Positions 1 to 64,000 of a stretch of DNA of 64,000 nt are shown one piece after another. Origin of the DNA: an uncultured Myxococcales bacterium. GTDB lineage: Bacteria; Myxococcota; B64-G9. The stretch covers positions 114,219-178,218 of the forward strand of contig CAZWFN010000001.1 of NCBI GenBank assembly GCA_964633205.1. The letters are read 5' to 3'. The translations under genes and the position numbers were made by a program. Within the stretch, counting starts at the first letter, position 1. Every line of letters begins with the position of its first letter. The notes below the pieces were generated by a model that saw only the letters and a program-made list of their open reading frames with translations, searched no databases and was not told the DNA's origin.

Positions 1-2132
1 CAGGCGCCGCCCGGCCGACGCTGGTTGCAGCCGCAGCCGCCGCTGATGGCACCCGGGTCGGGGTCGTCTGCGCAGTTCGGATCGGCGCTGCGGCTCCAGC
101 CGCCGGGGTCGGTGGCGGGATCGCAGACCAGGCAAGCATCGCCGGGCGACGCCGCCCCGGCGGCCACGCAGCCGCCGTCGATCAGGCACCAGCCCGGCTG
201 CAGCACTCCGCAACGCCGGCTGGCCTCGTCGCAATCGACGGTACAGGCCAGGCCATCGTCCCCACAAGGCACCCCACCCGCCTCACAAACCCCCGCCACA
301 CACCGCTCCTCCCCATTGCAAAACACCCCGTCGCTGCACGAGGTCCCGTCGGCCGGGCTCCAGGCCTCGGCGTTCTGCTCGGGCTGGCAGGTCGAGCAGG
401 GCGCGTCCGGGGCGGCCGCGCCGGCCTCGACACATCTGCCGTCGATCAGGCACCAGCCCGGCCGCAGCACCCCACAGCTCCGGGTGGCCTCGTCACAATC
501 GGCGGTGCAGTCCAAGCCGTCGTCGACACACGGCGGCTGACCCGACCGGCACTCCCCGGCGGAGCAGTGCTCGGCCCCGTTGCAGTACAGGCCGTCGTCG
601 CAGCTGGCCGCGTCGTCGGCGCTCCAGGCTCGCGGATCGCGATCCGGCTGGCAGCTCTGGCAGGGGTTGTCCGGCCGGCTCTGGCCGGCTGCGATGCAGC
701 TGTCTTCGATCAGGCACCAGCCCGGCTGCAGCACCCCGCAGGCCTGGCCGGCCTCGTCGCAGTCGAGCGTACAGGCCAGCCCGTCGTCGGCGCAGGGCGG
801 CGAGCCGGGCTGGCAAACGCCGCCGGAACAATGCTCGGCCCCGTTGCAGAACAACCCGTCGCTGCAGTCGTTGCTGTCGTCGGCGCTCCAGCCGTTGGTG
901 TCTAGTTCGGGCCGGCACTCCCGGCACGGGTTGCTCGGATCGGGGGTGCCCGCTTCATAGCAGGCCTGGCCGATGAAGCACACGTCACCGCCGGCGGCAG
1001 CGACCGCAACCTGCCAGGTGTGCTCCGCCAGCAGCAACCCGCCGGGATTGTTGCGCACCTGGGCAGTGGCATCGCTCACCTCGACGCGGACCTGGTGATC
1101 GCCCGGAGCCAGGTTCCAACCCTCGAGGAGGTAGCTGCGTTGCCCGCTCTGGACCGGGGCGCCGTCGACCGACCAGGTCACCAGCAGCTCATCCGGCAGC
1201 GGCTCCGGGGTGGCCACGGTCAGCTCCGCGCTGTCGCAGGTGCCAAGCGCGATCGGCGACGCAGGGGTGGTCGCGTCGATCGGCGAGACCTGATCGTAGA
1301 TCGCCAGCACCAACGCTTCGGCGCACACCGCGCAGAAACCCGCGCCCAGCGCGCGCATGGTGCAGTTCAGCTCCGGCCGGTAGACGCCGCTCGATTGATA
1401 GCGGGCACCTTCGAACAGCCCGACCACCGCGGCCCAGCCGGCGTTTTCAGGAGTGGGCAGCGGGGTGGCGGCGTCGATCCAGGGGTTCCACTTGATCAGC
1501 TCGCGCTCGGTCCGGGTGGTGGCGTTGGGCTCCGGGCAATCGGCGCCGCAGCCGGGATAGCCCGGGTAGGGATCCTCGTACTCGTCGGCCAGGCCGCCGA
1601 AGGTGTGGCCGAACTCGTGGACGGCCACCTCGCCGGCCAGATCGTGTATCGAGAACACCGCCATCGGGCCGCCCGAGCCACCGTACTTGGGATCGTTGAC
1701 GATGACGAAGATCACGTCGAACTCAGGCACGTGATCGCTGGCCGCGGCCCAGACCGCGCCCTGGTCGACGCACAGCAGCCGGTCGATGCCGTAGCAGCCG
1801 TAGTTGGCCCCCAGGGCGGTATCCCGATCGGCGCCGTAGCTGCCGTTGTCGGCGCCGCGCTCGTTGGAGACGACGTGCACCAGCGAGACATTGAAGTAGT
1901 AGCGGTACTGGCCGAAGGGCGCCGCTTGCCAGAAGTCGGCCAAAAATGCAGCGGCGTCGTCGCTGAGCTGCTGCTGGTCGACGTCGCGGTAGCCGTCACC
2001 CAGCACCACCAGGTCGATGCGGTTGCCCGGCTCCCCGGCCTGCTGCAGCACCTCGACCTCCCAGGCGCCGGCCGGGCCGGCGATGAACAGAGACACCAGG
2101 GCGGCGGCGAGCCGACAGACGCGGCGGCTCAT
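1..2132 (-). CDS. M64-family (IgA-peptidase-like) zinc metallopeptidase with C-terminal Myxococcus-type cysteine-rich repeats; C-terminus runs off the window start
   Basis: Reverse-strand translation gives a signal peptide (MSRRVCRLAAALVSLFIAGPAGA) and the M64 zinc-site motif VHEFGHTFGGLADEY (nt ~1561-1640). Repeated C.DG.FCNG.E.C / CGVLQPGWCLID units continue to position 1. The ATG at 2132 overlaps the stop of the upstream ORF (ATGA). Absent from the ORF track because no stop lies inside the window. Confidence 0.75.
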   Translation of the reverse strand, partial: MSRRVCRLAAALVSLFIAGPAGAWEVEVLQQAGEPGNRIDLVVLGDGYRDVDQQQLSDDAAAFLADFWQAAPFGQYRYYFNVSLVHVVSNERGADNGSYGADRDTALGANYGCYGIDRLLCVDQGAVWAAASDHVPEFDVIFVIVNDPKYGGSGGPMAVFSIHDLAGEVAVHEFGHTFGGLADEYEDPYPGYPGCGADCPEPNATTRTERELIKWNPWIDAATPLPTPENAGWAAVVGLFEGARYQSSGVYRPELNCTMRALGAGFCAVCAEALVLAIYDQVSPIDATTPASPIALGTCDSAELTVATPEPLPDELLVTWSVDGAPVQSGQRSYLLEGWNLAPGDHQVRVEVSDATAQVRNNPGGLLLAEHTWQVAVAAAGGDVCFIGQACYEAGTPDPSNPCRECRPELDTNGWSADDSNDCSDGLFCNGAEHCSGGVCQPGSPPCADDGLACTLDCDEAGQACGVLQPGWCLIEDSCIAAGQSRPDNPCQSCQPDRDPRAWSADDAASCDDGLYCNGAEHCSAGECRSGQPPCVDDGLDCTADCDEATRSCGVLRPGWCLIDGRCVEAGAAAPDAPCSTCQPEQNAEAWSPADGTSCSDGVFCNGEERCVAGVCEAGGVPCGDDGLACTVDCDEASRRCGVLQPGWCLIDGGCVAAGAASPGDACLVCDPATDPGGWSRSADPNCADDPDPGAISGGCGCNQRRPGGA

Positions 2133-2725
2133 GGCTCCACCTGTTCGCCACCGAGATCGAGCGTGCCCAACTCGCGCCAGGCTGCGGCCGGCGGCTGCGG
2201 GTCGCGGCGCCAGCGTTTCCGGAGTCGTTCGAATACCAAGCGCTGGCCGCCGGCCGCCGGCAGGCGGACGGGGAAGACCACCGGTTTGGTCTGCTCTATG
2301 TGCACCGCCTCGATGCGGCCCGTGGAATCACCGTGGAACTCGCCGCGCAGCACCGTGGGGTCGGCCAGCCCGGCGCGGTAGACCAGCGCGCCGGCGGCGT
2401 CTTCCAGCTTCAAGCGCCAGGGCCGCTGCCGCCGGCCGGCGCGGTGCTTGGGCAGCGGGCTGGCCACGTGCATGTCGCGCACCAGGCTGAAGGCCGCGCC
2501 GTCGAAGCGCACCAGCAGCAACCGGTGGCCGGCCACCGGCGGCCGTCGCTCGGCGTCCGCCGCCGGCGCCTGCTCCCTCTCGGCAGCGCCCCCGGTCGGC
2601 TCCGCAGCACCCATCGGCCCGGCCAGCCCCAATCCCGAGCACAGGATCCCGATCCAAAGCCAGCGACCAACCGCCACGCCACTCCTCCTTCCATCTGCGG
2701 GTCCACCACGCACCGATACTAGCAC
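2129..2725 (-). CDS. hypothetical secreted protein, translationally coupled to the M64 peptidase gene
   Basis: 198-aa ORF with a hydrophobic N-terminal segment (WLWIGILCSGLGLAGPMGAA). Its stop overlaps the ATG of the downstream peptidase gene (ATGA). No recognisable domain. Confidence 0.45.
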   Translation of the reverse strand: MLVSVRGGPADGRRSGVAVGRWLWIGILCSGLGLAGPMGAAEPTGGAAEREQAPAADAERRPPVAGHRLLLVRFDGAAFSLVRDMHVASPLPKHRAGRRQRPWRLKLEDAAGALVYRAGLADPTVLRGEFHGDSTGRIEAVHIEQTKPVVFPVRLPAAGGQRLVFERLRKRWRRDPQPPAAAWRELGTLDLGGEQVEP

Positions 2726-2771
2726 GGAAAACCCGCACTTGCGCTACCGATCGGCACGTTCTCGGGGCGCT

Positions 2772-3680
2772 CTAGAACCGAAGGCGCCAGCCCATGGATG
2801 GGCCGGTCAGGGGTCTCGGGTTCAGGGACCGCACCCGCCCCCGAGCCCGATCGGCATCTGAACCACCGCCGTAGACGATCGCACCGGCGGCCGCCACCCC
2901 CAAGCCGGCCAGCTGGGCGACGGCGTCGAGCAGCAGCAAGACGCCCGGGATGTAATCCACTTCACAGAGCAATCCGGTGCTGCGGTCACGGCAGCGCTCG
3001 ACCTCTCTGAAACACCCGATCCCCTTGGCGGCGGGACCGTAGACCGGAATCGCCAGTTGCCCGTCGAGCAGGGAATCATCCGGATTGACCGCCGCGCCCA
3101 ACTCGACCAGGCTCGGGATGCTCCAGGCCACCGCAAAGGCAGAAAGCCCGGCGATGAGCATGATCCGGCCCACCCGCGAAGGCACCGGCACGGGGTCCGG
3201 GTCCGGGATGGACGCCGGCGCCACCGGCAACCAGGGTGCACCCACGATGCTCGGCGGCTGCAGCGAAGCCGGTTTCAGCGGCCGCCTCGGCGCCGGTGGT
3301 GGACAGGGCCCACTCAGGGCCGCCGGCAGCTCGACGACGAAACTGTGCTCCAGATGCTCGACGGCGATGGCCGGGCTGTCGTAGCCGCTACAGGTACGCG
3401 GGATGGTGATGGACTGGATGCTGGTGGCCAGTTCGGGGCAGCGCTGGCGAAAGGCGAAGGTGCGCCGGCCCCGGACGCAGTCCGACGGCCGGCCGATCAT
3501 GGTCCGGCTCTCCCCCGATTCGGTCACCACGATCGGGGTCTTGCCGAGGTGCCGCCCGTCGGTGGTATACACATCGACACCGCTCGGCTCGGAGTCGACC
3601 CGATAGGCCACGTGAAAGGGACTGCAAGCCACCACCGCCACGGCAGCAGCCACCAAGACTGGTTTGAATCCCCGCGACAT
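2772..3680 (-). CDS. PEGA-domain lipoprotein
   Basis: Lipobox-like signal (LVAAAVAVVAC). A PEGA-like segment (YRVDSEPSGVDVYTTDGRHLGKTPIVVTE) is followed by a Pro-rich linker and a TM helix. Divergent from the kinase gene. Confidence 0.5.
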   Translation of the reverse strand: MSRGFKPVLVAAAVAVVACSPFHVAYRVDSEPSGVDVYTTDGRHLGKTPIVVTESGESRTMIGRPSDCVRGRRTFAFRQRCPELATSIQSITIPRTCSGYDSPAIAVEHLEHSFVVELPAALSGPCPPPAPRRPLKPASLQPPSIVGAPWLPVAPASIPDPDPVPVPSRVGRIMLIAGLSAFAVAWSIPSLVELGAAVNPDDSLLDGQLAIPVYGPAAKGIGCFREVERCRDRSTGLLCEVDYIPGVLLLLDAVAQLAGLGVAAAGAIVYGGGSDADRARGRVRSLNPRPLTGPSMGWRLRF

Positions 3681-3848
3681 GACTTCCCCTTCGATCAGAA
3701 GATATCACACCTTCCATTTCGCGGCAGCTGATCGGTGGAATCCTTTGACCGGCGCGGCGGTCCGTGGTGTGCTCGGGGCCATCGTTGGATGGTGTTTTTG
3801 TCAGCGCTCGATACCGGCCGTCGGGGCCGGGGTCCGGGGAAGACGGGC

Positions 3849-6800
3849 ATGGGCGTGGGGTCCGAGGAACAGCCTGGACAACCGCGGCCGTTGCGGGTGA
3901 CCGGGACGGCCGCCGCGCGTTACCGGTTGCGCGATCGGCGAACCGCCCGGCCGACCGAACGGGCCGCGGCGGCCGAGATCGGCCGCGGCGGCATCGGCCG
4001 GGTGCTGCTGGCCTTCGACGAGGACCTGGGCCGCGAGGTGGCGCTGAAGGAGCTGTTGCCCGGGTCCCGGGCCGTGGGCGCGGGAGCGGATGGGGCGGCC
4101 ACCGCGTCCGGAGCGGATCGCACCGCCGACGCCGCGGCCCGCTTCCTGCGCGAGGCGCGGGTGACCGGCCAGCTGGAGCATCCCAACATCGTGCCGGTCT
4201 ACGAGCTGGGCTGCAACGCCGGCGGCAACCTGTACTACACCATGAAGATGGTCCGCGGCCGCACCCTGGCCGAAGCCCTGGCCGACCGCCGCCGCCTCGA
4301 CGATCGGCTGCGCCTGCTGGGCCACTTCGTCGACCTGTGCCAGGCCATCGCCTACGCCCACTCCCGCGGGGTCATCCACCGCGACATCAAGCCCGAGAAC
4401 GTCATGCTGGGCGAGTTCGGTGAGACGGTGGTGCTCGACTGGGGCCTGGCCAAGGCGCGCGGCGCCGAGGACATCCGCGGCTCGAAGATGGAGCGCGAGA
4501 TCCAGCTGCTGCAGGATGCGGCCAGCGGCCACACCGTCGACGGCACCGCCATCGGCACGCCGGCCTACATGAGCCCGGAGCAGGCCGAGGGCCGCCTGGA
4601 CGCCATCGACGAGCGCTCCGACGTCTGGAGCCTGGGCGCGGTGCTCCACCAGATCCTGACCGGCCGGCCGCCCTACACCGGAGCCAACGCCTACGAGGTG
4701 CTCAAGCGCGCCCTGAGCCAGCCGGTGCCGCCGCTGACCGAGACCTGTCCGGAGGCCCCGCTCGAGCTGGCCGCCGTCTGCCGGCGGGCCCTGCAACGCG
4801 ACCCCGACCGCCGCTACCAGTCGGCGCAGGAGCTGGCCACTGAGATCGATGCCTACCTGACCGGAGGTCGGGTGCGGGCCTACACCTACTCGCTCGGTGA
4901 CATGCTGCGCCGCGCCTATGCCCGCCACCGGATGGCCTTCGTCACCGGCGCCATCGCGCTGGTGCTGCTGCTGGCGCTCGGCGTCTGGTCCTACCTGCGC
5001 CTGGTGGCCGACCGCGATCGGGCCAACCAGCTGCGCGCCGCGGCCGACGCGGCCCGCACGGCCGCCCGGCTGCGGCTGGCCGACGCCCACCTGGAGGGCG
5101 CCCGTGCCGCCCGCCTGCGCCGCGATCTGCTCGAGTCGCGGGCCAAGCTGCGCTCGGCGCTGGAGGTCGGCGACTCGGCCGCCGCCCGCTTGTTGTGGGG
5201 CCAGCTGCAGACCGATCCGCTGATCTGGCGCCGCCGGCTGGGGGCCATCGTCTACGACGTGGCCTTCGCCCCCAGCGGCCGCGAGGTGGCCGCGGCCGGC
5301 CACGACGGCTCGATCTGCTTGATCGACGCGCACACCGCCCAGCTGCGGGTGCTGCGCGGCCACCGGCCCTGGGTGGCCAGCCTGGACTACGCCCCCGACG
5401 GCCGGCGCCTGGCCTCGGCCGGTTCCGACCAGCAGGTGCGCATCTGGCGGGTGGCCGACGGCCGGTTGCTGCACGAGCTGGCCGGCCACCGGGCCGCCAT
5501 CCACGACGTGGCCTTCCACCCCGGCGGCCGCCTGCTGGCCAGCTGCGCCCAGGACCGCAGCCTGCGGCTGTGGGATGCCCGCAACGGCGAGCTGCTGCAG
5601 ACCGTGACCGAACCGGCGGTGATCCACTGGGTGCTGGCCTTCACCCCGGACGGCGAGCGGCTGTGGGCCGGCGGCCGCGACGGCAAGCTGCGCGGCTACC
5701 GGGTGACCAAAGACCGCTTGACCGACCCGATCGCGCTAGCGCAACCGACCGGCGGGGCGGCGGCGCTGGCCATCGACCCCGCCGGCCGGCGCCTGGCCAG
5801 CGGCGGCAACAGCAACATCGTCTACCTCTGGGATCTGACCACCCTCGGCCCCGGCGCAGCACCGCTGCGCGCGCTGGCCGGACACCGAGACGGCATCGCC
5901 GAGCTGGCCTTTCACCCGCGACAACCGCGCCTGGTCTCGGCCAGCTACGACCACAGCGCCCGCATCTGGAACCTGGAATCCCCGGATGCGGCACCGGCGG
6001 TACTGCGCCAGCACGAAGAATGGATGGCCGGGGTGGCATTCGCTCCGGACGGCACGGCCCTGGCCACCGGCGCCGAGGATCGCCTGGTGGCCCTGTGGCG
6101 TTTGCCTCTGGACCAAGCGCACCGATCCGTCCGGCGCGGCCATGGAGACGTGGTCACCGAGCTGGCGGTCGCCCCCGACAGCCGGCTGCTGGCCAGCGGC
6201 AGCGCCGACCAGAGCGTGCGGCTGTGGGATCTGGCCGGCGGCCGCCAGCTGGCGGTGCTCGAGGGCCACGGCGACGACGTCCAGGGTCTCGGCTTCGCCG
6301 CCGACGGCACGCTGCGCTCGGCCGACTGGACCGGCCAAGTCTACCGCTGGCAGCGCACCGACGACCAGACCTGGCGCGGCGAGCCGCGGCGGCTGGCCGG
6401 TGACGCCGACCCCAACACCAGCGTGGAGTTCGGCCCCCAAGGCCGCTGGGCGGCGGCGGCCGACTACGATCGCAGCATCCGCCTGTGGGACCTGCGCAGC
6501 GGACGCGAGCGCAAGCTCGTCGGCCACGGTGATCTGATCCGGGAGCTGGACTTCGGCCCGGCCGGGCGGTTGTTGGCCAGCGCATCCTGGGACGGCAGCG
6601 TGCGCCTGTGGCGAACCGACAGCGGACGCTGCCAGGCGGTACTCGAGGGCCACCAGGGCCAGGTCAACAACGCCGTCATCGCCGACGACGGCCGCCGGCT
6701 CTACTCCACGGGTTGGGATCGGACGATCCGCCGCTGGGACCTGAAAGGCGCCAGCGGCCGGGTGGTCCACCGCGGCGACGCGCGCTACGAGACGCTGGCC

Positions 6801-7949
6801 GTCAGCCCCGACGGCGCCTGGCTCGCCGGCGGCACCGAGGCCGGTGGCATCGAGCTGCTGGCCGTACCGAGCGGTGAGCTGCGCCGGCTGACGGGCCACC
6901 GCGACATGGTGTCCAACCTGGCCTTCGACCCGGCCAGCCGTCACCTGTTGTCGGCCGGCGACGACGGCACGGTACGCTGCTGGGCTTTGCCCGCAGGAAA
7001 ACCCTGTTGGCGGGCACCGCTGCTGCTCCCCGGTGCCGGCCCCCCCCGGATGCTCAGCCACCGCGGCTGGGAGATCCCGGGCGGCGGATCCTGCCCGCCA
7101 CCGCGACCGCGCCGCAACTGGCTGGCGGCCGCCGAGCAATCGCTGCGGGTCTCGCTGACCACCGACAGCGCCTGCCTGCGGCTCGGCGGCGACGCCTTCG
7201 CGCTGTGGGACCGCAGGACCGATGAACGCCGCTATCGCCGGCAGCGCGCCGGCATCGAGCAGGTGCTGGCCCTGCCCGGCGGCTGCGCGGTGCGGTTTGG
7301 CGGCCGGGTGGAGCTGCACGCCGCCGCGGCTGCCCCGCGACCGCTGGCCACCGCGGTGACGGCCATGGCCCGGGTGGATGAACGGTTGCTGCTGGCCGAT
7401 GATCAGGGGGTGGGCATCTTCGAGCCCAGCGGCCTGGATCGCGCCCGGCTGCCGGTGGGTGCCGGTGCCACCGCCCTGACCCTGCTGGCCGCTGCGGCCG
7501 GCGAGCAGCTGGCCATCGGTTATGGCGACGGCACGGTCGAGGTGGCCGCTCTGACCGCCGGCGGCCGGGGCCGCAACCTGTCGCTCGACCAGGTGGCCTC
7601 GTGCCCGGTGGTCGCGCTGCGCCCCGGCCCGCGGGGCACGCTGGTGATCGCCTATGCCAATGGACTGATCGGTCTGTGGGACGTGCGCTCCGGCGCCCGG
7701 CTGGACGCCATCCGGCTGCACGGGCCGCTGGCCCACACGGCCTTGCACGCCGGAAAGCTGTACGTCGTGACCGAGCTCGGCGACCACCTGGCCTGGGACC
7801 TGTCCATCCTGGATTGCGCATACTGCAGTCTGCTGGAGCGCGTCTGGCGGCGGGTGCCGGTGGTCTGGGAGGGCGGTCGCCCAGTGGCCCGCCCGCGACC
7901 GGCCGATCACGCCTGTGGCCGCGCTGGCGCCAGCCCGGCCCGGCGCTGA
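3849..7949 (+). CDS. Ser/Thr protein kinase fused to a long WD40 beta-propeller region
   Basis: Kinase motifs VALKEL, HRDIKPENVML, DWGLAKA and GTPAYMSPEQ. About 20 WD40 units follow (GH...WD patterns, e.g. SASYDHSARIWNL, SADQSVRLWDL). Start taken at the third in-frame ATG (3849); 3735 and 3789 are alternatives. Confidence 0.85.
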   Translation: MGVGSEEQPGQPRPLRVTGTAAARYRLRDRRTARPTERAAAAEIGRGGIGRVLLAFDEDLGREVALKELLPGSRAVGAGADGAATASGADRTADAAARFLREARVTGQLEHPNIVPVYELGCNAGGNLYYTMKMVRGRTLAEALADRRRLDDRLRLLGHFVDLCQAIAYAHSRGVIHRDIKPENVMLGEFGETVVLDWGLAKARGAEDIRGSKMEREIQLLQDAASGHTVDGTAIGTPAYMSPEQAEGRLDAIDERSDVWSLGAVLHQILTGRPPYTGANAYEVLKRALSQPVPPLTETCPEAPLELAAVCRRALQRDPDRRYQSAQELATEIDAYLTGGRVRAYTYSLGDMLRRAYARHRMAFVTGAIALVLLLALGVWSYLRLVADRDRANQLRAAADAARTAARLRLADAHLEGARAARLRRDLLESRAKLRSALEVGDSAAARLLWGQLQTDPLIWRRRLGAIVYDVAFAPSGREVAAAGHDGSICLIDAHTAQLRVLRGHRPWVASLDYAPDGRRLASAGSDQQVRIWRVADGRLLHELAGHRAAIHDVAFHPGGRLLASCAQDRSLRLWDARNGELLQTVTEPAVIHWVLAFTPDGERLWAGGRDGKLRGYRVTKDRLTDPIALAQPTGGAAALAIDPAGRRLASGGNSNIVYLWDLTTLGPGAAPLRALAGHRDGIAELAFHPRQPRLVSASYDHSARIWNLESPDAAPAVLRQHEEWMAGVAFAPDGTALATGAEDRLVALWRLPLDQAHRSVRRGHGDVVTELAVAPDSRLLASGSADQSVRLWDLAGGRQLAVLEGHGDDVQGLGFAADGTLRSADWTGQVYRWQRTDDQTWRGEPRRLAGDADPNTSVEFGPQGRWAAAADYDRSIRLWDLRSGRERKLVGHGDLIRELDFGPAGRLLASASWDGSVRLWRTDSGRCQAVLEGHQGQVNNAVIADDGRRLYSTGWDRTIRRWDLKGASGRVVHRGDARYETLAVSPDGAWLAGGTEAGGIELLAVPSGELRRLTGHRDMVSNLAFDPASRHLLSAGDDGTVRCWALPAGKPCWRAPLLLPGAGPPRMLSHRGWEIPGGGSCPPPRPRRNWLAAAEQSLRVSLTTDSACLRLGGDAFALWDRRTDERRYRRQRAGIEQVLALPGGCAVRFGGRVELHAAAAAPRPLATAVTAMARVDERLLLADDQGVGIFEPSGLDRARLPVGAGATALTLLAAAAGEQLAIGYGDGTVEVAALTAGGRGRNLSLDQVASCPVVALRPGPRGTLVIAYANGLIGLWDVRSGARLDAIRLHGPLAHTALHAGKLYVVTELGDHLAWDLSILDCAYCSLLERVWRRVPVVWEGGRPVARPRPADHACGRAGASPARR

Positions 7950-8068
7950 GCGGCCGTCCCCCCGATTGCCATCCGGCGATCGGAAGTCGCCTTGACGTCG
8001 GGACGAAAACGAGCCAATGATAGCCCCCAAAAGCGACGACCCAAAGCCCCCGGACCGAGGAGAAGACC

Positions 8069-9514
8069 ATGGATTTAGCACACGCCAAGACCAAGACCAT
8101 CGTGGACTGGTTCGAGCAGATCAACCGCATCCCCCGTTGCTCGAAGAACGAGAAGGCCTTCTGCGACTGGTTGCTGAGCTGGGCGAAGGAGCACGGCTTC
8201 GAAGCCCGTACCGACAAGGTGATGAACCTGGTGATCGAGGTGCCGGCCAGCGCCGGGATGGAGGACAAGCCGACCTGCATCCTGCAGGGCCACATGGACA
8301 TGGTCTGCGAAAAGACCAAGGGCTCGCCGCACGACTTCGACAAGGACCCGGTGCCGGTGCGCGAGACCGATGGCTGGCTGCACGCCGACGACACCACCCT
8401 GGGTGCCGACAACGGCATCGCCATCGCCATGGCCTTGGCGCTGGCGCTGGACGACAACACCGCCCATCCACCGCTGGAGCTGCTGTTCACCGTCGACGAG
8501 GAGACCGGCCTGACCGGCGCCACCGCCCTGGAGCCGGGCTTTCTCAAGGGCAAGCTGCTGCTCAACCTGGACTCCGAGGACGAGGGCATCTTCACCGTGG
8601 GCTGCGCCGGCGGCAAGGACGCCCACGTGATCATTCCCGTCAACCCGGTCACCCCGCCCGACGGCTACCAGGCCTTCAAGCTGATCGCCGGCGGAATGCG
8701 CGGCGGCCATTCGGGCGTCGATATCCACGAGCAGCGGGCCAATGCCATCAAGGTGCTGGCCCGGGCGCTGGACGCCATCCAGTCCAAGACCGACCTGCGC
8801 CTGGTCGAGCTGTCGGGCGGCACCGCCCACAACGCCATCCCACGCGATGCCGAGGCGCTGATCGTGGTACCGGCGGCGGGCGCCGAGTTGGCCCAGCAGA
8901 CCGTGGCCGAGCTGGCAGACAAGCTCAAAACCGAGTGCGCCCAGACCGATCCCGGTGTCGTGATCGAACTCGAGGCCGGCGGCCAGGCGGAGCAGGTGCT
9001 GTCGGGCGAGGAGACCCGCCGCCTGCTCGACTGCCTGCTGGTCTTTCCGCACGGAGTGGCCGAGATGTCGAACGACATCGAGGGGCTGGTCGAGACCTCG
9101 AACAACATGGCCACGGTCAAGACCGGTGCCTCGCAGATCGAGCTGCTCAGCTCACAGCGCTCGTCCAACATGGACAAGCTGGCGCTGCTGACCGAGCAAA
9201 TTTGCGCGGTGGCCAGGCTGGCCGGCGGCGAGTGCGAGGTCGGCGGCGGCTACCCGGCCTGGCAGCCCAACATGGACTCGCCGCTGCTGGCCAAGTGCCA
9301 GGCCGTCTACCAGGAGCTGTTCGGCAAGGAGCCGGTGGTCGAGATCATCCACGCCGGGCTGGAGTGCGGCATCATCGGCGCCAAGTACGAGGGCATGGAC
9401 ATGATCTCCTTCGGCCCGACCATCAAGAACCCCCATTCGCCGGACGAGAAGATCGAGGTCGAGACCATCGGCAAGGTCTGGGACTTTTTGGCCGCTCTGC
9501 TCAAAGCCATCTGA
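8069..9514 (+). CDS. pepD: aminoacyl-histidine dipeptidase (Xaa-His dipeptidase, peptidase M20C)
   Basis: Collinear similarity to E. coli PepD from the N-terminus (IPR.S.NE, LQGHMDMV, TTLGADNGIAIA, SEDEG...GCAGG). Local GC (about 60%) is visibly lower than the flanks. Confidence 0.88.
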   Translation: MDLAHAKTKTIVDWFEQINRIPRCSKNEKAFCDWLLSWAKEHGFEARTDKVMNLVIEVPASAGMEDKPTCILQGHMDMVCEKTKGSPHDFDKDPVPVRETDGWLHADDTTLGADNGIAIAMALALALDDNTAHPPLELLFTVDEETGLTGATALEPGFLKGKLLLNLDSEDEGIFTVGCAGGKDAHVIIPVNPVTPPDGYQAFKLIAGGMRGGHSGVDIHEQRANAIKVLARALDAIQSKTDLRLVELSGGTAHNAIPRDAEALIVVPAAGAELAQQTVAELADKLKTECAQTDPGVVIELEAGGQAEQVLSGEETRRLLDCLLVFPHGVAEMSNDIEGLVETSNNMATVKTGASQIELLSSQRSSNMDKLALLTEQICAVARLAGGECEVGGGYPAWQPNMDSPLLAKCQAVYQELFGKEPVVEIIHAGLECGIIGAKYEGMDMISFGPTIKNPHSPDEKIEVETIGKVWDFLAALLKAI

Positions 9515-9540
9515 GCCTAAGCAGATCAAAAGACCCCGGC

Positions 9541-10299
9541 TCAGAAGCGGCGGTCGGCCAGGAAGGGCATCTCCTCGCGGATGGTGGCCACCCGGTCGAG
9601 GTCGATCTCGGCCATGACCAGGTCCTCGCCGCTGCCGGCGAAGGCCAGGCAGTCGCCCAGCGGGTCGTAGATGGCCGAGCCGCCGCGGAAAGCCAGCCCG
9701 CCGCCGCGGCCCACCCGGTTGACGCCGACCACGTAGCACTGGTTTTCCACCGCTCGGGCCGGCAGCAGCAGGTCCCAGTGGCGCTGGCGCGAATCGGGCC
9801 AGGAGGCGATGACGCAGACCAGGGCGCAATCGTCGGCCACCTGCCGGAACAGCTCCGGAAAGCGCAGGTCGTAGCAGACGAAGCAGGCGGCCCGGTGGCC
9901 GTCGAGCGCGAAGGGCTGCGGTCGATCGCCGGGCTGGTGGACCGCGTCCTCGCCCAACAGTCCGATCAGGTGGGTCTTGGCGTAGCTGGCCAGCAGCGCG
10001 CCGCGCTCGTCGACGGCCACCGCGCTGTTGCGCCCCTTGCCGCCGCCGGCCAGCACCACCCCGCCGATCAACCCCAGCCGCAGCTGCTGGGCCAGCTCGC
10101 GCAGAAAGGACATCGTCGGCCCATCCTCGGGCTCGGCGGTCAGCTCCGGCCGCAGGCTGAAGCCGGTGGCGAACATCTCGGGAAGCACCAGCCAGTCCAC
10201 CCCGTGTTCGGCCGCCGAACGCGCCGCCCGCCGCACCCGGGCGAAGTTGGCCGGCTTGTCCTCCCACACCGGCGCGTACTGCAGGCCAGCGATCTTCAT
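9541..10299 (-). CDS. carbon-nitrogen hydrolase (nitrilase superfamily, omega-amidase-like)
   Basis: The E-K-C triad context is present (LVLPEMFATGF, YAKTHL, CYDLRFPE). The ATG at 10299 overlaps the stop of the upstream aminotransferase gene (ATGA). The 5' part of the track ORF (to 11436) is an antisense artefact. Confidence 0.8.
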   Translation of the reverse strand: MKIAGLQYAPVWEDKPANFARVRRAARSAAEHGVDWLVLPEMFATGFSLRPELTAEPEDGPTMSFLRELAQQLRLGLIGGVVLAGGGKGRNSAVAVDERGALLASYAKTHLIGLLGEDAVHQPGDRPQPFALDGHRAACFVCYDLRFPELFRQVADDCALVCVIASWPDSRQRHWDLLLPARAVENQCYVVGVNRVGRGGGLAFRGGSAIYDPLGDCLAFAGSGEDLVMAEIDLDRVATIREEMPFLADRRF

Positions 10300-11477
10300 C
10301 GGTTGTAGACCTCCAGCCGGCGCACCGCCTCGCGCAGCGTCGCCTCCCGTTTGCAGAAGCAAAACCGCACCGAGCGGCGGCCGCCACGGCGGCCGGCGTA
10401 GAAGTTGGAGTTGGGAATGGCGGCCACGCCGGCCTCGGCGGGCAGCCGGCGGCAGAAGTCGACGTCGTCGGCGAAGTCCAGCCCACCCAGGTCGATGTTG
10501 GCGTAGTAAGTGCCCGCCGGCCAGAGCACGTCGAAGCCCACCCGCTCCAGCGCCGTGCACAACAGCTCGCGTCTCCGGCTGTAGTCGGCCAGCAGCTCGT
10601 TCAGATAGGCATCGCTGGACTCGATGGCCTCGGCCATGGCCTGCTGCAGCGGCCCCGGGGTGGCGAAGGTCAGAAACTGGTGCGCGGCCCGCACGCCGCG
10701 CGTCAGCGGCGGCCGGGCCACCGCCCAGCCCACCTTCCAGCCGGTCATGGAGAAGGTCTTGGCGCAGGAGGAGATGACCACCGCCCGCTCGGCCAGCGCT
10801 TCGACTTGCAGCAGGCTGACGTGCCGCCGGTCGCCGTAGACCAGGTGCTCGTAGACCTCGTCGCCGATGGCCAACACGTCGTGGCGCTGGCACAGCTCGC
10901 CGATCCACTCCAGCTCCCGGCGGCTGAACACCTTGCCGCAGGGGTTCTGCGGGTTGTTGATGACGATGGCCCGGGTGCGCGGGCCGAAGGCGGCGGCCAG
11001 CGCGTCGCCATCCAGCTCCCAGCTGCGGTCGGCCAGCGCCACCGGCACCGCCCGGGCGCCGGCCCGGGCCACCACCGCCGGGTAAAGATCGTAGGCCGGC
11101 TCGAGCAGCACCACCTCGTCGTCCGGGTTCAGCAGCCCCAGCAGCGTCGCGCTCAAGCCCTCGGTGGCGCCGGCGGTGACCGTCACTTCGCGGTCGGGGT
11201 CGACGGCCACGCCGTAGAGACGCCGCATCTTGGCCGCCACCGCCCGGCGCAACCGCGGCAGGCCCGGCGAGGGGGCGTACTGGTTGGGCCCGGCCAGCAG
11301 GGCCTCGGCCGCGGCCCGCTTGATCGCGTCCGGACCGTCGAAGTCGGGAAATCCCTGCGACAGGTTGACCGCCCCGTGGCGCTCGGCCAGCTGGCTCATC
11401 TCGGTGAAGATGGTGGTGCCGAATGACCGGATGCACTCGGCCACCGCCGCATCCGCTCGGTCCCTCGCTGCCTCCAT
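10296..11477 (-). CDS. PLP-dependent aminotransferase, class I/II (MtnE/YbdL-like methionine or glutamine transaminase)
   Basis: Aminotransferase motifs LSQGFPDF, NNPQNPCG and SCAKTFSMTGWKVGW (PLP lysine region). Start MEAARDR at 11477. The rest of the 870-aa track ORF is antisense to glpA. Confidence 0.8.
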   Translation of the reverse strand: MEAARDRADAAVAECIRSFGTTIFTEMSQLAERHGAVNLSQGFPDFDGPDAIKRAAAEALLAGPNQYAPSPGLPRLRRAVAAKMRRLYGVAVDPDREVTVTAGATEGLSATLLGLLNPDDEVVLLEPAYDLYPAVVARAGARAVPVALADRSWELDGDALAAAFGPRTRAIVINNPQNPCGKVFSRRELEWIGELCQRHDVLAIGDEVYEHLVYGDRRHVSLLQVEALAERAVVISSCAKTFSMTGWKVGWAVARPPLTRGVRAAHQFLTFATPGPLQQAMAEAIESSDAYLNELLADYSRRRELLCTALERVGFDVLWPAGTYYANIDLGGLDFADDVDFCRRLPAEAGVAAIPNSNFYAGRRGGRRSVRFCFCKREATLREAVRRLEVYNR

Positions 11478-11618
11478 GCGCACTCCTTTGCTCTCCGAAT
11501 CGACCGGGCCCAATGTAGCACGAGCCGAGCGGTGCATTCCAAGGGCCCGCGGTTGAACGCCGCGGCTGGCCGTGGCAAATTGCCCCCAGGTCGGGGGTGG
11601 CGCAGACCGAGGGCGAGG

Positions 11619-13169
11619 ATGAGGATCGAGACCCAGGTGGTGGTCATCGGCGGTGGCTTGACCGGCGCGGGCATCCTGCGCGATCTGGCGCTGCGCGGCG
11701 TGGATGCGGTGCTGCTCGAGCGCCGCGACTTCAACGCCGGCGCCTCGGGCGCCAACCACGGTCTGCTGCACTCGGGTGGCCGCTACCTGGTGACCGATCC
11801 CGACTCGGCCGCCGAGTGCGTTCGGGAAAACGCCGTGCTCAAGCGCGTCGCCGCCGGCTGCGTCGAGGACACCGGCGGTCTGTTCGTGGCGCTGGACGAG
11901 GACGACGAGTCCTACGCCGCCGATTTTCTGGCGGCTGCCGAGCGCGTCGGTCTGGCCGCCGCGCCGATTGCCACCAGCGAGGCGCTGGAGGTCGAGCCCT
12001 TGCTCAACCCGGCCATCCGGGCCGCCATCCGGGTACCGGATGCCGCCATCAACCCCTTCATGGCCACCGCCCGCAACCTGCAAGCCGCCCGGGCCCTGGG
12101 CGCCCGGGTGCTGTTGCACACCCAGGTCATCGGCATGCAGCGCGAGGGCGGGCGCATCGTGCGGGTCGATGCCATCCACAACCCCAGCGGCGATGTGGTG
12201 GAGGTGCATGCCGCTCAGGTGGTCAGCGCGGCCGGGCCCTGGGTAGACCAGGTCGGAGCGCTGGCCGGCGCCGAACTGGACATCGCCTACTCCAAGGGCA
12301 GCCTGCTGATCACCAACACCCGCCTGGTCGACCGGGTCCTCAACCGACTCCGGCCACCGGCCGACGGCGATATCGTGGTCCCGGGCGAGACCGTCACCAT
12401 CACCGGCACCACCTCGATCCGCATCCAGAACCTGGATCACCTGACCACCCCGGCCGCCGAGGTCGATCGGCTGGTGACCGAGGCCGCCAAGCTGGTGCCC
12501 CGGATGGCGGACGTCCGCTACGTGCGGGCCTACGCCGGAGTCCGCCCCCTGGTCCAGAGCGCCGGGGCTGGGGAGGATCGCGGGCTCAGCCGCACCTTTA
12601 CCATCTTCGACCACCGCTGTGACGGCCTGGACAACTTCGCCTCCATCGCCGGCGGCAAGCTGACCACCTACCGGTTGATGGCCGAGAAGCTGACCGATCT
12701 GGTCTGCGCCCGGCTGGGAGTCGGCGTTCCCTGCCGCACGGCTGCGCTGCCGCTGCCCGGCAGCGAGGCCGGCCAGCATCTCGACGCCGCCGCCCGGCTG
12801 GCGCGCCTGCGCGCGCCGCCGCCCGGCGGGGCGGTGCTGTGCGAATGCGAGATGGTCGGCCGCGACGAGGTCACCGCCATCGTCGCCGCGCTGGAAGAGG
12901 CCGGCCACGAGATCGACCCCAACGCCATCCGCCTGCGCTCGCGGCTGGGCATGGGCGCCTGCCAGGGAGGCTTCTGCTCGATGCGCGCCATCGGCTTGCT
13001 CTACGAGCTCGGTCAGATCAAGGGCGCACAGGGCAACGACATGCTGACCGATTTTCTGGAGCGGCGCTGGTCGGGCATCAAGCCGATGCTGTGGGGCGAC
13101 CAGCTGCGCCAGGAACAGTTCCTGGAAGCCATCTACTGCGGCAGCCTGAACATCGACGGGAACCTGTGA
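11619..13169 (+). CDS. glpA: anaerobic glycerol-3-phosphate dehydrogenase subunit A
   Basis: N-terminal FAD fold VVVIGGGLTGAGILRD and a C-terminal BFD-like [2Fe-2S] domain (LCECEMV...GACQGGFC). A GAGGGCGAGG RBS precedes the ATG at 11619. Confidence 0.85.
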   Translation: MRIETQVVVIGGGLTGAGILRDLALRGVDAVLLERRDFNAGASGANHGLLHSGGRYLVTDPDSAAECVRENAVLKRVAAGCVEDTGGLFVALDEDDESYAADFLAAAERVGLAAAPIATSEALEVEPLLNPAIRAAIRVPDAAINPFMATARNLQAARALGARVLLHTQVIGMQREGGRIVRVDAIHNPSGDVVEVHAAQVVSAAGPWVDQVGALAGAELDIAYSKGSLLITNTRLVDRVLNRLRPPADGDIVVPGETVTITGTTSIRIQNLDHLTTPAAEVDRLVTEAAKLVPRMADVRYVRAYAGVRPLVQSAGAGEDRGLSRTFTIFDHRCDGLDNFASIAGGKLTTYRLMAEKLTDLVCARLGVGVPCRTAALPLPGSEAGQHLDAAARLARLRAPPPGGAVLCECEMVGRDEVTAIVAALEEAGHEIDPNAIRLRSRLGMGACQGGFCSMRAIGLLYELGQIKGAQGNDMLTDFLERRWSGIKPMLWGDQLRQEQFLEAIYCGSLNIDGNL

Positions 13170-13171
13170 CC

Positions 13172-14476
13172 ATGGCGAGCGCGTGCGATGTCCTGATCAT
13201 CGGCGGCGGCCTGACCGGTGTGGCTGCCGCCCGGCGGGCCGTGGCGGCCGGCCTGAGCACCGTGATCGCGGCCGACGGCCCGGGCAGTCTGCCGTTCACC
13301 TCCGGGGCCATCGACCTGCTGGCCGTCTACCCCACCGAGACCAAGCGCAACCGCAGCCGGCCCTGGGAGGCCTTGTCGGAGCTGATCGAGCACGAGCCCG
13401 ACCACCCCTACGGCCGGGTCGGACTGGCCGGGGTGCGCCGCAGCATCAAGGAGTTCACCGGCTACCTGGAACGCAGCCCACTGGCCTACACCGAACGCGA
13501 GGCGCAGAACAGCCATTTGATCACGGCGGCCGGCACCATCAAACCCACCTACGCCGTACCCGGCAGCATGCGGGCCAACGCGGCCGCGTTCGCGCAGCGC
13601 CTGCCCACCCTGATCCTGGGTTTTTGCGATCTGGTCGACTTCTCGCCGGAGCAGGTGGTCGGCAACCTGCGCGATCGTTGGCCGGGGCTGCGCGCCGAGC
13701 GGATCGCCCTGACGGACTGTTTCGATCGCGATCGCCGCCTGACGCCGGCCGCTCTGCTGGACGTCTTCGAGCGCCCCGCCTTCCGGGCCGCGGTGGCCGA
13801 GCGGATCCGGCCGCTGCTCGGCCAAGCCCGGTTTCTGGGCTTGCCGGCGGTGCTCGGCATCGAGGGCGTAGCCGACGTGCTGGCCGATCTGCAGCAGCGC
13901 CTCGGCGTCGAGGTGTTCGAGATCCCGCTGCTGTCGCCGTCGCCGCCCGGGATCCGGCTGGCCCGGCAGCTCGAGCGCGACCTGTTGGCCGCCGGTGTGG
14001 TCTACCGGGTCGGAGCCCCGGTCGTGCGGCTCGACAGCGCCGGCCGGCGGATCACGGCGGCGGTCCAGCAAGGCCGGGGCCGGGCCGAGGAGATCCGAGC
14101 CCGGGCGGTGGTGCTGGCCAGCGGCCGCTTCTTCGGCGGCGGTCTGCTGGCCGAGCGTGACCTGGTGCGCGAGCCGCTGCTCGACCTGCCGCTGCGGGCG
14201 CCGGCCAGCCGAGACGACTGGCACATGAACACCTTCCTGGGCGCCCCGGGCCACCCGCTCAACCGCGTCGGGATCCGGGTGGATAGGCGGCTGCGCCCGC
14301 TGGGCGCCGACGGCGATGCATTGTACGAAAACCTCTACGCCGCCGGCGCCATTCTGGCCGATCACGACTGGGTGCGGGAGAAGTCCGGCGCCGGCATCTC
14401 GGTGGCCACCGGAGTCGCTGCCGTCGACTCGTTCCTGGCCGGTGCCGGCCGCAGCGACCCGGGAGCGCGGCCATGA
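13172..14476 (+). CDS. glpB: anaerobic glycerol-3-phosphate dehydrogenase subunit B
   Basis: FAD motif CDVLIIGGGLTGVAAA. Starts 3 nt after the glpA stop. Confidence 0.8.
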   Translation: MASACDVLIIGGGLTGVAAARRAVAAGLSTVIAADGPGSLPFTSGAIDLLAVYPTETKRNRSRPWEALSELIEHEPDHPYGRVGLAGVRRSIKEFTGYLERSPLAYTEREAQNSHLITAAGTIKPTYAVPGSMRANAAAFAQRLPTLILGFCDLVDFSPEQVVGNLRDRWPGLRAERIALTDCFDRDRRLTPAALLDVFERPAFRAAVAERIRPLLGQARFLGLPAVLGIEGVADVLADLQQRLGVEVFEIPLLSPSPPGIRLARQLERDLLAAGVVYRVGAPVVRLDSAGRRITAAVQQGRGRAEEIRARAVVLASGRFFGGGLLAERDLVREPLLDLPLRAPASRDDWHMNTFLGAPGHPLNRVGIRVDRRLRPLGADGDALYENLYAAGAILADHDWVREKSGAGISVATGVAAVDSFLAGAGRSDPGARP

Positions 14477-15708
14477 GCGGACGAGACCCGCGATCGCACG
14501 CGCGCCCGGCTTCCGGCCGGCGGCCGCTGCGCCATCTGCTGTTCGCCGCCGGCGCCGATCGCTGCATCGCCTGCGGCACCTGCGCGGCCGGTTGTCCGGT
14601 GGCCGACTGGGACCAAAACCGGCTGGATCCGCGGCGGATGGTGCGCCTGATCCACTACGGCCGGGCCGACCTGTTGATCGGGCAGGACTGGCTGTTCCAG
14701 TGCACCAACTGCGGCAAATGCACCTTCAACTGCCCGGCCAAGGTCGACCTGGGCCAGATCATCAGCCAGGCCCGCGGGCTGGTGGAACGCCACCGGGATC
14801 CCGGCCCGGCCCAGATCCAGAAGACCGCCGAGTTGCACCGCGACACGGACAACAACATGGGGCTGGCCGAGGAGGACTGGCTCGAGACCGCGGAGTGGAT
14901 GGCCGAAGAGCTGGCCGACGCGATCGGCGATTTCGCGCTGCCGGTCGATCGACCCGGGGCCGAGTACTTCGCCACCTTCAACTCCAAGCTGCCGATGTAC
15001 TACCCGATCGATCTGCAGGACATCTTCAAGATCTTCACCCTGGCCGGGGTCGACTGGACCCTGCCGCGGCACTGGTGGGAAGGCACCAATTACGCCATGT
15101 TCACCCACGACGAAGCCACCTGGGCCGAGACCCTGCGCCGGCAGGTGGCCGAGGCGCAGCGGCTGGGCTGCCGCAAGATGGCCTACACCGAGTGCGGTCA
15201 CGGCTACTACGCCACCCTGAGCGGGCTGCGGCGCTTCGGCATCGAGACCGATCTCGAGGTCATCCACGTGGTCTCGCTGTATGCGCAGTGGATCCGCGAG
15301 GGCCGCTTCGAACTCGACCCCGACCGCAATCCGCAGCGCATCACCATCCACGATCCCTGCAACGCCACCCGCAAGGCGGCCCTGGACGGCTTCCCCTCGA
15401 TCGCCGACGATCTACGCTTCGTGCTCGACCACGTCTGCCGGGAGGTGGTCGAGCCCACCCCCAACCGCGAGGCCAACATCTGCTGCGGCGGCGGCGGTGG
15501 CACCCTGCTGGCCGGGTTCAAGCAGGCGCGGCTGCACTACGGCCGGCCCAAGGTCGATCAGATCGACCGCACCGGCGCCGAGCTGGTCTGCACCCCGTGC
15601 GTCAACTGCCTCGACGCCATCGAAGGCCTGGCCCGGGCCTACGAGCGCCCCTGGAGGCCCATCCACCTCTGGAAGTTGCTGGCCAGGGCCATCGTGGTGC
15701 CCAGCTGA
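14473..15708 (+). CDS. glpC: anaerobic glycerol-3-phosphate dehydrogenase subunit C (Fe-S, CCG domains)
   Basis: Two ferredoxin-type clusters (CIACGTCAAGCP, CTNCGKCTFNCP) and CCG-domain cysteines (HDPCNATR, CCGGGGG). ATGA overlap with glpB. Confidence 0.8.
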   Translation: MSGRDPRSHARPASGRRPLRHLLFAAGADRCIACGTCAAGCPVADWDQNRLDPRRMVRLIHYGRADLLIGQDWLFQCTNCGKCTFNCPAKVDLGQIISQARGLVERHRDPGPAQIQKTAELHRDTDNNMGLAEEDWLETAEWMAEELADAIGDFALPVDRPGAEYFATFNSKLPMYYPIDLQDIFKIFTLAGVDWTLPRHWWEGTNYAMFTHDEATWAETLRRQVAEAQRLGCRKMAYTECGHGYYATLSGLRRFGIETDLEVIHVVSLYAQWIREGRFELDPDRNPQRITIHDPCNATRKAALDGFPSIADDLRFVLDHVCREVVEPTPNREANICCGGGGGTLLAGFKQARLHYGRPKVDQIDRTGAELVCTPCVNCLDAIEGLARAYERPWRPIHLWKLLARAIVVPS

Positions 15709-17303
15709 ACCTGGGGCCGGGGCATCCGGTAGCTGCGTTGGGTGGACTCGGGCTGCTGGCCGATTCCGTGCTCCAGCTTGTAGCGGGTAAGCTGCATCAA
15801 GACCGGAACCACCTTGGCCTGGAGCCGCTGCTTCCAGTTCATGGGGCCGGTCTCGCGCCGGTTTCTCTCCAGCAGCCCCGCCAGCCAATCCCGCACCGGG
15901 GCGTTCAGATAGGGCAGAGCACCCGGCATCAGGACCATGGACTCGTGCGCCGTCTGGCCGTACTTCGCGGCCTTGGCCCGAATCCGTTCATTCCGATGCC
16001 CCCGCAGATTGACGTGTCCGTTCAGGTAATCCTCGACCACCCGGTAGATGGAAGGCCCCAGCCGCTCGAACTCCCGCCGGTAGAGATCGCGGTGGATGGA
16101 CAACAGCTGCTCGGGTTCCATGTGCGGGTGTGTATAGGCGGGGTAGAATCCATCCTGCTTGGAGGTGTCGTCCCTGATCTCGGGCCTGAAACGACCCGCC
16201 TCGACCAGGCGCTTGAAGCCCGGGGTACCGTGGGCCGGGCCGTAGATCAAGAACTGGCTCATGGATGGGCGCAGCCGCATCAGCTCTTCGAACTCCGCCT
16301 CGATGATCTCCGGCGTCTGGTAGTCGAAGCCGATGATCATCGAGGCCAACACGCTGATGCCGTGCTGTTGCAGATCCGCAAACAGATCGCGGTAAGAGCG
16401 GCCCCGCATCTTGTCATACCCGGCCCGTTTGCCCTCGAAGCCGACCCAGATCCAATCGATCCCCATCTCGACCAGCTCGGCGGCGCTGAACTGGGACAGG
16501 GCCTTGACGCTGGAGAAGATGCTCAACGACAGCGGCGGCAGGTCGGAGCGGCGAATGGCCGCCAGGAACTCCCGGCCGCGATTCTCGTCGAGCAGGAAGT
16601 CCTCGTCGTTGATCCAGAAGTCGACCATGTCCGGATAGCGGGACCGGAGATCCTGGATGGCCTGCAGAATCGAGCCGCCATCGGGCAACAAGCGGATGTG
16701 CTCGCGCTTGTAGTAGTGGGAGGTGGCGCAGAAATCGCATCCGTTGGGACAGCCCAGGCCGGCGATGATGTAGCCGACCTGACCCAGCACGGGCATCGAG
16801 AACACCGACTGGCGTTGGGTGATGGCCGGCTGGCGCAGGGGCCGGTCGACGGGCTCACCGAGCAGCCGGCGCATGAAGGCCACCCCTTCGCCCTGGCAGA
16901 TGTGGTCGGCATAGGGAGTCAGATCCTTGTCCATGGCCGTACCGTAACCGCCCAGGATGATCTGCGTCCCGGGCGCGTGCTCACGGATGGCCTCGACCAT
17001 GGGCACCATCTTGTGGAAGGTCGCCACCACGAAAGCGATGCCGATGTAGTCGTAGCCCTTGCGGATCTCGGCGATGAACTGCTCCATGGTCGGGTAGTGC
17101 AAGGTGGTGGTGGGGATCTGCAGGTTCTCGGCGATGAAATCGATGCCCCACTGGGTGGTGGTGGCCCGGGTGCGAAAGATGCCCTGGGCCCACATGATCT
17201 GGTGGCTGCCCTCGTAGGACGCACCGAAGCCGTCACCGTGCTCTTGGCCGAAGGGTTGGCAGACGGAGGTGAGCAGGAGCTTTTGAGAATTGGTTGCAGT
17301 CAT
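15639..17303 (-). CDS. B12-binding radical SAM protein (class B radical SAM, possible methylase)
   Basis: N-terminal cobalamin-binding-like domain, then the radical SAM cluster motif CPNGCDFC. The 3' end overlaps the glpC 3' end by 70 bp. Confidence 0.8.
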   Translation of the reverse strand: MTATNSQKLLLTSVCQPFGQEHGDGFGASYEGSHQIMWAQGIFRTRATTTQWGIDFIAENLQIPTTTLHYPTMEQFIAEIRKGYDYIGIAFVVATFHKMVPMVEAIREHAPGTQIILGGYGTAMDKDLTPYADHICQGEGVAFMRRLLGEPVDRPLRQPAITQRQSVFSMPVLGQVGYIIAGLGCPNGCDFCATSHYYKREHIRLLPDGGSILQAIQDLRSRYPDMVDFWINDEDFLLDENRGREFLAAIRRSDLPPLSLSIFSSVKALSQFSAAELVEMGIDWIWVGFEGKRAGYDKMRGRSYRDLFADLQQHGISVLASMIIGFDYQTPEIIEAEFEELMRLRPSMSQFLIYGPAHGTPGFKRLVEAGRFRPEIRDDTSKQDGFYPAYTHPHMEPEQLLSIHRDLYRREFERLGPSIYRVVEDYLNGHVNLRGHRNERIRAKAAKYGQTAHESMVLMPGALPYLNAPVRDWLAGLLERNRRETGPMNWKQRLQAKVVPVLMQLTRYKLEHGIGQQPESTQRSYRMPRPQVQLGTTMALASNFQRWMGLQGRS

Positions 17304-17466
17304 CGAAGACCTTTCCGCACAGGAATGCTGGCCTGGCTGCCGTGATTCCCCCTGTGACGAGTTGAACCGACCCGTGTCATGGTTCTGTCATACGGGCCGC
17401 GTACCATAACACGAATCCGTTCTCGACAATGGAGATTCTTGCGGTTTTCTCACCGATCGGGCTGGT

Positions 17467-17660
17467 CAGATGCGATCCGCCGGGTAGCTGCCCAGGCGCT
17501 CGGCGGTGGCCTCGTCGAGCTCGTCGACCACCTGGTCGACGTTGAAGGTTCGGCCGCAAGACTTGCAGCGCAGCGCGATGCGCCGTCAGGTGGGATGCAG
17601 CACCAGCACACCGCGGCACTTGGGGCAGGTCGGCTTGCGCTTGCGTCTTTCGGCAACCAT
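17467..17660 (-). pseudogene. small zinc-ribbon ORF (CPKC...CKSC) interrupted by an in-frame TGA
   Basis: Reverse translation: MVAERRKRKPTCPKCRGVLVLHPT-TGA-RRIALRCKSCGRTFNVDQVVDELDEATAERLGSYPADRI, then a stop. Both halves are in the same frame and lie upstream of, and on the same strand as, the radical SAM gene. Confidence 0.3.
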
Positions 17661-17773
17661 GGCCGACGAGTTTATCGTCCCGCACCGGCGCATACAAGAC
17701 CGAATGGCGGTTCTTGACCGCTTGCGGGCGGCGTGCTATCGAGCTTCGCGGTGACCCAGCGCGGGAGGCTGCC

Positions 17774-18880
17774 ATGTCCGAGACCTCTGACGAACGCATC
17801 GTCCGCGGCACCACCTGGGACGAGTTCTGCGACACCTTGAAGACCGCCGGCCAGATCATCCTCGACCCGGAGGCCCCCGACGATGCGCTCACCCGGGCCG
17901 AGGGCTTTCGCTTCCTGAGCCGGGTGGCCCGCGGCGCGCTGGAGGCCTTCGTCGAGTTCGCCGATCCGCGGGCGCCGGTGCTGTTCCGGCCGGTGCACGA
18001 GACGGTCAAGATGGGCGCCGACAATCCCGACAACCACTACCAGTGGGCACGCATCTCGGGTGAGTACGAGTACCGCATCCGCGGCCACCGCGGCACCATC
18101 CCCTACCTCGGCTTCGGCACCTATGCCGGCACCTACGGGGCGCCGGATCGTTCGGCCCAGACCGGTTACCTGGAGGCCCGGGATCTCGAGATCGACGCCG
18201 ACGGCAACTTCGACATCGCCGTCAGCCGCGAGCGGCGGCCCGGCAACTGGCTGCCCATGGAACCGGACACGGCTTCTTTGATCGTGCGCCAGACCCACCT
18301 GGACCGCGTGTCCGAGCGGCGGGCGGTGCTGACCATCGAGCGGGTCGGCGGCGATCCGCGCCCCAGCCCGGTCACCGCCGAGTCGATCGACGTCGGCCTG
18401 GGCACCGCCAGCCGGCTGGTCACCGGCGCGGCCGGCATCTTCGCCGCCTGGGCCAAGGGCTTTCGCGACCACAGCAACGAGCTGCCGCCGTTCGACGACA
18501 GCACCAGCCTGGCGGCCCACGGCGATCCCAACATCAAGTACTACCACTCCTACTGGCAGCTGGCGCCGGACCAGGCCCTGGTGATCGAGACCGAGCCGCC
18601 GGAGTGCGACTACTGGAACTTCCAGCTCAACAACCACTGGATGGAGTCGCTCGACTACCGCCACTTCCGCATCGCCATCAACAAGCACGAGGCCCGGCTC
18701 GAGCCGGATGGAACGCTGCGCATCGTGGTGGCCCACGCCGACCCCGGCCACCCCAACTGGCTCGAGACCGCCGGCCACGACAAGGGCACCATGTGCTTGC
18801 GCTGGGTGCGGGCCAGCAGCCATCCCCAACCGCGCACCCGGGTGGTGGCGCTCGACGAGCTGCGGGACGCGGAGCGATGA
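17774..18880 (+). CDS. DUF1214-like hypothetical protein
   Basis: 368-aa ORF with protein-like composition. Start MSETSDERIV chosen. Its stop overlaps the sulfotransferase ATG (ATGA). Confidence 0.5.
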   Translation: MSETSDERIVRGTTWDEFCDTLKTAGQIILDPEAPDDALTRAEGFRFLSRVARGALEAFVEFADPRAPVLFRPVHETVKMGADNPDNHYQWARISGEYEYRIRGHRGTIPYLGFGTYAGTYGAPDRSAQTGYLEARDLEIDADGNFDIAVSRERRPGNWLPMEPDTASLIVRQTHLDRVSERRAVLTIERVGGDPRPSPVTAESIDVGLGTASRLVTGAAGIFAAWAKGFRDHSNELPPFDDSTSLAAHGDPNIKYYHSYWQLAPDQALVIETEPPECDYWNFQLNNHWMESLDYRHFRIAINKHEARLEPDGTLRIVVAHADPGHPNWLETAGHDKGTMCLRWVRASSHPQPRTRVVALDELRDAER

Positions 18881-20163
18881 GCCGCGGCGCCCGCGCCACT
18901 TCCACCGACTACAGCCGACCTTACCGCCCCTGGCCGATCGCCTGGGCCAACCGGCTGGGCGGACTGCTCGAACCCTTGGGGCTGCGCGCCGACCTCGGGC
19001 CGGCCGGGCTGGTGGCCAGCGCCCGGCGGCGCACCGGCCGGCGATGGCTGGGCGACGACGGTCTCATCGAGCGACTGGCCCTGCTGGTCGATTCCATCGA
19101 GTCCGAGGCCCGGCTGCATCCGGTGGGCCGCGTCATGGCCCGCGAGAACCTGATCCGCATCCTGTCCAACCGGCTGCGCGTCGAAGCCGACATCGAGCAG
19201 CATCCCGAGATCGAGGCGCTACCGATCGAGCCGCCGGTGTTCGTGGTCGGCCTGCAGCGCAGCGGCACCACCATGCTGCACCGGCAGCTGGCCTGCGACC
19301 CGGCCTTTCGCTTTTTGGCCTCCTGGGAGGCCGTGCAACCAGCGCGGCCCGGCAAGCCGGCGGGATGGCGCCGCTTGCTGGCGCCGGCGGCCGACGGGCG
19401 CGATCCGCGGCCCGGCGACGCCGCCACCGCTCAGCGGGCGCTGGGCTACCTGGCGCCCGACTTCGCCGCCATCCATCCGGTCGAGGCCACCGAGCCCGAG
19501 GAGGACTGCCTGCTGTTCGACTACGGGCTGTGGAGCACCGTGTTCGAGGCCACCTGGCACGTGCCGTCCTACTCGGCCTGGCTCGAGCGCCAGGACCACA
19601 CGGAGGCCTACCGCGGCTATGCCCGCCTGTTGCGCTACCTGCAGTGGCAGCGGCCCGGCGGCCGCTGGGTGCTCAAGACCCCCCAGCACCTCGAGCAGTT
19701 CGACGCCCTGTTGGCTACCTTTCCAGAAGCCCGCATCCTGTGGACCCACCGCGATCCCTGCCGCACGGTGGCGTCTTTTTGCTCGATGATGGCCCACGCC
19801 TGGGGGGTGTTCTCCGATTCCGTCGATCCGCGCCGGGTGGCCGCCCACTGGGGCCGCAAGGCCCGCCGCATGGTCGCGCGAGCCCTGGACACCCGCTCGC
19901 GGGTGGGCGATGCGCGCTTTCTGGACGTGGCCTACCAGGATCTGGCGCGCCGGCCCGAGCGCGAGCTCGAGCGCATCTACCGCTTCTTGGATCTGCCCTT
20001 GACCGCTGGCGCCGCCGAGCGCATGCATGCCTGGCGCGCGCGCAACCCGCAGCACAAGCACGGACGCCACCGCTACCGGCTGGACGACTTCGGCCTCGAC
20101 CGGCGCCAGGTCGAGGCCGACTTCGCGGCCTACCGCCGGCGTTTCGACATCCCCCACGAGTGA
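18876..20163 (+). CDS. sulfotransferase-family protein
   Basis: PAPS 5'-phosphosulfate-binding loop VFVVGLQRSGTTMLHRQL and 3'-phosphate motif RDPCRTVAS. Confidence 0.75.
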
Positions 20164-20165
20164 GA

Positions 20166-21151
20166 TGGCCATGCTCCGATTCCCGCACCTCCGTCCCCGG
20201 CCGCCCCGACCCGGCCCGTTCGTCGATCTGACCGGTCGGGTGTGTTTGGTCACCGGGGCGACCTCCGGCCACGGGCTGGCCTGCGCCCGCCGACTGGCCG
20301 AGCTGGGTGCCTCGGTGGTGCTGCTGGGCCGCAATCCGGACAAATGCCGCGCCGCCCGAGACCGGATCGCAGCCGCGGTCGGCGCGGAGCCGGAGATCCT
20401 GGTCTGCGACCTGAGCGCGCGGGCCGACATCGATCGGGCCGCCGCCGAATGGCTGGAACGCGGTCGGCCGCTGCACCTGCTGTTGAACAACGCCGGCGTG
20501 GTCCGCCGCCAGCGCGAGCTGACCGCCGACGGGGCCGAGCGCACCTTCGCCGTCAACTACCTGGCCCCATTCCAGCTCACCCTGCGGCTGCTGCCCCGGC
20601 TGTGCGAAAGCGCTCCGGCACGCATCGTCAACGTGGCCTCGGATGCCCACCGGGTCGTCTCGCTGCCGATCCACGATCTCGATGCGGAACGCCGCTACAA
20701 CTTCATGCTGGCCTACTGCCACTCCAAGCTGGCCATCTTGTACTTCACCTACGAGCTGGCCCGGCGGCTGGCGGGCAGCGGAGTGACGGTCAACGCGGTC
20801 GACCCGGGTCCGGTGGCCTCCGAGATCGCCGACGACAACCCCGGGCTGACCGCGCCGCTGGCTTCCTGGCTGATCAAGCGCATTTTCCCGTCGCCCGACC
20901 GGGCGGCGGCCACCGCCATGCACCTGTGCGCTGCCGCCAATACCCAAAAGCTCAACGGCACCTACTGGCGCTTCATGGCGCCGCAGCAGCCGCGCTTCGA
21001 TCGCCGCCGGCCCTGGCTGGGCGAGACCCTTTGGCGCATCAGCGCCGAACGCACCGGCGCCGACTGGCCGGCCCCGGCAGGCTCCGCACTGCGGTCGGAC
21101 CCGGCCGGGCCCGCTGCTCCCAGTAGGGCTTCGGCTCAGCGATCGGGGTAA
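20166..21151 (+). CDS. SDR-family oxidoreductase
   Basis: TGATSGHGLA (Rossmann TGxxxGxG), NNAG, and catalytic YCHSK. Confidence 0.75.
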
Positions 21152-21948
21152 ATCCGGCGCATGGCGCGGCCCAGCCAGCGCGAGGCCAGCCCGCGCGGCA
21201 GCAGCCGATCGTTGACCAGCTGGGTCAGCCGATAGGACGCGCCGGGGATGAAGCGCGGACCCCGGCCCAGGGCGTCCAGCGCACCGGACGCCACCTGCTC
21301 CGGCCGCAGCACCAACTTCGATTGCAGCCGGCCCAACCGCGGCCCCGAGCGCTCGAATCCCGGGGTGCGGGTCATGCCGGCACAGACGGCCAGCACGTCG
21401 ACGCCGTGCGGGCCCAGCTCTTCCCACAGGGCCTCGGCCAGCAGCCAGTCGAAGGCCTTGGTGGCCCCGTAGGTGGCCACCAGTCCATGGCCGTGGGTGC
21501 CGGCCAACGAGGACATGACGATCAGCCCGCCCCGGCCGCGGCCAGCCATGGCCGCGCCGAAGTGATGGGCCAGCAGCAGCCAGCCGCGGCAGTTGACGTC
21601 CAGGGTGGCGAGCTTGTCATCGAGGGGCTGTTGCAAGAATCCCCCCACCGTCGAGCGGGCGGCGTTGTAGACCACCAGCCCCACCCCGGCATCGCCCAGC
21701 TCGGCTTCCAGGCGCTCGAGCAGGTCGGGCGCACCCAGATCGCAGACGAGCGCACGGCATTCCACCCGGTGCACAGCCCGCAGGCGGGCGGCCAAGGCGC
21801 CGCAGGCCTCGGCCTGCCGGTCCAGCAGCACCAGGCCCAGCCCGCGGCGGGCCAGCTGCTCGGCAAAGGCCGCGCCGATGCCTTCGGCCGCTCCGGCCAC
21901 CAGGGCCAGCGGCCCGTAGCGCTGGAAAAAAGGCTTGCCGTCGCCCAT
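21136..21948 (-). CDS. SDR-family oxidoreductase
   Basis: VAGAAEGIGAAFA, NAAR, YGATK. Start taken at the internal Met (MGDGKPFF). Convergent overlap of 16 bp with the preceding SDR. Confidence 0.7.
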   Translation of the reverse strand: MGDGKPFFQRYGPLALVAGAAEGIGAAFAEQLARRGLGLVLLDRQAEACGALAARLRAVHRVECRALVCDLGAPDLLERLEAELGDAGVGLVVYNAARSTVGGFLQQPLDDKLATLDVNCRGWLLLAHHFGAAMAGRGRGGLIVMSSLAGTHGHGLVATYGATKAFDWLLAEALWEELGPHGVDVLAVCAGMTRTPGFERSGPRLGRLQSKLVLRPEQVASGALDALGRGPRFIPGASYRLTQLVNDRLLPRGLASRWLGRAMRRIYPDR

Positions 21949-22184
21949 CGCGACCTCCGCCGGCAATCTACCATCCCCGCTGCCGGGCACAAGAACCTGT
22001 AACCGTTCAGGGCTTCATGAGGGCATCGCGCCTCAGCCCGTCTGGACTGCGTCAGCTCTGTCGGCCCGATGCTCACGACCCTTAGGTCGCTGCGCTGCGG
22101 GCCTCGTCGCTTCCTTGCCAGACGGGCTGATCCGCGATGCGAGGCGATTCGGGACGTCTGGAGCCTGAACGGGCACAAGAACCT

Positions 22185-22211
22185 TTGCACGGCGGGCGCA
22201 ATCGATATAAT
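22185..22211 (+). promoter_or_regulatory. sigma-70-like promoter candidate (TTGCAC-15-TATAAT) upstream of the 3beta-HSD-family gene
   Basis: TTGCAC at 22185-22190 and TATAAT at 22206-22211. An AAAAAGGAG RBS precedes the ATG at 22260. A GGGCACAAGAACCT motif abuts the -35 element. Confidence 0.35.
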
Positions 22212-22259
22212 TCGTCCGCAGCCAGAACTGGTCACAAGCAGCTGGAAAAAGGAGCGGGC

Positions 22260-23348
22260 ATGACGAGTGGCGGGCCACAGTTCGATTCGCCGGTCAGGGT
22301 GCTGATCACCGGCGGCGCGGGATTTCTCGGCCGGGCGCTGGTGCGCGAGCTGACCGCGCCGCGCGGCGAGCCGGTCTTGCGGGCTGCACACATTCGGCTG
22401 TTCGACCGGGCGGTGCCCGATCACGGATCCGACGAGGTGGAATTCGTCCGCGGTGACATCCGCGATGGCGCCGCGCTCGAACGGGCCTGCCAGGACACGG
22501 ACGTGGTATTTCACACCGCCGCCCTGGTCTCCTGGGGCCAACACCCGGACACGCTGGTCCACGAAGTCAACGTGGGCGGCACCCGGCGCGTCATCGAGGC
22601 CTGCGGCCGCGCCGGAGTTGCGGCGCTGGTGCACACCTCGACGCTGGACGTGGTCTACGACGGCCGCCCGGTGCGCGAAGGCGACGAGCGGCTGCCCTAC
22701 CCGCGCCGTTACTACAACGCCTACGCCGAGACCAAGGCCTTGTCCGAGCAGGCGGCGCTGGCCGCCGACGGCAGCCGGCATGCCGACGGCGCGGGCCGGC
22801 TGCGCAGCTGCGCCCTGCGCCCCTGCGGCATGTGGGGCGAGCGCGATCCGTTCCACATCAGCAACCTGTTGCAGATGGCCCGTGCCGGCAAGTTGCTCTT
22901 TCGCATGGGCAACGGCCGGGCCCGTTTCCAGCACGTCTACGTCGGCAACGTGGCCCACGCCCACCTGCTGGCCGCCCGCTCCTTGCTGGCCGCTGGTGCG
23001 GCCTGCGGCCAGGTCTACCTGATCACCGACTTTCCGCCATCCAACTTCTTCAGCTACTACGCGCCGATCCTCGAAGCCCTGGGCCACCCGCTGCCGCCGG
23101 CCTGGCGCAGCCTGCCCTATCCGCTGATGCTCGGCGTGGCCGGTGCGCTCGAAGGGGTCCAGTGGCTGAGCCGTCCCTTCTTCCGCTTCGCCCCGACCGT
23201 CAACCGCTTCGCGGTCAAGCAGGTCTGCCAGGAGTTCACCTTCTCGGGTGCCAAGGCCGGACGCGATTTGGACTACCGGCCGGTCTACCCGGAGGCCGAG
23301 GCCATCGAGCGCACCATCGACGACTTCCGCCGCTGCGGCCCGGTCTGA
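22260..23348 (+). CDS. 3-beta-hydroxysteroid dehydrogenase/isomerase-family NAD(P)-dependent epimerase/dehydratase
   Basis: LITGGAGFLG Rossmann motif, catalytic YAETK, and the 3beta-HSD-like C-terminal region. Confidence 0.8.
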   Translation: MTSGGPQFDSPVRVLITGGAGFLGRALVRELTAPRGEPVLRAAHIRLFDRAVPDHGSDEVEFVRGDIRDGAALERACQDTDVVFHTAALVSWGQHPDTLVHEVNVGGTRRVIEACGRAGVAALVHTSTLDVVYDGRPVREGDERLPYPRRYYNAYAETKALSEQAALAADGSRHADGAGRLRSCALRPCGMWGERDPFHISNLLQMARAGKLLFRMGNGRARFQHVYVGNVAHAHLLAARSLLAAGAACGQVYLITDFPPSNFFSYYAPILEALGHPLPPAWRSLPYPLMLGVAGALEGVQWLSRPFFRFAPTVNRFAVKQVCQEFTFSGAKAGRDLDYRPVYPEAEAIERTIDDFRRCGPV

Positions 23349-23362
23349 GACGTTCAGCGACC

Positions 23363-24235
23363 ATGGCTCTGCCCGAATCGCGCTTCGTCGCCTCCTTCGA
23401 TGGCGCCCCGATCGCTTACCGCAGCTACGGCTCCGGCCAGCCCACCGTGCTGCTGTCGAACGGCATCGGCTGCAACCAGGCCTATGTCGATCACGCCATT
23501 CGGGCGCTGGCCGCCCAGACCCGGGTGGTGATCTGGGATTACCGGGGCCACCTGGACTCGGCCGCCGTGGACGATCCGCGCGCGTTGACCGTGGAGACCT
23601 GCCTGCGCGACATGCACGCGGTAACGGCAGCGCTGGGCGACGGGCCGCTGGTGCTGGCCGGCTTCTCCATGGGGGTGCAGCTGTCGCTGGAGTACTTGCA
23701 CCGCCATCCGCGGCGGGTGCACGGACTCATCGCCTTGCTGGGCACCTACGAATACCCGCTGCGGTCGTTTTTCCACATGGGCCGCGCCGGCGAGGCCATC
23801 GTGCCGGGCACGCTGGCCGCAGCCCGCCGCTGGCCGCGTGCGGCCCGCCGGGTCTGGCGGTCGGTGCTCGGGGGCGGCTGGGTCTTTCCGCTGGCCAAGC
23901 TGCTGGTGCTCAACCCGGCCGCGGCCGGCCGGGACGACTTCGAGTCCTGGCGCCGCCACCTGGCCGGCGTGGATCCGCTGGTCTTTCTACAGCTCGGGGT
24001 CTATCTCAGCGCCCACTCGGCCGCCCACGGCCTGGAGCGGCTGGCCGGCCTGCCCTGCCTGGTGGTGGCCGGCGACCGCGACAACTTCACCCCGCTGGCC
24101 GTCTGCCGCAAGCTGCACCAGCGGGCGCCGGGTTCGGAGTGGTTCGTCATCCCCGGCGGCAGCCACGGCGGCCTGTTCGAATTCCCCGACGTGGTCGGGC
24201 CCCGCTTGCAGGCCTTCTGGCGCGAGCACTTCTGA
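23363..24235 (+). CDS. alpha/beta-fold hydrolase
   Basis: GFSMG nucleophile elbow and a downstream Asp/His region (GDRD...GGSHGG). Confidence 0.7.
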   Translation: MALPESRFVASFDGAPIAYRSYGSGQPTVLLSNGIGCNQAYVDHAIRALAAQTRVVIWDYRGHLDSAAVDDPRALTVETCLRDMHAVTAALGDGPLVLAGFSMGVQLSLEYLHRHPRRVHGLIALLGTYEYPLRSFFHMGRAGEAIVPGTLAAARRWPRAARRVWRSVLGGGWVFPLAKLLVLNPAAAGRDDFESWRRHLAGVDPLVFLQLGVYLSAHSAAHGLERLAGLPCLVVAGDRDNFTPLAVCRKLHQRAPGSEWFVIPGGSHGGLFEFPDVVGPRLQAFWREHF

Positions 24236-24263
24236 TGTGCCATCCCGGGGCACTCCGGCGCCG

Positions 24264-24710
24264 TCAGGGAAGCAAGCCGGGCGTCAGGCTATCGATCGTC
24301 TCACGCTCGACGCCCGGGCTGAGGCGCTGGTGCAACAGGCGCCAGATCCAGCGCCGCATGCCGGCCGGAGCGCGCTCCAGCAGGTACAACAGCTTACGCT
24401 GGGCCTTGGCCACCGGCAGCGCCCCGCTGCGCAGGTCATCGAGCACCCGCTCCAGCACCCGCCAGGCCATCATCCACTCGATACCGGCGTCCTGGCGCTC
24501 GAAGGTCTCCAGCGGCGGCAGCGCCCAGGGGTAGCGGTAGGCCGGGTCGAAAGTCCACATCAGCCAGCGCTCCAGCAAGGGCCCGGCGGGTCCGTTCAGC
24601 AACCGCCGCAGCACGAAACGCTTGCCGGCCGTGGTCTGGCCCCGGTCGAGCAGCTCCAGCCCGGCGAACAACTCCTGCAGCCTCTCGGTGCTCAGCTCCA
24701 GCGGCGCCAT
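24264..24710 (-). CDS. hypothetical protein
   Basis: 148-aa ORF with balanced composition. No recognisable motif. Confidence 0.4.
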   Translation of the reverse strand: MAPLELSTERLQELFAGLELLDRGQTTAGKRFVLRRLLNGPAGPLLERWLMWTFDPAYRYPWALPPLETFERQDAGIEWMMAWRVLERVLDDLRSGALPVAKAQRKLLYLLERAPAGMRRWIWRLLHQRLSPGVERETIDSLTPGLLP

Positions 24711-24734
24711 GCCGGTCGCCTCCTGGAGATCAGT

Positions 24735-25238
24735 CTAGCGGTGCCGGCGCCGCCCGGCCAGAATGTCTCCCACCAACGGCGCCTCCTCGTCCAGCACCAG
24801 CCAGAGCTTGACATCGCGCCGGCCGTCATCCGGCTCCGGGAAGCGGATCCACTGCACGATGCGCTCGATGCATTGGGCATACGCCGTTCCGGCGAAACGC
24901 GGGGTGAGCAAGCCGACCTGCCGGGCCTTGCCGGCCGAGTCGATCTGGAAGCGGATCCCCAGCCGCTGGCCCTTGAGTTCGGGCGGGTCGATGTCCAGGG
25001 CGCGCTGGGCACAGAGCTTGAAGTTGCTGACGTGGCGCCGGGTGACCAGGTGGTCCGGACCGGCTCGCTCCTGCCCGTGCTGGGACTCGATCCGCACCGG
25101 CTCGGCGCTGAAATCGTTGCTACGCAGCTCCTGCTTGCTACAACCCGCACCGGTCGTCAACAGCAGTCCCGCGATCAGCAGCACTCCGCCGCAGGATCCG
25201 CAAGCCAGAAAGCGACCGGCTGGTTGTTCCCGGTTCAT
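24735..25238 (-). CDS. lipoprotein with AgmX/PglI-C-terminal (TonB-C-like) domain, paralog 1
   Basis: Lipobox LLLTTGAGCS. C-terminal domain RHVSNFKLCAQR...GQRLGIRFQI...AQCIERIVQWIRFPEP, clearly paralogous to the next gene. Confidence 0.55.
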   Translation of the reverse strand: MNREQPAGRFLACGSCGGVLLIAGLLLTTGAGCSKQELRSNDFSAEPVRIESQHGQERAGPDHLVTRRHVSNFKLCAQRALDIDPPELKGQRLGIRFQIDSAGKARQVGLLTPRFAGTAYAQCIERIVQWIRFPEPDDGRRDVKLWLVLDEEAPLVGDILAGRRRHR

Positions 25239-25305
25239 CTTCGAACCTCGCTTCTCCTCCCTTCAATTGGTCGGTCGCGAGGTCCAGCAGCTTACAGATA
25301 CCGAT

Positions 25306-25348
25306 CTACACCCGACGCAAGACTTCGCTTGCGTCGGGTGTTGGCTTA
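25306..25348. repeat. 43-bp REP-like palindromic element, copy 1
   Basis: CTACACCCGACGCAAGACTTCGCTTGCGTCGGGTGTTGGCTTA has a perfect 14-bp stem around a 6-nt loop. The identical 43 bp recurs reverse-complemented at 57576-57618. Confidence 0.7.
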
Positions 25349-25378
25349 GCAAGCGCCTATACGGCTACCGCTGTCGAT

Positions 25379-25819
25379 TCAGGAGCCGTGGCGCAAGGGT
25401 TGGTCCTCGTCGAGGTAGATGCGCAGGCGGACTTGCCGGGAATGCGCGCCCGGGTCGGGGAAGCGGATCCAGGTCAGGATGCGCTGGACGCAGGAGGCGA
25501 AGGCCGAACCCTTGAAGACCGGGCTGACGATCTTGACCTGGTCGGCCCGCCCCCCGGGCTCGATGGTGAACACCACGTCCAGCGGTTTGCCGCGCAGGGA
25601 GGAATCATCGACCAGCTTGCTGCGCTGGACGCAGAGCTTGAAGTTGCTCAGATGGCGCTTGGAGACCATGTCGGTGGCCTCATCGAGTTCCATCACCTCC
25701 TGGGGCACGGCTTCTTCGGCACGCAGCACCGGGCCCCGTGAGCAGCCAGCGGCGAACGCCGTCAGCGCAGCCAGGGCGACCGCTGCGGCTGACCACCCGG
25801 CAATCGACTTGCGCAGCAT
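25379..25819 (-). CDS. lipoprotein with AgmX/PglI-C-terminal (TonB-C-like) domain, paralog 2
   Basis: Lipobox LTAFAAGCS. KRHLSNFKLCVQR...GKPLDVVFTI...ASCVQRILTWIRFPDP aligns residue-for-residue with paralog 1. Confidence 0.55.
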   Translation of the reverse strand: MLRKSIAGWSAAAVALAALTAFAAGCSRGPVLRAEEAVPQEVMELDEATDMVSKRHLSNFKLCVQRSKLVDDSSLRGKPLDVVFTIEPGGRADQVKIVSPVFKGSAFASCVQRILTWIRFPDPGAHSRQVRLRIYLDEDQPLRHGS

Positions 25820-25920
25820 GGTGCGGTTCCTTTCCGCCTCTTGGTCCCCCTCCCGAATACCCCAGCCGCGTTCCGGACGCAAGGCCGATCCCGTAGCCGA
25901 CGCCCCAATCTGCTGGCCGC

Positions 25921-27555
25921 TCAAAAGGTGAACCCGGTGATGGGAGGGCGCTCGCGGTCGGGATCGGCGCGGCCGGCCCGATCGATCGGAAAGGGCGTGG
26001 CGTGCAGCTTGGGTTCGACGGTCAGCTCGGGATCCTTGAACAGGTGGGCCACCGCCGGCCGCTCCGCCAAAACCTCCAAGTCCTTGTTTTCTCGAAGTAA
26101 ACCGCGCAGCATGAAACCCTCTTCGGCCGCGGCCAGCAGCTGCTTCTCGGCCTCGTCCAGCCGCCCCTGGCGTGCGGCCAGGATGGCCAGGTCATAGCGG
26201 GTCCGCCCGCGGGTGCGCCACTCGTTGGGGCCCTGGGCCAGCGCCAGCGCCCGGCCGAGCCAATGCGCGGCGCGTTCGTGGTCGCGCTGCAACAAGTAGA
26301 CGTAGCCCAGCCGCAACAGCACCTCGCCGAAGACCCGCGGGTGGTCGGCCATCGGTCGCAGCAGCTTCTCGGCTTGGTCCAGCTCGCCGGCATCGACCAG
26401 CCGGCTGGCCAGCTCGAGCTTCAGATCCAGATTGCCGGGCTCGGCCCGGCAGGCTTCACGGGTGACGGCCAGCGAGCGTTCCAGCTCACCCAGCCGGGCC
26501 AGGGCGTAGCCCTGCTGGGCCCGGGCATAGGGGCTTCGCTCGACCAGCTGCTGGTAGCGTTCCCAGACCGCCAGCGCCGCGCTGTACTCGCCGCTGATGT
26601 TGAGGTGCTCGCCCAGATAGGTATGGAAGACCAAGGCCCCGGGATGCTGCTGGATGGCCCGCCGCAGCACCGCCGCGCCCTCGGTGCTGGACCGGAAACG
26701 GGTCGCCAGCCAGTAGTGCGCCAGCGTGCGCAGCGGCAGGTAGCCGCTGGTCTGACGGGCCCGGCGCAGGGCGGCGGCCGCCTGCTCGTGCTTGAGCACC
26801 AGCGAGCGGGCCAGGCTCAAGGCCGCCCAGGCCGCGGTCAGACCGGGATCCTGCTCGACCGCCCGCCGGCACTTGCCCAGCGCCCCGGCCAGGCGGTCGG
26901 GATCGACCACGTGCGACTTGCGCAGCCCCATCGGCTGGACGATCAGCACCGCCGCACAGGACAGGTAATCCGCCATGGCGGCCGCGGATTCGCTGGCCGG
27001 CTGAACTCCGTCCCCGGCCGGCAGCTCGACACCGTCGATCGCGGCCACCAGGGCGGCCACCTTCGCCGAACCCTGCGCGACCGCCTGGGCCCGATCGGCC
27101 GGCAGTGCGAACTCCTGCTTCCGTGTCTTGCCCGTACGCAGGTCGAAGGCCACCAGCTGCAGGCGAAACCCGGCCGGCTCCACCGCTCGTACCCGGCCGC
27201 AGACCCCGACCTGGGCGCCCAGCAGCTTCGCCGCGCTGCGGGCGTTGTCGACCTCGGCCAGATCGGCCAACCGCCAACCGTGGCTGCGCCCGAGGGACAG
27301 GGCCTGCTTGAGGTGGACGTGGTTGTAATCGCCGCTGGTCAGCAGCAGGGCACCGGCCCGGTCGGCGATACCGAAGCCCAGCTCGCGGCCGACCGGCCCT
27401 GAGCTCCACAGCGGCAGCACGACCTGGGTGATGCGCTTGGGCGCCGCGGGCTTTTCCGACGGCTGCGTTTTCGTCTCGGCCCGCACCGCGCCCGCCACCA
27501 GCCCCAGCGCCAACACCCCGCTCAGCACCGCTCGACTGCTCACCTCGCATGCCAT
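25921..27555 (-). CDS. secreted TPR-repeat protein
   Basis: Signal peptide, then multiple TPR-like helical repeats (ALARLGELERSLAV..., LLRLGYVYLLQRDHERAAHWLGRALAL...). Confidence 0.7.
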   Translation of the reverse strand: MACEVSSRAVLSGVLALGLVAGAVRAETKTQPSEKPAAPKRITQVVLPLWSSGPVGRELGFGIADRAGALLLTSGDYNHVHLKQALSLGRSHGWRLADLAEVDNARSAAKLLGAQVGVCGRVRAVEPAGFRLQLVAFDLRTGKTRKQEFALPADRAQAVAQGSAKVAALVAAIDGVELPAGDGVQPASESAAAMADYLSCAAVLIVQPMGLRKSHVVDPDRLAGALGKCRRAVEQDPGLTAAWAALSLARSLVLKHEQAAAALRRARQTSGYLPLRTLAHYWLATRFRSSTEGAAVLRRAIQQHPGALVFHTYLGEHLNISGEYSAALAVWERYQQLVERSPYARAQQGYALARLGELERSLAVTREACRAEPGNLDLKLELASRLVDAGELDQAEKLLRPMADHPRVFGEVLLRLGYVYLLQRDHERAAHWLGRALALAQGPNEWRTRGRTRYDLAILAARQGRLDEAEKQLLAAAEEGFMLRGLLRENKDLEVLAERPAVAHLFKDPELTVEPKLHATPFPIDRAGRADPDRERPPITGFTF

Positions 27556-27718
27556 CGTCGCTCTCCCTCTTCGCCAGGATTCCATTTGCATGGTACCGCC
27601 GAGCGGCCGGCGGGTGAAGGGTTATTGCGCCAGGCGCGGTTGCATCCCGGCCAGCGATCGATTTATCTTGCCGGACGGAAAACCAAACACCTTGCAACCG
27701 TGAATGGGGGTCGAGCCC

Positions 27719-28447
27719 ATGAATGCGAATGTCGGCACTGGAGCCCTGGGAACGACGCTGTTGTTGGGCGCCCTGGCGGCCGCACTGGTCGGCGGCTGTG
27801 GGGTCGAGGCCACCCTGCGCCACCACCGGGTATCGCTCGAGCTGGCCGTCGCGGGTGAGGCCGAGCTGGCCCTGGCGGTCCACGACCAGCGGCCCTACGT
27901 GCGCTCGGAGGAAAAGATCCCGGCCTACGTGGGCTCGGTGCGCAAGGCGGGCATACCCTACGACGCCCACACCGCCAGCGGCCGGCCGTTGGCCGCCGAC
28001 ATGGCCCGGGTGGTCGAGCTGGCGCTGGTGAAGCGGGGCTTTTCTATCCGCCGCATCGACAGCCAGCCGGCGCAGATCGAGATCGAGGTGGTCAAGCGCT
28101 TGGTCGCCAACGGTGGCGGACGTTCGCTGCTACTGGTCATCCGCGATTGGCACGCCGACGTTCGTTCCGAACAGACGCTGCTGAAGTATGACCTGGGGCT
28201 GAAGGTCATCAACGCCTACCGGTCGGTGATGGCCGAGACCAACCTGCGCGGCGAGCAGGAGCTGCCGGGCCGGCCCGGCATCGCCCTGCCCCAGGCCTAT
28301 CGCGAAAAGCTCGAGGCCCTGCTCAATGCGCCGGCGGTGGTCGCCGCCCTGTCCGCTCCGCCGCCGAAAAAACCCGCGGCTGAGCGCGAGGAAAAGACGC
28401 CGGCCGCCGAGCCGGCCGGCCCGGAGCCGTCGGAGGCCGCCGAATGA
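27719..28447 (+). CDS. hypothetical lipoprotein
   Basis: Lipobox LVGGCG and a Pro/Ala/Glu-rich C-terminus. Its stop overlaps the next gene's ATG. Confidence 0.5.
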   Translation: MNANVGTGALGTTLLLGALAAALVGGCGVEATLRHHRVSLELAVAGEAELALAVHDQRPYVRSEEKIPAYVGSVRKAGIPYDAHTASGRPLAADMARVVELALVKRGFSIRRIDSQPAQIEIEVVKRLVANGGGRSLLLVIRDWHADVRSEQTLLKYDLGLKVINAYRSVMAETNLRGEQELPGRPGIALPQAYREKLEALLNAPAVVAALSAPPPKKPAAEREEKTPAAEPAGPEPSEAAE

Positions 28448-29535
28448 GGCCCACAGCGGCACTGCTGGCCGCCGTTTGCCTGGCCGGCTGCTCGGCAGCG
28501 GTCGAGCGGAAAATCGGGATCGAGGGACCGGCCGCTGTCACCACGCTGGCGCTGGTCTCGGCTCCCGCGCCGGCGCTGGAGCCCGACCGGGTTCAGGAGC
28601 TGCTGGTCGGCTTGGCCCAACGGCTGCACAAGCGCTACGACATGCCGGTGCTCGCCGGTCGCAGCCTCAACGACGCGGTCTGGGCCGGCCTCGACGACAG
28701 CGGCCCGACCGCCTGCCGCGAGCTCGAGGCCCAGCTGAAGCGCGCCCAGAAGGCGCTGGCCGAGCTGCGCGTCGGCAGCAGCCTGGAAGCGACCGCGGCC
28801 GCCGGCGAGCGCCTCGACCGCTGCGGGCCCGAGCTGGAGTCACCGGAACGGCTGATCGATCTGGCGCTGTTGCGGGCTCGCAGTCTTTTGCTGCGCGAAC
28901 GCCACGACGAGGCGATGGCGGCCTTTCGCTGGGTGGTGGCCCTCGACCCCGAACGGGTGATCGACAGCAGCGGCTTCACCCCGCGCCAGCGCGAGGCGCT
29001 GCAGACCGCCCGGCGCCAGGTGCTTTCGGCCGAGCCGGCCGCCATGCGCATCGACTCCGAGCCGCCCGGCGCCATCATCTGGATCGACGGCCGGCGCCGC
29101 GGGAGCACCCCGGACGAGACCATCCGCCTGTACCCGGGCCGCCACTTCATCCGCTTGCAGCTCGCCGGGCACGGGGCCTGGACCCGGGCCCTGCCGGACG
29201 GGGTGCCGCCGCCGCGGATCAAGGCCTGGCTCTTCCCCACGCCCGAGGGCGAAGCGCCCGCGGCGCTGCTGGCCGCCGTGCGCGAGCAGGCCCCGCTGGA
29301 TGCATCCGCCCGCAGCCAGGCCCGCACGGCCGCGTCCCGGCTGGAGGCCGACGGCCTGCTGCTGGTGCGGCTGGCCGCGACCGAGAGCGGGCTGCAGCTG
29401 GCCGGGCTGCTCTACCTGCCCGAAGCCGACGCCCACAGCGAGTGGCGCGAGTTCGAACTCGGCGCCGGCGGCCGCCAGATCGCCAAAGGCATCGGCCGGG
29501 TGGTCCGGGGATTCGGCGAGCTGCGCCGGCGCTGA
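28444..29535 (+). CDS. PEGA-domain lipoprotein
   Basis: Lipobox LAGCS. PEGA domain IDSEPPGAIIWIDGRRRGSTPDETIRLYPGRHFIRLQLAGHG. Confidence 0.6.
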   Translation: MRPTAALLAAVCLAGCSAAVERKIGIEGPAAVTTLALVSAPAPALEPDRVQELLVGLAQRLHKRYDMPVLAGRSLNDAVWAGLDDSGPTACRELEAQLKRAQKALAELRVGSSLEATAAAGERLDRCGPELESPERLIDLALLRARSLLLRERHDEAMAAFRWVVALDPERVIDSSGFTPRQREALQTARRQVLSAEPAAMRIDSEPPGAIIWIDGRRRGSTPDETIRLYPGRHFIRLQLAGHGAWTRALPDGVPPPRIKAWLFPTPEGEAPAALLAAVREQAPLDASARSQARTAASRLEADGLLLVRLAATESGLQLAGLLYLPEADAHSEWREFELGAGGRQIAKGIGRVVRGFGELRRR

Positions 29536-29545
29536 GAACCCGCGC

Positions 29546-30235
29546 TCAGTCCGCGGGGGGCAGCGGCCGGCAGGCCATGGCCTCCAACCGCCGCCAGCGG
29601 GGCTCGTCCAGCTCCTCCAGCGAAGCCAGCCGATCGTCGGCGATGGCGAAACGGGGATCGGCGGCGGCTGCGGCCGCGGGCACGGCCAGCGCCAGCATGC
29701 CGGCGGCCTTGGCCGCGATCAGCCCGGGCAACGAGTCCTCGACCGCCAGGCAGCGCTCGGGTTCCACCCCCAGGGCCGCGGCCACCAGCAGGTATACCTC
29801 CGGGTGGGGCTTGGACCGCTCCAGCCCGGCGGCCGACTGGATGGCATCGAAGGCCGTCGCCAAACCCAGCCGGCCGAGGGCGGCCCGAATCAGCTCGTCG
29901 TCGGAAGCGGTCGCCAAGCCGATGCGTGCACCATGCCCGCGAGCGAACCGCAACGCCTGCTCGGCCCCGGGCATGGCCCGGCCGCGTTTGGAGATCAGCT
30001 CGGCCACCCGGGCATGGATGCGCCGGGCCACCTCGGCCTGGCTCGTCTCGGCCCACGGCCGCTCTCCATAGCGCAGCGCAACCACCTCTTCGAGGCCCAA
30101 ACCCACCGTCTCGCGACAGCGATCCACATCGAGTGCGATGCCCACGCTGGCGAACACATCGATCTCGGCCTGGGCCCACAGGGGCTCGGAATCGATCAAC
30201 AGACCGTCCATGTCGAACACCACCGCCTCGATCAC
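29546..30235 (-). CDS. HAD-superfamily hydrolase (beta-phosphoglucomutase-like)
   Basis: Motif I VVFDMDGLLIDSEP, motif II LATAS, motif III K...E/D (RSKPHPEVY...AVEDS). GTG start at 30235 chosen. Confidence 0.7.
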   Translation of the reverse strand: MIEAVVFDMDGLLIDSEPLWAQAEIDVFASVGIALDVDRCRETVGLGLEEVVALRYGERPWAETSQAEVARRIHARVAELISKRGRAMPGAEQALRFARGHGARIGLATASDDELIRAALGRLGLATAFDAIQSAAGLERSKPHPEVYLLVAAALGVEPERCLAVEDSLPGLIAAKAAGMLALAVPAAAAAADPRFAIADDRLASLEELDEPRWRRLEAMACRPLPPAD

Positions 30236-30355
30236 GCCTCGCCTCCCGGCAGCCCATCGGCAAAACGGCAGCTGGAATTGGGCCACCACCGATTGACAAC
30301 TCGGATTTGGATCATAAGCAATGCGATGACAAAGGGCCAATGATGGAGGGATGGG

Positions 30356-33085
30356 GTGGGTGAGCCGCCGAACAGGGACTTGGTCGTGCAACAAAGCTGG
30401 CACGCCCTGCCACCGGAGGAGGTCCCTTCGGCGCTGGCCACGGACCCCGAGCGCGGCCTCGACGAGCAGGCGGTCGAGCGCCGCCGCGAGGTCTTCGGCC
30501 CCAACCGGCTGCCGGAACGGGCGCGCGCTCGGGTCTGGCAGGTGTTCCTGCGCCAGTTCAAGGATCCGCTCATCTACATTCTGCTCATCGCCGGCGCCGT
30601 ATCGCTCACCCTCGGCAACCACGAGGACGCCGCCTTCATCTTCGCCGTGCTGCTGTTCAACGCCGTCCTGGGCACCTATCAGGAGTGGAAGGCCGAGAAC
30701 GCGGCCCAGGCCCTGCAAGAGGTGATGCGGATCAGCGCCACCGTGGTCCGTGGCGGCAAGCGGCAGCGGGTCGACAGCGACGCGCTCGTGCCAGGAGACC
30801 TCGTCCTGATGGAGTCCGGCGCCGCGGTCCCCGCCGACATCCGCCTGCTGCAATCCAGAGATCTGCGCGTTGACGAGTCGCTGCTCACCGGCGAGTCCAC
30901 ACCGGTCGACAAGCAAGCCACGGCCGAGCTGGCCGAGGATACAGCCCTCGGCGACCGGGCCACCCTGCTCCACGCCGGCTCGAGCGTCAACAGCGGCCGC
31001 GCGCGGGGCGTGGTCGTGCGTACGGGCCAGCTCACCGAGGTCGGTCGCATCGCCGAGTCGCTCTCCGAGGAGGCGCAGGTGCCTCCCCTGGTGATCCGGT
31101 TGCGCCGCTTCACCCGCATCATCGCGCTGGGGGTGCTCGTCATCATCGTCATCCTCGGCGGCGCCCAGCTCTTGCGCGGCGAAGACTTGACCCAGGTCTT
31201 CTTCCTTGCCGTCGCCCTGGCGGTCTCCGCCATCCCCGCCGGGCTGCCGGTGGCCATCACCGTCGCCCTGTCCATCGGCTCGAGCCGCATGGCCCAGCGC
31301 AATGTCATCGTCCGGCTGCTACCGGCCGTCGAGGGGCTCGGCGCCTGCACGCTGGTGGCGTCCGACAAGACCGGGACCCTCACCGCCAACAAGCTCACCG
31401 TCAAGCGCATCCGCTCCCTCGATGCCGAGGAGGTCGAGGTGGAGGGCGAGGGCTACGAGACGCGAGGAGCCATCAAGCGCGGTGATGAGGAGATCGACCT
31501 GGACCGGGAGCCGTGGCTGCGAGAGCTCGCGGAGTCCGCCGTGCTGTGCAACGGAGCAGAGTTCGAGACGAACGGCGAGACCCGGGCGGAGGGGGATACG
31601 GTCGACGTGGCGTTTTTGGTTCTCGGACGCAAGCTGGGCCTGACCCGCGAGGAGCTGCTCGATCGGCATGAAGAGATCGGGGGCATCCCCTTCGAATCGG
31701 AGCGTCGCTTCGCCGCGACCTTCAATCGTCACGGCGACCGGGTCATCGCCCATGTCAAGGGCGCAGCCAGCACACTGATGGAGATGTGCGCCGTCGACAC
31801 CGACGCGGTGCAGCAACAGGAGCAAACGCTGGCGAACGCGGGCTACCGCGTGCTGGCGGTGGCCCGCGGCGAGGTCGAGGAGCAGGCGGGACGCGACGGC
31901 GACGTAGCGGCGCTGCGGGGGTTGACCTGGCTCGGCCTAGTGGGCCAGATCGACCCGATCCGCTCCGAGGTGCCGGGTGCGATCGCGAAGTCTCGCGCCG
32001 CCGGTATCGACGTGCGCATGATCACCGGAGATCACCCGGCGACGGCGCTCGCGATCGCCCGCTCCCTGGAGCTGGCGGACCAACCGGAGCAGGTCGTCCG
32101 GGGCAAGGAACTCGAACGGGGTGAGCGAGGAGCGGACCGACGGCTGCGCGAAGCGCAGGTCTATGCCCGGGTCGAGCCGAGCCAGAAGACGACCATCGTC
32201 ACCCAGTTGCAGGACGCCGGCCACTTCGTCGCCGTCACCGGCGACGGCGTCAACGACGCCCCGGCGCTGCGGGCGGCCCACATCGGCGTGTCCATGGGCA
32301 AGAGCGGCACCGACGTCGCCCGCAACGCCTCCGACCTCATCCTGACCGACGACAACTTCGCCTCGATCGTCAACGGCATCGAACAGGGGCGCATCGCCTA
32401 CGACAACGTGCGCAAGGTGGTCTGGCTGCTCATCAGCACCGGCGTGGCGGAGCTGCTGCTGTTCACGCTCTCGGTCGCCTTCAACACGCCGCTGCCGCTC
32501 GACCCGGTGCAGCTTTTGTGGCTGAACCTGGTGACCAACGGCATCCAGGACGTCGCCCTGGCATTCGAGAGCGGCGAGCCGGACGTCCTCGGCCGCAAGC
32601 CCCGGTCGCCGGGCGAGCGCATCTTCAACCGGCTGATGATCGAGCAGGTGGCGGTGGCCGGTGTCCATATCGGGCTCGTCGGCTTCGGCGCGTTCTACCT
32701 GTTGACCGAGGTCTGGAACATCGACCCGGCACAGGCGCGCAACCTGTTGTTGCTGCTGATGGTGCTGTTCGAGAACGTGCACGCGGTCAACTGCCGCTCC
32801 GAGACGCGCTCGGTCTTCCAGGTGCCCCTCGGCGCCAACAAGCTGCTGGTGGGCGCTGTCGTCGTCGCGCAGGGCGTGCACATCGCCTCGATGTTCATCC
32901 CGGGCTGGCGCGACGTCCTCGGCATCGAGCCGGTTGCGCTGACGACCTGGCTCTACCTGCTGGGGCTGGCGCTCACGTTGTTGGTGGCCGTCGAGGCCTA
33001 CAAGCGCCTGCGGGGCCAAGCGCTGGCCGAGCGCGGCTACCAGAGTCCGCCGAACCCGACGGCCCGCGCGGCCTCCGGGCACTAG
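30356..33085 (+). CDS. cation-transporting P-type ATPase (P2/P3-like)
   Basis: Phosphorylation motif DKTGTLT, hinge VTGDGVNDAPAL, and a TGES-like actuator motif LTGESTPV. GTG start. Confidence 0.9.
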   Translation: MGEPPNRDLVVQQSWHALPPEEVPSALATDPERGLDEQAVERRREVFGPNRLPERARARVWQVFLRQFKDPLIYILLIAGAVSLTLGNHEDAAFIFAVLLFNAVLGTYQEWKAENAAQALQEVMRISATVVRGGKRQRVDSDALVPGDLVLMESGAAVPADIRLLQSRDLRVDESLLTGESTPVDKQATAELAEDTALGDRATLLHAGSSVNSGRARGVVVRTGQLTEVGRIAESLSEEAQVPPLVIRLRRFTRIIALGVLVIIVILGGAQLLRGEDLTQVFFLAVALAVSAIPAGLPVAITVALSIGSSRMAQRNVIVRLLPAVEGLGACTLVASDKTGTLTANKLTVKRIRSLDAEEVEVEGEGYETRGAIKRGDEEIDLDREPWLRELAESAVLCNGAEFETNGETRAEGDTVDVAFLVLGRKLGLTREELLDRHEEIGGIPFESERRFAATFNRHGDRVIAHVKGAASTLMEMCAVDTDAVQQQEQTLANAGYRVLAVARGEVEEQAGRDGDVAALRGLTWLGLVGQIDPIRSEVPGAIAKSRAAGIDVRMITGDHPATALAIARSLELADQPEQVVRGKELERGERGADRRLREAQVYARVEPSQKTTIVTQLQDAGHFVAVTGDGVNDAPALRAAHIGVSMGKSGTDVARNASDLILTDDNFASIVNGIEQGRIAYDNVRKVVWLLISTGVAELLLFTLSVAFNTPLPLDPVQLLWLNLVTNGIQDVALAFESGEPDVLGRKPRSPGERIFNRLMIEQVAVAGVHIGLVGFGAFYLLTEVWNIDPAQARNLLLLLMVLFENVHAVNCRSETRSVFQVPLGANKLLVGAVVVAQGVHIASMFIPGWRDVLGIEPVALTTWLYLLGLALTLLVAVEAYKRLRGQALAERGYQSPPNPTARAASGH

Positions 33086-33281
33086 CGAGCCCGTCGCCCT
33101 GCTCCCACTCCATCGCCCCGGACTGCCTTGCAGCCCCTCGAAATACCACAGGCCAAGTCTTCGGCTCGGCGCCTTGCCGCTGCGCGGTTCGAGCTGGGTT
33201 GCCGTTTTGCCGCTTGCACATTGCACCCGGGCACGAGCTGGACTACCATCGAACCGACCTCGATATCGGGAGGGATGGTCC

Positions 33282-34127
33282 ATGCGCTTTCCGACATACT
33301 TGCAGGCGTTCGTGCTGTTGGGTCTGTCGCCCCCCCTTGCGGCCACCGCCGCCGAAAAACCCAAGCTGGCGGTGTTGGCGCTGCGGATCGACACCGAGAT
33401 GCCGCCGGGCACCGATCGCACCCTGAACGAGATCCTGCTCGCCGAGTTCGATCAGCAGAGCGACTTCGATGTGCTCGGCTCGAGCGACGTGGCCACGATG
33501 CTCGAGGTGGACTCGCAGAAGATGCTGCTCGGCTGCGACGAGGAGTCGTGCATCGCCGAGATCGGCGGCGCTCTGGGGGTCAGCCTGGTGGCCATGCCGA
33601 GCGTGGGGGCGGTGGGCGATCGCTACGTGATCAATCTCAAGCTGATCGACGTGGCCGCGGTCAAGGTGTTGAGCCGGGTGACCGAGTACGTGCCGCACGA
33701 CGAGTCGAAGCTGGTCGAGGGCATCCGCGGCGCGGTGGCGCAGCTGCTGAGCGCAGTGGGCGCCGGCGCACCATCCCCGCTGGCGGAGCCGGCCGGCAGC
33801 GGCTTTTTGGATGTGGCCCCCTGGGTCGGGCTGGGCCTGGCGGCGGCCGCGGCGGGCACCGGCGGCGCCTTCGCCGGGCTGGCCTACGAAGACGACCAGA
33901 GCGCCCAGGATGCCGTCCACGGCTCGCCCGACTGGCGCGATCACCACGCCGCGGCCCAGGACAAGGCCCTGATCGCCGATGTCATGTTCGGCGTGTCCGG
34001 CGCCGCCGCCATCGCCACCCTGGTGCTGTTCCTGGTCGATGGCGACGAATCCGAAACGGAGGCGGTGGGAGCCGCGGTGGCCCCGGCTCCGGGCGGTGGC
34101 GCGGCCGCGCTGCGGCTGCGCTTCTAG
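33282..34127 (+). CDS. secreted protein with CsgG/LpoB-like periplasmic domain and C-terminal Gly/Ala-rich membrane anchor
   Basis: Signal peptide. KPKLAVLAL...DFDVLGSSDVATMLEVDSQKMLLGCDEESCIAEIGGALGVSLV pattern. C-terminal hydrophobic segment. Confidence 0.5.
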   Translation: MRFPTYLQAFVLLGLSPPLAATAAEKPKLAVLALRIDTEMPPGTDRTLNEILLAEFDQQSDFDVLGSSDVATMLEVDSQKMLLGCDEESCIAEIGGALGVSLVAMPSVGAVGDRYVINLKLIDVAAVKVLSRVTEYVPHDESKLVEGIRGAVAQLLSAVGAGAPSPLAEPAGSGFLDVAPWVGLGLAAAAAGTGGAFAGLAYEDDQSAQDAVHGSPDWRDHHAAAQDKALIADVMFGVSGAAAIATLVLFLVDGDESETEAVGAAVAPAPGGGAAALRLRF

Positions 34128-34203
34128 GTTGGAGCTCGCCCACCCGAAGGGCGGCGGAGCTTCGGTCCAGGCAAGGCTGGCCGGCGAGCGAGGAGGCGAG
34201 ATC

Positions 34204-35886
34204 ATGTCCGAGTCGAACAGGCGAGAGTCGCGAAGGCGAGACCGCTACCCGGTAGCGCCTACGGCTGAGCCGCCCGCTGACAAGGGCGCCACCGGTCCGC
34301 TCCTGGGTGCGGCGATGCTGGGCCTGCTGGCGCTGCTGGCCGCTCCGGCCTGCAGCCTGGTGGTGGGCTCCGACGGCGTGCCTTGCAGCGGCGATGCGGA
34401 CTGCGGCCCGGATCAGCGCTGCCAGGACGGCGCCTGCGTACCGGGCAGCGCCACGGCGAGCTGCGACGACGGCCGGCAAAACGGGTCCGAGACCGATATC
34501 GACTGCGGCGGGCCCGCCTGTCCCGCCTGCGCCGACGGCCAGAGCTGCGCCGCCGACGGCGACTGCCAGAGCGGCTTCTGCGATGCCGGCAGCTGCAGCC
34601 CGCAAGCCGACCACTGCAGCAACGACAGCCGGGACGCCGGCGAGACCGACGTCGACTGCGGCGGCGCGGACTGTCCGCCCTGCCCGCTGGCGGCCGGCTG
34701 CCTGAGCGATTCCGATTGCGACAGCGGACTCTGCCAGCAGGACAGCTGTGCGCTCAGCCGGGGCCAGCCGATGCCCGGCGGCGGCGATCCGGTCGACGCC
34801 CTGGCGGTCGCCATCCTGCGCGAGACCATCCCCGCCTTCGCGGGCGACTACTTGATCGCCACCGGCGCCGACGACCGCCACCCGCGGCTGTTCCGATTCA
34901 GCGCCGCCAACGACGGCGGCATCAGCCAGCTCGTCGTCGATATGGACCACCTCTCCGGGCCCATCATCCAGGTGGCCTTCCAGCGGCAGGGGCTGGACGG
35001 GCAGGACTATCTGTTCAGCATCAACTCCGCCCGCGGCATCAAGCGCTGGGATCCCTACGAGGCCGACTCGCCCTATGTCATCTTCCACAATCTGAGCGGT
35101 GCGGTCTTCGCCACCACCCCGGAAGACGGCCGCTGGGTGGCCGGAGGCCGCATCGGGGTCCTGGGCACCAACGCCGCCGTGATCTGGGACGGCACCGGCA
35201 GCGGCGGCTCGCCCTGTACCAGCGACACCCCCACCGCCTGCGAGGCCATCGTGTACCTGGACGCGGACACCACCATCAGCGGCCTGGCGTTCAGCCCCGA
35301 GTTGTCATTGGGCATGAGCAGGCCGACGCTGTTGGCCGCCGGCTCCAACGATGCCGGGGTGCTCGATGCCGGCCTGCGGCTGTGGAGCTCCAGCGATTGG
35401 GTGGGATGGGAAGGCGGAGCCGGCGGGGTGGACCCGCTGGTGACGCTCGAGCCGGGCAATCAGGTCCACGGCCTGGCCTTCCACCCCGCGCCCCAGACCC
35501 CGCTGCTGGCGGCGCTGATCGAGACCCCGGACAGCGAGCGGGCGATCCACATCTACGATGTGTCCGACTGGCAGAACCCGCCGGCCGAACCCCAGCCGGC
35601 GGTGGTGGCGCTGGAGGCCGGCGTGCGCGCCACGGCGCTGGCATTCGCCCCGGACACAGCCGAGCCGGCCTTGCTGGTCGCCACCGACAGCGGCTTTGTC
35701 AGCGCCGTCTGCGATACCGGCGACGGCTGGCAGCTTCACCACTCGGCCGACGTCCAGGCGCCGGCCGGGATCTTCGATCTGGCGGTCTCGGACGACGGCC
35801 GCTGGTTGGTCAGCGGTGAGCCGGACGCCTTCCGCATCTGGCACCTGCCCAGCCTGCTGGCGCTGCTGGGCTGTACGGGAAGCTGA
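34204..35886 (+). CDS. secreted protein with N-terminal DCGG-type cysteine-rich repeats and a beta-propeller-like C-terminal region
   Basis: A GAGGAGGCGAG RBS precedes the ATG. Signal peptide. Three repeats of the form CxxDxxDIDCGGPxCPxC / DCQSGFC. Confidence 0.6.
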   Translation: MSESNRRESRRRDRYPVAPTAEPPADKGATGPLLGAAMLGLLALLAAPACSLVVGSDGVPCSGDADCGPDQRCQDGACVPGSATASCDDGRQNGSETDIDCGGPACPACADGQSCAADGDCQSGFCDAGSCSPQADHCSNDSRDAGETDVDCGGADCPPCPLAAGCLSDSDCDSGLCQQDSCALSRGQPMPGGGDPVDALAVAILRETIPAFAGDYLIATGADDRHPRLFRFSAANDGGISQLVVDMDHLSGPIIQVAFQRQGLDGQDYLFSINSARGIKRWDPYEADSPYVIFHNLSGAVFATTPEDGRWVAGGRIGVLGTNAAVIWDGTGSGGSPCTSDTPTACEAIVYLDADTTISGLAFSPELSLGMSRPTLLAAGSNDAGVLDAGLRLWSSSDWVGWEGGAGGVDPLVTLEPGNQVHGLAFHPAPQTPLLAALIETPDSERAIHIYDVSDWQNPPAEPQPAVVALEAGVRATALAFAPDTAEPALLVATDSGFVSAVCDTGDGWQLHHSADVQAPAGIFDLAVSDDGRWLVSGEPDAFRIWHLPSLLALLGCTGS

Positions 35887-35922
35887 TATGAACCGCGCTC
35901 TCCATCCAGTCAGGAGCCTGCC

Positions 35923-37332
35923 ATGAAAAAAGACGACTCCCGCGGAACCGGGCTCGACCGCCGGTCCTTCCTGCGCACCGGCGGCGCAGCCCTGGCCGCC
36001 TCGGTGGCCGCCGGCTGCGCCACCGCCACCAGCACCAAAAGCGGCGCCGAACGCGCCCCGGCGCCGGCCGCCGGCGCTGCCGATCGTGCGGCCGAGGCGA
36101 CGGGCCCGCGGGTGCGCGTCCAGCGCCGGCTCGGCCGCACCGGCTTCGAGGTCTCCGACGTGGTCATGGGCTGCGGCTCGATCGCCGAGCCCAACGTGGT
36201 ACGCTACGCCTGCGACCGCGGGGTCAATCTGCTGGACACCGCCGAGGGCTACGAAAACGGCCGCAGCGAGGAAAAGATCGGCCAGGCCATGCCGCACCTC
36301 GAGCGCAAGAGCCTCTTCCTGGTCACCAAGCTCAAGCGCCGGCAGGAAGACACCGAGCAGAGCCTGCTGCAGCGCTTCGCCCGCTGTCTGGAGCGGCTGC
36401 GCACCGACTACGTCGACGCGCTGTACATGCACGCGGTCTCTGACGTGGCCAGCGTCTCGGACGCCACCTTCCACCGGGTGGCGGCGCGGCTCAAGGCCGA
36501 TGGCAAGATCAAGCATCTGGGCATCTCCAGCCATGGCCCGCGCGGAGATACCGGCGACAGCCTGGAAGACGTGCTGCTGGCCGCCGTCGAGGACGGCCGC
36601 TTCGACGTCATGATGTTGGTCTACAGCTTCCTCAAGCCCGAGGCCGGAGCGCGGGTGCTGCGGGCCTGTCGCGAACGCGACGTGGGCGGCATCGCCATGA
36701 AGGTGACCGCCGGGGTGATGCAGGTCGAGCCCTTCGACCCCGAGGCGCCGGCCGGCGAGTACGCCCATGTGCTGGAAAAGCTGCTCAAACGCGGCAAGAC
36801 ACGGGCCGAGGCCATCGATCGCATCCAGCGTTGGGTGGCCGATATGCGGGCGGCCGTGGAGCCCACCCGGCCGTTCATCGAAAAGCACGGCATCAGCAGC
36901 GAGCAGGAGCTGCACCGCTCCAGCATCCGCTGGGTGCTGGCCAACCCGGATGCCGCCGCGGCCTGCGTCTCGATGCGCGACTTCGATGCGGTCAACGCCG
37001 CCCTGGCGGCCAGCGGCGATCCCCTCACCGCCCGCAGCCGCCGCACGCTCGACGCCTGGGCCCGCGCCAGCCGCGCCAGCGCTTGTCCGCCCGGCTGCAC
37101 CGAGTGCGTCGCCGCCTGTCCGCACGAGGTGCCGGTCAACACCATCCACCGCTACGCCTACTACTTCCAGCAACGCCGGCAGCAAAAGCTCGCCATGCAC
37201 AAGTACGCCAGCCTGGGCCACGGCGCCGAGGCTTGCTTCGACTGCTCCGCTCCCTGCCGCGGGGCCTGTCCCGGCGGCCTGCCCATCCAGGCCAGCCTGG
37301 TCCACGCCCACCAGCTGCTGACGCTGGCGTGA
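35923..37332 (+). CDS. aldo/keto reductase with Tat signal and C-terminal Fe-S cluster domain (COG1453-like)
   Basis: Twin-arginine motif DRRSFLRTGGAALAA, an AKR core, and a C-terminal CPPGCTECVAACP...CFDCSAPCRGACPGG region. Confidence 0.8.
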   Translation: MKKDDSRGTGLDRRSFLRTGGAALAASVAAGCATATSTKSGAERAPAPAAGAADRAAEATGPRVRVQRRLGRTGFEVSDVVMGCGSIAEPNVVRYACDRGVNLLDTAEGYENGRSEEKIGQAMPHLERKSLFLVTKLKRRQEDTEQSLLQRFARCLERLRTDYVDALYMHAVSDVASVSDATFHRVAARLKADGKIKHLGISSHGPRGDTGDSLEDVLLAAVEDGRFDVMMLVYSFLKPEAGARVLRACRERDVGGIAMKVTAGVMQVEPFDPEAPAGEYAHVLEKLLKRGKTRAEAIDRIQRWVADMRAAVEPTRPFIEKHGISSEQELHRSSIRWVLANPDAAAACVSMRDFDAVNAALAASGDPLTARSRRTLDAWARASRASACPPGCTECVAACPHEVPVNTIHRYAYYFQQRRQQKLAMHKYASLGHGAEACFDCSAPCRGACPGGLPIQASLVHAHQLLTLA

Positions 37333-37342
37333 GGCACGGCCG

Positions 37343-38194
37343 ATGATTCGTTCGGGAATGCTGTTGCTGGGTCTGCTGCTGACGTCGCCGGCCGTGGCTG
37401 CCGATTTCGTGGAGCTGCCGGGCTGTACGGGCGAAGCGGGCGAGACCTTCGACCGCCGGGGGCTGTTCAAGGCGATCAACGGCGCGGCCGACGTCTTCCT
37501 TGAGTACGGCTTCGAGCGCCTCGATCTCAGGCGCTACGACTGCGGCGCGGTGACCATCGAAGTGAGCAGCTACGACCAGGGCACCCCGCTCAACGCCTTT
37601 GGTGTGTTCGCCCGCGAGCGGCCGGCGGCAGCCCGGGCCGTTGCCGGCGGCCCGGGCCTGGTCGCGCCGCCGCGCCAGTGCCTGCTGCGCCAGGGCCGTC
37701 ACTACGTCAAGATCGGGGCGATGCGCGGCGCGCTCGACGCCGCTGCCTGCAAGCCCTGGCTGCTCGCGCTGGCCGAGGCGCTGCCGGGCTCCAGCGATCT
37801 ACCCAAAGCCTTCGCGGCCCTGCCAGCCGCGGATCGGCTGGCCGGCAGCGCGGGCTACACCCCGGAGTCCTACCTCGGCCTGTCGGAGTTGGGTCCCTGC
37901 GTCCATGCCCGTTATCAACGCGGCGGCCGGCAGATCGAGATCTTCCGCCTGCTGCCCGGCTCGGGCCGCGCGCTTGACAGCAGGTGGCAACGGCTGACCG
38001 AACGCTGGCAGCCGGCTGCCGGCAAACCGCCGCTGCTGCTGCGCGAGGTGCCGTACCGCGGCATCGCCGGCGTCGTGCGCACCCCGCAGGCGGTGCTCGG
38101 CACGATCGGCGCCGGCGACCGAGAAGCCACCATCGAACTGCTGCGCAGCTTGGCCGAACAGCAGGCGGGATCCGCCGCCGGGGCCTCGAACTGA
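37343..38194 (+). CDS. hypothetical secreted protein
   Basis: Signal peptide MLLLGLLLTSPAVAA. No recognisable motif. Confidence 0.45.
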   Translation: MIRSGMLLLGLLLTSPAVAADFVELPGCTGEAGETFDRRGLFKAINGAADVFLEYGFERLDLRRYDCGAVTIEVSSYDQGTPLNAFGVFARERPAAARAVAGGPGLVAPPRQCLLRQGRHYVKIGAMRGALDAAACKPWLLALAEALPGSSDLPKAFAALPAADRLAGSAGYTPESYLGLSELGPCVHARYQRGGRQIEIFRLLPGSGRALDSRWQRLTERWQPAAGKPPLLLREVPYRGIAGVVRTPQAVLGTIGAGDREATIELLRSLAEQQAGSAAGASN

Positions 38195-38243
38195 GTCTGC
38201 GATTTCCCAGCGGGCTGGCCGACCGGCAGCGGTGGAGTCGAGG

Positions 38244-40552
38244 TTAGAAACGCCGGTCGATGATGGTGGTCTCACCCGGTTGGATGCGGACCTCGATCAG
38301 CTCATCGATGCCGTCCGCCTTGCGCACCAAGCGCAGGTGATGGGTGCCGGCCGGCAGGCGTTTGCCGACCAAGGGCGTGCGGCCCAGCCGCTTGCCACCG
38401 AGCAAGACCGTCATCGGCCGCCCCGTGGTCAGCTGCAATTTTCCCCGGCCCCGGCGCCGGCGCTTGTCGGCGCTGGCGGCTGCCTCGATCTTCTGCGGAT
38501 AGAACTCGAGCTCCAGGCGCTCCTCGGCCGACAGCCACACCCGCTGGCGATCCGGCTGATGACCGGAGCAGCGGACCGTGACCTCGAACTCCCGGTTGGC
38601 CGGCAGGATCACGCTGGCCAGCGGCGTTCGGCCGGCCAGTTCCATGCCCGCCAGCTCGACCGCACAGCCGGTAGGCTCGCTGCGAACGGCCAGCTGGGCC
38701 AGCGGCGGCGGAACCGCCAGCGGCCGTGGCTGCAGCCCGGCGGTGGCGGCCGTTGCGGCCTCGTCGAGTTCGGGCTCCGGCTCCGGCTCGGCAGCCGGCT
38801 CGACCGCAGCCGGCTGCACCGGCTCGTCGTCACCCGACGGCCAGACCAGGGCGATGATCAGCAGCAGCAGCACAGCCCCGACGGCCGTGGCCGGCCAATG
38901 CAGGTGGGGCGGTAACCAAGGAGTCGGCGGAGCCGCTGCAGCGCCGGTGGGCTGGGCCGATTCGGACCGCTCGGACACGTTCGCAGCGCCGTCCTCGGCC
39001 ACGGCCAGCTTGACCCGAAATCCCTCCGCTGGACCACCGTCCCCCGCAGCATCAGCCGCTCCCGCCAGGGCTCCGGACGGCGGATCGCCGTCCGTCCCGG
39101 CCGCGGCCGGCCCCGCCTGATCTGCGCCCGCTGCCGCGACCGCCCCCGCGGTCGGCGCCCGGTCATCGACCTTGCGGGCCGCAGCCACTTTCTCGGCACC
39201 CAGATCCTCGAGCGTCGGCGGCATGGTCTCGAACGCCCCGGCCGCTGTTGCCGGCTCGTCCGGCATCCCGGATGCCGCTGGTCGCTCGGGTTGCGCGCGC
39301 TGTTCGGGCTGGTCGGGTTGCCGGGCCTCCTCGGCCGGGGTCTCTGCCGGCGGCACTGAAATCTCCGGCGGCGACACATCCGGCAAGGGATCGTCGCCGG
39401 CTGCGTCGACCGGGCCCGCATTCGCGGCTGTCTCGGCTTCGGCCCGCTCGGCCGCCGCTGGCAGAGGCGGTGGTTGCGGCGGCGGCGCGGCTTCCGGCTC
39501 GGCTTCCGGTTCGGCTTCCGGTTCGGCCGCCGGTTCGGCCGCCGTTCCGGCCGACCGGTCGGGCAGCAGCAATTCCGCGACGTCGCCTTCCAACTCGCCG
39601 GCGGCCGCCCGCTCCAATGCCTCGGCCTTGGCCTGCAAACGGTCCGCCAGGTGCTGCTCGAGCAACGTCGCCACGGTGGCCGGTCCGACCTCCCCATCCA
39701 ACCCGCGGCCCACCTCGGCCAGGGCCGACTCCAAGGCGGCGGCCGAGTCCGGTCGTGCGGCCGGATCGCGGGCCAGGCAACGCCGCAGCAGCGGCTCCAG
39801 GGCGTCAGGGTTTTCGGCGCCGGCGGGCAGCGGTGGCACGTCGCCGGCCAGGATGGCCTTGCGCGTGGCCAGATCGTCACCGCGGTCGAACAGGGATCGA
39901 CCGGCCGCCATTTGCCACAGCACGCTGCCGAGCGAAAACAGATCCGAGGCGGGCCCGGTCTGCTCGCCCAGGCATTGCTCCGGCGACAAATGGGCGGTCA
40001 AGCGGCTCGGGTGGGGACGCTCGGCCGGCCGCTGCAGGTCGAAGTTGATCACCTTGACCACGCCATCGGGCTGCAGGACCAGATTGCGCGGGTTGACGTT
40101 GCGATGGACCAGATGCAGCGGCTCGCCGGTCTTGTCCTTCAGCTGGTGGACGAAAGCCAGCCCTGCCGCAGCTTGCCGGCCCACCGCGATGATCACCGGA
40201 GCCGGCAGCGCGGTGCCGATCGGCCAGCGGCCGAGCAGCAGCCCCAGGCCGTCACCGTCCAGAAACTCGGATACGGTGAACACACCCGCCCTGGACTTGC
40301 CGGCCTCGATGACCCGCGTCAGGTTGGCCTGGGTCAGCCGGACCCCGATGCGGGCTTCGTCGAGAAAACGCCCCACAGCCGCTTCGTCGCGGGCCAGATG
40401 GGCCAACAGCTCGCGGATGACGACGAAACGACCACGGCCGGACTGGCCGGCCACCAGCCCCAGCGAGACCGCGGACAACCCGCTGCGGGTCAGCGGCAAC
40501 AGGATCTGGTACTCGCCCTTGCGCCCCTTGAGCCTGCGCCTCGCTCTTGCCA
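38244..40552 (-). CDS. transmembrane Ser/Thr-kinase-like protein, predicted pseudokinase, with C-terminal PEGA domains
   Basis: Kinase fold with catalytic residues substituted: VAIK to VVIRE, HRD to HRNVNPRN, DFG to NFD. A Pro/Ala/Glu-rich linker, one TM helix and two PEGA-like domains follow. The track ORF upstream of ATG 40552 is antisense noise. Confidence 0.7.
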
Positions 40553-40609
40553 TGGTTTTCCGATCGTAGCCGCTGACTGCCGGCGAAAGCAATGGGCTTG
40601 TCCGCCTCG

Positions 40610-41419
40610 TCAGCCGGAGCGGACTCCGTTCTTGACTCCGAGGATGGCGAACCGCTGCGCCACTCCGGCGGAAAAGGCGAACAGGCACGCCAGGCTGCGA
40701 AACGTCTCGCTGACCGCGGTGACCAACCACGGCGAGGCATCGACCAGGGGCAAAACGGCCAAAGTGCCGTCGAAGAAGAGCCAGGCGATCGAGCTGATGG
40801 TCAGCAGGGCCCAGGGCCAGCCCAGCAGACCCCCGCGCAGCGCCAGGGCGGTCAGCAACAATGGGGCGATCAGCACCAGGATGACCAGATCGCCCAGGCC
40901 GGAGGCGATCCACACCAGTGCCTCGCCCTCGCCGGCGAGCAGCCGTTGGAAGTTGACCACCACCGCCGACCCGGCCGAAGCCAACGACAGCACTACGGCG
41001 GCGGCCAGCACGGCGTGCTGGGCCCAGCGCGGACCGGGCAGCTCGAGCCCGGCCACCTTCCAGGCCCGGGCCAGCATCCAGGTGCCCACCACGGCCGAGG
41101 CATTGGCCAGCAGGGTGGCCCCACCGCGGGCCGCCCCGCGCCAGGCGACGCCCTCGGGCACCGCCAAGCCGAACACCGCGTCGCGCGCCAAGAGCAACAG
41201 CATGGCGGCGCCGTAGAACAGCCAGGCACGGCGCAGATACTCGCCGCGGGAAAAGGCGAATGCCGCCAGGACGGCGCCCACCACGGGCATGGCCTTGGCC
41301 AGCTCCATCTCGGCCCGCATGAAGGTACCGAAAGCGGGCTCCCCGGCCAACGCCAACATGCCCCCCACCAACGCGGCCGCCCAGAGCAGCGGCACCACCA
41401 CCAACACCCGGAACCTCAA
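40610..41419 (-). CDS. integral membrane protein (about 7 TM helices)
   Basis: Hydrophobic periodicity throughout. The start overlaps the stop of the small upstream ORF (ATGA). Confidence 0.55.
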   Translation of the reverse strand: MRFRVLVVVPLLWAAALVGGMLALAGEPAFGTFMRAEMELAKAMPVVGAVLAAFAFSRGEYLRRAWLFYGAAMLLLLARDAVFGLAVPEGVAWRGAARGGATLLANASAVVGTWMLARAWKVAGLELPGPRWAQHAVLAAAVVLSLASAGSAVVVNFQRLLAGEGEALVWIASGLGDLVILVLIAPLLLTALALRGGLLGWPWALLTISSIAWLFFDGTLAVLPLVDASPWLVTAVSETFRSLACLFAFSAGVAQRFAILGVKNGVRSG

Positions 41420-41646
41420 CCCAACACCTCCTCGCGGAGGGAGCGCAGCAAGGCATCTGTCGAATCGGCGCCCACCAGGGTACGCAGCATCGGTCGCAAG
41501 GCCTCGAGCAACGCGGGCGCGTCAGCGGTGGTCACCTGCTCGGGCGCCTTGCCCAGCGCCTTGCGGGCGAAGGTCTGGACCGCCACGCGGGCGGTGTTCG
41601 GCCCCAGGTAGGTACTCAACCGTTCGACGATCTGATCGGCGACACG
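41416..41646 (-). CDS. small hypothetical protein
   Basis: About 77 aa, starting MRVADQIVERL. Stop coupled to the membrane protein gene. Confidence 0.35.
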   Translation of the reverse strand, partial: RVADQIVERLSTYLGPNTARVAVQTFARKALGKAPEQVTTADAPALLEALRPMLRTLVGADSTDALLRSLREEVLG

Positions 41647-42059
41647 CATTCTCTTCTCGACCACTTCACCCGCAGCCGCGGCCCGGTTCTCTCCACCCCG
41701 TTCAGCGCCGGTACAGCACCCGATAAGCCGCCTCGGCGCCAAACCAGGCGACCAGGCGTTCCAGCCGACCCATCGACGCACCGGTTCCCATCAGAAAAGG
41801 GTACGGCAAGGCCTTCCTCCCGCTTGGCTTCGGCTCCAGCATAGAGCTTCGAACCCCGCGGGTCAACGCGCCCCGACTGATTTCCCAACGCGACCGCGAC
41901 CATTGCCGCTTGCGCTCGCAGCGCCAGCGGGCGACTATACCATTACTTCGCAGAAACTGCTTCGATAGCGTATACAGCTCTGGTGGAATGGTACTGCTCT
42001 TGGCTTTGTTTGCGGCGGTAGCAGCGCTGTGACTGTTCGGTCCAGGTGAGGAGAATGCG

Positions 42060-42779
42060 TTGATGGACGTCCAGCGATTCGATTTCGAGCCCGGCACGGT
42101 TCTCAACCGCAAGTACGAAGTGCTCGGCTTCCTGGGCGACGGTTGGGAAGGCGAGGTCTACAAGCTGCGCGAAAGGGCCACCGGCATCCGCCGGGCGGGC
42201 AAGTTCTTCTTCCCGCGCCGCAATCCCCGCAACCGCACCCTGCGCGCCTACGCCAAGAAGCTCCACGCGCTGCGCCATTGCCACGCCCTGATTCAGTACT
42301 ACACCCAGGAGAGCATGCAGTTCCACGGGCGGCGCATCGACTACCTGGTCTCCGAGTACGTCGAGGGCGAGAGCCTGTCGAGCTTCGTCGGCCGCCAACC
42401 GGGCCGCCGGCTGCACCCCTACCAGGCCTTGCACCTGCTGCACGCCCTGAGCAGCGGTGTGGCCGAGATGCACAACCTGCGCCACTCGCACGGCGATCTG
42501 CACACCGACAATATCATCGTGCGCCGCTACGGGCTACGCTTCGAGCTCAAGCTGTTCGATTTCTTCCAGTGGGAGATGTCGACCCAGGATCTGATCCAGG
42601 AGGACGTCTACGACCTGATCCGGATCTTCTACGACGTGCTCGGCGGCAAGCGCACCTACGCCCGGCAGTCACCGACGGTCAAAAACATCTGTCGGGGCCT
42701 GAAGCGCAGCTTGATCCGCCAGCAGTTCCGCACCGCCGGTCAGTTGCGCCAGCACATCGAGACCCTGGAGTGGGAGTGA
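42060..42779 (+). CDS. small atypical protein kinase (Bud32/RIO/Kdo-kinase-like fold)
   Basis: Gly-rich loop GFLGDGWEGEVYKL, AxK (RAGKFFF), catalytic loop HSHGDLHTDNIIV, and DFF in place of DFG. Only 239 aa. GC is lower than the flanks. Confidence 0.65.
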   Translation: MMDVQRFDFEPGTVLNRKYEVLGFLGDGWEGEVYKLRERATGIRRAGKFFFPRRNPRNRTLRAYAKKLHALRHCHALIQYYTQESMQFHGRRIDYLVSEYVEGESLSSFVGRQPGRRLHPYQALHLLHALSSGVAEMHNLRHSHGDLHTDNIIVRRYGLRFELKLFDFFQWEMSTQDLIQEDVYDLIRIFYDVLGGKRTYARQSPTVKNICRGLKRSLIRQQFRTAGQLRQHIETLEWE

Positions 42780-42784
42780 AGCCC

Positions 42785-43627
42785 ATGACCGACGAGATGC
42801 TGGCGACCGGACGCGACCACTTCGCCCCGCAGGCGGCGCGTCTGGCCGGGGGAACCGCGCTGGCCTATACGGCCCGCGATCCGACCGCCGATAGGCCCAA
42901 CGAGGATGCCCTGGCCCTGCTGCCGCTCGACGACGAACGGGCCGTCATCGCCCTGGCCGACGGCGCCGGTGGAGAGCCGGGCGGCGCCGAGGCGGCGGCC
43001 CTGACGCTGCGCACCTTGCAGCAGAGCCTGCGACAAGCGCGGGCCCAGCCGCCGGCCGAGGGGCTGCGCGCGGCGATCCTGGATGCCATCGAGGCCGCCA
43101 ACCGCCAGTTGCTCAACACCCTGCCGGGTGCGTTGACCACGCTGGAGGTGGTCGAGATCGGCGCCTGGCACGTCCGCTCGTATCACATCGGCGATTCGGG
43201 GACGCTGTTGATGGGCGGGCGCGGCCGAGTCAAGTACCGCACCATCTCCCACTCCCCGGTGGGATACGCGATCGAGGCGGGGCTGGTCGAGGCTGGCGAA
43301 GCGCTGTTCCACGAGGACCTGCACCTGGTCAGCAACCTGCTCGGCACCCGCGAGATGCACATCGACATCGGCCCGCGCCTGCGGCTGTCGCCGCGTGATA
43401 CCCTGCTGGTGGCCAGCGATGGATTGGGCGACAACCTGTTGCCGCGCGAGCTGACCGAGCTGTCCCGCAAGAGTCCGTTGGAACGGGTGCGCGACCGGCT
43501 GGCCGCGCTGGGCCGCCGGCGCATGCTGGAGCCGACCGCCGGCACGCCGTCCAAACCGGACGACCTGAGCTTTGTCCTGTTCCGGCCGGACCCGGCCCGG
43601 GGGCCGGGGGCGGAAGGACGGGGGTGA
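42785..43627 (+). CDS. PP2C-family Ser/Thr protein phosphatase
   Basis: PP2C metal-binding motifs NEDA, ADGAGG, HSPVGY and ASDGLGD. Starts 5 nt after the kinase stop. Confidence 0.8.
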   Translation: MTDEMLATGRDHFAPQAARLAGGTALAYTARDPTADRPNEDALALLPLDDERAVIALADGAGGEPGGAEAAALTLRTLQQSLRQARAQPPAEGLRAAILDAIEAANRQLLNTLPGALTTLEVVEIGAWHVRSYHIGDSGTLLMGGRGRVKYRTISHSPVGYAIEAGLVEAGEALFHEDLHLVSNLLGTREMHIDIGPRLRLSPRDTLLVASDGLGDNLLPRELTELSRKSPLERVRDRLAALGRRRMLEPTAGTPSKPDDLSFVLFRPDPARGPGAEGRG

Positions 43628-43631
43628 GTCC

Positions 43632-44048
43632 ATGGGTGAATTCGAGATGCTGGAGCACGCCGCCGACGCCCGGGTCCGCTTGCGCGGCGACAGCCTCGAG
43701 GACGTCTTCGCCACGGCGGCCCGGGCCCTGGTCTGGTTGATGGTCGGAGACAGCCAGCTCGAGCGCAGCCGGTCGCGCAGCCTGGAGCTGGCGGCCGACA
43801 GCCCCACCCAGCTGCTGGTCGACTGGCTCGACGAGCTGATCTTCTTGTTCGAGACCGAAGCCTGGCTGGTGGCCGAGGCCGAGTTGGACATCCAGCCCGG
43901 CTGGCGCTTGCGGGCGGTGATCCGGGGCCAGCCCCACGACGCCCGGCGCCAGCCCATCGAGACCGTGGTCAAGGCGACCACCCACCACCGCCTGAGACTG
44001 GAACGCCGGGATTCGGGCTGGGAGGCCGAAGTCGTGTTCGACCTGTGA
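43632..44048 (+). CDS. archease (RtcB activator)
   Basis: MLEHAADARVRL N-terminal archease motif; length about 138 aa. Starts 4 nt after the PP2C stop. Confidence 0.8.
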   Translation: MGEFEMLEHAADARVRLRGDSLEDVFATAARALVWLMVGDSQLERSRSRSLELAADSPTQLLVDWLDELIFLFETEAWLVAEAELDIQPGWRLRAVIRGQPHDARRQPIETVVKATTHHRLRLERRDSGWEAEVVFDL

Positions 44049-44064
44049 GCCGAGGGGGACCACC

Positions 44065-45525
44065 ATGCAGAACCGAAAGCGGAAGCTGATCCTGGAGCGT
44101 CTGGACGACTGGCGCTGGCGCATCCCGCGGCGTGGCCCCATGCGCTCCGATGGTCTGATCTTCGCCGACGAGACCCTGGCGCGCACCGCCGGCCGGGACG
44201 GCACGCTGCAGCAGGTGGCCGATGTGGCCAGCCTGCCGGGCATCGTCGGTCCGGCCATGGCCATGCCCGACTTCCACCAGGGCTACGGCTTCCCCATCGG
44301 CGGGGTGGCCGCCTTCGACGCCGAGGGCGAGGGCATCGTCTCACCAGGCGGCGTCGGCTACGACATCAACTGCGGGGTGCGCTTGCTGCGCACCCGACTG
44401 GACCGCGACGAGATGGAAGCCCACCTCGACACCTTGATGGTGGCGCTGCTCGGGCACATCCCGGCCGGCGTCGGTTCGCGGCGACCGGACCTGAAGCTCG
44501 CCGAGCGCGATCTCGACCGGGTGCTGGCGGAAGGGGTCGATTGGGCGGTGGGTCGCGGCCTGGCCGGTCGCGCCGATACCGACCGGGTGGAATCGGGCGG
44601 CTGCATCGCCGGAGCCGATCCCGACCGGGTCAGCGGCCGGGCGAAGCAGCGCGGCCACAACCAGCTCGGCACCCTGGGCTCGGGCAACCATTTCGTCGAG
44701 ATCGATGCGGTGACCACCGTATACGACGCCCAGGCGGCCGATGCGCTGGGGCTGGCGCCCGAAGGGGTGGCCGCGCTGATCCACACCGGCTCGCGTGGCC
44801 TGGGCCACCAGGTCTGCTCCGATGCCATCAGGCAAATGGCGCGGGCGGCCGGCCGCTACGGCATCCGCTTGCCCGACCGACAGCTGTGCTGCGCCCCGCT
44901 GGATTCGGATGAGGGCCGCGGCTACCTGGCCGCCATGGCCGCCGCGGCCAACTACGCCTTCGCCAACCGGGCGGTCATCAGCCACTGGCTGGGCCTGGCC
45001 CTGGAGCAGGTGTTCGGTCGATCGGCCGGCGAGATCGGTCTCGGTCTGGTCTACGACGTGACCCACAACATGGCCAAGCTCGAGACCCATCAGGTCGAGG
45101 GCCGCCGACGGCGGCTGTGCGTCCACCGCAAAGGGGCCACGCGGGCTTTCGCCCCGGGACACCCGGAGCTGCCGGCCGCTGTCCGGCCGCTGGGACAACC
45201 GGTGCTCATCCCGGGGGACATGGGCCGCTGCTCCTATGTCCTGCTGGGCACCGAAGGCGCGATGCGCGAGACCTTCGGCTCGTGCTGCCACGGCGCCGGC
45301 CGGGAGCTCAGCCGCAAGCAGGCCCGGCTGCAAGCCCGGGGCCGATCCATCGCCGGCGAGTTGCTCCAGCGCGGCATCCACGTCCAGGGCGCCAGCCGGC
45401 GGACGCTGGACGAGGAGCTCAGCGAGGCATACAAGGACGTCGACCGGGTGGTCGACGTGGTCTGTGGGGCCGGCCTGGCGCGCCGGGTGGCTCGGCTCGA
45501 GCCGCTGGGCGTGGTCAAGGGCTGA
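44065..45525 (+). CDS. rtcB: RNA-splicing ligase RtcB
   Basis: RtcB active-site motifs DFHQGYGFPIGG, GYDINCG, GSGNHF, HTGSRGLGHQ and CCHGAGR. A GAGGGGGAC RBS precedes the ATG. Confidence 0.9.
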   Translation: MQNRKRKLILERLDDWRWRIPRRGPMRSDGLIFADETLARTAGRDGTLQQVADVASLPGIVGPAMAMPDFHQGYGFPIGGVAAFDAEGEGIVSPGGVGYDINCGVRLLRTRLDRDEMEAHLDTLMVALLGHIPAGVGSRRPDLKLAERDLDRVLAEGVDWAVGRGLAGRADTDRVESGGCIAGADPDRVSGRAKQRGHNQLGTLGSGNHFVEIDAVTTVYDAQAADALGLAPEGVAALIHTGSRGLGHQVCSDAIRQMARAAGRYGIRLPDRQLCCAPLDSDEGRGYLAAMAAAANYAFANRAVISHWLGLALEQVFGRSAGEIGLGLVYDVTHNMAKLETHQVEGRRRRLCVHRKGATRAFAPGHPELPAAVRPLGQPVLIPGDMGRCSYVLLGTEGAMRETFGSCCHGAGRELSRKQARLQARGRSIAGELLQRGIHVQGASRRTLDEELSEAYKDVDRVVDVVCGAGLARRVARLEPLGVVKG

Positions 45526-45639
45526 GCGGGGCCGGCACCACCGCTGTTCCAATTGCGCCCACTGCGATTGCCCTGCGGCGCGTTTCCCGGTAAAAGAGCA
45601 TACCGGACCAGCCAGCGGCTTCGGTTCCAGGGGAAGACG

Positions 45640-46530
45640 ATGACCATGCGTACGTGCTTCATTTTGTGCTTGGTGTTCGCGGCGCCGCAGGTGGCAGCCG
45701 CTGAGAGGCCGGCCGCTGAGACGCCGTTGCGGATCGGCGTCAGCATCGCCCCCCAGGCCTGGCTGGTCGAGCGTCTGGCCGGCCAGCCGGTCGAGGTGGA
45801 GATCATGGTGCGACCGGGACAGTCGCCGGCGACCATGGATCCCACCCCGCGCCAGATGGCGGCATTGGCTCGGGTGGTGACCTATATCCGCATCGGGGTG
45901 CCGTTCGAGCGCGGTTTCATCAAAAGGCTGCGGCGCAATCGACCGCAGCTGCCCATCGTCGATCAGCGCCAGGGTGTGGCATTGCTCACCCGGAACGGAA
46001 GGGCCTTGAAGCCGGGAGCCGATCCGAGCGCGGCCGACCCGCACATCTGGCTCGACCCTGGGCGGCTGAGTCGCCAGGCGAATACGGTGGCCCGCGCCTT
46101 GCGCGACCTGGCCCCACGGCGCGCAGCTGCGATCGAGACCCGGCGCCGGCGGCTGGTGGCCGAGTTCGATCGGCTCGATCGCCGCATCGGCCGCCTCCTC
46201 GGCCCCTTGCGCGGTCGCTCCCTGTTCGTTTTCCACCCGGCTTACGGTTACTTCGCCGCGGCCTACGGGCTGGTGCAGGTCGCCGTCCAGACCGGCGGCA
46301 AGGAGCCCAGTGCGCGGCAGCTCGCCCGCCTGATCGAACGCGCCCGGCGGGCCAAGGCGCGGGTCATCTTCGTCCAGCCGCAGTACTCGCGCAAGAGCGC
46401 CGAGCTGGTGGCCGAGGCCATCGGCGGGGCGGTGGTGGAACTCGACCCGCTGGCGCCGGACGTGCTGGACACCTTGCGGCAGGTGGCCGAGCGGGTGGCC
46501 CAGGCCTTCGGGCGGCGGAGCCCGCATTGA
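45640..46530 (+). CDS. znuA: zinc/metal ABC transporter substrate-binding protein (TroA/ZnuA family)
   Basis: Signal peptide and the DPHIWLDP metal-site motif. Operon position ahead of znuC and znuB. Confidence 0.8.
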   Translation: MTMRTCFILCLVFAAPQVAAAERPAAETPLRIGVSIAPQAWLVERLAGQPVEVEIMVRPGQSPATMDPTPRQMAALARVVTYIRIGVPFERGFIKRLRRNRPQLPIVDQRQGVALLTRNGRALKPGADPSAADPHIWLDPGRLSRQANTVARALRDLAPRRAAAIETRRRRLVAEFDRLDRRIGRLLGPLRGRSLFVFHPAYGYFAAAYGLVQVAVQTGGKEPSARQLARLIERARRAKARVIFVQPQYSRKSAELVAEAIGGAVVELDPLAPDVLDTLRQVAERVAQAFGRRSPH

Positions 46531-47294
46531 ACGCCGTGCCGCCGGCGATCGAGTTGGCCGCCGTCTCGTTCGGCTTCGACACCTCACCGGTGTTGCAGGA
46601 TGTCGACCTGCGCATCGAGCGCGGGCAGTTCGCCAGCATCGTGGGGCCCAACGGCGGCGGCAAGACCACTTTGCTCAAGCTGGTGCTGGGTCTGCTGCGG
46701 CCCGCTCGGGGGCGGGTACGAGTCTTCGGCCAGGCCCCTGAACGGGCTCGCCCGCGCATCGGTTACATGCCCCAGCACACGGATCACGACCGGTTGTTTC
46801 CGGCCACTGCGGGCGACGTGGTGCGCATGGGACGCCTGCGCCGCGGCTGGCCGCTGGGGCCGTTTGGCCGCCGCGATCGCCGCGCCGCCAGCGAAGCGCT
46901 GGAGCGGGTGGGCCTGGCCGCAGTCCACGATCGGCCCTTCGCCGATCTGTCGGGCGGTCAACGCCAGCGGGTGCTGATCGCCAGGGCGCTGGCCGGCGAG
47001 CCGGAGATGTTGTTGCTCGACGAGCCGACCTCGAACATCGACACCGCCGCGGTGGACGCCTTCTACGATCTGCTCGAGACGCTCAGCCGCAGCCTGACAG
47101 TGGTTACCGTCACCCACGATATCGGCTTCGTCTCCAGTCGGGTCCGCAGCGTGGTGTGTGTCAACCGCCGGGTGGTCACCCACCCCACCAGCGCGCTGAC
47201 CGGCGAGTGCCTGCGCGACGTCTACGGCACCGATCTGCACCTGGTCCACCACGATCGGCGTTGCCCGGACAAACCCGCCGGAGGTGACCCGTGA
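46527..47294 (+). CDS. znuC: zinc ABC transporter ATP-binding protein
   Basis: Walker A GPNGGGKTT, signature LSGGQRQRV, Walker B LLLDEPTSNID. ATGA overlap with znuA. Confidence 0.85.
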   Translation: MNAVPPAIELAAVSFGFDTSPVLQDVDLRIERGQFASIVGPNGGGKTTLLKLVLGLLRPARGRVRVFGQAPERARPRIGYMPQHTDHDRLFPATAGDVVRMGRLRRGWPLGPFGRRDRRAASEALERVGLAAVHDRPFADLSGGQRQRVLIARALAGEPEMLLLDEPTSNIDTAAVDAFYDLLETLSRSLTVVTVTHDIGFVSSRVRSVVCVNRRVVTHPTSALTGECLRDVYGTDLHLVHHDRRCPDKPAGGDP

Positions 47295-48160
47295 GCACCT
47301 TCGTGCAGGACCTGCTACAGCATGGCTTCTTGCAGAAGGCTTTGGCAGCCGCCCTGCTGTCCAGCGTCGCTTGCGGCATGATCGGCTCATTCGTGGTGGT
47401 CCGGCGCATCTCCTACATCGCCGGCGGCATCGCTCACAGCGTGTTGGGCGGCATGGGCGCGGCACTCTACCTGCGCTCCGTCCACGAACTGGAGTGGCTC
47501 ACCCCCCTGGCCGGTGCGGTGGTGGCGGCCTTGCTGGCGGCCATGGTCATCGGCCTGGTCAGCCTGCACACCCGCGAGCGGGCCGACACCGTCATCGGCG
47601 CTCTGTGGGCCATCGGCATGGCCACCGGCGTGTTGTTCCTGGCGCAGACACCGGGCACCGAGGACGACCTGATGAGCTACCTGTTCGGCAACATCCTGTT
47701 CGTCTCCGGAGCCGACCTGTGGCTGCTGGCCGTCCTGGATGCAGTGGTCTTGACCGGTGGGGTGCTGTTCTACCACCAACTGGTGGCCATCTGCTTCGAC
47801 GAGGAGTTCGCGCGGGTGCGCGGGGTGCGGGTGGATCTGTTCTACTTGCTGCTGCTTTGCTTGACCGCCCTGACCGTGGTGCTGTTGTCGACGGTGGTGG
47901 GCATCGTGCTGGTGATCGCGCTGCTGACCCTGCCCGCCGCCACGGCGGCGCGGTTCACCCGCTCACTGGGCCGCATGATGCTGGTGGCCTCGATCCTGTG
48001 CGCCCTGTTCTCGGTGGGCGGGCTCGCCCTGAGTTACGGCCCCGAGTGGCCGGCCGGGGCCACCATCATCATCACCGCCGGGGCCAGCTACCTCCTGGTC
48101 GCGGCGGCCGCTGCCATGGTTCGCCGGCGGCGGCGGTCGCAGCAGCCCGACCCGCCATAA
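47291..48160 (+). CDS. znuB: zinc ABC transporter permease (ABC-3 family)
   Basis: Polytopic membrane protein with the ABC-3 pattern. GTGA overlap with znuC. Confidence 0.85.
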   Translation: MSTFVQDLLQHGFLQKALAAALLSSVACGMIGSFVVVRRISYIAGGIAHSVLGGMGAALYLRSVHELEWLTPLAGAVVAALLAAMVIGLVSLHTRERADTVIGALWAIGMATGVLFLAQTPGTEDDLMSYLFGNILFVSGADLWLLAVLDAVVLTGGVLFYHQLVAICFDEEFARVRGVRVDLFYLLLLCLTALTVVLLSTVVGIVLVIALLTLPAATAARFTRSLGRMMLVASILCALFSVGGLALSYGPEWPAGATIIITAGASYLLVAAAAAMVRRRRRSQQPDPP

Positions 48161-49366
48161 CCCGCCCAGGGCGGCCGCGTCGCAGGCCACGGCCAGCCCG
48201 ATGAAAAACCAGTTGTCCTGGATGGCGGGACCCAGCTTCAGCCCCACATCGACCGCGATCAGGGCCAGCCCCAACACCAGGGTGGCGCCGACCCAGCGCG
48301 CGCAGCGGCCCAGCCGGCCGAACAAAAGCAGCCGCACTCCGGGAACCACCAACCATAACAATACCGGCGGCGTGACCAACAGGTTCTCGTTGGCATGGGT
48401 GTCCACGTGCTCGGTCAGTGCCCACATCAACGCCAACAGCAGCCCGCCGGCACCGGCCGCCAGCCCCCAGACCAACAGGCCCAGCCCCAGCAACCGGCGG
48501 CCCGCCGCCCGCGGGCCGATCAACAGCGGCAGCCCCAGCCCCAGCAGCAACAGGCCACCGGCCAGCGCCAGCGGCAGCCATTCGGCCAGCGGCACCCGGC
48601 CGCCGACCGGCGGACCGCGCCGCGCGGCGACCACCACCCGCTCGGCCACCAGCGGTCGGGCGGCGGACGGCGCCCGCAGCAGCTCCAGATCGCGGCTCAG
48701 CGGAGCCGGTAAAAAGTACTCCTGCCAGCGGCGCAGCGGCCGATCGACCACGCCGGCCAGCAGGTAATCGATGGCACCGGCGGTCGACCACAGTCCGGCC
48801 AGAGCCCGGCGCGTCCACCAGCGGTAGCTGCGGCCCGTGGCCAGCGGTCGGGCGTGGCGCCGCAAGACGCCATCCAGCACACCATCTAGCAGGTCGCGCA
48901 CCCGGGTGCTGCAGTTGTCCAGGTAGTGGCGGTAGGCGTAGCGACGGTTCTGCGGCTTGGCGTTTTCCCGCAGCAGGGCGACCACCGCAGCGGCCTGCTC
49001 GCGATCCAGGGCCAGCCAGCGGACGACCACCCGCCGATCGCCGCGGCGGTATGCTCGCACCACCGCCGGCAGCGGAGCGACCGACAACCAGTAGATGAGA
49101 TTGCCCCGCAGGTACTGCCAGCGCAGGTCGGGATCATCGAAGTCGAAGGTGCCGTAGTTGAACAGCAGCGAACGTTGGCGTTGCCGCTCCGCGACCACCA
49201 GCCCGATGTGACCGAAGCGGGTGAACAGCGCCTCGCCCGGGCCCACGGTCAGCACCCCGATGCGCCAGCGTCCTTCCGTCTCGGCATCCGGACCGGGCGC
49301 GGGAACCGCAGCCGCGGCCGACCCGAGTGCCAGCAGGATCGAGCAGCCCATCCCCAATACCACCAT
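47963..49366 (-). CDS. DUF4105-like secreted/membrane protein
   Basis: Signal peptide, N-terminal periplasmic domain with FTRFGHIGLVV...LLFNYGTFDF, then C-terminal TM helices. The called 3' end overlaps znuB by about 200 bp. Confidence 0.5.
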   Translation of the reverse strand: MVVLGMGCSILLALGSAAAAVPAPGPDAETEGRWRIGVLTVGPGEALFTRFGHIGLVVAERQRQRSLLFNYGTFDFDDPDLRWQYLRGNLIYWLSVAPLPAVVRAYRRGDRRVVVRWLALDREQAAAVVALLRENAKPQNRRYAYRHYLDNCSTRVRDLLDGVLDGVLRRHARPLATGRSYRWWTRRALAGLWSTAGAIDYLLAGVVDRPLRRWQEYFLPAPLSRDLELLRAPSAARPLVAERVVVAARRGPPVGGRVPLAEWLPLALAGGLLLLGLGLPLLIGPRAAGRRLLGLGLLVWGLAAGAGGLLLALMWALTEHVDTHANENLLVTPPVLLWLVVPGVRLLLFGRLGRCARWVGATLVLGLALIAVDVGLKLGPAIQDNWFFIGLAVACDAAALGGLWRVGLLRPPPPANHGSGRRDQEVAGPGGDDDGGPGRPLGAVTQGEPAHREQGAQDRGHQHHAAQ

Positions 49367-49459
49367 CCAGCAGCTCCCCGGGAAACTCCGACTCGTCGGA
49401 TCCGGTCGGGCTCTCCGGTGCCGGCGGGGATGAAGGGAGCCTGCAGCCACGGGACGATC

Positions 49460-50362
49460 TCAGCCGGCCACGGCCTGCAACAGGCCGCGCAGGCTGTTGT
49501 GCGCGTAGAACCGCTCTCGCTCTTGCACGGCCGGCGCCAATGCCTGAAAGCGCCCGTGGCCGAAGTCGGGGTCCGCGTCCAGCAGCGCGGCGAGCAGTCG
49601 ATCCAGATCCGGCTCGTCCCGGCCAGCGGCACGCTCGGCCACCGCCAGCCAGCGATCGAGCTGCGCCTCGGCCCGCTCGCACCAGCAGCGCACCCCGGGC
49701 GCCCGCTCGTGGTGGGCGAAAGCGCAAATCGCCGGTTCGGGCTCGATGCGGCGCAGGCGAGCGAGCGATTCGGCGAAGACCCGCGGAAAGAATCGCGGCG
49801 GCGTCGCCGGGCGCAGATAGCTACGGCCGTCGGCCAACGGCAGCCGGGTGGCGATGGCTTCGCCGGCGAACAGGACTTCACCGGCGACGAAGCTCAGGTG
49901 ATGAGCGGCGTGGCCCGGGGTCTCGATGGCCTCGACGCCCAGGGCCGGCAGGTCCTCGACCGCGATCCGGCGCCGGGCGGGCAGCGGGCGGGGCTGACCA
50001 TAGGCCTCGGCGACCCGTCCGATGGTGGTCAACGAGCCCCGCCACAAACGGCTCGGCTCCAACAGATGATCCACTCCTTTGGGGTGAGCGCACCAGCGGG
50101 CCTGGGGAAAGGCTTCGAGCACCTCGGCCGTGCCACCGCCGTGGTCCAAATGAATGTGGGTCAGCAGCACCAGGTCGATTTCGCCCCAGCCCGCCCGCCG
50201 CAACCGCTGGCAGAGCGCGGCGGCGGTGGACCGCGGTCCGGGATCCACCAACAGCCGAACCCGCTGATCGCGGTAGGCCCAGCAGGCGATGAAGCCGCCG
50301 TAGCCGGGCAGATCCTGATCCAGGTCGAACAGCGCGAGCGAATTGGCGGTGGGATTCGGCAT
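49460..50362 (-). CDS. MBL-fold metallo-hydrolase
   Basis: THIHLDHGGG metallo-beta-lactamase motif; downstream His/Asp residues (TPGHAAHH). Confidence 0.75.
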   Translation of the reverse strand: MPNPTANSLALFDLDQDLPGYGGFIACWAYRDQRVRLLVDPGPRSTAAALCQRLRRAGWGEIDLVLLTHIHLDHGGGTAEVLEAFPQARWCAHPKGVDHLLEPSRLWRGSLTTIGRVAEAYGQPRPLPARRRIAVEDLPALGVEAIETPGHAAHHLSFVAGEVLFAGEAIATRLPLADGRSYLRPATPPRFFPRVFAESLARLRRIEPEPAICAFAHHERAPGVRCWCERAEAQLDRWLAVAERAAGRDEPDLDRLLAALLDADPDFGHGRFQALAPAVQERERFYAHNSLRGLLQAVAG

Positions 50363-50419
50363 CACGCCGGCGATTATGGCCGATCCACCCGCCGGGGACA
50401 ATGGCCCAGCGGCAGCGGC

Positions 50420-52255
50420 TCAGGTCGCCGCGGTCCGGCCGGTCATTCGGGTCGAGCCGTCGAGCCAGCGGCGGATGGTGCGCTCGAGCGCATTCGGCTC
50501 GAACGGTTTGAACAGGCAATCGTCCATGCCGCACTGCAGACAGCGGGCGCGGTTTTCGTCGGTGACATTGGCGGTCACAGCCAGTATGGGGATCCGCCGG
50601 TCACCGCGCAGGGCCTCGCGCCGGCGGATGGTGGCGGTGGCCTCAAAGCCATCCATCTGCGGCATGTGGCAATCCATGACGATCAGATCGTAGTCGGACA
50701 GGCCGGTGCGCTCGACGGCCTCACCGCCGTCGCCCACCAACTCCACCCGCGCCCCCAGCCGTTCCAGCATCAGCCTCAGCAACAGCCGGTTGTTGGGATC
50801 GTCCTCGGCCACCAGCAGCCGCGCCCCTTCCGCCGCGGCTTCGCTCGCGGCTTCTGCCCCAGCCACCTTCCGCTCCGACTGCCGCGGACCGGGTCCCTCC
50901 GAGACCGTCGCCCCGGCCCGCGGCAAGCGCAGGGTGAACCAGAACCGCGATCCCCGGCCGACCCGGCTGTCCAGCTCGAGCACCCCACCCATGGATTCCA
51001 CCAGCCGCCGGCTGATGGCCAGCCCCAGGCCGACCCCGCCGCGCGGCGACCGTTGCGGGCACTGGCCCTGCTGAAACTCCTCGAATACCCGGACTCGCTG
51101 CTCTGGAGGAATGCCGACCCCGGTATCGCTGACCTCCCAGCGCAACGCGCAGCAACCGTCCCGCCCGGCGGTCGCCGCGATCCGCAGCTCGACCCGACCG
51201 CTCTCGGTGAACTTGATGGCATTGCCCACCAGGTTGTCCAGCACCTGCCGGATGCGGCCCGAATCGCCCAGCACCGCTGGCGGGCAGCCGGGATCGGCCT
51301 CGAGCGCCAGCGTCAAATGCCGCTCCTGAGCTGCCGCGCCGAACAGCGCGCACACCTCGGCCGCCAGCGCCGCCGGCGCGAAAGGCCGGCAGTTGGGCGC
51401 GCTCCCTCCCGCCTGCAAGCGCGACAGCTCGAGCACATCGTCGATGATGGTCAGCAGGTGCTCGCCGGAGCGATGGATGGTGTCGACCAGCTCGCGCTGG
51501 TGCTTCTTGAGCGGGCCGTCCGCCAGAACGCTGTTCAGCCCCAACATTCCGGTCAGCGGGGTGCGCAGCTCGTGGCTCATGGCGGCCAGGAAACGACTCT
51601 CCACCGCCGCTGCCTGCTCCGCCTGGCGGCGGGCGGCGTGGGCCTCCTGCTCGGCCCGCCGCCGTTCCTCGGCCTCGCGCTCCAGGCGCCGCTGGGCCCG
51701 ATCGCGCAGCAGCTCGGAGACGACCGAGACCGCGGTCACGAACACCAGCGCCCCGAACCAGCGCTGGCTGAAGATGGCCGGGTAGTCCACCGGCAACCAA
51801 CCGCTGGGCAGCGCCAGCACCAACCCGGCGACCAGCACGAAGGCGCCGGTCCACAGGCCGCCCCAGCGGCGGCCGAGGCAAAACATGGCCATCGGCGGAT
51901 AGACGAACACCCAGACGGCGCCGGTGCCCCGCACCCCACCGGTGCCCAGCAGGTAGATCAGCAGCCCGGCCACCCCGCTCATGGCCACCATGGTCGATGG
52001 CCAGTAGCGCTTGCTCCAGCGCAGGTGGACGACACAGCCGATCGACATCAGGGCCACTCCGCCCAACACCGCCGACAGCACCGGCTCGCCGGCCAGCAGC
52101 GCAGCGACCAGAAACCAGCAGGTGACCAACAAGCCGACAAAGGCGAACCCCTGGGCCATCAAGACCCGCCGCCGGCACTCGGGATCCGCGGGTTGCGCAC
52201 AGGCGGCCAGCAAGAAGCGCTCGATGCGAGCGCGCATCCCGACTTCATCCCGCGG
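50420..52255 (-). CDS. hybrid sensor histidine kinase / response regulator (membrane-bound)
   Basis: N-terminal TM helices, H-box SHELRTPL, N/G boxes (NLVGNAIKFT, DTGVGI, GGVGLGL), and a C-terminal receiver (LLVAEDDPNNR...DLIVMDCHMPQMDG...K). Confidence 0.85.
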   Translation of the reverse strand, partial: PRDEVGMRARIERFLLAACAQPADPECRRRVLMAQGFAFVGLLVTCWFLVAALLAGEPVLSAVLGGVALMSIGCVVHLRWSKRYWPSTMVAMSGVAGLLIYLLGTGGVRGTGAVWVFVYPPMAMFCLGRRWGGLWTGAFVLVAGLVLALPSGWLPVDYPAIFSQRWFGALVFVTAVSVVSELLRDRAQRRLEREAEERRRAEQEAHAARRQAEQAAAVESRFLAAMSHELRTPLTGMLGLNSVLADGPLKKHQRELVDTIHRSGEHLLTIIDDVLELSRLQAGGSAPNCRPFAPAALAAEVCALFGAAAQERHLTLALEADPGCPPAVLGDSGRIRQVLDNLVGNAIKFTESGRVELRIAATAGRDGCCALRWEVSDTGVGIPPEQRVRVFEEFQQGQCPQRSPRGGVGLGLAISRRLVESMGGVLELDSRVGRGSRFWFTLRLPRAGATVSEGPGPRQSERKVAGAEAASEAAAEGARLLVAEDDPNNRLLLRLMLERLGARVELVGDGGEAVERTGLSDYDLIVMDCHMPQMDGFEATATIRRREALRGDRRIPILAVTANVTDENRARCLQCGMDDCLFKPFEPNALERTIRRWLDGSTRMTGRTAAT

Positions 52256-52430
52256 TCGTTCCATCGCCTGCTCCGGGGCTGGGCGGAGTCGATCCGTCCG
52301 CCAGTATCGACCCTGGCCGGCCCGCCTGCAAGCGCCCGGCACCGGGGGACCCCGGTTTGGCCCCCGCTCTCTTACCTCGACCGCTTTGCCCCCGGCGTCG
52401 ATCTGTGCGAAACAGGCTGCGGGAGACGGG

Positions 52431-54931
52431 ATGCACCGCGGAGCGATCATCGCCGCTGGAAATGCCCATTCGCCGCTGGCGGTGCGGCTGGGTGTGGTCG
52501 TCGGGCTCATCTTGCTGGCGCTGCCGGCCGCGGCTGCGGATCCGCCGCCGGCCCGCAGGCTGCGGGCGGTGCGGCTGGAGCAACGGCCGCAGATCGATGC
52601 CCGGCTGGGCGAGGCGGTCTGGTCGCGGGCGCCGGTGGCCAGCGGATTGATCCAACGCTTCCCCCACACCGGCCGGCCGGCCTCCATGGCCACACGCATC
52701 CAGGTGGCCTATGACGATAACGCGCTTTACGTGGCGGCCCGCTGTCTCGATCCAGAGCCGGAGCACATCGTCGCCCGCACCACCCGGCGCGATCGCTGGA
52801 TCGAATCCGACTGGTTCACCGTGACCATCGACAGCCGCCGCGATCGGCGCACCGCTTACTTCTTCGCGGTCAACGCCGCCGGAGTCCTGCGCGACGGCAC
52901 CCTGCGCGACGAGAACGTGACCGATGACGCCTGGGATGGTGTCTGGTCCGCGGCCGCCAGCGTCGACGCGCAGGGCTGGCTCGTCGAAATGCGGATCCCG
53001 CTGCGCTTGCTGCGCTACAGCTCCGGCAGCGACGTTCGTTTCGGCATCCAGTTCGAGCGCTGGATCAGCCGCCGCAACGAGTCGGACTACTGGCAGCACA
53101 TTCCCCCCGACAGCGGCCGCTGGGTGTCGCGTTTCGGCACCTTGACCGGGCTCGACCTGCCCCCGCCGCCGCTGGCGCTGACGCTGACGCCCTACGCGGC
53201 CGCCCGGCCGCGGATCCACGATGCGGCCCTGACCGGTGAGCGTCCGCTGGAGCTGGGCGCCGACGGCAAGCTCGGGCTGGGCAGCAACTTCATGTTCACC
53301 TGGACCGTCAATCCCGACTTCGGCCAGGTCGAGGTGGACGAGAAGGTGCTCAATCTTTCCACCTACGAGACCTTCTTCCCGGAGAAGCGGCCTTTCTTCC
53401 TCGAAGATCGCTCGCTGTTCCGGCTGAGCGACTCCGGAGGCTACGGCGACGCCCAGCTGTTCTACACCCGGCGCATCGGCCGCCAGCCGCGCTCGCCGCA
53501 GCTGGAAGCTGATCAGCGCTTGATCCGACCGGCGCCGGTACCACGCATCTACGGGGCCGCCAAGCTGGCCGGCGAGACCCGGGGCCAGCTCAAGGTGGGC
53601 TTGCTGCAGGCGATCACCTCGCAGGAGCGGGTCGTGTTGCAGACAGCCGACGGCCGCCGCGCCTCGAAGCCGGCAGAGCCGCTGACATCCCACAGCGTGG
53701 CACGCTTGCAGCAGGGGTTTTGGCGCCACTCCTCGGCGGGTCTGCTGGCCACCGCCATGGCCACCCCGAACGACGGCGCCGCGCTGACCGGCGGCGGTGA
53801 CGTACAGCTCGAGTTGTTCGACGATCAGGCCCAGCTTACGGCACAGGGGCTGGTCAGTTACCTGAGTCGAGCCCGCTTCGGCTGGCAGGACCAGTACCTG
53901 CAGGCGGCGCTCGGTCGCGACGGCCCCTTCGGCTACGGCGGCCGGCTGAAGCTGGCCAAGACCGGCGGCGAGCACCTGGTGGGCTCGGTCAGCACCTTCT
54001 ACTACAGCCCCAACCTGGCCCTGAACGACATGGGCTATCTGGACCGCGCCGACCGTTTCATGCTCAGCGCCAGCCTGCGCCACCACCGCACCAAGCCGCT
54101 GGGTCCGCTGGCGCGCTACGCCATCCAGCTCAACGGCTGGCTCGACCGCAGCGCCGACTTCACCTTCAACCTCGGCGACGGCTTCAGCGTCGACGCCTGG
54201 GTCGACTTCGTCAACGGCTGGTATGCCGGTGCCTGGACCTTCGTCGGCTGGCCCCTGTGCGACGATCGCGAGACGCGCACCGCCGGCCGCATCGCCTTCT
54301 GCGGCCATGATCTGCGCACCAAGGTGGGCTTCTACGGCCAGACCAGTGAAAAGCACCCGGTGGCGGTGGGGCTGGATGCCGGCTGGAAGAGCACCGAACG
54401 GGGGCAGGGTTTCTGGCTGAGCTTGCCGCTGACCTTCAACCCGCTGGCCCGGCTGCAGATCAGCTTGCTGCCCGGCTACGAGCGCACGACCGGTCAGCCG
54501 CGCTGGCTGGAGACCCGCGACGCCGGAGCCGAGCAACGCTTCTCGTTCGCCGATCAGCACGCCGAGATCTGGGACATCACCCTGCGCACCACCTTCAGCT
54601 TCACCCCCCGGTTGAGCCTGCAGGCCTTCGCCCAGCTGTTTCTGGCCGCGGTGGATCACGGCCAAAAGTACAGCGCCACCGTCGCCGGTCGCCGCCTCCG
54701 GCTCGGCGACTTGCAGCCCGATCCGGCGGTGGCGGACGAATACGACTTCACCTCCACCGCGCTGCAGGTCAATTTGATCCTGCGCTGGGAGTTCAAACCC
54801 GGCTCGTTGCTGTATCTGGTCTACAACGGGGCGCTGGGCGACAGCGCCGCGCGGCCGGAGTTCCGCTTCGGCCCTTTGCTCGGTGACCTGTTCGCCGGCC
54901 GGGCCAGCCACCTGCTGGTGCTCAAGCTGAC

Positions 54932-54947
<16 letters not shown>
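52431..54947 (+). CDS. DUF5916 / carbohydrate-binding-family-9-like outer-membrane-associated protein
   Basis: Signal peptide, a CBM9/DOMON-like start (IDARLGEAVWSRAP), a large beta-rich body ending ...LKLTYFFG. A GGGAGACGGG RBS precedes the ATG. Confidence 0.55.
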
Positions 54948-56499
<1,552 letters not shown>

Positions 56500-56526
56500 A
56501 GGTCCCTCCGGAGCCGGCGGCTGCAG

Positions 56527-56579
56527 CGCGATATTTCGAAGACGACGCGAAATAGCATAACCAATTCGCGAAATATCGC
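56527..56579. promoter_or_regulatory. operator-like inverted repeat (GCGATATTTCG ... CGCGAAATATCGC) in the divergent intergenic region
   Basis: Arms at 56527-56539 and 56567-56579, with a third half-site CGCGAAATAGC in between. The local sequence is AT-rich relative to the genome. Confidence 0.4.
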
Positions 56580-56685
56580 AATGGACAGCCCTGGTACACC
56601 ATAACACACAGATTGAAAAGGGATTATTTTGGGCATGCTCCTTGCGACGCAGTCCTCGGAGATTCTGCCACAGGAGGTTTGCGAG

Positions 56686-57444
56686 ATGGAGCGCCACCGG
56701 TCTTTCTTCGCGGCCAGCACCCTGGCGCTGGTGCTGCTCACCGGCCCAGCCGCCGCCGGCGCTGATGCGGGTGAGCGCATCCTGCGCCTGATGGATGCCC
56801 AGCTGACCTCGGCCGACAGCCAGTACTTCGAATACGAGATGATCACCCGCACCCCGGGCCGCGGCCAGCGCAGCACGGTCTTCGAGGTGACCATACAGGG
56901 CGATCAGCGCCGGCGGCTGGAGTTCCTCGCCCCGGGCGACGTCAAGGGCATGCGGGTGCTGATCCTGTCGCTCGACCGGATGTACGTCTACCTGCCGGCC
57001 TACCGCAAGGTGCGCCGGGTGGCCAGCCACGTGCGCGACCAGGGCTTCATGGGCTCGGCATTCAGCCACGACGACATGTCGGTGGTCACCTATGCCGACA
57101 AGCTCAGCGGCCGCCTGCTCGCCGAGGACGACGAGCACTGGACGGTCGAGGCGGTGCGGCGTGCCGACAGCGACTACCGCTACGCCAAGCTGCGCCTCGT
57201 CATCCGGCGCGACATCCGCCATCCGGCGCGCATCGAGTACTTCAACGCCGCTGGCCAAAAGGTCAAGACCGAGACCCGCAGCGCCTATGAGTGCCGCGGC
57301 CAGCACTGCAATCCCAAGCGCATGACCCTGGTGGATCACACCCGCGGCGGGGTGACCAGCGTGCTCGAGCGGCGGGCGTGGAAGATCGAACCCGAGGTGC
57401 CGGCCAACTTCTTCAGCGTCCGCTCGCTGCAGCGCCGTCGCTAA
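56686..57444 (+). CDS. LolA-like outer-membrane lipoprotein-sorting-family protein
   Basis: An AGGAGG RBS precedes the ATG. Signal peptide and LolA-like beta-sheet pattern. Confidence 0.55.
   Translation: MERHRSFFAASTLALVLLTGPAAAGADAGERILRLMDAQLTSADSQYFEYEMITRTPGRGQRSTVFEVTIQGDQRRRLEFLAPGDVKGMRVLILSLDRMYVYLPAYRKVRRVASHVRDQGFMGSAFSHDDMSVVTYADKLSGRLLAEDDEHWTVEAVRRADSDYRYAKLRLVIRRDIRHPARIEYFNAAGQKVKTETRSAYECRGQHCNPKRMTLVDHTRGGVTSVLERRAWKIEPEVPANFFSVRSLQRRR
57408..57437 (+). repeat. 30-bp direct repeat, copy A (3' end of the LolA-like gene)
   Basis: CTTCTTCAGCGTCCGCTCGCTGCAGCGCCG is identical to 57817-57846. Confidence 0.7.
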
Positions 57445-57453
57445 ACCCAAGGT

Positions 57454-57475
57454 CCCCCGCCCGAAGGGCGGGGGA
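57454..57475 (+). terminator. GC-rich stem-loop after the LolA-like gene stop
   Basis: CCCCCGCCC-GAAG-GGGCGGGGG, 10 nt after the TAA stop. No U-tract follows. Confidence 0.45.
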
Positions 57476-57575
57476 TGACAAAATAAATGACTTAGAGAGC
57501 CCATAGGCCCTTGGTGATGCCCGAACGACAACATGTTGGTCGAAACGGATGCAACCACATAAGAGCGGGTACGAT

Positions 57576-57618
57576 TAAGCCAACACCCGACGCAAGCGAA
57601 GTCTTGCGTCGGGTGTAG
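57576..57618. repeat. 43-bp REP-like palindromic element, copy 2 (inverted relative to copy 1)
   Basis: The reverse complement is identical to 25306-25348. Confidence 0.7.
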
Positions 57619-57816
57619 AGTCTTGATCCGTACGTTCTCCGCAGCTTGCGTAGAAGTTGTCGATGCTCGACAACGGTGCATCAACTCCAACGCGGCCCGA
57701 CCTTTTTGGTTGCGGCGGCGGTTTGTGCCGTGCCCTTGGGTGCGGAGCCGCGATGGGGCGGGGAGCTTCGCTCTAGCGCGGCCCGGGACGAGTGGGCCCA
57801 GCTCGCCCGCAGCCAG

Positions 57817-57846
57817 CTTCTTCAGCGTCCGCTCGCTGCAGCGCCG
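57817..57846 (+). repeat. 30-bp direct repeat, copy B
   Basis: Identical to 57408-57437; the 3 preceding bases also match at 2 of 3 positions. Confidence 0.7.
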
Positions 57847-57873
57847 CCGGCGGAAAGCTCCGGGCCTGATGCA

Positions 57874-58911
57874 TCAAGGGGCCGGCCACTCGACCACCTC
57901 GATGCGTTCCACCGCCTGGAGCCAGCGGTCGGCGTGCAGATCGCCCGCCAGCACCAGCTGAAAACGCCCGCCATCCGCGAGCGGCCGGCCGCCGCAGCGG
58001 TCGGCCAGCAGGATGCGATCGCCGCCGGGCGCGTATAGCTCGCCCGCCGACACCAGCACCTGGTAGCCATCGGGGGCCGACAGCACCACCGCCCGCTGCG
58101 GATGGAAGGCGAAGCCAGCCGCCTCCAGCAGCACGCGCAGCCGCACGCCGCTGTAATGCCGCAGGCCGTGGAAGCCGGTGCCCTCGCCGGTGCGCACCGC
58201 CGTCAACTCGCGCCGCGGCAGATCGGCCGGCAAGGCGTCGAAGGTGCGCGCCGCCACCCCTACCCCTTCCAGGCGGACTTCCGCTGCGTAGAGGCGCTGC
58301 CGGGCATCGCGCTTCGGCGCGGGCGACGCCGGGCGCGGCTCCACCACCGCGATCGCGACCACCGGCTCCACGGCCCGGTCGCCGTAGATCACCCCGGACG
58401 GCACCAGCTTGGGCAGGGCCACCCGGCGCTGCAGCTGCTCCAGCCGCGGCCGCGCTTCGGCCGGCTGGTGGCAGCGGCTGCAGGCCTTGTGGGGCCGCAC
58501 CGGGGTCCAGTCGGTGGCCAGAATGAAGCGGCCCGGATCGCTGTAGAACACCTCGCCCCAGGACAGCAGCACCGAGCGCCCCCGCCGATCGCGAACGGCG
58601 ATGGCCAGGTCGGTCGGCTTGCGGAAGGCGCCGGCGCTCTTGCCCAGCCGGGCCAGCTCCAGCACCTGCCGCAGCGACGCACCGCGATAGCGCATGGTGC
58701 CGTGGAAGCTGCCGTCGCGGTGCACCTCGCTGAGCTGAACTGCATGGTGTGGCAGGCGCTGCAAGTCGGCCAAGCGCAGCCGCAGCGGCTGGCCGACCGC
58801 GCCGCTGATGCGCAGTTCGGCCGGCCGGACCGCAGCCCCGGCTCCAGCCCCGGCTGCAGCCACCGCGGCCGCCAGCAGCAAGGCCCCGCTGCCTGTTGCG
58901 TACCGTGCCAT
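57874..58911 (-). CDS. secreted protein with two tandem sulfite-oxidase-fold (molybdopterin-oxidoreductase-like) domains and one CXXCH haem c motif
   Basis: Signal peptide. Two repeats carrying the W.GV.L..LL..AG ... P.RLV.PG....W...V..IEV pattern. CSRCH sits at nt 58468-58482 between the two domains. Confidence 0.55.
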   Translation of the reverse strand: MARYATGSGALLLAAAVAAAGAGAGAAVRPAELRISGAVGQPLRLRLADLQRLPHHAVQLSEVHRDGSFHGTMRYRGASLRQVLELARLGKSAGAFRKPTDLAIAVRDRRGRSVLLSWGEVFYSDPGRFILATDWTPVRPHKACSRCHQPAEARPRLEQLQRRVALPKLVPSGVIYGDRAVEPVVAIAVVEPRPASPAPKRDARQRLYAAEVRLEGVGVAARTFDALPADLPRRELTAVRTGEGTGFHGLRHYSGVRLRVLLEAAGFAFHPQRAVVLSAPDGYQVLVSAGELYAPGGDRILLADRCGGRPLADGGRFQLVLAGDLHADRWLQAVERIEVVEWPAP

Positions 58912-58934
58912 CCCGGACAGGCGCCTCCGTCGCA

Positions 58935-59777
58935 TCAGACCACTCCTTTCTCGGCTCCGGCGTCACGCCGGCGGCGGCCCAGCAGGCCTTCGACGTAGAA
59001 CCACAGCAACAGAATCAGCACCAGCCCGAAGGCCGGCAGGATGATCGGCAACCCCGGGTCGTAGACCACCAGCAGGCTCGGCCGCGGCCCGCTGGCCGCC
59101 GGGGTGGGCCCGGCATGATCGCAGCTGACCGCGCGGTCCGCGGCGGCCGGTCTCTTCTCCAGCGGTCGATCCAGCAGCAGGTGGCGACCGCGGAACGAAG
59201 CGGGGTCCAGGTGGACCACCTCCAACCGATCGCCCCCCGGCCCGCGCAGCCGGACCCGCTGCCGCGCCAGCCACTGGCCCAACCGCGAGCCGGGTGGAAA
59301 GGCCTCGCCCTCGAAGCCGATCACCTGCAGTTCGGCCCCGGCCACCTCGATCCGGCCGCCCGGCCCGGGCAGGCCCAACCGCTGCCAGCTGCCCCACCCC
59401 AGGGTGATCGCATGGCCGACCAGGATCGCCCAGAACAGGATATGGATGGCGGTCGGGATCAGGGCCACCGTCCAACGGTGGCCGCCCAGCTCGCGCCGCC
59501 GGGGCCATAGGGTGCGCAGCCGTTGCAGGGCGCAGACCGCGGTGTTGATCGCCAGCGCCGTCAGGCACAGCAGCAACAACAGCAGCCACCAGCAACGATG
59601 CCACTCATCGGCCAGGTGGCGGGCCAGCCAAATCGGGGTGGCCAGACGGTTGAGCTGGCCGAACAGGGCCTTGTCCGAGGCGTACAGACCGCCGATCAGC
59701 ATGCAGCCGGCCGCCGCCAGCAGCAGCCAGAAGGCCAGCCGCAGGTCCCCCATCGCGCGCCACAGCCGCAGCCACAC
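58935..59777 (-). CDS. compact ResB-like (CcsB-family) membrane protein
   Basis: N-terminal TM, then an LFGQLNRLATPIWLARHL...WWLLLLLLCLTALAINTAVC ResB-like segment, a TM with conserved His (WAILVGHAIT), a periplasmic region, and a C-terminal TM. GTG start is 1 nt after the upstream gene's stop. The track ORF's N-terminal 100 aa is an out-of-frame overlap. Confidence 0.5.
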   Translation of the reverse strand: MWLRLWRAMGDLRLAFWLLLAAAGCMLIGGLYASDKALFGQLNRLATPIWLARHLADEWHRCWWLLLLLLCLTALAINTAVCALQRLRTLWPRRRELGGHRWTVALIPTAIHILFWAILVGHAITLGWGSWQRLGLPGPGGRIEVAGAELQVIGFEGEAFPPGSRLGQWLARQRVRLRGPGGDRLEVVHLDPASFRGRHLLLDRPLEKRPAAADRAVSCDHAGPTPAASGPRPSLLVVYDPGLPIILPAFGLVLILLLWFYVEGLLGRRRRDAGAEKGVV

Positions 59778-59778
59778 C

Positions 59779-60555
59779 TCAGCCTCCGATCCGTGGGAAG
59801 AACAGCTCCTGCACGGCGCTGCTGGCCGATATCGCCAGGCCCACCAACCCGGCCACCACGGCGAAGCCGGCCCGGCGCTGCAGCGGCCAGCGGGGCAGGT
59901 AGCGCAGGTGCAGGTAGGCGGCGTAGAGCAGCCAGACGCCGGCCGAGAACAGGTGGCGCGGGCTGAAGCGGAAGGTGTTGCCCCAGCCCAGATAGCACCA
60001 GGCGAAGCCGACCACCTGGGCGATGCTGAAGGCCACCAGGCCCCAGACCAGGTAGGCGTGGAAGCCGGCGGGCTCACCGCGGTGGGGCCGCAGCAGCGCC
60101 AATGCGGCCCACCAGGCTCCGCCGAGAAAGGCCGCGTAGGCCAGCCCCTCGGTGATGAAGAAGGCGGTGGCCAGCGCGGTGATCTTGCGCGGCTCCGGGG
60201 GCAGGATGCCCTGGGCGTAGGCGATGCTGAAAGCCAGCAGCGCCAGCGCCGGTACCAGCCCCAGGCCCCAATGCGACGACCCCCGGGCCAAGCGTTCCAG
60301 GCCGGCCAGCAGGGCCAGACACCAGGGGATGAAGAAGGTGCCCTCGAATACGGGATTGGCGATCCAGACCCCGCCCAACCAGCCGCGGCCCAGCAGGGCC
60401 AGCGCGTGGATCAGCAGCCCGGCGCAGTAGAACCACCAGGCCGGCCCGAGCCGGCTGCTGCGCCGCGCCGGCCAGCGCCACCAGAGCAGCAGGGCGCCGG
60501 CGTAGCAGAGCAGGGCGATGACCAGGTAGCTGGGCCTGCCGGTGGTGAACACCAT
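59779..60555 (-). CDS. cytochrome c assembly protein family (CcsA/HemX-like) with degenerate WWD motif
   Basis: Polytopic membrane protein. GFAWCYLGWGNTFRFSPRHLF...WLLYAAYLHLRY aligns with the CcsA WG.YWSWDPKE...YLH region, but WDPKE is replaced by RFSPRH. Confidence 0.55.
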   Translation of the reverse strand: MVFTTGRPSYLVIALLCYAGALLLWWRWPARRSSRLGPAWWFYCAGLLIHALALLGRGWLGGVWIANPVFEGTFFIPWCLALLAGLERLARGSSHWGLGLVPALALLAFSIAYAQGILPPEPRKITALATAFFITEGLAYAAFLGGAWWAALALLRPHRGEPAGFHAYLVWGLVAFSIAQVVGFAWCYLGWGNTFRFSPRHLFSAGVWLLYAAYLHLRYLPRWPLQRRAGFAVVAGLVGLAISASSAVQELFFPRIGG

Positions 60556-60565
60556 GCACTCCAGC

Positions 60566-62632
60566 TCAACCGGCGCTCAGCCGGTAGCCGCACCAGACGC
60601 TCAGGCCCCGGTCGGGGAAGCCGTAGCGGGTCTGGTAGTTCATGTCGAGCAGGTTGCCGGCCTTGCAGAACAGGCGCACCCCGGGCGCCGGCTGGTAGGC
60701 CAGGCTGGCGTCCCAGACCACGAAGGTGCCCAGGGTGCCCAGGCCCAGGATGCTGTAGTCGTCGAAGGGCTGCGGCCCGACCACCCGCAGCAAGCTGCCG
60801 ATCTCCCAGCGCTCACCCGGCTCGGCCAACAGCCGCAGGCTGGCCTGGTGGCCGGGGATCTGGGCGATGCGGTCGTCCAGCCGGTCGGCATTGATGGTGC
60901 GCGCGTGCACAAAGGCATAGGCCGCCTGCAGCTGCAGCCAGGGCCAGGGCCGGGCCACCAGGCCGGCCTCGAAGCCGGCCAGCCGCGCCCGGCCGACATT
61001 CCGCTGCTGGCTCAGACCGCGGGTCTCGGGCAGCCAGACGCGCATGATCAGATCGTCGACCTCGGCCTCGAACACGGACAGGTCGAGCCGCAGCGGCGCG
61101 GCCACCTGCCAGGAGACGTCCAGGGCGGTGTACAGGGCCCGCTCCGGCTTCAAGGTCGGGTTGGCCACGGTGAAGCCCTTGGTGGCCGAGTAGCGCTCGC
61201 CCAGCGTGGGCAGCCGGTGGCGGCCGGCCACCGACAACCGCAGCAGCCAGACCGGGCTCGGCTCGTAGCGCAGCGCGATCAGCGGCGCGCACAGCACCCG
61301 GATCGGCGTCTCGGGCTCGTCCTCGCCGGCGCCGGCGGTGCGGCTGGCGTACAGCGGCACGTCCACGTCGAGCTGGGCCGAGCCGATCAGGCCAAGCGCG
61401 TCCGACGCCAGCCACTCCAGCTCCGGCACCAGCCGGGTGAGCAGCCGGCCGGAGGAGCGGCGCGGCTCGTCGCGGTCCAGCCGGTCGTGGTGGTGATCGG
61501 CCCGGGCCTCGAGCCACAGCCGGCCCACCAGCCGGCCCGGCAGCGGCGCGCTCAACCGCAGCCGGGCGCCCAGGCTGCGCTCGTGGTACCAGGAGACGAA
61601 GGCGTTGGGTCCCTGCTGGCTGTTGTAGCCGGCGTCGTCGTAGCCGTCCAGCCGGTTGCCGTAGAAAGCGCCGTAGGCCACCTCGTCGCCCTGCAGCCCC
61701 CCGGCCCGCCAGCGGTGGCCCGCCTGGACCAGCAGCGCCTGCCAGACCGTGAAGCGGCGGAAGAAGGGCCGCATGTCGGTCATGTGCCGCGGCACCCCGA
61801 ACACGCCGTCCAGAAACGTGGCCTGCAGCCACAGCTGCTGGGTCTCGGCGAGGCGGTAGCGCAGCTTGGCGCTAACGTGGGCCATGAACCGATCGCTGTT
61901 GTCCAGCCGGCCACCGTCCTCGATCACCCGCTCGCCGACCGTCACCGGCTCGAAGCGCGACGACAGCTGAACACCGTCCGAGTCCTGCACCCCGGCGCCC
62001 ACCGCGTAGGCCAGTGGACCGGCTTCCAGGGAGTGGGCCAACCAGGTGTGCAGCTCGCCGGCTACACCGAGTTGGGCCAGATGCGCGATCAGCGGTGCCC
62101 GGGCCGGATCGCGGGTCTCGATCAGCACCGCGCCGCCCATGCCGCCCGGAGCGTGGGCGATGGAGGTGGGCCCCTTGAGCAGGCGCACCCGATCGATCAG
62201 CTCCACCGGCAGCTTGCCCAGATCGGTCGAGCCCGAGTAGGGCATGGCCAGCGGCACCCCGTCGAGATAGACCGCCACCCCGCGCTGGTCGAATCCGCGC
62301 AGCCGGATGGTGCGGCGACCGCTGCGGCCGCTGGAGGCGTAGACCGAGGGCTGCTGCTCGATCAGCTCGGCGGCGCTGGTCACCGCCCGCCGCTCGACCT
62401 CCTCGCGCTCCAGCCGCACCCGGCTGGAGCCGCGATCGACCGGCCGCTGCTCGCGGATGGTGAAGACCTCGTCGACCGCCTCGGAACCGTCTGCCGCTGC
62501 GGATGCCTCGCGTTCCCCGTCCTCGGCGTCTTGGTCGCCGGCGGCCAGCACCGGCAGCGGCGCTGCCATCCAGGCGACGCCGGTCAGCAGCCATACGGCT
62601 GCTCGGCCGATACGGGCGAGGGGCGCGATCAC
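60566..62632 (-). CDS. TonB-dependent outer-membrane receptor
   Basis: Signal peptide, plug domain (IRLRGFDQRGVAVYLDGVPL), and a long beta-barrel with Tyr/Gly-rich strands. Confidence 0.85.
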   Translation of the reverse strand: MIAPLARIGRAAVWLLTGVAWMAAPLPVLAAGDQDAEDGEREASAAADGSEAVDEVFTIREQRPVDRGSSRVRLEREEVERRAVTSAAELIEQQPSVYASSGRSGRRTIRLRGFDQRGVAVYLDGVPLAMPYSGSTDLGKLPVELIDRVRLLKGPTSIAHAPGGMGGAVLIETRDPARAPLIAHLAQLGVAGELHTWLAHSLEAGPLAYAVGAGVQDSDGVQLSSRFEPVTVGERVIEDGGRLDNSDRFMAHVSAKLRYRLAETQQLWLQATFLDGVFGVPRHMTDMRPFFRRFTVWQALLVQAGHRWRAGGLQGDEVAYGAFYGNRLDGYDDAGYNSQQGPNAFVSWYHERSLGARLRLSAPLPGRLVGRLWLEARADHHHDRLDRDEPRRSSGRLLTRLVPELEWLASDALGLIGSAQLDVDVPLYASRTAGAGEDEPETPIRVLCAPLIALRYEPSPVWLLRLSVAGRHRLPTLGERYSATKGFTVANPTLKPERALYTALDVSWQVAAPLRLDLSVFEAEVDDLIMRVWLPETRGLSQQRNVGRARLAGFEAGLVARPWPWLQLQAAYAFVHARTINADRLDDRIAQIPGHQASLRLLAEPGERWEIGSLLRVVGPQPFDDYSILGLGTLGTFVVWDASLAYQPAPGVRLFCKAGNLLDMNYQTRYGFPDRGLSVWCGYRLSAG

Positions 62633-63489
62633 AGGTCGGCCAGGTAGACCTTCACCACCGCCTTGACCCGGGCACAGCCGCCGATATCGAGCTCCGGGTC
62701 GAAGGTCAGCTGGCTGGTATCGACCACCAGGCCGCAGCGGCCGGCCAGCGCGCCGTCGACCGGCAAATAGTCGGTGCAGCGGTTGGCGGCGGTGGGCCGA
62801 TAGCCGTCGCTGCCCTCGAAGTCCATGCTGATGGCATTCGGGTCCAGCCCCAGCTCGGAGGCGGCCAGAATGGTCTCCAGCAGCACCACCTGCTCACCGT
62901 CGAGCTCGGCGGCGGCCAGGCCGCCGGCGTCGACCACCACCGCCTGATCGCCGTAGTGGACCTCCACCTCACCCAGCTCCTGGGCGGGATCGGGGTCCGG
63001 ATCCGGATCCTCACCGAGCAGCTCCTCCCGGGTGTCGGCCAGTCGGATCGAGGCCACGTCCTTGACGAACATGCAGCGCTCGAATTCGAGCTCCGGTTCC
63101 CACTCCAGGTTGCGGGTGCCGCGTTCGATGGTGCCGCGGTCGATGACGTCGGTCTGGGCCGGAGCCATGTCGGGCTCGCAGGTGCCGATGGGCGAGAAGC
63201 CGTCCGCGCCCACGAAGTCGATCCACAGCCCGCCGGCGTCGACCACCAGGCCGGAGCCGGCCACCAGCTCGTCGACGTAGACCACCGGCTTGTTGGGACC
63301 GAGCTCCACCGTATTCACATCGTCGAAGTGCACCACCTGGCTGAAGTCGCCGTAGCTGACCTCCACGCTCTGACCGCCCTCGGTCCACTTGTCGTCGCCC
63401 TCGTCCACCGACTGGCTGCAGCCGGCGGTGGCCAGCAGCAGGGCCAGCCCTCCGACCAAGAATCTGAAATAGCTATATTTTGGTGTCAT
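62629..63489 (-). CDS. lipoprotein with internally duplicated domain, first gene of the TonB-receptor operon
   Basis: Lipobox LLLATAGCS. Two repeats (V.VDAGGL...F.G.DG..P...C) and a DPDPDPDP linker. Its stop overlaps the TBDR ATG (ATGA). A GGAGGATGG RBS precedes the ATG. Confidence 0.55.
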   Translation of the reverse strand: MTPKYSYFRFLVGGLALLLATAGCSQSVDEGDDKWTEGGQSVEVSYGDFSQVVHFDDVNTVELGPNKPVVYVDELVAGSGLVVDAGGLWIDFVGADGFSPIGTCEPDMAPAQTDVIDRGTIERGTRNLEWEPELEFERCMFVKDVASIRLADTREELLGEDPDPDPDPAQELGEVEVHYGDQAVVVDAGGLAAAELDGEQVVLLETILAASELGLDPNAISMDFEGSDGYRPTAANRCTDYLPVDGALAGRCGLVVDTSQLTFDPELDIGGCARVKAVVKVYLADL

Positions 63490-63606
63490 GCGTCCATCCT
63501 CCGGCACGGTTGTTCGACTCCCATGGGTGCCCGATCTCGACCCGCTTTTCAAGAAAAAAATAACCAGAATAAACCAAAACGGACAGCGCGGCTTCACCCC
63601 GGAGGC

Positions 63607-64000
63607 TCAGCGCTCGATGCGCACCGCTGCCCGGCCCGTGCCGTCCAGCTGCACCGCCACCGGCGGCAGAAGCTGTTCGCTGCGGGCATCGTAGGCCAGC
63701 AGCTCGATCTCTTCGCCGGGGGCCCCCTGCAGCTCGACCGCGATGGCACCGCCGGCCACCCGTACGGCCGAAAAGCGCCGGTCGGCCAGGGTGACGAACT
63801 TGGCCGGCTCGCCGATCAGGGCCAGGCCGTTGTCCAGCACCGGTGCCAGCACCAGGTAGCCGAAATCGTAGAGATCGGTGAACGGCTCGACCTCCATCCG
63901 GCCGCGGACCAGCCGGGCCGTCCGGTGCCGCCAGTCGTAGGCCACCCGCTCGCGGTCGCAGCCCAACTCCGCCTCCAGATCGACCTGCCAATCGCGCACC
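63607..64000 (-). CDS. 3' part of a gene continuing beyond the window end (C-terminal beta-sandwich-like domain)
   Basis: The open frame runs to the window edge and has protein-like composition. The start is outside the window. Confidence 0.4.
   Translation of the reverse strand, partial: VRDWQVDLEAELGCDRERVAYDWRHRTARLVRGRMEVEPFTDLYDFGYLVLAPVLDNGLALIGEPAKFVTLADRRFSAVRVAGGAIAVELQGAPGEEIELLAYDARSEQLLPPVAVQLDGTGRAAVRIER

Follow-up and report, generated by a model that had tools for sequence, protein, structure and literature searches.

Seven protein-coding genes lie within 8.6 kb of the window, the 64,000-nt stretch of DNA analysed here (Table 1). This gene content, put forward in the original prediction, proved real when coordinates and domain calls were re-derived by GC3 frame analysis, translation, and searches of Pfam and NCBIfam. 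The seven genes are read in four transcription directions or units on both strands and do not form a single operon. The GC content is about 70%, a myxo_SS_tail domain adjoins, and the top matches are to Myxococcota MAGs.

Table 1. Features of the locus; positions are those of the window.
Feature	Position	Strand	Basis
B12-binding-domain radical SAM protein, 554 aa	15639..17303	-	CxxxCxxC motif and weak Pfam matches
Divergent intergenic region, radical SAM and DUF1214 genes	17304..17773		between the two genes
DUF1214-family protein, 368 aa (core gene 1)	17774..18880	+	PF06742, 42.9 bits
Stf-type PAPS sulfotransferase, 428 aa (core gene 2)	18877..20163	+	Sulfotransfer_3, 165.4 bits
SDR1, classical SDR (PRK06197/retinol-dehydrogenase-like), 328 aa (core gene 3)	20165..21151	+	adh_short, 124 bits
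SDR2, second SDR, 270 aa (lineage-specific accessory)	21136..21948	-	adh_short, 104 bits
Promoter-like site TTTGCA-16-TATAAT, 5' of HSD gene	22184..22211	+	consensus match only
3beta-HSD/NSDHL-family extended SDR (HSD), 362 aa (lineage-specific accessory)	22260..23348	+	PF01073, 223 bits
Alpha/beta hydrolase, 290 aa	23363..24235	+	Abhydrolase_1, 71 bits

The DUF1214-sulfotransferase-SDR trio

The DUF1214, sulfotransferase, and SDR1 genes are adjacent and co-oriented. A 4-nt ATGA stop/start overlap between the first two can be read directly in the sequence, and the start codon of SDR1 lies 1 nt past the sulfotransferase stop; the DUF1214 gene also has an alternative TTG start at 17714. The DUF1214 protein matches a solved, uncharacterised structure (6ans_A, 431 bits), and in the alignment of its family (A4) about 30 positions are invariant, with polar residues at many of these. 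For the sulfotransferase, the gathering cut-off of Sulfotransfer_3 is 27 bits, and its nearest solved structures are Stf1 and Stf9 (162-183 bits): residues 49-426 of the query align with 2z6v at 183 bits and residues 47-417 with 2zq5 (M. tuberculosis STF1) at 162 bits. This homology to Stf1/Stf9 is full length, with the N-terminal helical extension included. Both the PAPS loop, G125-T132 (GLQRSGTT), and the 3'-phosphate motif, H291-P294/S300 (HRDP...S, 291-300), are invariant in an alignment with 21 homologues (A1). SDR1 contains the motifs TGATSGHG, NNAG, and YCHSK. In the divergent intergenic region upstream, a search of Rfam gave no match, neither a sigma-70-like site nor a KstR-like operator was found, and the palindromes present are weak. 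PAPS-synthesis genes are absent from the 64 kb window.

Conservation of the trio was examined in 80 sulfotransferase loci of genomes spanning more than 10 phyla; at least 590 of the 600 genome-contig pattern matches listed encode relatives of the window sulfotransferase. A DUF1214 gene lies directly upstream of the sulfotransferase gene in 68 of the 70 evaluable loci, which together with the overlap bears out the ATGA coupling that had been reported. An SDR gene is adjacent to that of the sulfotransferase in 54 of 57 evaluable loci, and two proteins (P0135 and P0140) are natural sulfotransferase-SDR1 fusions. When neighbouring genes were clustered de novo, only the DUF1214, sulfotransferase, and SDR families recurred across loci. 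The DUF1214-sulfotransferase-SDR trio is a real, tightly coupled unit (the module), and across phyla DUF1214 and SDR genes adjoin that of the sulfotransferase far more often than chance would allow. The SDR partners do not make up a single orthologous group; they fall into at least three subtypes of about 26-35% mutual identity, so that the SDR may have different roles in different lineages.

Other neighbours of the module vary. A fourth gene, encoding a ~162-aa SRPBCC lipid-binding-type protein, is present in 19 loci, and TetR regulators are the second commonest neighbour. Genes for PAPS supply (APS kinase, ATP sulfurylase, a sulfate symporter, CysQ) adjoin the module in other taxa. Ltp-like thiolases do so in 11 Myxococcales/Polyangiales loci, and 3Beta_HSD and KshA_C domains are each found in 2 of 150 neighbour ORFs. 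On sphingomonad megaplasmids, DUF1214 homologues lie amid TonB receptors, a FadD3-family ligase, an acyl-CoA dehydrogenase, and CysQ. The phyla with the trio include sponge-symbiont lineages.

Genes flanking the trio

SDR1 and SDR2 are convergent, and their 3' ends overlap by 16 nt. Both SDRs had been grouped with the sulfotransferase; an SDR does belong with it and its DUF1214 partner, and SDR2 is counted in one of the 80 loci and was found beside the module only in L009, L091, and L093 (54-65% identity). The HSD protein has the Rossmann GxxGxxG motif (TGGAGFLG) and the catalytic YxxxK (YAETK), and its nearest solved structure is human NSDHL (6jkg, 122 bits). HSD-like genes occur in 5 of the 80 loci, one alone exceeding 30% identity; HSD itself adjoins the module in just three loci, L091 and L093 (67-70% identity) and the spirochaete locus L021 (46%). 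The gene order DUF1214, sulfotransferase, SDR1, SDR2(-), HSD(+) is retained in the nearest relatives, L091 and L093 (65-70% identity), whereas HSD and SDR2 are missing from L092 (62-64% identity) and from most other loci. The promoter-like site 5' of HSD matches 10 of 12 consensus positions and is the only one in 10.5 kb, where 0.6 would be expected by chance. The hydrolase, which has a GFSMG nucleophile elbow, starts 14 nt past the HSD gene; the two genes are probably co-transcribed in this organism. However, the hydrolase is not conserved with the module, being found in none of the 80 loci, and in L091 it follows HSD only after 2.4 kb, a stretch that contains other genes.

The radical SAM protein contains CPNGCDFC (CxxxCxxC), and its Pfam scores are below both gathering cut-offs (B12-binding, 27.4 bits against 32.1; Radical_SAM, 26.4 bits). 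Although a PDB sequence search with it gave no match, its AlphaFold model (pLDDT 83) resembles B12-domain radical SAM structures: Foldseek returned TsrM, MgmA, AprD4, TokK, and CysS at 12-14% identity, with TsrM, TokK, and CysS matching over both domains. Identity within its family is 60-78% among Myxococcota and Acidobacteriota MAGs, and the best named NCBIfam families are HpnJ (41.6 bits, cut-off 578) and BchE (39 bits, cut-off 481), at about 22% identity. HpnJ and BchE are non-methylases. Of the original assignment as a class-B enzyme of the lipid-methylase type, the CxxxCxxC motif and B12-type domain uphold the class, but no specific likeness to a lipid methylase was seen among the named families matched. 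The protein belongs to an orphan, highly conserved family that resembles named families weakly. None of the 80 sulfotransferase loci contains its gene; in six independent relatives it lies in unrelated contexts, never with module genes nearby, and hopanoid or sterol genes are lacking within 7-10 kb. The radical SAM gene forms a transcription unit by itself, outside the conserved module and unrelated to its neighbours.

Interpretation of the locus

On balance, the 8.6 kb probably consists of separate units lying side by side, the core of which is a DUF1214-sulfotransferase-SDR operon for a hydroxylated lipophilic small molecule. Such a molecule is most likely what the trio sulfates; we infer both this substrate class and the order of the steps, whereas gene content, coupling, and conservation are observed. 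The SDR would interconvert a carbonyl and an alcohol, the sulfotransferase would transfer sulfate from PAPS to the hydroxyl of that alcohol, and the DUF1214 protein, a cytoplasmic protein rich in invariant polar residues, would provide a third step, either binding or catalytic. SDR2, the 3beta-HSD-family reductase, and the hydrolase would be lineage-specific neighbours that may contribute further redox or hydrolytic chemistry, confined to this clade, and the radical SAM gene would stand alone, encoding an orphan B12-domain enzyme unconnected to its neighbours. Sulfation of a hydroxylated lipid had been suggested from the outset, and this part of the suggestion fits the sulfotransferase family (ErSULT) and the KstR-regulon trio of M. 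tuberculosis, both discussed below. Its narrowing to a sterol or hopanoid is not supported, although a sterol is a possible substrate of the trio.

In this clade the unit may extend beyond the trio, as L091 and L093 also keep SDR2 and HSD. A clade-specific extended pathway made up of DUF1214, sulfotransferase, SDR1, SDR2, and 3beta-HSD (excluding the radical SAM enzyme and perhaps including the hydrolase) could yield a sulfated steroid-like, alicyclic, or long-chain keto/hydroxy lipid. This alternative, which we consider rather unlikely, is consistent with the gene order kept in those two loci, with the spirochaete that independently carries an HSD homologue beside the trio, with the 3Beta_HSD and KshA_C domains among neighbour ORFs, and with the position of the M. 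tuberculosis trio amid cholesterol-catabolism genes. However, the synteny with L091 and L093 may reflect mere close relatedness, HSD and SDR2 are missing from L092 and most loci, and a promoter-like site of its own precedes the HSD gene.

Somewhat less probable again is a catabolic or activating role, in which sulfation of an imported lipid or steroid would make its hydroxyl a leaving group, or would detoxify the compound or ready it for export; the sulfate ester would then be a substrate of the DUF1214 protein, which might act by elimination. In M. tuberculosis, KstR, the repressor of cholesterol catabolism, controls the trio, which adjoins kshA and ltp genes, and the Ltp-like thiolases, the sphingomonad neighbours, and the frequent TetR regulators point in the same direction. 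Against this, the window has neither catabolic neighbours nor a KstR-like operator, and expenditure of PAPS in catabolism would be unusual. That the sulfotransferase acts on a non-lipid, such as a glycan, a peptide, or a small polar metabolite, and that its neighbours are coincidental is improbable: similarities to tyrosylprotein sulfotransferase are weak (~22 bits) and are set against the adjacency of DUF1214 and SDR genes across phyla, the SRPBCC partner in 19 loci, and the closeness to Stf1 and Stf9, the Stf1-like ErSULT using hydroxy fatty acids.

A single seven-gene cluster was considered and rejected, the 80 loci containing radical SAM and hydrolase genes in none, SDR2 in one, and HSD-like genes in five; the original prediction named lack of co-conservation in relatives as grounds for refuting it, and for the cluster as a whole that is what these counts show. 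The most improbable reading is the one in which that cluster modifies a sterol or hopanoid by C-methylation (radical SAM), C-3 oxidation (3beta-HSD, SDRs), and sulfation: every domain type is present within 8.6 kb, NSDHL, a sterol enzyme, is the closest solved relative of HSD, HpnJ, a hopanoid-associated protein, is the closest named one of the radical SAM protein, and a myxobacterial source for the DNA is plausible, but the reading is already largely refuted by the missing co-conservation, and the four transcription units on both strands, the separate contexts of the radical SAM gene in relatives, and HSD scores below the SdmB, OleD, and HpnA equivalog cut-offs also count against it. A linked pathway of methylation, C-3 oxidation, and sulfation, as originally proposed, has no support, because the radical SAM and hydrolase genes are in none of the 80 loci, no specific likeness of the radical SAM enzyme to a lipid methylase was detected, and the 64 kb window contains no squalene/oxidosqualene cyclase or hpn gene. 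As the radical SAM and hydrolase genes are unrelated neighbours, nothing points to a pathway for a sterol or hopanoid that is both methylated and sulfated.

Comparison with known systems

The HSD protein shares the Pfam 3Beta_HSD domain, GxxGxxG, and YxxxK with NSDHL/ERG26, SdmB, and OleD; NSDHL is its best solved match and OleD its best NCBIfam match. It nevertheless scores far below all equivalog cut-offs (OleD, 179.7 against 580; HpnA, 90.5 against 368; SdmB, 66.5 against 600), and unlike the SdmB and OleD systems, the window lacks the partners SdmA, OleA, and OleC. HpnP and HpnR, which are likened to the radical SAM protein by architecture, have a similar size and the same arrangement of an N-terminal B12-type Rossmann domain and a radical SAM core, whereas the nearest named families here are HpnJ and BchE. 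The window gene also differs from the setting of the hopanoid C-methylases in having no hopanoid or sterol genes nearby.

To our knowledge, no substrate is known for this exact sulfotransferase clade or for any DUF1214 protein. Sulfation of lipophilic alcohols is represented by Stf3, which sulfates omega-hydroxy-menaquinone (an omega-hydroxylated polyprenyl quinone) in making sulfomenaquinone. ErSULT of Eubacterium ramulus, whose fold is like that of Stf1, sulfonates 3- and 16-hydroxyhexadecanoic acid (PMC13449962). Both are PAPS-dependent Sulfotransfer_3 enzymes like that of the window, a likeness of fold and description, not of sequence, and a DUF1214 partner is reported for neither. Bacteroides BT0416 is likewise similar by description, as a PAPS-dependent bacterial enzyme that sulfates a sterol: it sulfates cholesterol and is encoded with PAPS-supply genes (PMC9417993). 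Its locus lacks the DUF1214/SDR trio, whereas the window lacks the PAPS genes.

A distant version of the trio is the M. tuberculosis Rv3531c-Rv3530c-Rv3529c (Stf1) operon of the KstR regulon, in which the same three families are tightly arranged. The 375-aa DUF1214-like (Rv3531c-like) protein is 30% identical to that of the window (E 2e-37) and the Stf-type sulfotransferases share 34% identity over their full length, including the N-terminal helices, whereas the SDRs share only 26%. The order also differs, being DUF1214-SDR-sulfotransferase in M. tuberculosis and DUF1214-sulfotransferase-SDR in the window. In the M. tuberculosis locus of our set (L094), the 375-aa protein, SDR, and Stf1 genes follow in order, and kshA and an ltp thiolase gene adjoin. 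A KstR operator upstream of Rv3531c is bound in vitro, and the KstR regulon is cholesterol-responsive (PMC1995591). The window has neither this operator nor the steroid-catabolic neighbours: TAGAACNNGTTCTA gave no match in the window at up to two mismatches, and catabolic genes are absent from the vicinity of the module. According to the literature, the substrate of STF1 is unknown (PMC13449962). It is conceivable, if rather doubtful, that the trio represents a widespread, uncharacterised pathway that makes or processes a sulfated lipid (such as a steroid, isoprenoid, or hydroxy-acyl compound) in more than 10 phyla, with the DUF1214 protein as a novel enzyme for the sulfate ester or a precursor of it. 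If this were true, working out the trio in a single organism would reveal the substrate of mycobacterial Stf1, which has long been missing.

Gene content and transcription units

Because the window has a GC content of ~70%, genes were called from third-position GC and reading frame. The seven genes that the original prediction had joined into a possible cluster for methylation, C-3 oxidation and sulfation of a sterol or hopanoid are all present, and each domain call is borne out by Pfam and NCBIfam. The proposed ATGA coupling of the sulfotransferase gene to the DUF1214 gene is also real. The seven genes occupy at least four transcription units: a solitary radical SAM gene; the genes for DUF1214, the Stf-type PAPS sulfotransferase and an adjacent short-chain dehydrogenase, SDR1 (together, the trio); a second short-chain dehydrogenase gene, SDR2, on the opposite strand; and the genes for the 3beta-HSD-family protein (HSD) and the alpha/beta hydrolase. 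No riboswitch or other RNA element was found between 11 and 27 kb of the window, and the two divergent intergenic regions show no remarkable inverted repeats.

Features of the window, with positions and strand
Feature	Position	Strand	Remarks
GlpA/GlpB/GlpC-like anaerobic glycerol-3-phosphate dehydrogenase operon	11532-15708	+	70-nt overlap of the glpC 3' end with the convergent radical SAM gene, in the latter's non-conserved 3' tail
Radical SAM protein	15639-17303	-	Pfam/NCBIfam; CxxxCxxC motif
DUF1214 protein	17774-18880	+	Pfam/NCBIfam
Sulfotransferase	18877-20163	+	Pfam/NCBIfam; ATGA overlap of its start with the DUF1214 stop codon
SDR1	20165-21151	+	Pfam/NCBIfam
SDR2	21136-21948	-	Pfam/NCBIfam
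Promoter-like site of HSD-hydrolase unit	22184-22211		
3beta-HSD-family protein	22260-23348	+	Pfam/NCBIfam
Alpha/beta hydrolase	23363-24235	+	Pfam/NCBIfam
First small gene after hydrolase	24264-24710	-	148 aa; no family match
Second small gene after hydrolase	24735-25238	-	167 aa, lipoprotein-like; myxobacterial AgmX/PglI C-terminal domain
PEGA-domain protein	28444-29535	+	
Archease-RtcB RNA-ligase pair	43572-45525	+	
ZnuA/ZnuC/ZnuB-type metal ABC transporter	45553-48160	+	directly after archease-RtcB pair

The first small gene also adjoins the hydrolase gene in a close relative, L091 (55% identity). The PEGA-domain gene lies a few kb from the trio, and PEGA proteins adjoin the trio in two related contigs (L091, 4973-6091; L092, 2211-3149); this proximity is probably lineage synteny.

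The trio among sulfotransferase loci

Co-conservation was tested from both ends, using radical SAM contexts (n=6) and sulfotransferase loci. A sulfotransferase pattern scan, restricted to one genome per species, yielded at least 590 relatives (590 of 600 matches listed), and the best 80 of these loci, kept with flanks of at most 10 kb, were searched by tblastn with every window protein. These 80 loci span Myxococcota, Spirochaetota, several Gammaproteobacteria, Dadabacteria, Thermodesulfobacteriota, Chloroflexota, Acidimicrobiia, Acidobacteriota and Rhodothermaceae. Among them, a DUF1214 gene lies directly upstream of the sulfotransferase gene on the same strand in 68 of 70 evaluable loci, and an SDR gene is immediately adjacent to it in 54 of 57. 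De novo clustering of the ORFs returned the same three shared families, plus a ~162-aa SRPBCC-type protein (19 loci) and APS kinase (8 loci). The conserved unit is DUF1214-sulfotransferase-SDR.

Radical SAM, alpha/beta hydrolase and glpABC-like genes are each present in 0/80 of these loci, SDR2 in one, and an HSD-like gene in five, only one of which exceeds 30% identity. From the other end, the remaining six genes are all missing from the six independent radical SAM contexts. Thus, the predicted gene content stood and its interpretation stood in part, while a single co-conserved seven-gene cluster fails the very co-conservation test that the original prediction had proposed.

The commonest neighbours, by Pfam analysis of 150 flanking ORFs, are SRPBCC, TetR, APS kinase, thiolase, ATP sulfurylase, sulfate symporter, 3Beta_HSD and KshA_C, each found in just 2-7 of these ORFs. 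Two natural fusion proteins (P0135, P0140) combine a sulfotransferase with an SDR that matches the SDR1 type exactly; fusions aside, the SDR partner comprises at least three subtypes. Many non-myxobacterial loci (L017, L019, L025-L027, L037-L039, L044, L062, L067, L071, L072, L075, L084 and L087) contain a longer operon encoding DUF1214, sulfotransferase, SDR type A, SDR type B and a ~162-aa SRPBCC/Polyketide_cyc2 protein, the relevant stretch being ~+1.4 to +3.8 kb counted from the start of the sulfotransferase gene. SDR1 of the window is a third type, as opposed to A and B. Many of the best 80 loci (OZ-series records; Poriferisodalis, Porisulfidus, Tepidiformaceae, Dadabacteria) belong to sponge-symbiont lineages, for example Poriferisodalis and Porisulfidus; the abundance of such lineages may be a sampling effect, or the trio may have a role in hosts that contain much sulfated lipid.

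The order sulfotransferase, SDR1, SDR2 (-), HSD (+) is kept only in the nearest relatives, L091 and L093 (65-70% identity). In L091 the hydrolase gene lies 2.4 kb further on, with unrelated genes between, and a third close relative, L092 (62-64% identity), lacks SDR2, HSD and hydrolase. Metagenome contigs contained HSD relatives at one locus only. SDR2 and HSD may extend the pathway of the trio in this clade only, and the hydrolase is best treated as a chance neighbour.

HSD is, as predicted, a true member of the 3beta-HSD family, with NSDHL as its nearest solved relative; it falls far under the NCBIfam equivalog cut-offs for SdmB, OleD and HpnA. An Ole-type olefin pathway, with an OleD-like HSD and an OleB-like hydrolase, was rejected given this OleD score, the lack of OleA and OleC within the window, and the lack of an Ole match for the hydrolase. 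A CurM-like sulfotransferase-thioesterase was rejected because the CurM-type sulfotransferase domain (4gox) scores just 20 bits.

The radical SAM protein and the sterol/hopanoid reading

The radical SAM protein contains CxxxCxxC, its Pfam matches are under the gathering cut-offs, and its AlphaFold model (pLDDT 83) matches B12-domain radical SAM structures. Metagenome contigs of the same organism encode a protein with 99% identity to it, and its other relatives are mostly in Myxococcota MAGs. The family is large (2944 matches at E<=0.001) and unusually conserved, with 59-78% identity among the matches listed (Myxococcota, 'Deltaproteobacteria' and Acidobacteriota MAGs). With no NCBIfam equivalog and no PDB sequence match, the protein is a member of a large orphan family.

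An HpnP/HpnR-type methylase is disfavoured on several grounds. Among named families, the protein scores best against HpnJ (41.6 bits; cut-off 578) and BchE (39 bits; cut-off 481), neither of which is a methylase, and tblastn against plasmids gave annotated HpnJ, BchE and generic radical SAM genes at ~22% identity. No PDB entry matched by sequence, and Foldseek returned generic B12-domain radical SAM folds only (TsrM, MgmA, AprD4, TokK and CysS; 12-14% identity, TM-scores 0.4-0.5). These matches reflect a shared architecture only, one that includes non-methylases.

Loci with relatives of the radical SAM gene include L004-L008, L096 and L097; in four of the six independent contexts, genes for an OmpR-type pair of HisKA kinase and response regulator occur within a few kb. 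L007 and L097 also have extended-SDR genes at 3-8 kb from the radical SAM gene; these were rejected as HSD counterparts, since at just 25-28% identity their likeness to the window HSD is generic. The radical SAM gene is best treated as a chance neighbour of the trio. Annotation of the whole 64-kb window revealed no squalene/oxidosqualene cyclase, hpn gene or PAPS-synthesis gene. The reading as a sterol/hopanoid tailoring cluster does not hold and does not merit further pursuit.

Proposed role and the mycobacterial counterpart

The window DUF1214 protein is ~57% identical to the solved, uncharacterised 6ANS; a family profile matched nothing beyond 6ANS in the PDB, the literature searched held nothing informative on DUF1214 function, and a single-sequence AlphaFold model reached pLDDT 38. 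The family alignment (A4) has ~30 invariant residues, many of them polar, which suggests a well-defined site for catalysis or binding. Sphingomonad megaplasmids encode DUF1214 homologues with 44-45% identity (L089, Novosphingobium aromaticivorans pNL2; L090, a Sphingomonas paeninsulae plasmid) whose surroundings look catabolic and include TonB-dependent receptors, SDRs, a FadD3-family acyl-CoA ligase, an acyl-CoA dehydrogenase and CysQ; L090 also has a sulfotransferase-SDR pair at a distance of 4 kb.

The sulfotransferase aligns over its full length with the solved mycobacterial proteins 2z6v (183 bits) and 2zq5 (162 bits). The latter is STF1 of M. tuberculosis, an enzyme described as having no known substrate (PMC13449962), and Stf1 is Rv3529c (PMC8882603). 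With 2zq5 as query, an M. tuberculosis-complex locus (L094) was retrieved, in the order PPE gene, 375-aa protein, 260-aa SDR and 384-aa sulfotransferase, with kshA and an ltp thiolase gene in the vicinity. The counterpart of Rv3531c here is the 375-aa protein, a homologue of the DUF1214 protein of the window (30% identity over 314 residues, E 2e-37). Given this homology and gene content, the mycobacterial operon is a distant, reordered version of the trio. Kendall et al. located a KstR operator, and its binding in vitro, between Rv3531c and Rv3532 (PMC1995591), and rv3529c and rv3530c are among the kstR1 genes analysed in later work. The M. tuberculosis trio thus has a KstR operator, whereas no KstR-like operator was found in the window.

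We infer that the trio sulfates a hydroxylated lipophilic small molecule. The sulfotransferase would transfer sulfate onto this acceptor, the SDR would set its alcohol/ketone state, and the DUF1214 protein would supply a third step. This reading is favoured because characterised family relatives use lipid alcohols, because an SRPBCC partner recurs, because PAPS-supply genes adjoin the module in other taxa, and because the M. tuberculosis trio is under KstR control. The acceptor of Stf3 is omega-hydroxy-menaquinone, and the Stf9 crystal reportedly holds palmitate. ErSULT acceptors are hydroxy fatty acids (PMC13449962). A steroid is one possible acceptor; no feature of the window singles it out.

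The trio of the window adds a further case to a sulfotransferase family that is widespread and has a name already, yet is functionally unsolved; its interest is modest. Across many phyla, DUF1214 and an SDR almost always accompany an Stf-type sulfotransferase, and this comparative-genomics result is clean. It defines a concrete three-gene unit for expression and assay and gives DUF1214, with its solved structure, a first functional context. The same trio lies in the cholesterol-responsive M. tuberculosis regulon, where Stf1 has lacked a known substrate ever since its naming. The value lies not in a sterol pathway, but in the conserved trio and its tie to mycobacterial Stf1.

Follow-up and report, generated by a model that had tools for sequence, protein, structure and literature searches.

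The minus-strand gene at positions 38244–40553 of the window, a 64,000-nt stretch of DNA from an uncultured Myxococcales bacterium, encodes a kinase homologue that is joined through a long linker and a single transmembrane (TM) helix to two PEGA domains and has lost three canonical catalytic residues. These losses are conserved among its orthologues, the gene is under purifying selection, and the protein belongs to a clade of dead kinases with a single origin among active kinases of the same kinase–TM–PEGA layout. The probability that it is a bitopic inner-membrane, receptor-like pseudokinase which signals non-catalytically, as a scaffold, substrate or modulator, is put at roughly 0.6.

Gene and domain architecture

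The open reading frame starts with an ATG at 40553 and ends with a stop codon at 38244–38246, giving a protein of 769 aa; the earlier note had identified the right gene but placed its start one nucleotide off, at 40552. A longer mechanical ORF (38244–41456, 1070 aa) was rejected because all orthologues begin at the MARARR/M-NERRR position, which corresponds to 40553; its first 300 codons are off-frame, Arg/Gly-rich and overlap an upstream 7-TM gene. The Pfam match to Pkinase (PF00069, residues 39–275; 56.9 bits against a gathering cut-off of 31.7) places the protein in the Hanks-type (eukaryote-like) kinase superfamily, and two further stretches match PEGA (PF08308; 40.9–46.9 bits against 20.8), indicating two copies of that domain. 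With NCBIfam, the pseudokinase, the 7-TM protein, the small ORF, the DUF6599 protein and the short kinase of this locus all scored below every model's cut-off.

Residues 1–300 (39654–40553, minus strand) make up the predicted cytoplasmic pseudokinase domain, as delimited by alignment to PknA and PknB, AlphaFold2, Foldseek and clade-specific residues relative to 66 active sister kinases. The AlphaFold2 model of this part (pLDDT 93.6, pTM 0.92) has PknB and PknA as its best PDB matches in Foldseek (TM-scores 0.69–0.87, E 5e-19), and the bilobal kinase fold is predicted to be intact, as had been proposed earlier. The domain is followed by a juxtamembrane linker, also placed in the cytoplasm (residues 301–553; 38895–39653, minus strand), which is rich in Ala, Pro and Glu (27%, 17% and 11%, respectively, over residues about 321–550) and has a net charge of −31. 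This acidic linker of about 250 aa is probably disordered. It is the fastest-evolving part of the protein, with 69% identity to the orthologue in the related locus L003 compared with 90% for the domains, and it contains the short motifs LLPDxS (about 329–334), PPTLED (445–450) and V(K/R)LAV (514–518), which are common to orthologues only 39% identical.

Hydropathy peaks strongly only once, at 553–556 (mean KD of 2.28 over 19 residues), and this marks the single TM helix, PATAVGAVLLLLIIALVW (residues about 554–571; 38841–38894, minus strand), whose position is conserved in the family alignments and which is followed by the acidic stretch PSGDDE. Beyond it, two beta-sandwiches were predicted in the AlphaFold2 model of residues 590–769 (pLDDT 91): PEGA domain 1 at residues 618–684 (38502–38702, minus strand; pLDDT about 98) and PEGA domain 2 at residues 703–767 (38253–38447, minus strand; pLDDT about 97), the latter holding the best Pfam PEGA stretch (714–744). 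Among the Foldseek matches to this model are transthyretin-like regulatory domains of carboxypeptidases and one chain, about 77 residues long, of the RtkS–PpkA complex 9k1u (TM-score 0.67, normalised to the target). In PEGA domain 1 there is a cysteine pair (C630/C662) that is invariant in family alignment A2 and occurs in every family sequence reaching this domain. A periplasmic C-terminus, with the kinase domain on the cytoplasmic side, is likely, being consistent with the presence of only one TM helix, with its acidic C-terminal flank and with this conserved cysteine pair. The earlier description of a transmembrane pseudokinase with an acidic Pro/Ala/Glu linker, one TM helix and two periplasmic PEGA domains is supported in these respects, since composition, net charge, hydropathy, Pfam and AlphaFold2 all agree.

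Loss of catalytic residues

Catalytic positions were read from a HMMER alignment to the PknA and PknB structures, and this alignment bears out the three substitutions first noticed in the sequence. The beta3 lysine is replaced by Arg47 (VVIRE aligned with VAVKV), the aspartate of HRD by Asn152 (HRN at 150–152; HRNVNPRN aligned with HRDVKPGN), and DFG by NFD at 170–172 (INFD aligned with TDFG), where Asn170 stands for the aspartate and Asp172 for the glycine. The combination of beta3 Lys, HRD Asp and DFG Asp, by which catalytic competence was judged, is thus absent, and with the ATP-anchoring lysine, the catalytic-base aspartate and the metal-binding aspartate all replaced, ordinary phosphotransfer would be impossible. 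The alphaC glutamate (Glu66), the catalytic-loop Asn157 and an SPE aligned with APE are retained in the window protein, and its activation segment is shortened to 17 residues, RPAERPHPSRLTA. Asn154, at the position of the lysine in HRDxK, is not considered a meaningful loss because this residue is Ser in 57 of the 66 active sisters.

Conservation and origin of the dead clade

Eleven sequences, mostly metagenomic, define the dead clade, and the nearest database relatives of the window protein are likewise metagenomic proteins. Among 77 kinase domains, comprising these and the 66 active sisters, the 11 were monophyletic by neighbour joining (bootstrap 198/200, or 178/200 without the motif columns). 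The active sisters are canonical at each catalytic site in 64–66 of 66 cases (K in 65, the HRD aspartate in 64, the DFG aspartate in 65), whereas the dead clade shows K47R in 9 of 11, D152N in 10, D170N in 8 and G172D in 9. Constraint on the alphaC Glu and the catalytic-loop Asn is relaxed in the clade, these being kept in 7/11 and 8/11, respectively. The residue at DFG+2 is acidic in 10 of the 11 dead sequences (Asp172 in nine, Glu in one) compared with a single active sister out of 66, and the activation segment, for which the active sisters have a median of 23 residues, has 17 in eight of them and 18–20 in the remaining three. PEGA was matched by 28 of the 32 rows of alignment A5, which contains the window fragment together with dead and active relatives.

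The R/HRN/NFD state of the window protein is shared by its orthologues in L003 (a Myxococcales MAG, 10001–12361; 78% identity) and P0001 (39% identity), so the dead configuration is kept by orthologues across this range. More broadly, R/HxN/NFD is kept in L003, P0001, P0091–93 and L016, and related states (HKN, HGN, HHN or HRA; NFD, DFD, GFD, GFE or NFV) occur in P0091–93, P0095, P0096, P0136, P0145 and L016. Canonical K/D/DFG, which the earlier note had named as a sign of sequencing error or a recent pseudogene, was found in no orthologue of the clade. A metagenome scan for the patterns HxNxNxRN and VNFD added only L016, which is P0091-like, and L017, which gives the P0092 protein with its correct N-terminus; 13 other loci recovered were ordinary kinases. 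Compared with L003, the kinase domain has a dN/dS of 0.24 and the PEGA region one of 0.16.

Gene neighbourhood

Gene neighbourhoods vary among the members of the pseudokinase family. In the window, the gene upstream on the same strand encodes a multi-TM protein (about 7 TM helices by hydropathy; 269 aa, 40610–41419), which belongs to no Pfam or NCBIfam family and has more than 190 homologue clusters, and it is preceded by a small ORF of 77 aa (41416–41649, minus strand). ATGA couplings had been proposed to join these genes to the pseudokinase. The small ORF and the 7-TM gene do overlap, although by TTGA (TTG start at 41419–41417 on the TGA stop at 41418–41416), but the 7-TM gene lies 56 nt from the pseudokinase gene and is not coupled to it. 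In L011–L015, 7-TM homologues are likewise preceded by homologous ORFs (77–87 aa) that overlap them by 4 nt, and the pair recurs in Polyangia and Gemmatimonadaceae beside unrelated downstream genes that include no kinases. No downstream kinase was present in L011–L015, the module is absent from the P0001 locus, and the 181-aa gene that P0001 has upstream was found to have no homology to the window 7-TM protein. The small ORF and 7-TM gene are an independent two-gene module outside the conserved neighbourhood of the family; their co-location with the pseudokinase gene is not conserved across divergent genomes.

The intergenic region upstream of the small ORF (41650–42059) has a GC content of 62% compared with 70% for the window, and the inverted repeat TACCATT/AATGGTA is present there at 41938–41944 and 41987–41993. 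Both of these had been pointed out before. The repeat is a chance match, neither significant nor conserved, and was rejected as an operator: it measures only 7 nt, ten inverted pairs of 7–15 nt including this one occur in 500 nt, and its stretch is absent from L003. No structured RNA was matched in Rfam at E ≤ 0.1 over 37000–44000. A sigma-70-like promoter candidate, TTGACC-17-TATGCT (41838–41866, minus strand), was the one site returned by a consensus scan against 0.3 expected, with both hexamers conserved in L003. It lies upstream of the pseudokinase gene and of the three elements that precede this gene on the same strand (a cyclase remnant, then the small ORF and the 7-TM gene), and may serve as the promoter of the whole string.

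The cyclase remnant (41702–41773, minus strand) is all that is left (23 codons) of a gene for a standalone class III nucleotide cyclase, about 520 bp having been lost internally. The gene is intact (197–209 aa) in L003 (8258–8851) and L001 (5266–5895), and 11-nt direct repeats seen in L003 flank the deletion junction, GGCGCCGA. On the other side of the pseudokinase gene, and convergent with it across a 49-nt gap, a plus-strand gene encodes a DUF6599 protein by Pfam (37343–38194) with a Sec signal peptide read from its translation; upstream of that gene is one for a protein with aldo-keto reductase and 4Fe-4S domains by Pfam (AKR-Fer4; 35923–37332, plus strand) and a twin-arginine-like leader motif (RRSFLR). 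Both are conserved neighbours, DUF6599 being kept in the window, L003 and L001/L002, and they are 47% (DUF6599) and 60% (AKR-Fer4) identical to the L001 copies.

Proposed function and alternative readings

The pseudokinase goes back to an active kinase–TM–PEGA–PEGA family through a single ancient inactivation, and purifying selection has maintained it ever since. In such a receptor, the ligand of the two periplasmic PEGA beta-sandwiches could be an envelope component or a partner in the periplasm, and changes in oligomerisation might carry the signal across the single TM helix. The dead kinase domain, with the linker motifs, would then offer an active kinase or another cytoplasmic effector a site for docking or allosteric control, or would itself be the substrate. 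Family positions that we take to be equivalent to R10, L33 and D76 of the PknB back-to-back dimer (equated by offset from Tyr15/Arg47) are R/K, F and D/E in the active sisters, while in the dead clade there is no basic residue at 14 and position 40 is variable. The changes at these presumed interface positions speak against a plain pairing with an active paralogue through the N-lobes in the manner of PknB.

An alternative is that the gene was inactivated recently, or that its substitutions are sequencing or assembly artefacts. The window probably comes from a metagenome-assembled genome and the neighbouring cyclase gene bears a deletion, but the pseudokinase ORF is unbroken across 2310 nt, the three identical substitutions recur in independent assemblies at 78% and 39% identity, dN/dS is far below 1 in both folded regions, and the clade is deep and monophyletic. 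The orthologue comparison refutes an artefact or recent pseudogene, and the chance of either is regarded as negligible. It is also conceivable that the domain is alive and uses Arg47, Asn157 and Asp172 for an atypical activity, such as weak or cation-independent phosphotransfer or another nucleotide reaction (cf. SelO, SidJ). Residual nucleotide or metal binding, or an activity of this kind, is possible because Asn157 is mostly kept and DFG+2 is acidic in nearly all of the clade; the G-loop, too, is only mildly altered (RSGLSAV vs GGMAEV), and pseudokinases with new chemistries have been documented (PMC12599244). However, the catalytic base is missing, the activation segment is truncated, and the residues that would form the active site vary from one clade member to another (R/K/H at 47, N/A at 152, N/G/D at 170, N/C/A at 157 and E/Q/K/G at the alphaC Glu), which makes a conserved alternative catalytic constellation, and with it this reading, rather unlikely.

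The remaining alternatives concern the neighbours. Divergent from the pseudokinase string is a plus-strand cluster (42060–45525) in which Pfam recognises a short Pkinase (42060–42779; 46.8 bits), PP2C (42776–43627), archease (43572–44048) and RtcB (44065–45525). The earlier note had called the first of these Bud32-like, a Bud32/RIO label which no model supports (TIGR03724, 24.7 bits vs 125; other Bud32 models, 16–24 vs 188–447), and had suggested a signalling unit in which the pseudokinase would be the scaffold for the short kinase and PP2C; such a unit would extend through these two to archease/RtcB RNA repair. A dead kinase next to an active kinase/phosphatase pair is plausible in principle, and the genes are adjacent and divergent in both the window and L003. 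L003 is nevertheless a near relative, in which the neighbours are 85–97% identical, so that its adjacency is uninformative; RtcB has nearly gone from it while the pseudokinase is intact; and in both loci the cyclase gene (a remnant in the window), the small ORF and the 7-TM gene separate the pseudokinase from the cluster. None of the short kinase, PP2C, archease or RtcB was found by tblastn (E<1e-6) at six more distant family loci (L001/L002, L005/L006, L007, L008, L009/L010/L017 and L016) within the available flanks, which in L005/L006 and L016 are limited on one side, near a contig end. The short-kinase family (about 240 aa) is itself ubiquitous, with more than 1400 clusters and about 60% identity across phyla, and in three sampled loci it was encoded alone or with PP2C, never beside a PEGA pseudokinase. 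A literature search found no paper combining RtcB, archease and PP2C. Comparative genomics thus lends no support to a link with the RtcB operon, co-location being unconserved across divergent genomes, and a common unit is very unlikely, even if a physical interaction with the neighbouring kinase or phosphatase might still occur. Somewhat less improbable, but still doubtful, is that the pseudokinase is tied not to a kinase cascade but to second messengers (class III cyclase/GGDEF) or to a periplasmic redox module (AKR-Fer4/DUF6599 acting via PEGA). The cyclase genes of L003 and L001 are 71% identical and lie upstream on the same strand, a REC-GGDEF gene follows that of P0091 by 2 nt, a lone receiver precedes P0092, a PilZ gene is near in L001, and DUF6599 and AKR-Fer4 are convergent with the pseudokinase in the window, L003 and L001/L002 even though the pseudokinases are 39% identical; there is also the precedent of RtkS–PpkA (PMC6082577). 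Against this, the window cyclase is internally deleted while the pseudokinase is still under purifying selection, different genes intervene between the two in each lineage (one on the opposite strand in L001), DUF6599 and AKR are missing from the remaining family loci, convergent genes are not co-transcribed, and Myxococcota genomes are so dense in signalling genes that chance adjacency is likely.

Bacterial pseudokinases are numerous, and to our knowledge hardly any has an established function. The kinomes of Myxococcota are the largest among bacteria, and about a tenth of their kinases are predicted to be dead. The finding alone overturns nothing and opens no long-standing question, the protein being of a kind expected in myxobacteria-like organisms; what it adds is the definition of one deep clade that purifying selection maintains and that clearly originated from active kinase–TM–PEGA receptors. 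The family signature (R/HxN/NFD, the 17-residue activation segment RPxxRPHPSRLTA, LLPDxS and PPTLED in the linker, and the PEGA-1 cysteine pair) offers experimentalists a defined set of mutation targets and a few candidate partners, and a tempting but unsupported link between the pseudokinase and RtcB RNA repair has been removed. At very long odds, this might be an undescribed, Myxococcota-restricted clade of receptor pseudokinases in which PEGA is regulated by the conserved, Sec-secreted DUF6599 protein, encoded with the Tat-exported AKR/4Fe-4S enzyme, and the dead kinase controls the nearby standalone class III cyclase or a GGDEF protein rather than a phosphorylation cascade; if true, a kinase fold would here serve as a relay from periplasmic redox to cNMP.

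Comparison with known systems

Among eukaryotic pseudokinases, HER3, JAK JH2 and KSR have HRN/HGN loops or a beta3 Arg and work by allosteric pairing with active paralogues. They resemble the window protein by functional analogy, in their single-pass receptor or multidomain layout and in the exchange of the catalytic-loop Asp for Asn or of the beta3 Lys for Arg, while homology is that of the kinase superfamily only. HER3 and JAK JH2 furthermore still bind ATP and have their DFG or Lys intact, whereas the window protein has lost all three sites and its PknB-type dimer signature is unconserved.

In bacteria, the TM pseudokinases EssB/YukC (T7SSb) and MviN are scaffolds, and a non-catalytic scaffold role has been shown or proposed for the families EssB/YukC, MviN/MurJ (ActPs3), ActPs2 and GLW (PMC12599244). 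Like the window protein, these have a Hanks fold with the three motifs degraded, a short activation loop and a C-terminal membrane anchor (PMC12599244). They are, however, from Firmicutes or Actinobacteria, their motif replacements are different (VALT/LSIDHPSR/Y-- in MviN; LDMR/YTFVLAPD/TRG in EssB), and the T7SS or MurJ context of EssB and MviN is absent at the window pseudokinase. According to the same review, CP1 is a TM-less fusion with COG3899, ActPs3 is actinobacterial with VALT and LSIDHP, GLW has poly-Leu/Trp in beta3, and DLHK has no TM (PMC12599244). Compared by these described features only, the window protein, with its TM helix and PEGA domains, no COG3899, VVIR/HRN/NFD motifs and Myxococcales origin, belongs to none of the named families ActPs1–3/GLW, CP1, DYD and DLHK. 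None of the membrane-anchored families is described with PEGA ectodomains or from Myxococcota, and the terms 'PEGA' and 'Myxococc' do not occur in that review of bacterial pseudokinase families (PMC12599244); a literature search for 'PEGA' with 'pseudokinase' found no relevant paper. A closer phylum-level setting is provided by M. xanthus, where 11 of 99 STPKs are given as pseudokinases (Perez et al., 2008, as cited in PMC6791715), lacking at least one catalytic residue and in several cases developmentally regulated; on this count pseudokinases are an expected fraction of myxobacterial kinomes.

The membrane topology also recalls PpkA of the Serratia T6SS threonine phosphorylation pathway, a TM Hanks-type kinase with a small periplasmic domain through which it is regulated by the periplasmic protein RtkS (PMC6082577). 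RtkS is a signal-peptide protein encoded nearby; an interaction between DUF6599 and PEGA would be pure conjecture. PpkA, though, is catalytically active and is encoded in a T6SS cluster together with Fha and PppA, and T6SS genes are absent at the window pseudokinase.

The closest counterparts are the active Hanks kinases of kinase–TM–PEGA type (P0094, P0098–P0117), which have the same fold and the same order of kinase, linker, single TM helix and one or two PEGA domains. They differ from the dead clade in their canonical K/HRD/DFG residues (64–66 of 66), in an activation segment that is 6 residues longer, and in the residues at the positions equated with the PknB N-lobe dimer contacts. P0094 and P0098–P0105 are about 31–37% identical to the pseudokinase over the kinase domain and form its immediate sister groups in the tree.

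Domain organization and catalytic residues

The pseudokinase gene lies on the minus strand of the window (GC 70%), running from an ATG at 40553 to a stop at 38244-38246, and encodes 769 residues; the earlier note had the stop end right and placed the start one base short, at 40552. Pfam recognized a Pkinase domain at residues 39-275 (56.9 bits against a cut-off of 31.7) and, at the C-terminal end, PEGA in two stretches. The linker between them (residues ~321-550) is made up of Ala (27%), Pro (17%) and Glu (11%) to a large part and carries a net charge of -31, and a single strong hydrophobic segment follows at residues ~554-571. Residues 1-300 were modelled by AlphaFold2, using a 76-sequence alignment, as a full bilobal kinase (pLDDT 93.6, pTM 0.92) whose closest solved structures are PknB and PknA of M. 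tuberculosis. Residues 590-769 formed two beta-sandwiches (618-684 and 703-767, pLDDT ~97) with likeness to the transthyretin-like regulatory domains of carboxypeptidases, and a ~77-residue chain of the RtkS-PpkA complex is also similar in fold to this region. The transmembrane pseudokinase with PEGA domains and an acidic Pro/Ala/Glu linker that had been proposed is thus borne out by Pfam, composition, the single hydrophobic segment and AlphaFold2. A cytoplasmic N-terminus with the C-terminus in the periplasm would be consistent with the one TM helix, the acidic residues that follow it and a Cys pair.

The three substitutions originally noticed (VVIRE, HRNVNPRN and NFD) were confirmed on alignment to PknA. 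With HMMER, gRfVViReL aligned with PknA gRrVAVKvL (beta3 Lys to Arg47), lVHRNVNPRNLvl with lVHRDVKPGNIli (HRD Asp to Asn152, Asn157 being retained) and VKVINFDL with VKITDFGI (DFG Asp to Asn170, Gly to Asp172), while the APE of PknA is SPE. A second, independent mapping on the PknB sequence agrees (K40 to 47, E59 to 66, D138 to 152 and D156 to 170). The HRDxK "Lys" position is Ser in most active relatives, and Asn154 therefore carries no weight as a loss. Judged from the sequence, the catalytic residues are missing.

An old and maintained inactivation

A word-indexed search yielded one full-length orthologue, P0001 (39% identity, 99% coverage), with the motifs FVVFRELL, VVHRNINLRN and VNFD; the matches after it were canonical kinases. 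A genome scan added an orthologue in a Myxococcales MAG (locus L003); it shares 78% identity with the window protein, its motifs are unchanged, and its surroundings have the gene order of the window. The earlier note had asked whether orthologues keep the dead configuration, and both do. Against the L003 orthologue, the kinase domain has a Nei-Gojobori dN/dS of 0.24; the PEGA region is lower (0.16) and the linker higher (0.30). An exhaustive profile search that covered 1.84 billion representatives ranked P0091, P0092, P0093, P0095 and P0096 straight after P0001 except for the canonical P0094, from which point canonical kinases were present; P0136 and P0145 ranked lower. All eight of these proteins (P0001, P0091-P0093, P0095, P0096, P0136 and P0145) are degraded, with R, K or H at beta3, HRN, HKN, HGN, HHN or HRA in the catalytic loop, and NFD, DFD, GFD, GFE or NFV at DFG. 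Canonical K/D/DFG residues, which would have spoken against the original reading, were seen neither in L003 nor in P0001, and the other clade members are likewise degraded.

When 77 kinase domains (11 dead, 66 active) were placed in a neighbour-joining tree, the dead sequences formed one clade; its bootstrap support was 198/200, or 178/200 without the columns of the G-loop, Lys, HRD and DFG. Arg occupies the beta3 Lys position (47) in 9/11 dead sequences, compared with Lys in 65/66 active sisters. The corresponding figures are Asn 10/11 and Asp 64/66 for the HRD Asp (152), Asn 8/11 and Asp 65/66 for the DFG Asp (170), and Asp 9/11 or Glu 1/11 and Gly 65/66 for the DFG Gly (172). The alphaC Glu (66) is kept in 7/11 and 66/66, and the catalytic-loop Asn (157) in 8/11 and 65/66. 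The activation segment has 17 residues in eight of the dead sequences and 18-20 in three, against a median of 23 in active sisters, and the NFD subgroup shares RPxxRPHPSRLTA-Y/H-L/M-SPEQC. The sequence comparisons indicate one old inactivation, maintained since. Sequencing error or a fresh pseudogene is ruled out by the shared orthologue motifs, dN/dS and the one-clade tree.

The active kinases nearest to the clade share its domain layout, and 28 of the 32 rows of the family alignment (the window fragment with dead and active relatives) match PEGA. Conserved within the clade are an N-terminal RRxLKGRxGxY, LLPDxS on the C-terminal side of the kinase domain, VWPSG(D) at the end of the TM helix and the PEGA-1 Cys pair (C630/C662); the linker motifs PPTLED and V(K/R)LAV are conserved in longer members. 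P0091 and P0092 stop after the first PEGA domain. The database start of P0092 (540 aa; L009 7857-9698, also L017) is too late, the contig encoding the family N-terminal MSRRKLQGQKGKYQLL in frame upstream; a tblastn match of the window protein extends ~120 nt beyond the annotated stop, hinting at the remnant of a second PEGA domain. P0001 (R/HRN/NFD) and P0095 (R/HHN/DFD) occur on separate contigs (L001/L002 and L005/L006) of the same two metagenome samples, ERZ24794656 and ERZ24794666, and could be paralogues within a single genome or belong to two organisms.

Genomic neighbourhood

Beyond a 410-nt divergent region lie a short Pkinase-fold protein, PP2C, archease and RtcB, followed by ZnuABC. 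The short kinase (42060-42779, plus strand, 239 aa) has an HGD catalytic loop and DFF in place of DFG; it falls below the NCBIfam Bud32 cut-offs, so that its Bud32-like label is not upheld, and below those of the RIO model. Its family comprises >1400 clusters at E<=1e-10 with ~60% identity across phyla (Gammaproteobacteria, Planctomycetota, Acidobacteriota, Patescibacteria and others), and conservation this wide suggests a housekeeping role. At three sampled loci it stands alone in two and with PP2C in one, with neither RtcB nor a PEGA pseudokinase.

A signalling unit of the pseudokinase with this cluster had been suggested, an association expected to recur if functional. L003 keeps the cluster, though this relative is too close for the adjacency to count as support. 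The P0001 loci (L001/L002) have neither the cluster nor the small-ORF/7-TM module, and none of the four cluster genes was detected by tblastn (E<1e-6) at L005/6, L007, L008, L009/10/17 or L016, with L005/L006 and L016 one flank short near a contig end. Absence from the distant family loci speaks against such a unit. In L003 only a ~50-aa fragment of RtcB is left (5863-6044, flanked by the ZnuA and archease homologues). The short kinase, PP2C and archease are still present there at 93-97% identity and have thus outlasted the ligase, provided that the MAG is correctly assembled.

Upstream on the pseudokinase strand are a 7-TM protein (40610-41419, minus) and a 77-aa small ORF (41416-41649, minus), for neither of which a Pfam or NCBIfam family was found. 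Of the ATGA couplings described earlier, that of the small ORF with the 7-TM start is an overlap by TTGA, and the 7-TM gene and the pseudokinase are 56 nt apart. The 7-TM protein (~270 aa) has >190 homologue clusters, and at L011/12, L013 and L014/15 a homologous 77-87-aa ORF precedes it with a 4-nt overlap (L011 5771-6804; L013 4690-6822, tandemly duplicated; L014 4079-5157; window 40610-41649, minus). These loci then continue with unrelated genes (OsmC, acyl-CoA dehydrogenase, a TMEM260-like protein). The pair is a module of its own, conserved in Polyangia and Gemmatimonadaceae MAGs. A sigma-70-like site, TTGACC-17-TATGCT, lies at 41866-41838, both hexamers being conserved in L003.

A 23-codon remnant at 41702-41773 (minus), encoding MGRLERLVAWFGAEAAYRVLYRR, is all that is left of a standalone class III adenylate/guanylate cyclase, whose two ends it joins. 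The intact cyclase (~200 aa) is present in L003 (8258-8851, plus, 197 aa) and L001 (5266-5895, plus, 209 aa), 71% identical. The window copy carries an in-frame deletion of ~520 bp. Its junction, GGCGCCGA, coincides with a pair of 11-nt direct repeats (CCCGGCGCCGA) in the intact L003 gene, and this suggests repeat-mediated deletion or assembly collapse. Despite the cyclase loss the window pseudokinase is still under constraint.

Downstream and convergent (35923-38194, plus) are an aldo-keto reductase/4Fe-4S dicluster fusion with an RRSFLR twin-arginine leader and, 10 nt on, a DUF6599 protein with a Sec-type signal peptide, probably a periplasmic redox pair. Both recur in the same convergent position in L001 (60% and 47% identical), and this pair and the upstream cyclase are the context conserved between the window and the 39%-identical P0001 lineage. 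Other clade members adjoin a REC-GGDEF gene across a 2-nt gap or a lone receiver, or have no suggestive neighbour. These neighbours are leads to partners rather than proof.

Possible role and comparison with known pseudokinases

The pseudokinase is best read as a non-catalytic, receptor-like signalling protein. An envelope ligand would be bound by the PEGA ectodomains, and the dead kinase domain with its conserved linker motifs may act as a regulated surface for docking or allostery or, alternatively, be phosphorylated by active kinases. EssB/YukC and MviN are precedents for a non-catalytic role (PMC12599244), and RtkS-PpkA for periplasmic input into a TM Hanks protein (PMC6082577).

That the domain has instead an atypical activity seems improbable: an acidic residue at 172 (10/11) and Asn157 (8/11) are conserved in the dead clade, but the remaining active-site positions drift. 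Positions 14, 40 and 83 are those we take to correspond to the PknB back-to-back dimer contacts R10, L33 and D76, the PDB titles of L33D/E mutants among the structure matches being the sole support for the PknB positions. Active sisters have R/K in 48/66, F in 46/66 and D/E in 62/66 at these positions; in the dead clade 14 is never basic, 40 is variable and 83 is Glu. Pairing with an active paralogue, if any, would thus probably not use an unchanged PknB-type interface, and these differences limit a "HER3-like" version of the receptor-like reading.

M. xanthus counts 11 pseudokinases among its 99 kinases (PMC6791715), and pseudokinases are an expected share of myxobacterial kinomes. Transmembrane pseudokinases are already known as a bacterial kind (PMC12599244). 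The PEGA-ectodomain clade with its R/HxN/NFD signature lies outside the families named there, as judged by their descriptions.

Follow-up and report, generated by a model that had tools for sequence, protein, structure and literature searches.

Organization of the four-gene cluster

In the window, by which we mean the whole 64,000-nucleotide stretch of DNA that was analysed, four intact open reading frames follow one another on the + strand. They encode a minimal kinase (42063..42779; ATG at 42063, stop codon at 42777-42779; 238 aa), a PP2C phosphatase (42785..43627; ATG at 42785, stop codon at 43625-43627; 280 aa), an archease (43632..44048; ATG at 43632, stop codon at 44046-44048; 138 aa) and the RNA ligase RtcB (44065..45525; ATG at 44065, stop codon at 45523-45525; 486 aa). 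The gaps between them are 5, 4 and 16 nt in order, in agreement with the tight packing (4-16 nt) described in an initial annotation of this DNA. An in-frame TTG at 42060 precedes the kinase ATG, and 9 nt ahead of that ATG a Shine-Dalgarno-like motif, GAGGAG, occupies positions 42048-42053. A promoter and terminator scan found no terminator-like site in any intergenic gap of the cluster. The four genes are probably co-transcribed, and their spacing suggests a tightly packed unit that is probably translationally coupled.

The intergenic region upstream of the kinase (41782..42062, + strand), delimited by inspection of the sequence, is the presumed promoter and 5' UTR of the cluster. GC content falls to ~0.65 in this region, and the promoter scan gave no usable match to a sigma-70-like promoter on its + strand. 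An Rfam scan of positions 40000-48500 at a permissive threshold returned no non-coding RNA, Y RNA and tRNA-like elements included, and a tRNA scan over the whole window found nothing. Neighbouring genes encode two proteins of 121 and 269 aa that match no Pfam or NCBIfam family, a PEGA-domain kinase, a DUF6599 protein and ZnuABC. Pfam and NCBIfam searches of these neighbours found no RtcR, RtcA or sigma-54 activator, which upholds the contrast with RtcR-regulated rtcB that the initial annotation had drawn.

An archease-RtcB pair and a PP2C phosphatase

RtcB enzymes seal RNA 3'-phosphate or 2',3'-cyclic phosphate ends to 5'-OH ends via RtcB-His-GMP, and archease speeds RtcB guanylylation and permits multiple turnover. 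Both proteins are represented here by full-length domains in adjoining genes, as expected of the functional pair named in the initial annotation: the archease matches PF01951 over profile positions 1-136 of 136 (2.4e-37) and ends 16 nt ahead of the rtcB ATG, and RtcB matches PF01139 over profile positions 1-426 of 426 (4.4e-162). RtcB also aligns end to end with the Pyrococcus horikoshii enzyme (1uc2; 9e-164, residues 10-486), in which the reference catalytic residues are D95/C98, N202/H203, H234, H329 and H404. In this alignment it keeps GYDINCG, GSGNHF, HTGSRGLGHQV, HN and CHGAGR, the motifs that include the metal-binding residues and the His that becomes guanylylated. We assign the protein to the archaeal/eukaryal, archease-dependent branch of RNA 3'-phosphate/5'-OH ligases.

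The phosphatase matches PF13672 PP2C_2 (1.8e-11) and the NCBIfam Stp1/IreP PP2C model (1.5e-20, short of that model's 230-bit equivalog cutoff). Its translation carries the acidic metal-binding motifs of PP2C enzymes (NED, DGAGG, GDSG, SDG and DD).

A minimal Hanks-type kinase without an activation segment

The first gene encodes a minimal Hanks-type kinase. The Pfam Pkinase model matches it at 3e-12 (46.8 bits against a cutoff of 31.7 bits), with the profile match ending at position 142 of 263. In both sequence and fold, the protein is most like true protein Ser/Thr kinases. The kinase fold proposed in the initial annotation is borne out as a bilobal ePK fold, and the motifs quoted there (Gly loop, AxK, HGDLHTDN and DFF) are not only present but invariant in a 27-sequence family alignment, where they read GxGWEG, A45-x-K47, H143-G-D145-L-H-x-x-N150 and D166-F-F; G25/G27/G30 of the Gly-rich loop, K47, D145, N150 and D166 are identical in 27/27 sequences. 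The enzyme is non-RD, with HGDLH in its catalytic loop HGDLHTDN replacing HRDLK, and DFF replacing DFG. Only ~6 residues separate DFF (166-168) from a helix that begins at 175, and activation segment, APE and P+1 loop are all missing. Helix 55-69 shows no conserved acidic residue in the 27-sequence alignment that would correspond to the alpha-C Glu, and the protein has no transmembrane or PASTA sensor part.

A resemblance to RIO/Bud32 kinases had also been suggested, and it held in part. Like these minimal kinases/ATPases, the kinase here is small, has an HGDL-type catalytic loop and lacks an activation loop; it may therefore act as they do, perhaps targeting an RNP with an ATPase or atypical kinase activity. 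However, neither RIO nor Bud32 was its closest structural neighbour, and no model of either family matched significantly: in the profile search the RIO1 model gave no match, and NCBIfam Bud32 models matched the catalytic-loop region at E ~1e-5, the best scoring 24.8 bits against a cutoff of 125 bits. The Kdo kinase model likewise remained under its cutoff (18.9 against 21.3 bits), as did the match to APH.

The kinase-PP2C pair is widespread on its own

Homologues of the kinase span more than 8 phyla at 55-64% identity, occurring in Gammaproteobacteria, Planctomycetota, Acidobacteriota, Latescibacterota, Nitrospirae, WOR-3 and other groups, and form ~100 clusters at 50% identity (E<=1e-30). By sequence, this is a tight, strongly conserved orphan family, and we found no described function for it. 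Of 80 genome loci, 54 carry a PP2C homologue next to the kinase, its sole conserved neighbour; when ORFs were clustered all against all and 138 upstream neighbours were surveyed with Pfam, no third partner exceeded 5-8 loci. The most frequent other neighbours, a CPBP protease (5 loci), GNAT (5) and TatC (4), are all lineage-specific. In the wider family the pair usually closes its transcription unit and is followed by a convergent gene, and the plasmid and phage collections searched contained no kinase homologues. At the 79 loci outside the window's clade (L002-L080), neither archease nor RtcB turns up within 6 kb of the kinase, even at E<=1. The pair is most simply read as a reversible phospho-switch and, because it lives without RtcB in almost all lineages, its ancestral target would not have been RtcB.

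Conservation of the four-gene order in one clade

The order kinase, PP2C, archease, rtcB is kept in the window and at three other loci. Identities to the window proteins, given as kinase, PP2C, archease and RtcB, are 79%, 59%, 44% and 67% for L081, 71%, 52%, 51% and 67% for L082/83, and 71%, 56%, 45% and 68% for L094, where rtcB is cut by the contig end. Spacing within the four-gene loci runs from -4 to +68 nt, and in L082 and L094 the PP2C and archease genes overlap by 4 nt. The flanks are unrelated, with TatD in one locus, a 946-aa protein in another and znuABC in the window. Recurrence in three further diverged contigs with unrelated flanks indicates that chance alone does not account for the arrangement in this lineage. 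The initial annotation had made its proposal depend on synteny at homologous loci; the synteny holds within this lineage but not in the 79 loci beyond it, nor among the nearest outside archease-RtcB pairs. The RtcBs of the latter (64-66% identity; L099-L101) are encoded in HU-archease-RtcB-Dps loci that contain neither kinase nor PP2C. The archease of the window shares 44-51% identity with its counterparts at the other four-gene loci and 32-37% with those of stand-alone archease-RtcB loci.

The RtcB-linked kinases form one clade in a neighbour-joining tree, and all four-gene loci stem from a single fusion event; they thus amount to one evolutionary observation retained over time rather than to a repeated, independent association. 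A metagenome scan for further clade members yielded 8 loci only; for two close relatives (80-82% identity) the contigs end before any neighbours are reached. The nearest named relative of the four-gene clade is an uncultured Myxococcales MAG. A sibling MAG (L001, 94% nucleotide identity) has intact kinase, PP2C and archease genes, and its rtcB is reduced to a 17-nt 5' stub and a 106-bp internal fragment. Its upstream region is in part 83-88% conserved and contains ~530 extra bases relative to the window. The loss of rtcB in this genome means either that the ligase is dispensable for the other genes or that the assembly is at fault.

Interpretation of the locus

The lack of an RtcB link outside the clade and the retention of gene order inside it point to a lineage-specific operon fusion of two autonomous two-gene modules, which we combine with a model of co-expression and to which we assign a probability of roughly 0.45. 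One module is the orphan minimal Hanks-type kinase with its PP2C, and the other is the canonical archease-RtcB RNA ligase unit, which came to stand directly behind the first in an ancestor of one clade; the four genes have since stayed together in tight packing, probably as a single transcription unit with translational coupling. The fusion has probably been selected for. In the likeliest working model, repair of RNA breaks would be co-expressed with a stress-responsive phospho-switch, and the two might answer one physiological problem (translation machinery that is damaged or has stalled, for example) or have a target in common.

Much of this could also arise without selection: in one ancestor archease-rtcB may have landed behind a kinase-PP2C operon to which it had no functional link, the arrangement then persisting by descent only. 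Both modules are autonomous elsewhere, the fusion is limited to one small clade, and rtcB has degraded in L001 with the other genes unchanged. The usual position of kinase-PP2C at the end of a transcription unit, followed by a convergent gene, would moreover make the site permissive for insertions. Purely neutral juxtaposition nevertheless seems to us somewhat unlikely, since the order has outlasted divergence to 44-59% archease/PP2C identity and the complete replacement of both flanks, and since the spacing of -4 to +68 nt, with a stop/start overlap in two lineages, is typical of selected operons.

A rival explanation, along the lines of the initial annotation, is direct phospho-regulation. 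The mini-kinase would phosphorylate RtcB or archease, or would interfere with their complex, the PP2C would undo this, and ligase activity would be switched post-translationally. Phosphorylation control of this kind is suggested by the lineage-specific synteny, and it draws on the conserved four-gene order with its PP2C-archease start/stop overlap in two lineages, on the catalytic residues retained by both enzymes and on a eukaryotic precedent. In humans, RTCB is phosphorylated at Tyr306/316/475 by c-Abl and dephosphorylated by PTP1B, which modulates its activity (PMC8899846; PMC10630183). We nevertheless consider direct control unlikely. At 79 loci without nearby RtcB or archease, orthologues of the kinase still show 55-64% identity to it, which suggests a substrate common to all of them; the kinase lacks the activation segment and P+1 loop, the peptide-binding parts of Hanks kinases; and kinase and PP2C persist in L001 without rtcB. 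Among the small number of sequences compared, clade-specific Ser/Thr/Tyr phospho-acceptors number zero in archease and one in RtcB (Ser at position 177). The broader proposal, that kinase and PP2C are a dedicated phospho-switch on archease-RtcB or on the RNA or ribosome substrate that RtcB repairs, is similarly doubtful.

Some protein-kinase-fold enzymes, such as APH and Kdo kinase, have non-protein substrates. The missing activation/P+1 segment, the missing conserved alpha-C glutamate and the sub-threshold Kdo and APH matches would suit the layout of ligase, kinase and phosphatase seen in RNA-repair systems, in which case the first two gene products would heal RNA ends or modify nucleotides and so prepare termini for RtcB. 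This is very improbable, given that the kinase-PP2C pair overwhelmingly occurs without any RNA ligase, that its best matches are protein Ser/Thr kinases and an Stp1-type protein phosphatase, and that we know of no PP2C that acts on RNA ends. Less credible still is a role of the cluster in kinase-based phage defence or conflict (PD-T4-6, MADS, PglW-like), with RtcB mending self- or phage-inflicted RNA damage. PADLOC and NCBIfam do report matches to mad6, PD-T4-6 and PglW kinase domains, but these are generic (19-54 bits); those from PADLOC, at 54 bits or less, are limited to the N-lobe and catalytic loop, and NCBIfam MAD6 reaches 46.8 bits against a 460-bit cutoff. The neighbours are housekeeping genes with no mobile-element genes nearby, plasmid and phage collections contributed no homologues, and the high cross-phylum conservation of the kinase is unlike that of fast-evolving defence genes. 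We rejected the class, BREX PglW included, as one of generic kinase similarity outside any defence-island context.

Comparison with known systems

Stk1-Stp1 and PknB-PstP likewise place a Ser/Thr-kinase-fold gene next to an Stp1-like PP2C, and kinases of this sort match the one here best in sequence and in fold. In contrast to those systems, the kinase gene here comes before the phosphatase gene, and the kinase is only 238 aa long, has no transmembrane/PASTA part, activation segment, APE or P+1 loop, and is non-RD, with HGDLH for HRDLK and no conserved alpha-C Glu visible.

To our knowledge, the only described control of bacterial RtcB is transcriptional, via RtcR. The rtcBA operon of E. coli and Salmonella is governed by this sigma-54 activator (Hughes et al. 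2020, PMC7790460) and has in common with the cluster here an RtcB ligase and a presumed role in repairing stress-induced RNA breaks, but RtcA, RtcR and Ro/Y RNA are absent from the vicinity of the cluster, and its RtcB belongs to the archease-dependent branch. The closer parallel is the "tRNA splicing operon" of Pyrococcus horikoshii and many archaea and bacteria (Desai et al. 2014, PMC3973293; 2015, PMC4604427), in which archease lies immediately upstream of an archaeal-type RtcB, as it does here and, as a pair alone, in L099-L101; the difference is that kinase and PP2C precede archease-RtcB here in one tight unit. The initial annotation considered the arrangement undescribed. The literature searched makes no mention of RtcB, archease, PP2C and kinase together, but the survey of Burroughs & Aravind (2016, PMC5062991) may list it. 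The human c-Abl/PTP1B system (Papaioannou et al. 2022, PMC8899846) sets a precedent for kinase/phosphatase control of an RtcB ligase; it is eukaryotic, its genes are unlinked and it pairs a Tyr kinase with a PTP-type phosphatase. For the cluster here, RtcB as the substrate would be an extrapolation.

The linkage goes back to one evolutionary event, within a small group of uncultured bacteria, which limits its value. In that lineage it is a real clue tying phosphorylation to RNA repair, and a conserved operon joining RtcB-archease to a kinase and a phosphatase offers a directly testable hypothesis of phospho-controlled RNA repair. If true, this would be the first post-translational control circuit of RNA repair in bacteria, and it would provide the first functional handle on a widespread orphan kinase family without an activation loop, which may act in a RIO/Bud32-like manner on an RNP. 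The link to RtcB in the window's clade is the only functional hint that we found for this family.

Organization of the four-gene cluster

Re-reading the sequence gave four forward-strand ORFs at 42060–45525, with junctions exactly as in the initial annotation, and Pfam and NCBIfam upheld the identities of all four proteins: a kinase (42063–42779, starting at ATG, with an in-frame TTG at 42060), a PP2C phosphatase (42785–43627), archease (43632–44048), and RtcB (44065–45525), spaced by 5, 4, and 16 nt. The window has a high GC content (~70%), and a GAGGAG motif lies 9 nt 5′ of the kinase ATG. No terminator-like hairpin was found in the intergenic gaps of the cluster, and a scan for Rfam families and tRNAs returned none. 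Genes for a ZnuA/ZnuC/ZnuB-type metal ABC transporter (znuA, znuC, znuB; 45640–48160, forward strand) begin 114 nt after rtcB, with no predicted terminator in between. This linkage was seen only in the window and in its sibling Myxococcales MAG, L001; RtcB is a metal-dependent enzyme. At L041, a Pirellulales kinase locus, znuABC lies ~2.7 kb downstream of the kinase-PP2C pair. On the 5′ side of the cluster, the opposite strand carries two uncharacterized ORFs and, ~2 kb upstream, a large Ser/Thr kinase (38244–40331, reverse strand). This kinase ends in a PEGA domain and contains a long Pro/Ala/Glu-rich linker of low complexity; its true start is uncertain, and the mechanical ORF runs to 41456. 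We looked for RtcA, RtcR, and mobile-element genes near the cluster and found none.

RtcB aligned end to end with its P. horikoshii counterpart (9e-164), keeping all motifs with metal ligands and the guanylylated histidine, and is thus predicted to be an intact enzyme on the archease-dependent branch. Archease gave a full-length Pfam family match. The PP2C resembles Stp1-type phosphatases (NCBIfam, 1.5e-20), and its translation contains the NED, DGAGG, SDG, and DD motifs.

An atypical, compact kinase family

The Pfam match of the kinase ends at the equivalent of DFG (position 142 in a profile of 263). The AF2 model, which is confident (pLDDT 90.2), has the whole bilobal kinase fold. The family alignment (27 sequences) shows no variation in the Gly loop, K47, D145, N150, or D166, so catalysis, whether phosphotransfer or ATPase, is likely. 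The catalytic loop is atypical (HGDLH), and no conserved alpha-C glutamate is visible in the same alignment. Only about six residues separate DFF from the next helix, which bears an invariant D181, so that the kinase lacks an activation segment, P+1 loop, and APE motif by both alignment and model. The initial annotation had likened this protein to RIO/Bud32 kinases. The picture of an HGD-type mini-kinase without an activation loop is fair for its possible mode of action, but it did not test as a RIO/Bud32 family member. Bud32 and Kdo family models (Pfam, NCBIfam) scored far under their cutoffs, and the fold comparison had no RIO, Bud32, or KdkA structure among the matches listed.

A word-index search returned 892 kinase matches, most of them 237–261 aa long and 55–64% identical, from more than eight phyla (Gammaproteobacteria, Planctomycetota, Acidobacteriota, Latescibacterota, Nitrospirae, WOR-3, Syntrophobacteria, and others). 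An exhaustive profile search gave only ~100 clusters (50% identity) at E ≤ 1e-30, against 51,471 generic kinase matches, which marks out a compact family with sharp limits. We found no described function for these ~240-aa proteins, which may merit study in their own right, and no plasmid or phage copies in the collections searched. Four family loci (L036, L076, L077, L080) lie in MAGs labelled Patescibacteria, Woesearchaeota (an archaeon), or "uncultured Enterobacteriaceae," odd labels against the family's usual environmental Gammaproteobacteria, Planctomycetota, and Acidobacteriota; these assignments may reflect mis-binning or horizontal transfer.

We surveyed the neighborhoods of 80 genome loci, 838 kb in all, with flanks of up to 6 kb on either side. 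The kinase adjoins a PP2C homologue in 54 of them, and no further gene cluster is common to more than eight. Among 138 upstream neighbors, a Pfam census found lineage-specific companions only (CPBP protease, 5; GNAT, 5; TatC, 4), and the gene 3′ of the kinase-PP2C pair is usually convergent. Archease and RtcB were absent from the flanks (≤6 kb) of the more distant kinase loci, L002–L080, even at E ≤ 1. One lineage (L095, 1662–7472, and L096) encodes a 64% identical kinase without PP2C, preceded by Hsp33 and an S4-domain (Hsp15-like) gene, with a BrkB-family gene and then RelA/SpoT just downstream on the opposite strand. An S4/Hsp15-like ORF is likewise upstream of the kinase at L003. Such neighbors point only faintly to a setting of stress or ribosome function.

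Recurrence of the four-gene order in a single clade

The same gene order was found in the closest kinase relatives. Identities to the window for kinase, PP2C, archease, and RtcB are 79%, 59%, 44%, and 67% at L081 (TatD upstream); 71%, 52%, 51%, and 67% at L082/L083 (a 946-aa protein upstream); and 71%, 56%, 45%, and 68% at L094, where rtcB is partial and runs off the contig end. Tight spacing is retained, including a 4-nt overlap between PP2C and archease in L082 and L094. In a neighbor-joining tree of 96 family members, the kinases of these loci group in one clade with those of the window and L001. Archease identity to the window is 44–51% inside this clade versus 32–37% in the nearest outside RtcB loci, which fits a single fusion event. 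Those outside RtcBs (64–66% identity) have neither kinase nor PP2C; their HU–archease–RtcB–Dps/ferritin arrangement is conserved in three separate contigs (L099–L101, around 3765–7100).

Relationship between the two modules

The locus varies a known type of operon, archease-RtcB, to which an orphan kinase/PP2C module has been added. The initial annotation regarded the arrangement as apparently undescribed, and we did not find all four genes together in the literature searched, though an earlier mention may exist. Co-mentions of RtcB and PP2C there seem unrelated judging by title and abstract, and the CoCoNuT study (eLife version) does not link the two.

We read the cluster as two autonomous modules joined once. 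Since the join has persisted while the sequences diverged substantially and the flanks were replaced entirely, as is usual for a selected operon, the balance favors co-expression and some functional coupling of the four genes. We give a probability of roughly 45% to a co-expressed stress/RNA-repair operon in which the link to kinase-PP2C would be indirect or through a shared target. Next in our ranking, a neutral, inherited juxtaposition of the two modules is somewhat doubtful. Direct phospho-regulation of RtcB or archease is plausible in principle, given that c-Abl and PTP1B act on human RTCB (PMC8899846), but that precedent has no bearing on this locus. The kinase-PP2C pair is, moreover, kept at 55–64% identity in lineages where RtcB is not adjacent, so its primary substrate is probably something common to all carriers; direct regulation is accordingly rated unlikely, with RtcB and archease as candidate targets only. 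Exotic readings, RNA-end healing and a defense system taken together, are very improbable. The association of kinase/PP2C with RtcB is a genuine, testable lead, confined to a single clade and, as to mechanism, drawn from sequence.

Variation in the sibling genome and in RtcB

L001 shares 94% DNA identity with the window and has intact kinase, PP2C, archease, and znuABC. Of rtcB, only the first 17 nt and a 106-bp internal fragment corresponding to window 44584–44689 are left (L001:7984–8240 versus window 44049–45639), which could reflect either a genuine recent loss of the gene or assembly collapse. The intergenic region 5′ of the kinase is ~530 bp longer in L001 (L001:5215–5742 versus window 41741–41746), and the remainder is 83–88% identical, compared with 94% in coding regions. 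Finally, RtcB residue 177 (44593–44595) is Ser in all three clade RtcBs and Ala, Gly, or Glu in 10 of 11 outside RtcBs. It is the only position with this clade-specific Ser pattern and, with so few sequences compared, only a candidate site for mutagenesis.

Follow-up and report, generated by a model that had tools for sequence, protein, structure and literature searches.

How does the end of a gene come to stand twice in a genome, once in its proper place and once a few hundred nucleotides downstream? The question is raised by a gap between two convergent genes in a 64-kb stretch of DNA from an uncultured Myxococcales bacterium (the whole analysed stretch is termed here the window), where the 3′ end of a gene for a LolA-like protein recurs shortly before a gene for a protein with a molybdopterin-binding oxidoreductase domain (Moco-domain gene; Table 1). 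A sequence-only reading of the window had taken this arrangement for the trace of a site-specific insertion with attL/attR-like ends or of a miniature element or, alternatively, for a segment encoding a structured non-coding RNA.

The duplication itself is exactly as that reading had described it. When the whole window was scanned, two exact occurrences of the 30-mer CTTCTTCAGCGTCCGCTCGCTGCAGCGCCG were found, both on the + strand, with a start-to-start spacing of 409 bp and 379 bp between the copies; a third copy is absent from the window even if three mismatches are permitted, and dinucleotide shuffles produced chance matches in 0 of 100 trials (0 expected). The repeat extends to 38 nt with two mismatches, and the second copy ends 27 nt from the stop codon of the Moco-domain gene. 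A mosaic of local patches was rejected, as recurrences inside the window are limited to this 38-mer and to a 44-mer that belongs to a hairpin module. The LolA-like protein matches the Pfam LolA_like profile end to end (E=3e-34, profile 1-184/184 on residues 72-250 of 252), so that copy 1 represents the gene's natural C-terminus. GC3 equals 0.92 for the LolA-like gene and 0.89 for the Moco-domain gene, LolA-like orthologs show 98% amino-acid identity, and the Moco-domain ortholog P0126 is 99% identical. The 30-mer of copy 1 is identical in the relatives L002 and L009 and has one mismatch in L013. Exceptional conservation of these nucleotides was rejected, since the invariant run comprises 27 nt versus 32-47 nt elsewhere in the LolA-like gene.

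Table 1. Features of the LolA-Moco locus (positions refer to the window).
Feature	Position	Strand	Description
LolA-like gene	56686..57444	+	outer-membrane lipoprotein-sorting, PF17131; 252 aa, complete
Repeat copy 1	57403..57440 (exact 30-mer 57408-57437)	+	encodes the final LolA-like residues ...ANFFSVRSLQRR
Low-GC non-coding core	57445..57732		288 bp, 56.6% GC; unique to this genome; stands where the sister strain has a 5.96-kb island
GC-rich hairpin H1	57452..57476		11-bp stem, GAA loop; begins 8 nt past the LolA stop
Hairpin module	57566..57619	+	ACGATTAAGCCAAC, 14-bp perfect stem with 6-nt loop, then AGA; 55-nt, low-copy
8-bp palindrome	57656..57674		GTTGTCGA-TGC-TCGACAAC; single occurrence; -12.4 kcal/mol, z -3.3
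Candidate island right-end remnant	57733..57780		CCCTTGGG and GGGAGCTTCGCTCTAGC (16/17) common with L002 DNA just past the last island gene; part of the 57743-57785 hairpin
Repeat copy 2	57812..57849 (exact 30-mer 57817-57846)	+	non-coding; putative relic of a LolA 3′ end
Native Moco-proximal spacer	57857..57873		L002 homology restarts here
Moco-domain gene (convergent)	57874..58935	-	353 aa; molybdopterin-binding oxidoreductase domain, Pfam PF00174 E=7e-9

Is the locus correctly assembled? The middle 233 nt (57496-57728) rest on one assembly and contain the genome-repeated 44-mer, and contigs of the same sample in Logan break on both sides of them, so that the contig of the metagenome-assembled genome (MAG) might have joined the LolA-like and Moco-domain genes through the repeats, hiding or inventing the middle of the segment. 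Against such an artefact, which is scarcely credible, both junctions (the LolA stop with the AT-rich DNA that follows, and copy 2 with the Moco-domain gene) are reproduced exactly in the Logan contigs L001, which runs up to 57495, and L012, which starts from 57729. Both 30-mers thus lie within independently assembled parts, and the join restores the LolA-Moco neighbourhood of all relatives.

The DNA between the copies had been described as a low-GC segment. This is true of the core, which compares with 70.4% GC for the window, whereas the part from 57733 to 57873 reaches 74%. The open reading frames of the segment carry no GC3 coding signal, which marks it as non-coding; the 112-aa frame that spans copy 2 has no Pfam match, and a decayed coding remnant was rejected, as tblastx matched the hairpin module only. 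The GC stem-loop reported at 57454-57475 was recovered as hairpin H1 (-24.3 kcal/mol, z -3.9). It is terminator-like on the - strand, is without a U-tract on the + strand, constitutes the sole terminator-like match in 57300-58000 and has no counterpart in the loci of relatives; H1 is probably the LolA terminator. The palindrome with the TGC loop does form a hairpin, at the position given in Table 1 and not at 57657-57676 as first reported, and an additional hairpin that had escaped the sequence-only reading lies at 57743-57785 (-29.7 kcal/mol, z -2.7). Most likely the segment is today merely a 3′ intergenic region, and most likely it does not constitute an autonomous or mobilisable element.

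Comparison with close relatives revealed three states of the LolA-Moco gap: 60 nt, 5.96 kb and, in the window, 429 nt. The 60-nt "empty" gap is found in one clade (L013-16), diverged by ~10%. Two other clades, represented by L002 and L009, carry in this place an island of four ordinary genes with native GC (5,962 bp in L002), among them MORN-repeat and CarboxypepD_reg genes and no mobility genes. The closest relative of the window, the sister strain L002, is 98.4% identical to it in the LolA-like gene, yet carries the island. Clades with differing gap states are ~10% apart, and the island is ~90-91% identical between L002 and L009, like its flanks, which indicates that it is old; its recent horizontal spread between clades was rejected on the same ground, the ~91% identity being equal to that of the flanks. 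Within this group the gap is a hotspot of structural change, as it measures 60 nt, 429 nt or 6 kb at 2-10% divergence in one species-level group. The LolA-Moco neighbourhood is seen in all relatives; the distant ortholog L021 has other right-hand neighbours and is unable to polarise the events. Promoter regions are unalignable between clades that are ~10% diverged in the coding gene.

Homology between the window and L002 ends at 57444 and restarts at 57857. Inside the repeats, to the left of copy 2, the window keeps 16 of 17 nt of the right end of the island, collinear and within tens of nucleotides of the expected place, which argues that the window once had the island. As the sister strain has the island and its right end remains in the window, the present interior would be a remodelled remnant and not an inserted unit. 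Stretch 57733-57780 shows no significant similarity to the empty-site spacer, and a homolog search with the last gene of the island gave no matches. A second 30-mer was seen at none of the relatives' loci examined (the right junction in the L009 clade is not covered), and the 288-bp core has no counterpart at their orthologous loci. Thus the proposal that a duplicated gene 3′ end flanks DNA which relatives lack holds; a clean insertion of 379 bp into an empty site does not, given the island of the sister and its remnant in the window. Differences between the window and L002 show no clustering at the junctions. The changes therefore appear as discrete local events, and import of a long diverged tract was rejected for this reason.

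Duplicated gene ends around strain-specific DNA are familiar from genomic islands that occupy gene 3′ ends and leave attL/attR scars, such as tyrosine-recombinase islands and cis-mobilisable elements, e.g., the CIMEs of Streptococcus thermophilus. The locus shares with them a direct repeat, some tens of bp long and derived from a gene 3′ end, around DNA that relatives lack; on one side the gene retains a functional end, whereas the displaced copy on the other side is non-functional. It differs from them in that no integrase is present in or near the segment and the large insert of the relatives has native GC and ordinary genes; the interior here comprises 379 bp of non-coding DNA, the two repeats occur together in none of the relatives, and neither an excised form nor another copy is known. 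Neither the segment itself nor the Pfam domains of genes within ~9 kb on either side include a recombinase. Other copies of the segment were found neither in the window nor in the fetched loci, 185,579 species-representative genomes, JGI metagenomes, IMG/VR, or phage and plasmid records, the collections having been scanned with two exact patterns and not with the whole segment. With no recombinase within ~9 kb, no second copy and an island remnant inside the repeats, the proposed site-specific insertion or miniature element is supported only in part.

Could the 409-bp unit nevertheless be a miniature integrative element or a CIME-like remnant, bounded by attL and attR and still excisable by a recombinase encoded elsewhere? 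Direct repeats of a gene 3′ end do bracket low-GC DNA that is missing in relatives, and the breaks of the same-sample Logan contigs at 57495 and 57729 could reflect a second haplotype; precise excision would leave a single hybrid 30-mer followed by GCGGAAAGCTCC. Relatives do have a single 30-mer, but the sole empty site belongs to the ~10%-diverged clade, the clade of the window itself is without a clean empty site, and the sister has a different, 6-kb insert. Moreover, the LolA-like gene of the sister ends in the same TCGCTAA as copy 1, so that copy 1 and the stop codon are native and were not brought by the segment. Together with the missing recombinase, the island-end remnant inside the repeats and the fact that neither the segment nor its ends recurred in anything searched, this makes an excisable element very doubtful. 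Several other types of element were rejected as well: a phage or plasmid origin (no blastn match, three viral scans empty); a transposable MITE (no terminal inverted repeats at the borders, a 30-38-bp repeat too long for a target-site duplication, single-copy); a dif/IMEX element (on anatomy); and a diversity-generating retroelement, for which a TR/VR pair of ~100 bp or longer, differing at TR adenines and with a reverse transcriptase nearby, was the definition applied, whereas the repeat has 38 nt with two differences (A/G, with the A in the gene, and T/C) and the neighbours have no RT domain. The practical warning is that a duplicated gene 3′ end beside low-GC DNA is insufficient to call a mobile element.

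What then is copy 2? The bases by which it differs from copy 1 are those of other clades: the G is found in L009 and L013, and the C in L013. Copy 2 matches the LolA end of L009 at 35 of 35 positions and that of L013 at 33 of 34, including ...GCCGCCG, and it can be aligned with the gene end of L013 past the stop codon and on into the spacer, with 5 differences in 47 columns. Its position is that of the LolA end in the empty-site clade. A longer LolA pseudogene upstream of copy 2 was rejected, the alignment scores lying within those of shuffles. We favour, with a probability of roughly 0.5, the reading that copy 2 is an inert relic of an old duplication of the LolA gene end (~38 nt), and that the interior has been remodelled since. 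It is backed by the natural gene end in copy 1, the three gap states with an old island, the island-end remnant, the position and allele bases of copy 2, the native GC of an island without mobility genes, the discreteness of the changes, and a segment that is non-coding and has neither an Rfam family nor copies elsewhere; a recombinase is likewise missing within ~9 kb.

The order of events and the mechanism that we infer would be as follows. The ancestor would have had the LolA-like gene, a spacer of ~60 nt and the Moco-domain gene, as clade L013-16 still does. The ~6-kb island would have entered at or just before the LolA end in the common ancestor of the clades of the window, of L002 and of L009, with the LolA-like gene keeping or receiving a working 3′ end and stop codon (copy 1) and the old end (copy 2) being displaced beyond the insert. 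This could have proceeded by a Campbell-type single crossover or, equally possible, by homology-facilitated illegitimate recombination (HFIR), with the left crossover in the LolA-like gene and the right, illegitimate join 38 nt before the stop codon of the recipient; neither route would require a dedicated integrase. After the split from L002 (1.6% divergence), all of the island but ~20-45 nt at its right end would have disappeared from the window, which would have come to hold the 288 bp of low-GC non-coding DNA, including an orphan copy of the low-copy hairpin module, and L002 would instead have lost ~80 nt containing copy 2. HFIR and insertion-associated partial gene duplications occur in naturally transformable or recombining bacteria. 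HFIR would explain why the left junction is homologous and lies in a conserved gene, why the right one is arbitrary, why mobility genes are lacking and why identity stops where coding constraint does; in contrast to the present locus, it usually deletes recipient DNA and does not leave a duplicated end, and its demonstration here would need a donor. If the relic reading is right, a duplicated gene end can persist as a scar in a convergent-gene gap.

Several observations speak against an old relic. No relative was found with island and copy 2 together, and L002-type loci are without copy 2 (in L009 the right junction is not covered). If the relic is older than the ~10% split, a neutral 38-mer that keeps 36-37 of 38 identities is only moderately likely by a rough estimate (0.05-0.2), or else occasional gene conversion has to be assumed. 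At least three separate indels in ~400 bp are needed on two short branches, the downstream flank of copy 2 agrees with the L013 spacer at 7 of 9 nt, which is statistically insecure, and the origin of the 288-bp core is not explained. An alternative is a recent, complex repair event in the lineage of the window, in which the island was lost through a break or replication collapse in the LolA-Moco gap and the DNA was rejoined by microhomology-mediated template switching or by end-joining with templated patches; copy 2 would then be a young patch, templated by the LolA 3′ end at a distance of 409 bp, other pieces would come from elsewhere in the genome, and L002 would represent the ancestral state. 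The perfect identity of the 30-mers (30/30) and the lack of copy 2 in L002 allow every difference to be assigned to the short branch of the window; the indels concentrated within ~400 bp have flanks that differ by only 1-2%, and the partial matches beside the 30-mer (GCCA, CG) fit the size of microhomology at template switches. The 20 nt of L002 that correspond to 57857-57873 are native spacer homologous to that of L013 (z 3.6), and for this reason L002 looks unrearranged there. On the other hand, a young patch requires coincidence for the other-clade bases at both flanking mismatches and for the L013-like stop codon and spacer after copy 2, neither the window nor any locus yielded a donor for the 288-bp core or the 34 nt that precede copy 2, and the hairpin module of the core is closer to the flanks of a copy in a related MAG (L011) than to the other copy in the window. 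We regard such a repair event as possible, if rather unlikely.

The module had been described as the second copy of a REP-like palindrome. That it is a copy proved right: an exact 44-nt inverted match lies at 25305-25348 on the - strand. Membership of a REP-like dispersed family was rejected by the collection scans and a covariance-model search, as three copies are known in total. The third is at 4754-4807 of L011, with its loop flipped, ~150 nt upstream of a DUF3800 gene (PF12686 E=1e-14). In the window the hairpin with the 14-bp stem (57583-57616) has a folding energy of -27.1 kcal/mol (z -7.7). The flanks of the module are conserved along with the hairpin in all three contexts, and the better match of the core's module to the L011 flanks means that it was not simply templated from the 25.3-kb copy. 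The exact-stem pattern was met at one locus in 185,579 species-representative genomes and at none in JGI metagenomes, the covariance model added no copies in 161 kb, and exact look-ups of the 25.3-kb site returned matches from the same sample alone. The module resembles REP/BIME palindromes in being a perfect palindrome just downstream of genes, with a flipped loop in one copy, and differs from them in copy number (two in 64 kb, one in the species-representative MAG).

Does the segment, whatever its origin, work as an RNA? A functional structured RNA, either an sRNA on the - strand ending at H1 or an orphan motif of the DUF3800-associated type (the module), would be compatible with any of the origins proposed. 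A 372-nt stretch folds better than its shuffles (z -6.5 on the + strand, -5.2 on the -), which suits this reading, as does the terminator-like form of H1 on the - strand, but the signal comes from a few perfect palindromes, and elements acting at the DNA level are expected to give the same. Many unrelated RNA motifs are known to occur next to DUF3800 genes, on both sides and in both strands; among them, DUF3800-I to -XI were described (Weinberg et al., 2017; PMC5737381). The module is likewise a conserved hairpin with a UAA-containing flank, close to a DUF3800 gene in the related MAG, and the sole Rfam match at E<=10 over the segment was DUF3800-VIII (RF03075). This match is weak: it scores 15.7 bits (E=7.9), where the gathering score is 40.2, and skips 29 central model positions. 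Furthermore, neither window copy of the module adjoins a DUF3800 gene, covariation is not assessable since the stems are invariant across the three copies, the sigma-70 scan found no promoter-like site, and apart from the module nothing of the segment is conserved in relatives. In the 64 kb there are no Rfam families at the gathering score and no tRNA or tmRNA genes (ARAGORN). The structured-RNA alternative of the sequence-only reading was hence left without Rfam support, whether in the window at the gathering score or in the segment at E<=10, and we consider a functional RNA improbable.

The occurrence of the module by a DUF3800 gene is the one lead of wider interest, as it makes the module a candidate DUF3800-associated motif, from three copies only. 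It might represent a hitherto undescribed type of small element in uncultured Myxococcales, either mobile or an RNA, that is tied to low-GC DUF3800 cassettes, with the 288-bp core as a solo or decayed cassette that targeted the LolA-Moco gap; this is a long shot. No repeats were found to flank the DUF3800 cassette of L011. More speculative still is the idea that copy 2 has stayed intact because, within the Moco 3′ UTR, it is exactly antisense to the 10 final codons in the LolA mRNA. Were the cassette reading true, the breaks of the Logan contigs at 57495 and 57729 would reflect a fuller variant that coexists in this sample.

The 30-mer CTTCTTCAGCGTCCGCTCGCTGCAGCGCCG, which the sequence-only reading had described as an exact direct repeat, is non-random: a search of the whole window at up to 3 mismatches returned only its two exact occurrences, and 0 of 100 dinucleotide shuffles gave a match. 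The similarity reaches 38 nt with 2 mismatches, which directly flank the exact 30-mer, one per side. Copy 1 is the 3′ end of a complete LolA-like gene (Pfam LolA_like profile positions 1–184 of 184 covered, the match ending at residue 250 of 252), where the nucleotides are conserved no more than is usual in this gene, and the 30-mer is itself unstructured (z −0.45). Copy 2 is separated by 27 nt from the stop codon of the convergent molybdopterin-binding oxidoreductase-domain gene (Moco; 353 aa), which is where the LolA end falls in the clade with the "empty" gap. Since a shuffle test detected no significant LolA coding homology 5′ of copy 2, the duplication is limited to the terminal ~38 nt of LolA.

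Positions of the features (window coordinates unless another locus is named)
Feature	Position	Energy (kcal/mol)	z
LolA-like gene	56686-57444
Copy 1, exact 30-mer (38-nt similarity)	57408-57437 (57403-57440)
Copy 2, exact 30-mer (38-nt similarity)	57817-57846 (57812-57849)
Moco gene, minus strand (stop codon)	57874-58935 (57874-57876)
First 288 nt of gap	57445-57732
Hairpin H1	57452-57476	-24.3	-3.9
14-bp stem	57583-57616	-27.1	-7.7
8-bp palindrome	57656-57674	-12.4	-3.3
Further hairpin	57743-57785	-29.7	-2.7
Hairpin module, 44 nt	57576-57619
Inverted copy of module	25305-25348
Small lipoprotein genes, minus strand	24735-25816
Same-sample Logan contigs	L001 to 57495; L012 from 57729
Window/L002 homology	ends 57444; restarts 57857
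GGGAGCTTCG-like motifs, window	57761-57770; 57855-57866
GGGAGCTTCG-like motifs, L002	12686-12695; 12711-12724
Island, L002	6760-12721
Module, L011	4771-4804
DUF3800 island, L011 (CAYVQE010000046.1)	3791-4810
Tandem ~264-272-nt units	157-956
WD40-like coding repeats	5234-6992

Five further proteins share the 90%-identity cluster of the LolA-like protein, and the LolA loci form three clades, ~10% apart in LolA nucleotides. The window belongs with the sister-strain loci (L002–L008 and L017–L020; 98.4% identical in LolA), and between the LolA stop and Moco it has 429 nt where the sister strain has a 5,962-bp island. In the L009 clade (L009, L010, L023, L025) the left part of the island is present and the right junction lies beyond the sequence reached, while the L013 clade (L013–L016) has a 60-nt spacer, the "empty" state. 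Comparison with relatives bore out the earlier expectation of an insertion only partly: the 30-mer is single in each clade locus examined (the L009-clade right junction not being covered), but the sister strain carries an island, not an empty site. The flanks of L002, the sister-strain locus, are 98–99% identical to the window as far as the breakpoints, the left one falling right after the LolA stop. A distant ortholog (57% identity) keeps the left synteny and cannot polarise the events, because its right-hand genes differ.

The island (66.7% GC) encodes proteins of 173 aa (no Pfam match), 417 aa (MORN_2 repeats), 946 aa (CarboxypepD_reg/SpaA-like) and 184 aa (MORN_2 repeats), with no mobility gene among the four. 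In the L009 clade it is ~91% identical, as are its flanks; it is thus an old island, passed on by vertical descent. This clade has 53 extra nt after the LolA stop, ahead of the 173-aa gene. The presence of the island in both the L009 clade and the sister strain implies that the window lineage lost it recently. In keeping with this, inside the repeats, left of copy 2, the window has CCCTTGGG and GGGAGCTTCGCTCTAGC (16/17 nt) in common with the DNA after the last island gene of L002, collinear and no more than tens of nt from where they would be expected. This piece is taken for the end of the island, not for native spacer, because its similarity to the empty-site spacer is not significant (z 0.7), unlike that of the 30 nt nearest Moco in L002 (z 3.6).

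Copy 2 is identical to the L009 allele at 35/35 positions and to the L013 allele at 33/34, ...GCCGCCG included, and its alignment with the L013 gene end continues through the stop codon and for a few nt more into the spacer, with 5 differences over 47 columns. At both differences from copy 1, the base of copy 2 occurs in another clade. These allele states point weakly to an ancestral or other-allele source and not to a fresh copying of copy 1; weakly, since the A/G site among them is also polymorphic inside the L009 clade. We consider, with a probability of about 0.5, that an old duplication of the 3′ end of LolA left copy 2 behind as an inert relic, a new example of a familiar type of genomic scar. 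DNA would have entered at the LolA end, and duplicated it, in the common ancestor of the clades with the island, by either Campbell-type crossover or homology-facilitated illegitimate recombination; LolA would have retained a functional end, copy 1 followed by TCGCTAA (shared with L002), the old end being stranded beside Moco. Later, the window, which now has a 288-bp low-GC filler, would have lost the island interior, and L002 the ~80 nt that held copy 2. The island and copy 2 are seen together in no relative (L009-clade right junction not covered), and it is only moderately likely that a neutral 38-mer would have changed so little after the clades separated. The old duplication may have included part of the spacer besides the gene end. 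Right of the variable segment, GGGAGCTTCG-like motifs number two in the window, two in L002 and one in the empty-site clade; of the two, only the Moco-proximal one has statistical support for homology.

At least three indels distinguish the window and L002 gaps (288 bp in the window for about 5.9 kb in L002; 23 nt; and about 80 nt with copy 2 in the window against about 20 nt in L002). Their clustering would be accounted for, together with the perfect identity of the 30-mers and the unrearranged look of the L002 spacer, by the main rival reading, which places all the differences on the short branch of the window, in a single complex repair event that used templated patches; the template for copy 2 would be the gene end, 409 bp off. 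Such an event is possible, if doubtful: it turns both the allele states of copy 2 and the L013 resemblance downstream of it into coincidence, and donors of the other segment pieces were not found.

The gene-end insertion proposed from sequence held in so far as non-native DNA is flanked by the duplicated end, at a site that varies; nothing points to an active or self-contained element, or to a known RNA. A dedicated integrase has no support, because no recombinase lies within ~9 kb and the gene content of the island is ordinary. Blastn against 50,697 phage and 72,556 plasmid records gave no match, distinctive segment pieces had no exact match in IMG/VR and JGI metagenomes, and only the 38-mer and a 44-mer of the segment recur within the window. 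An att-bounded miniature element, as first suggested, is decidedly unlikely.

Low GC, noted for the whole segment, applies to the first 288 nt of the gap (56.6% against 70.4% for the window) but not to the remaining 141 nt (74%). The hairpins listed earlier are real, their folding energies lying below those of shuffles, one further hairpin was added, and a 372-nt stretch as a whole is more stably folded than its shuffles, whichever strand is taken. These stable palindromes are the sole positive support for a functional RNA, which is rather improbable: Rfam gave no family at its threshold in the segment or the whole 64 kb, and at E≤10 the segment had two chance-level hairpin matches only, one being RF03075 DUF3800-VIII (15.7 bits, where the gathering score is 40.2). 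No tRNA, tmRNA or sigma-70-like promoter was found, and the single terminator-like site is H1, the GC-rich hairpin after the LolA stop, on the minus strand. None of the segment ORFs is gene-like (GC3 0.53–0.76 against 0.89–0.92 for real genes here). Same-sample Logan contigs confirm both segment junctions; the middle 233 nt come from the window assembly alone, with no second assembly. Misassembly of this middle is scarcely credible and would leave both 30-mers in place. The k=31 contigs stop at the middle's edges, not at the borders of the 44-nt module, the only known repeat between them; the breaks may be due to low coverage or to a second haplotype in the sample whose middle differs.

The module, formerly taken for a REP-like palindrome, is an exact inverted copy of a sequence lying within a tandem pair of paralogous genes, in the gap between them; both encode small lipoproteins (167 and 145 aa), neither with a Pfam match. 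Logan contig L024, from the same sample, stops inside that 25.3-kb copy, as a true repeat would predict. A scan of 185,579 species-representative genomes turned up one more locus with the stem pattern, in L011 (an L009-clade MAG of uncultured Myxococcales), which is not orthologous to either window site and shares the flanks ACGATTAAGCCAAC ... AGA, with the loop reverse-complemented. A covariance model of the three copies recovered no further one in 161 kb; a REP family was therefore rejected, and the module is a low-copy element of variable position. In L011 the module precedes a DUF3800 gene (PF12686, E=1e-14) by ~150 nt and sits on the margin of a ~1-kb island with 52% GC. Eleven unrelated RNA motifs of unknown function accompany DUF3800 genes (PMC5737381), and the module could be another, although it scores under the RF03075 threshold and neither window copy has a DUF3800 gene nearby. 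The DUF3800 island, situated between TonB-dependent receptor and methyltransferase genes, has no direct repeats around it, and a perfect TTGACA-N17-CATAAT stands on the L011 minus strand between the module and the DUF3800 start.

Elsewhere in the window, three tandem units (~70% identity) probably represent a repeated protein domain, and a run of WD40-like coding repeats has units ending ...CTGTGGGAT.
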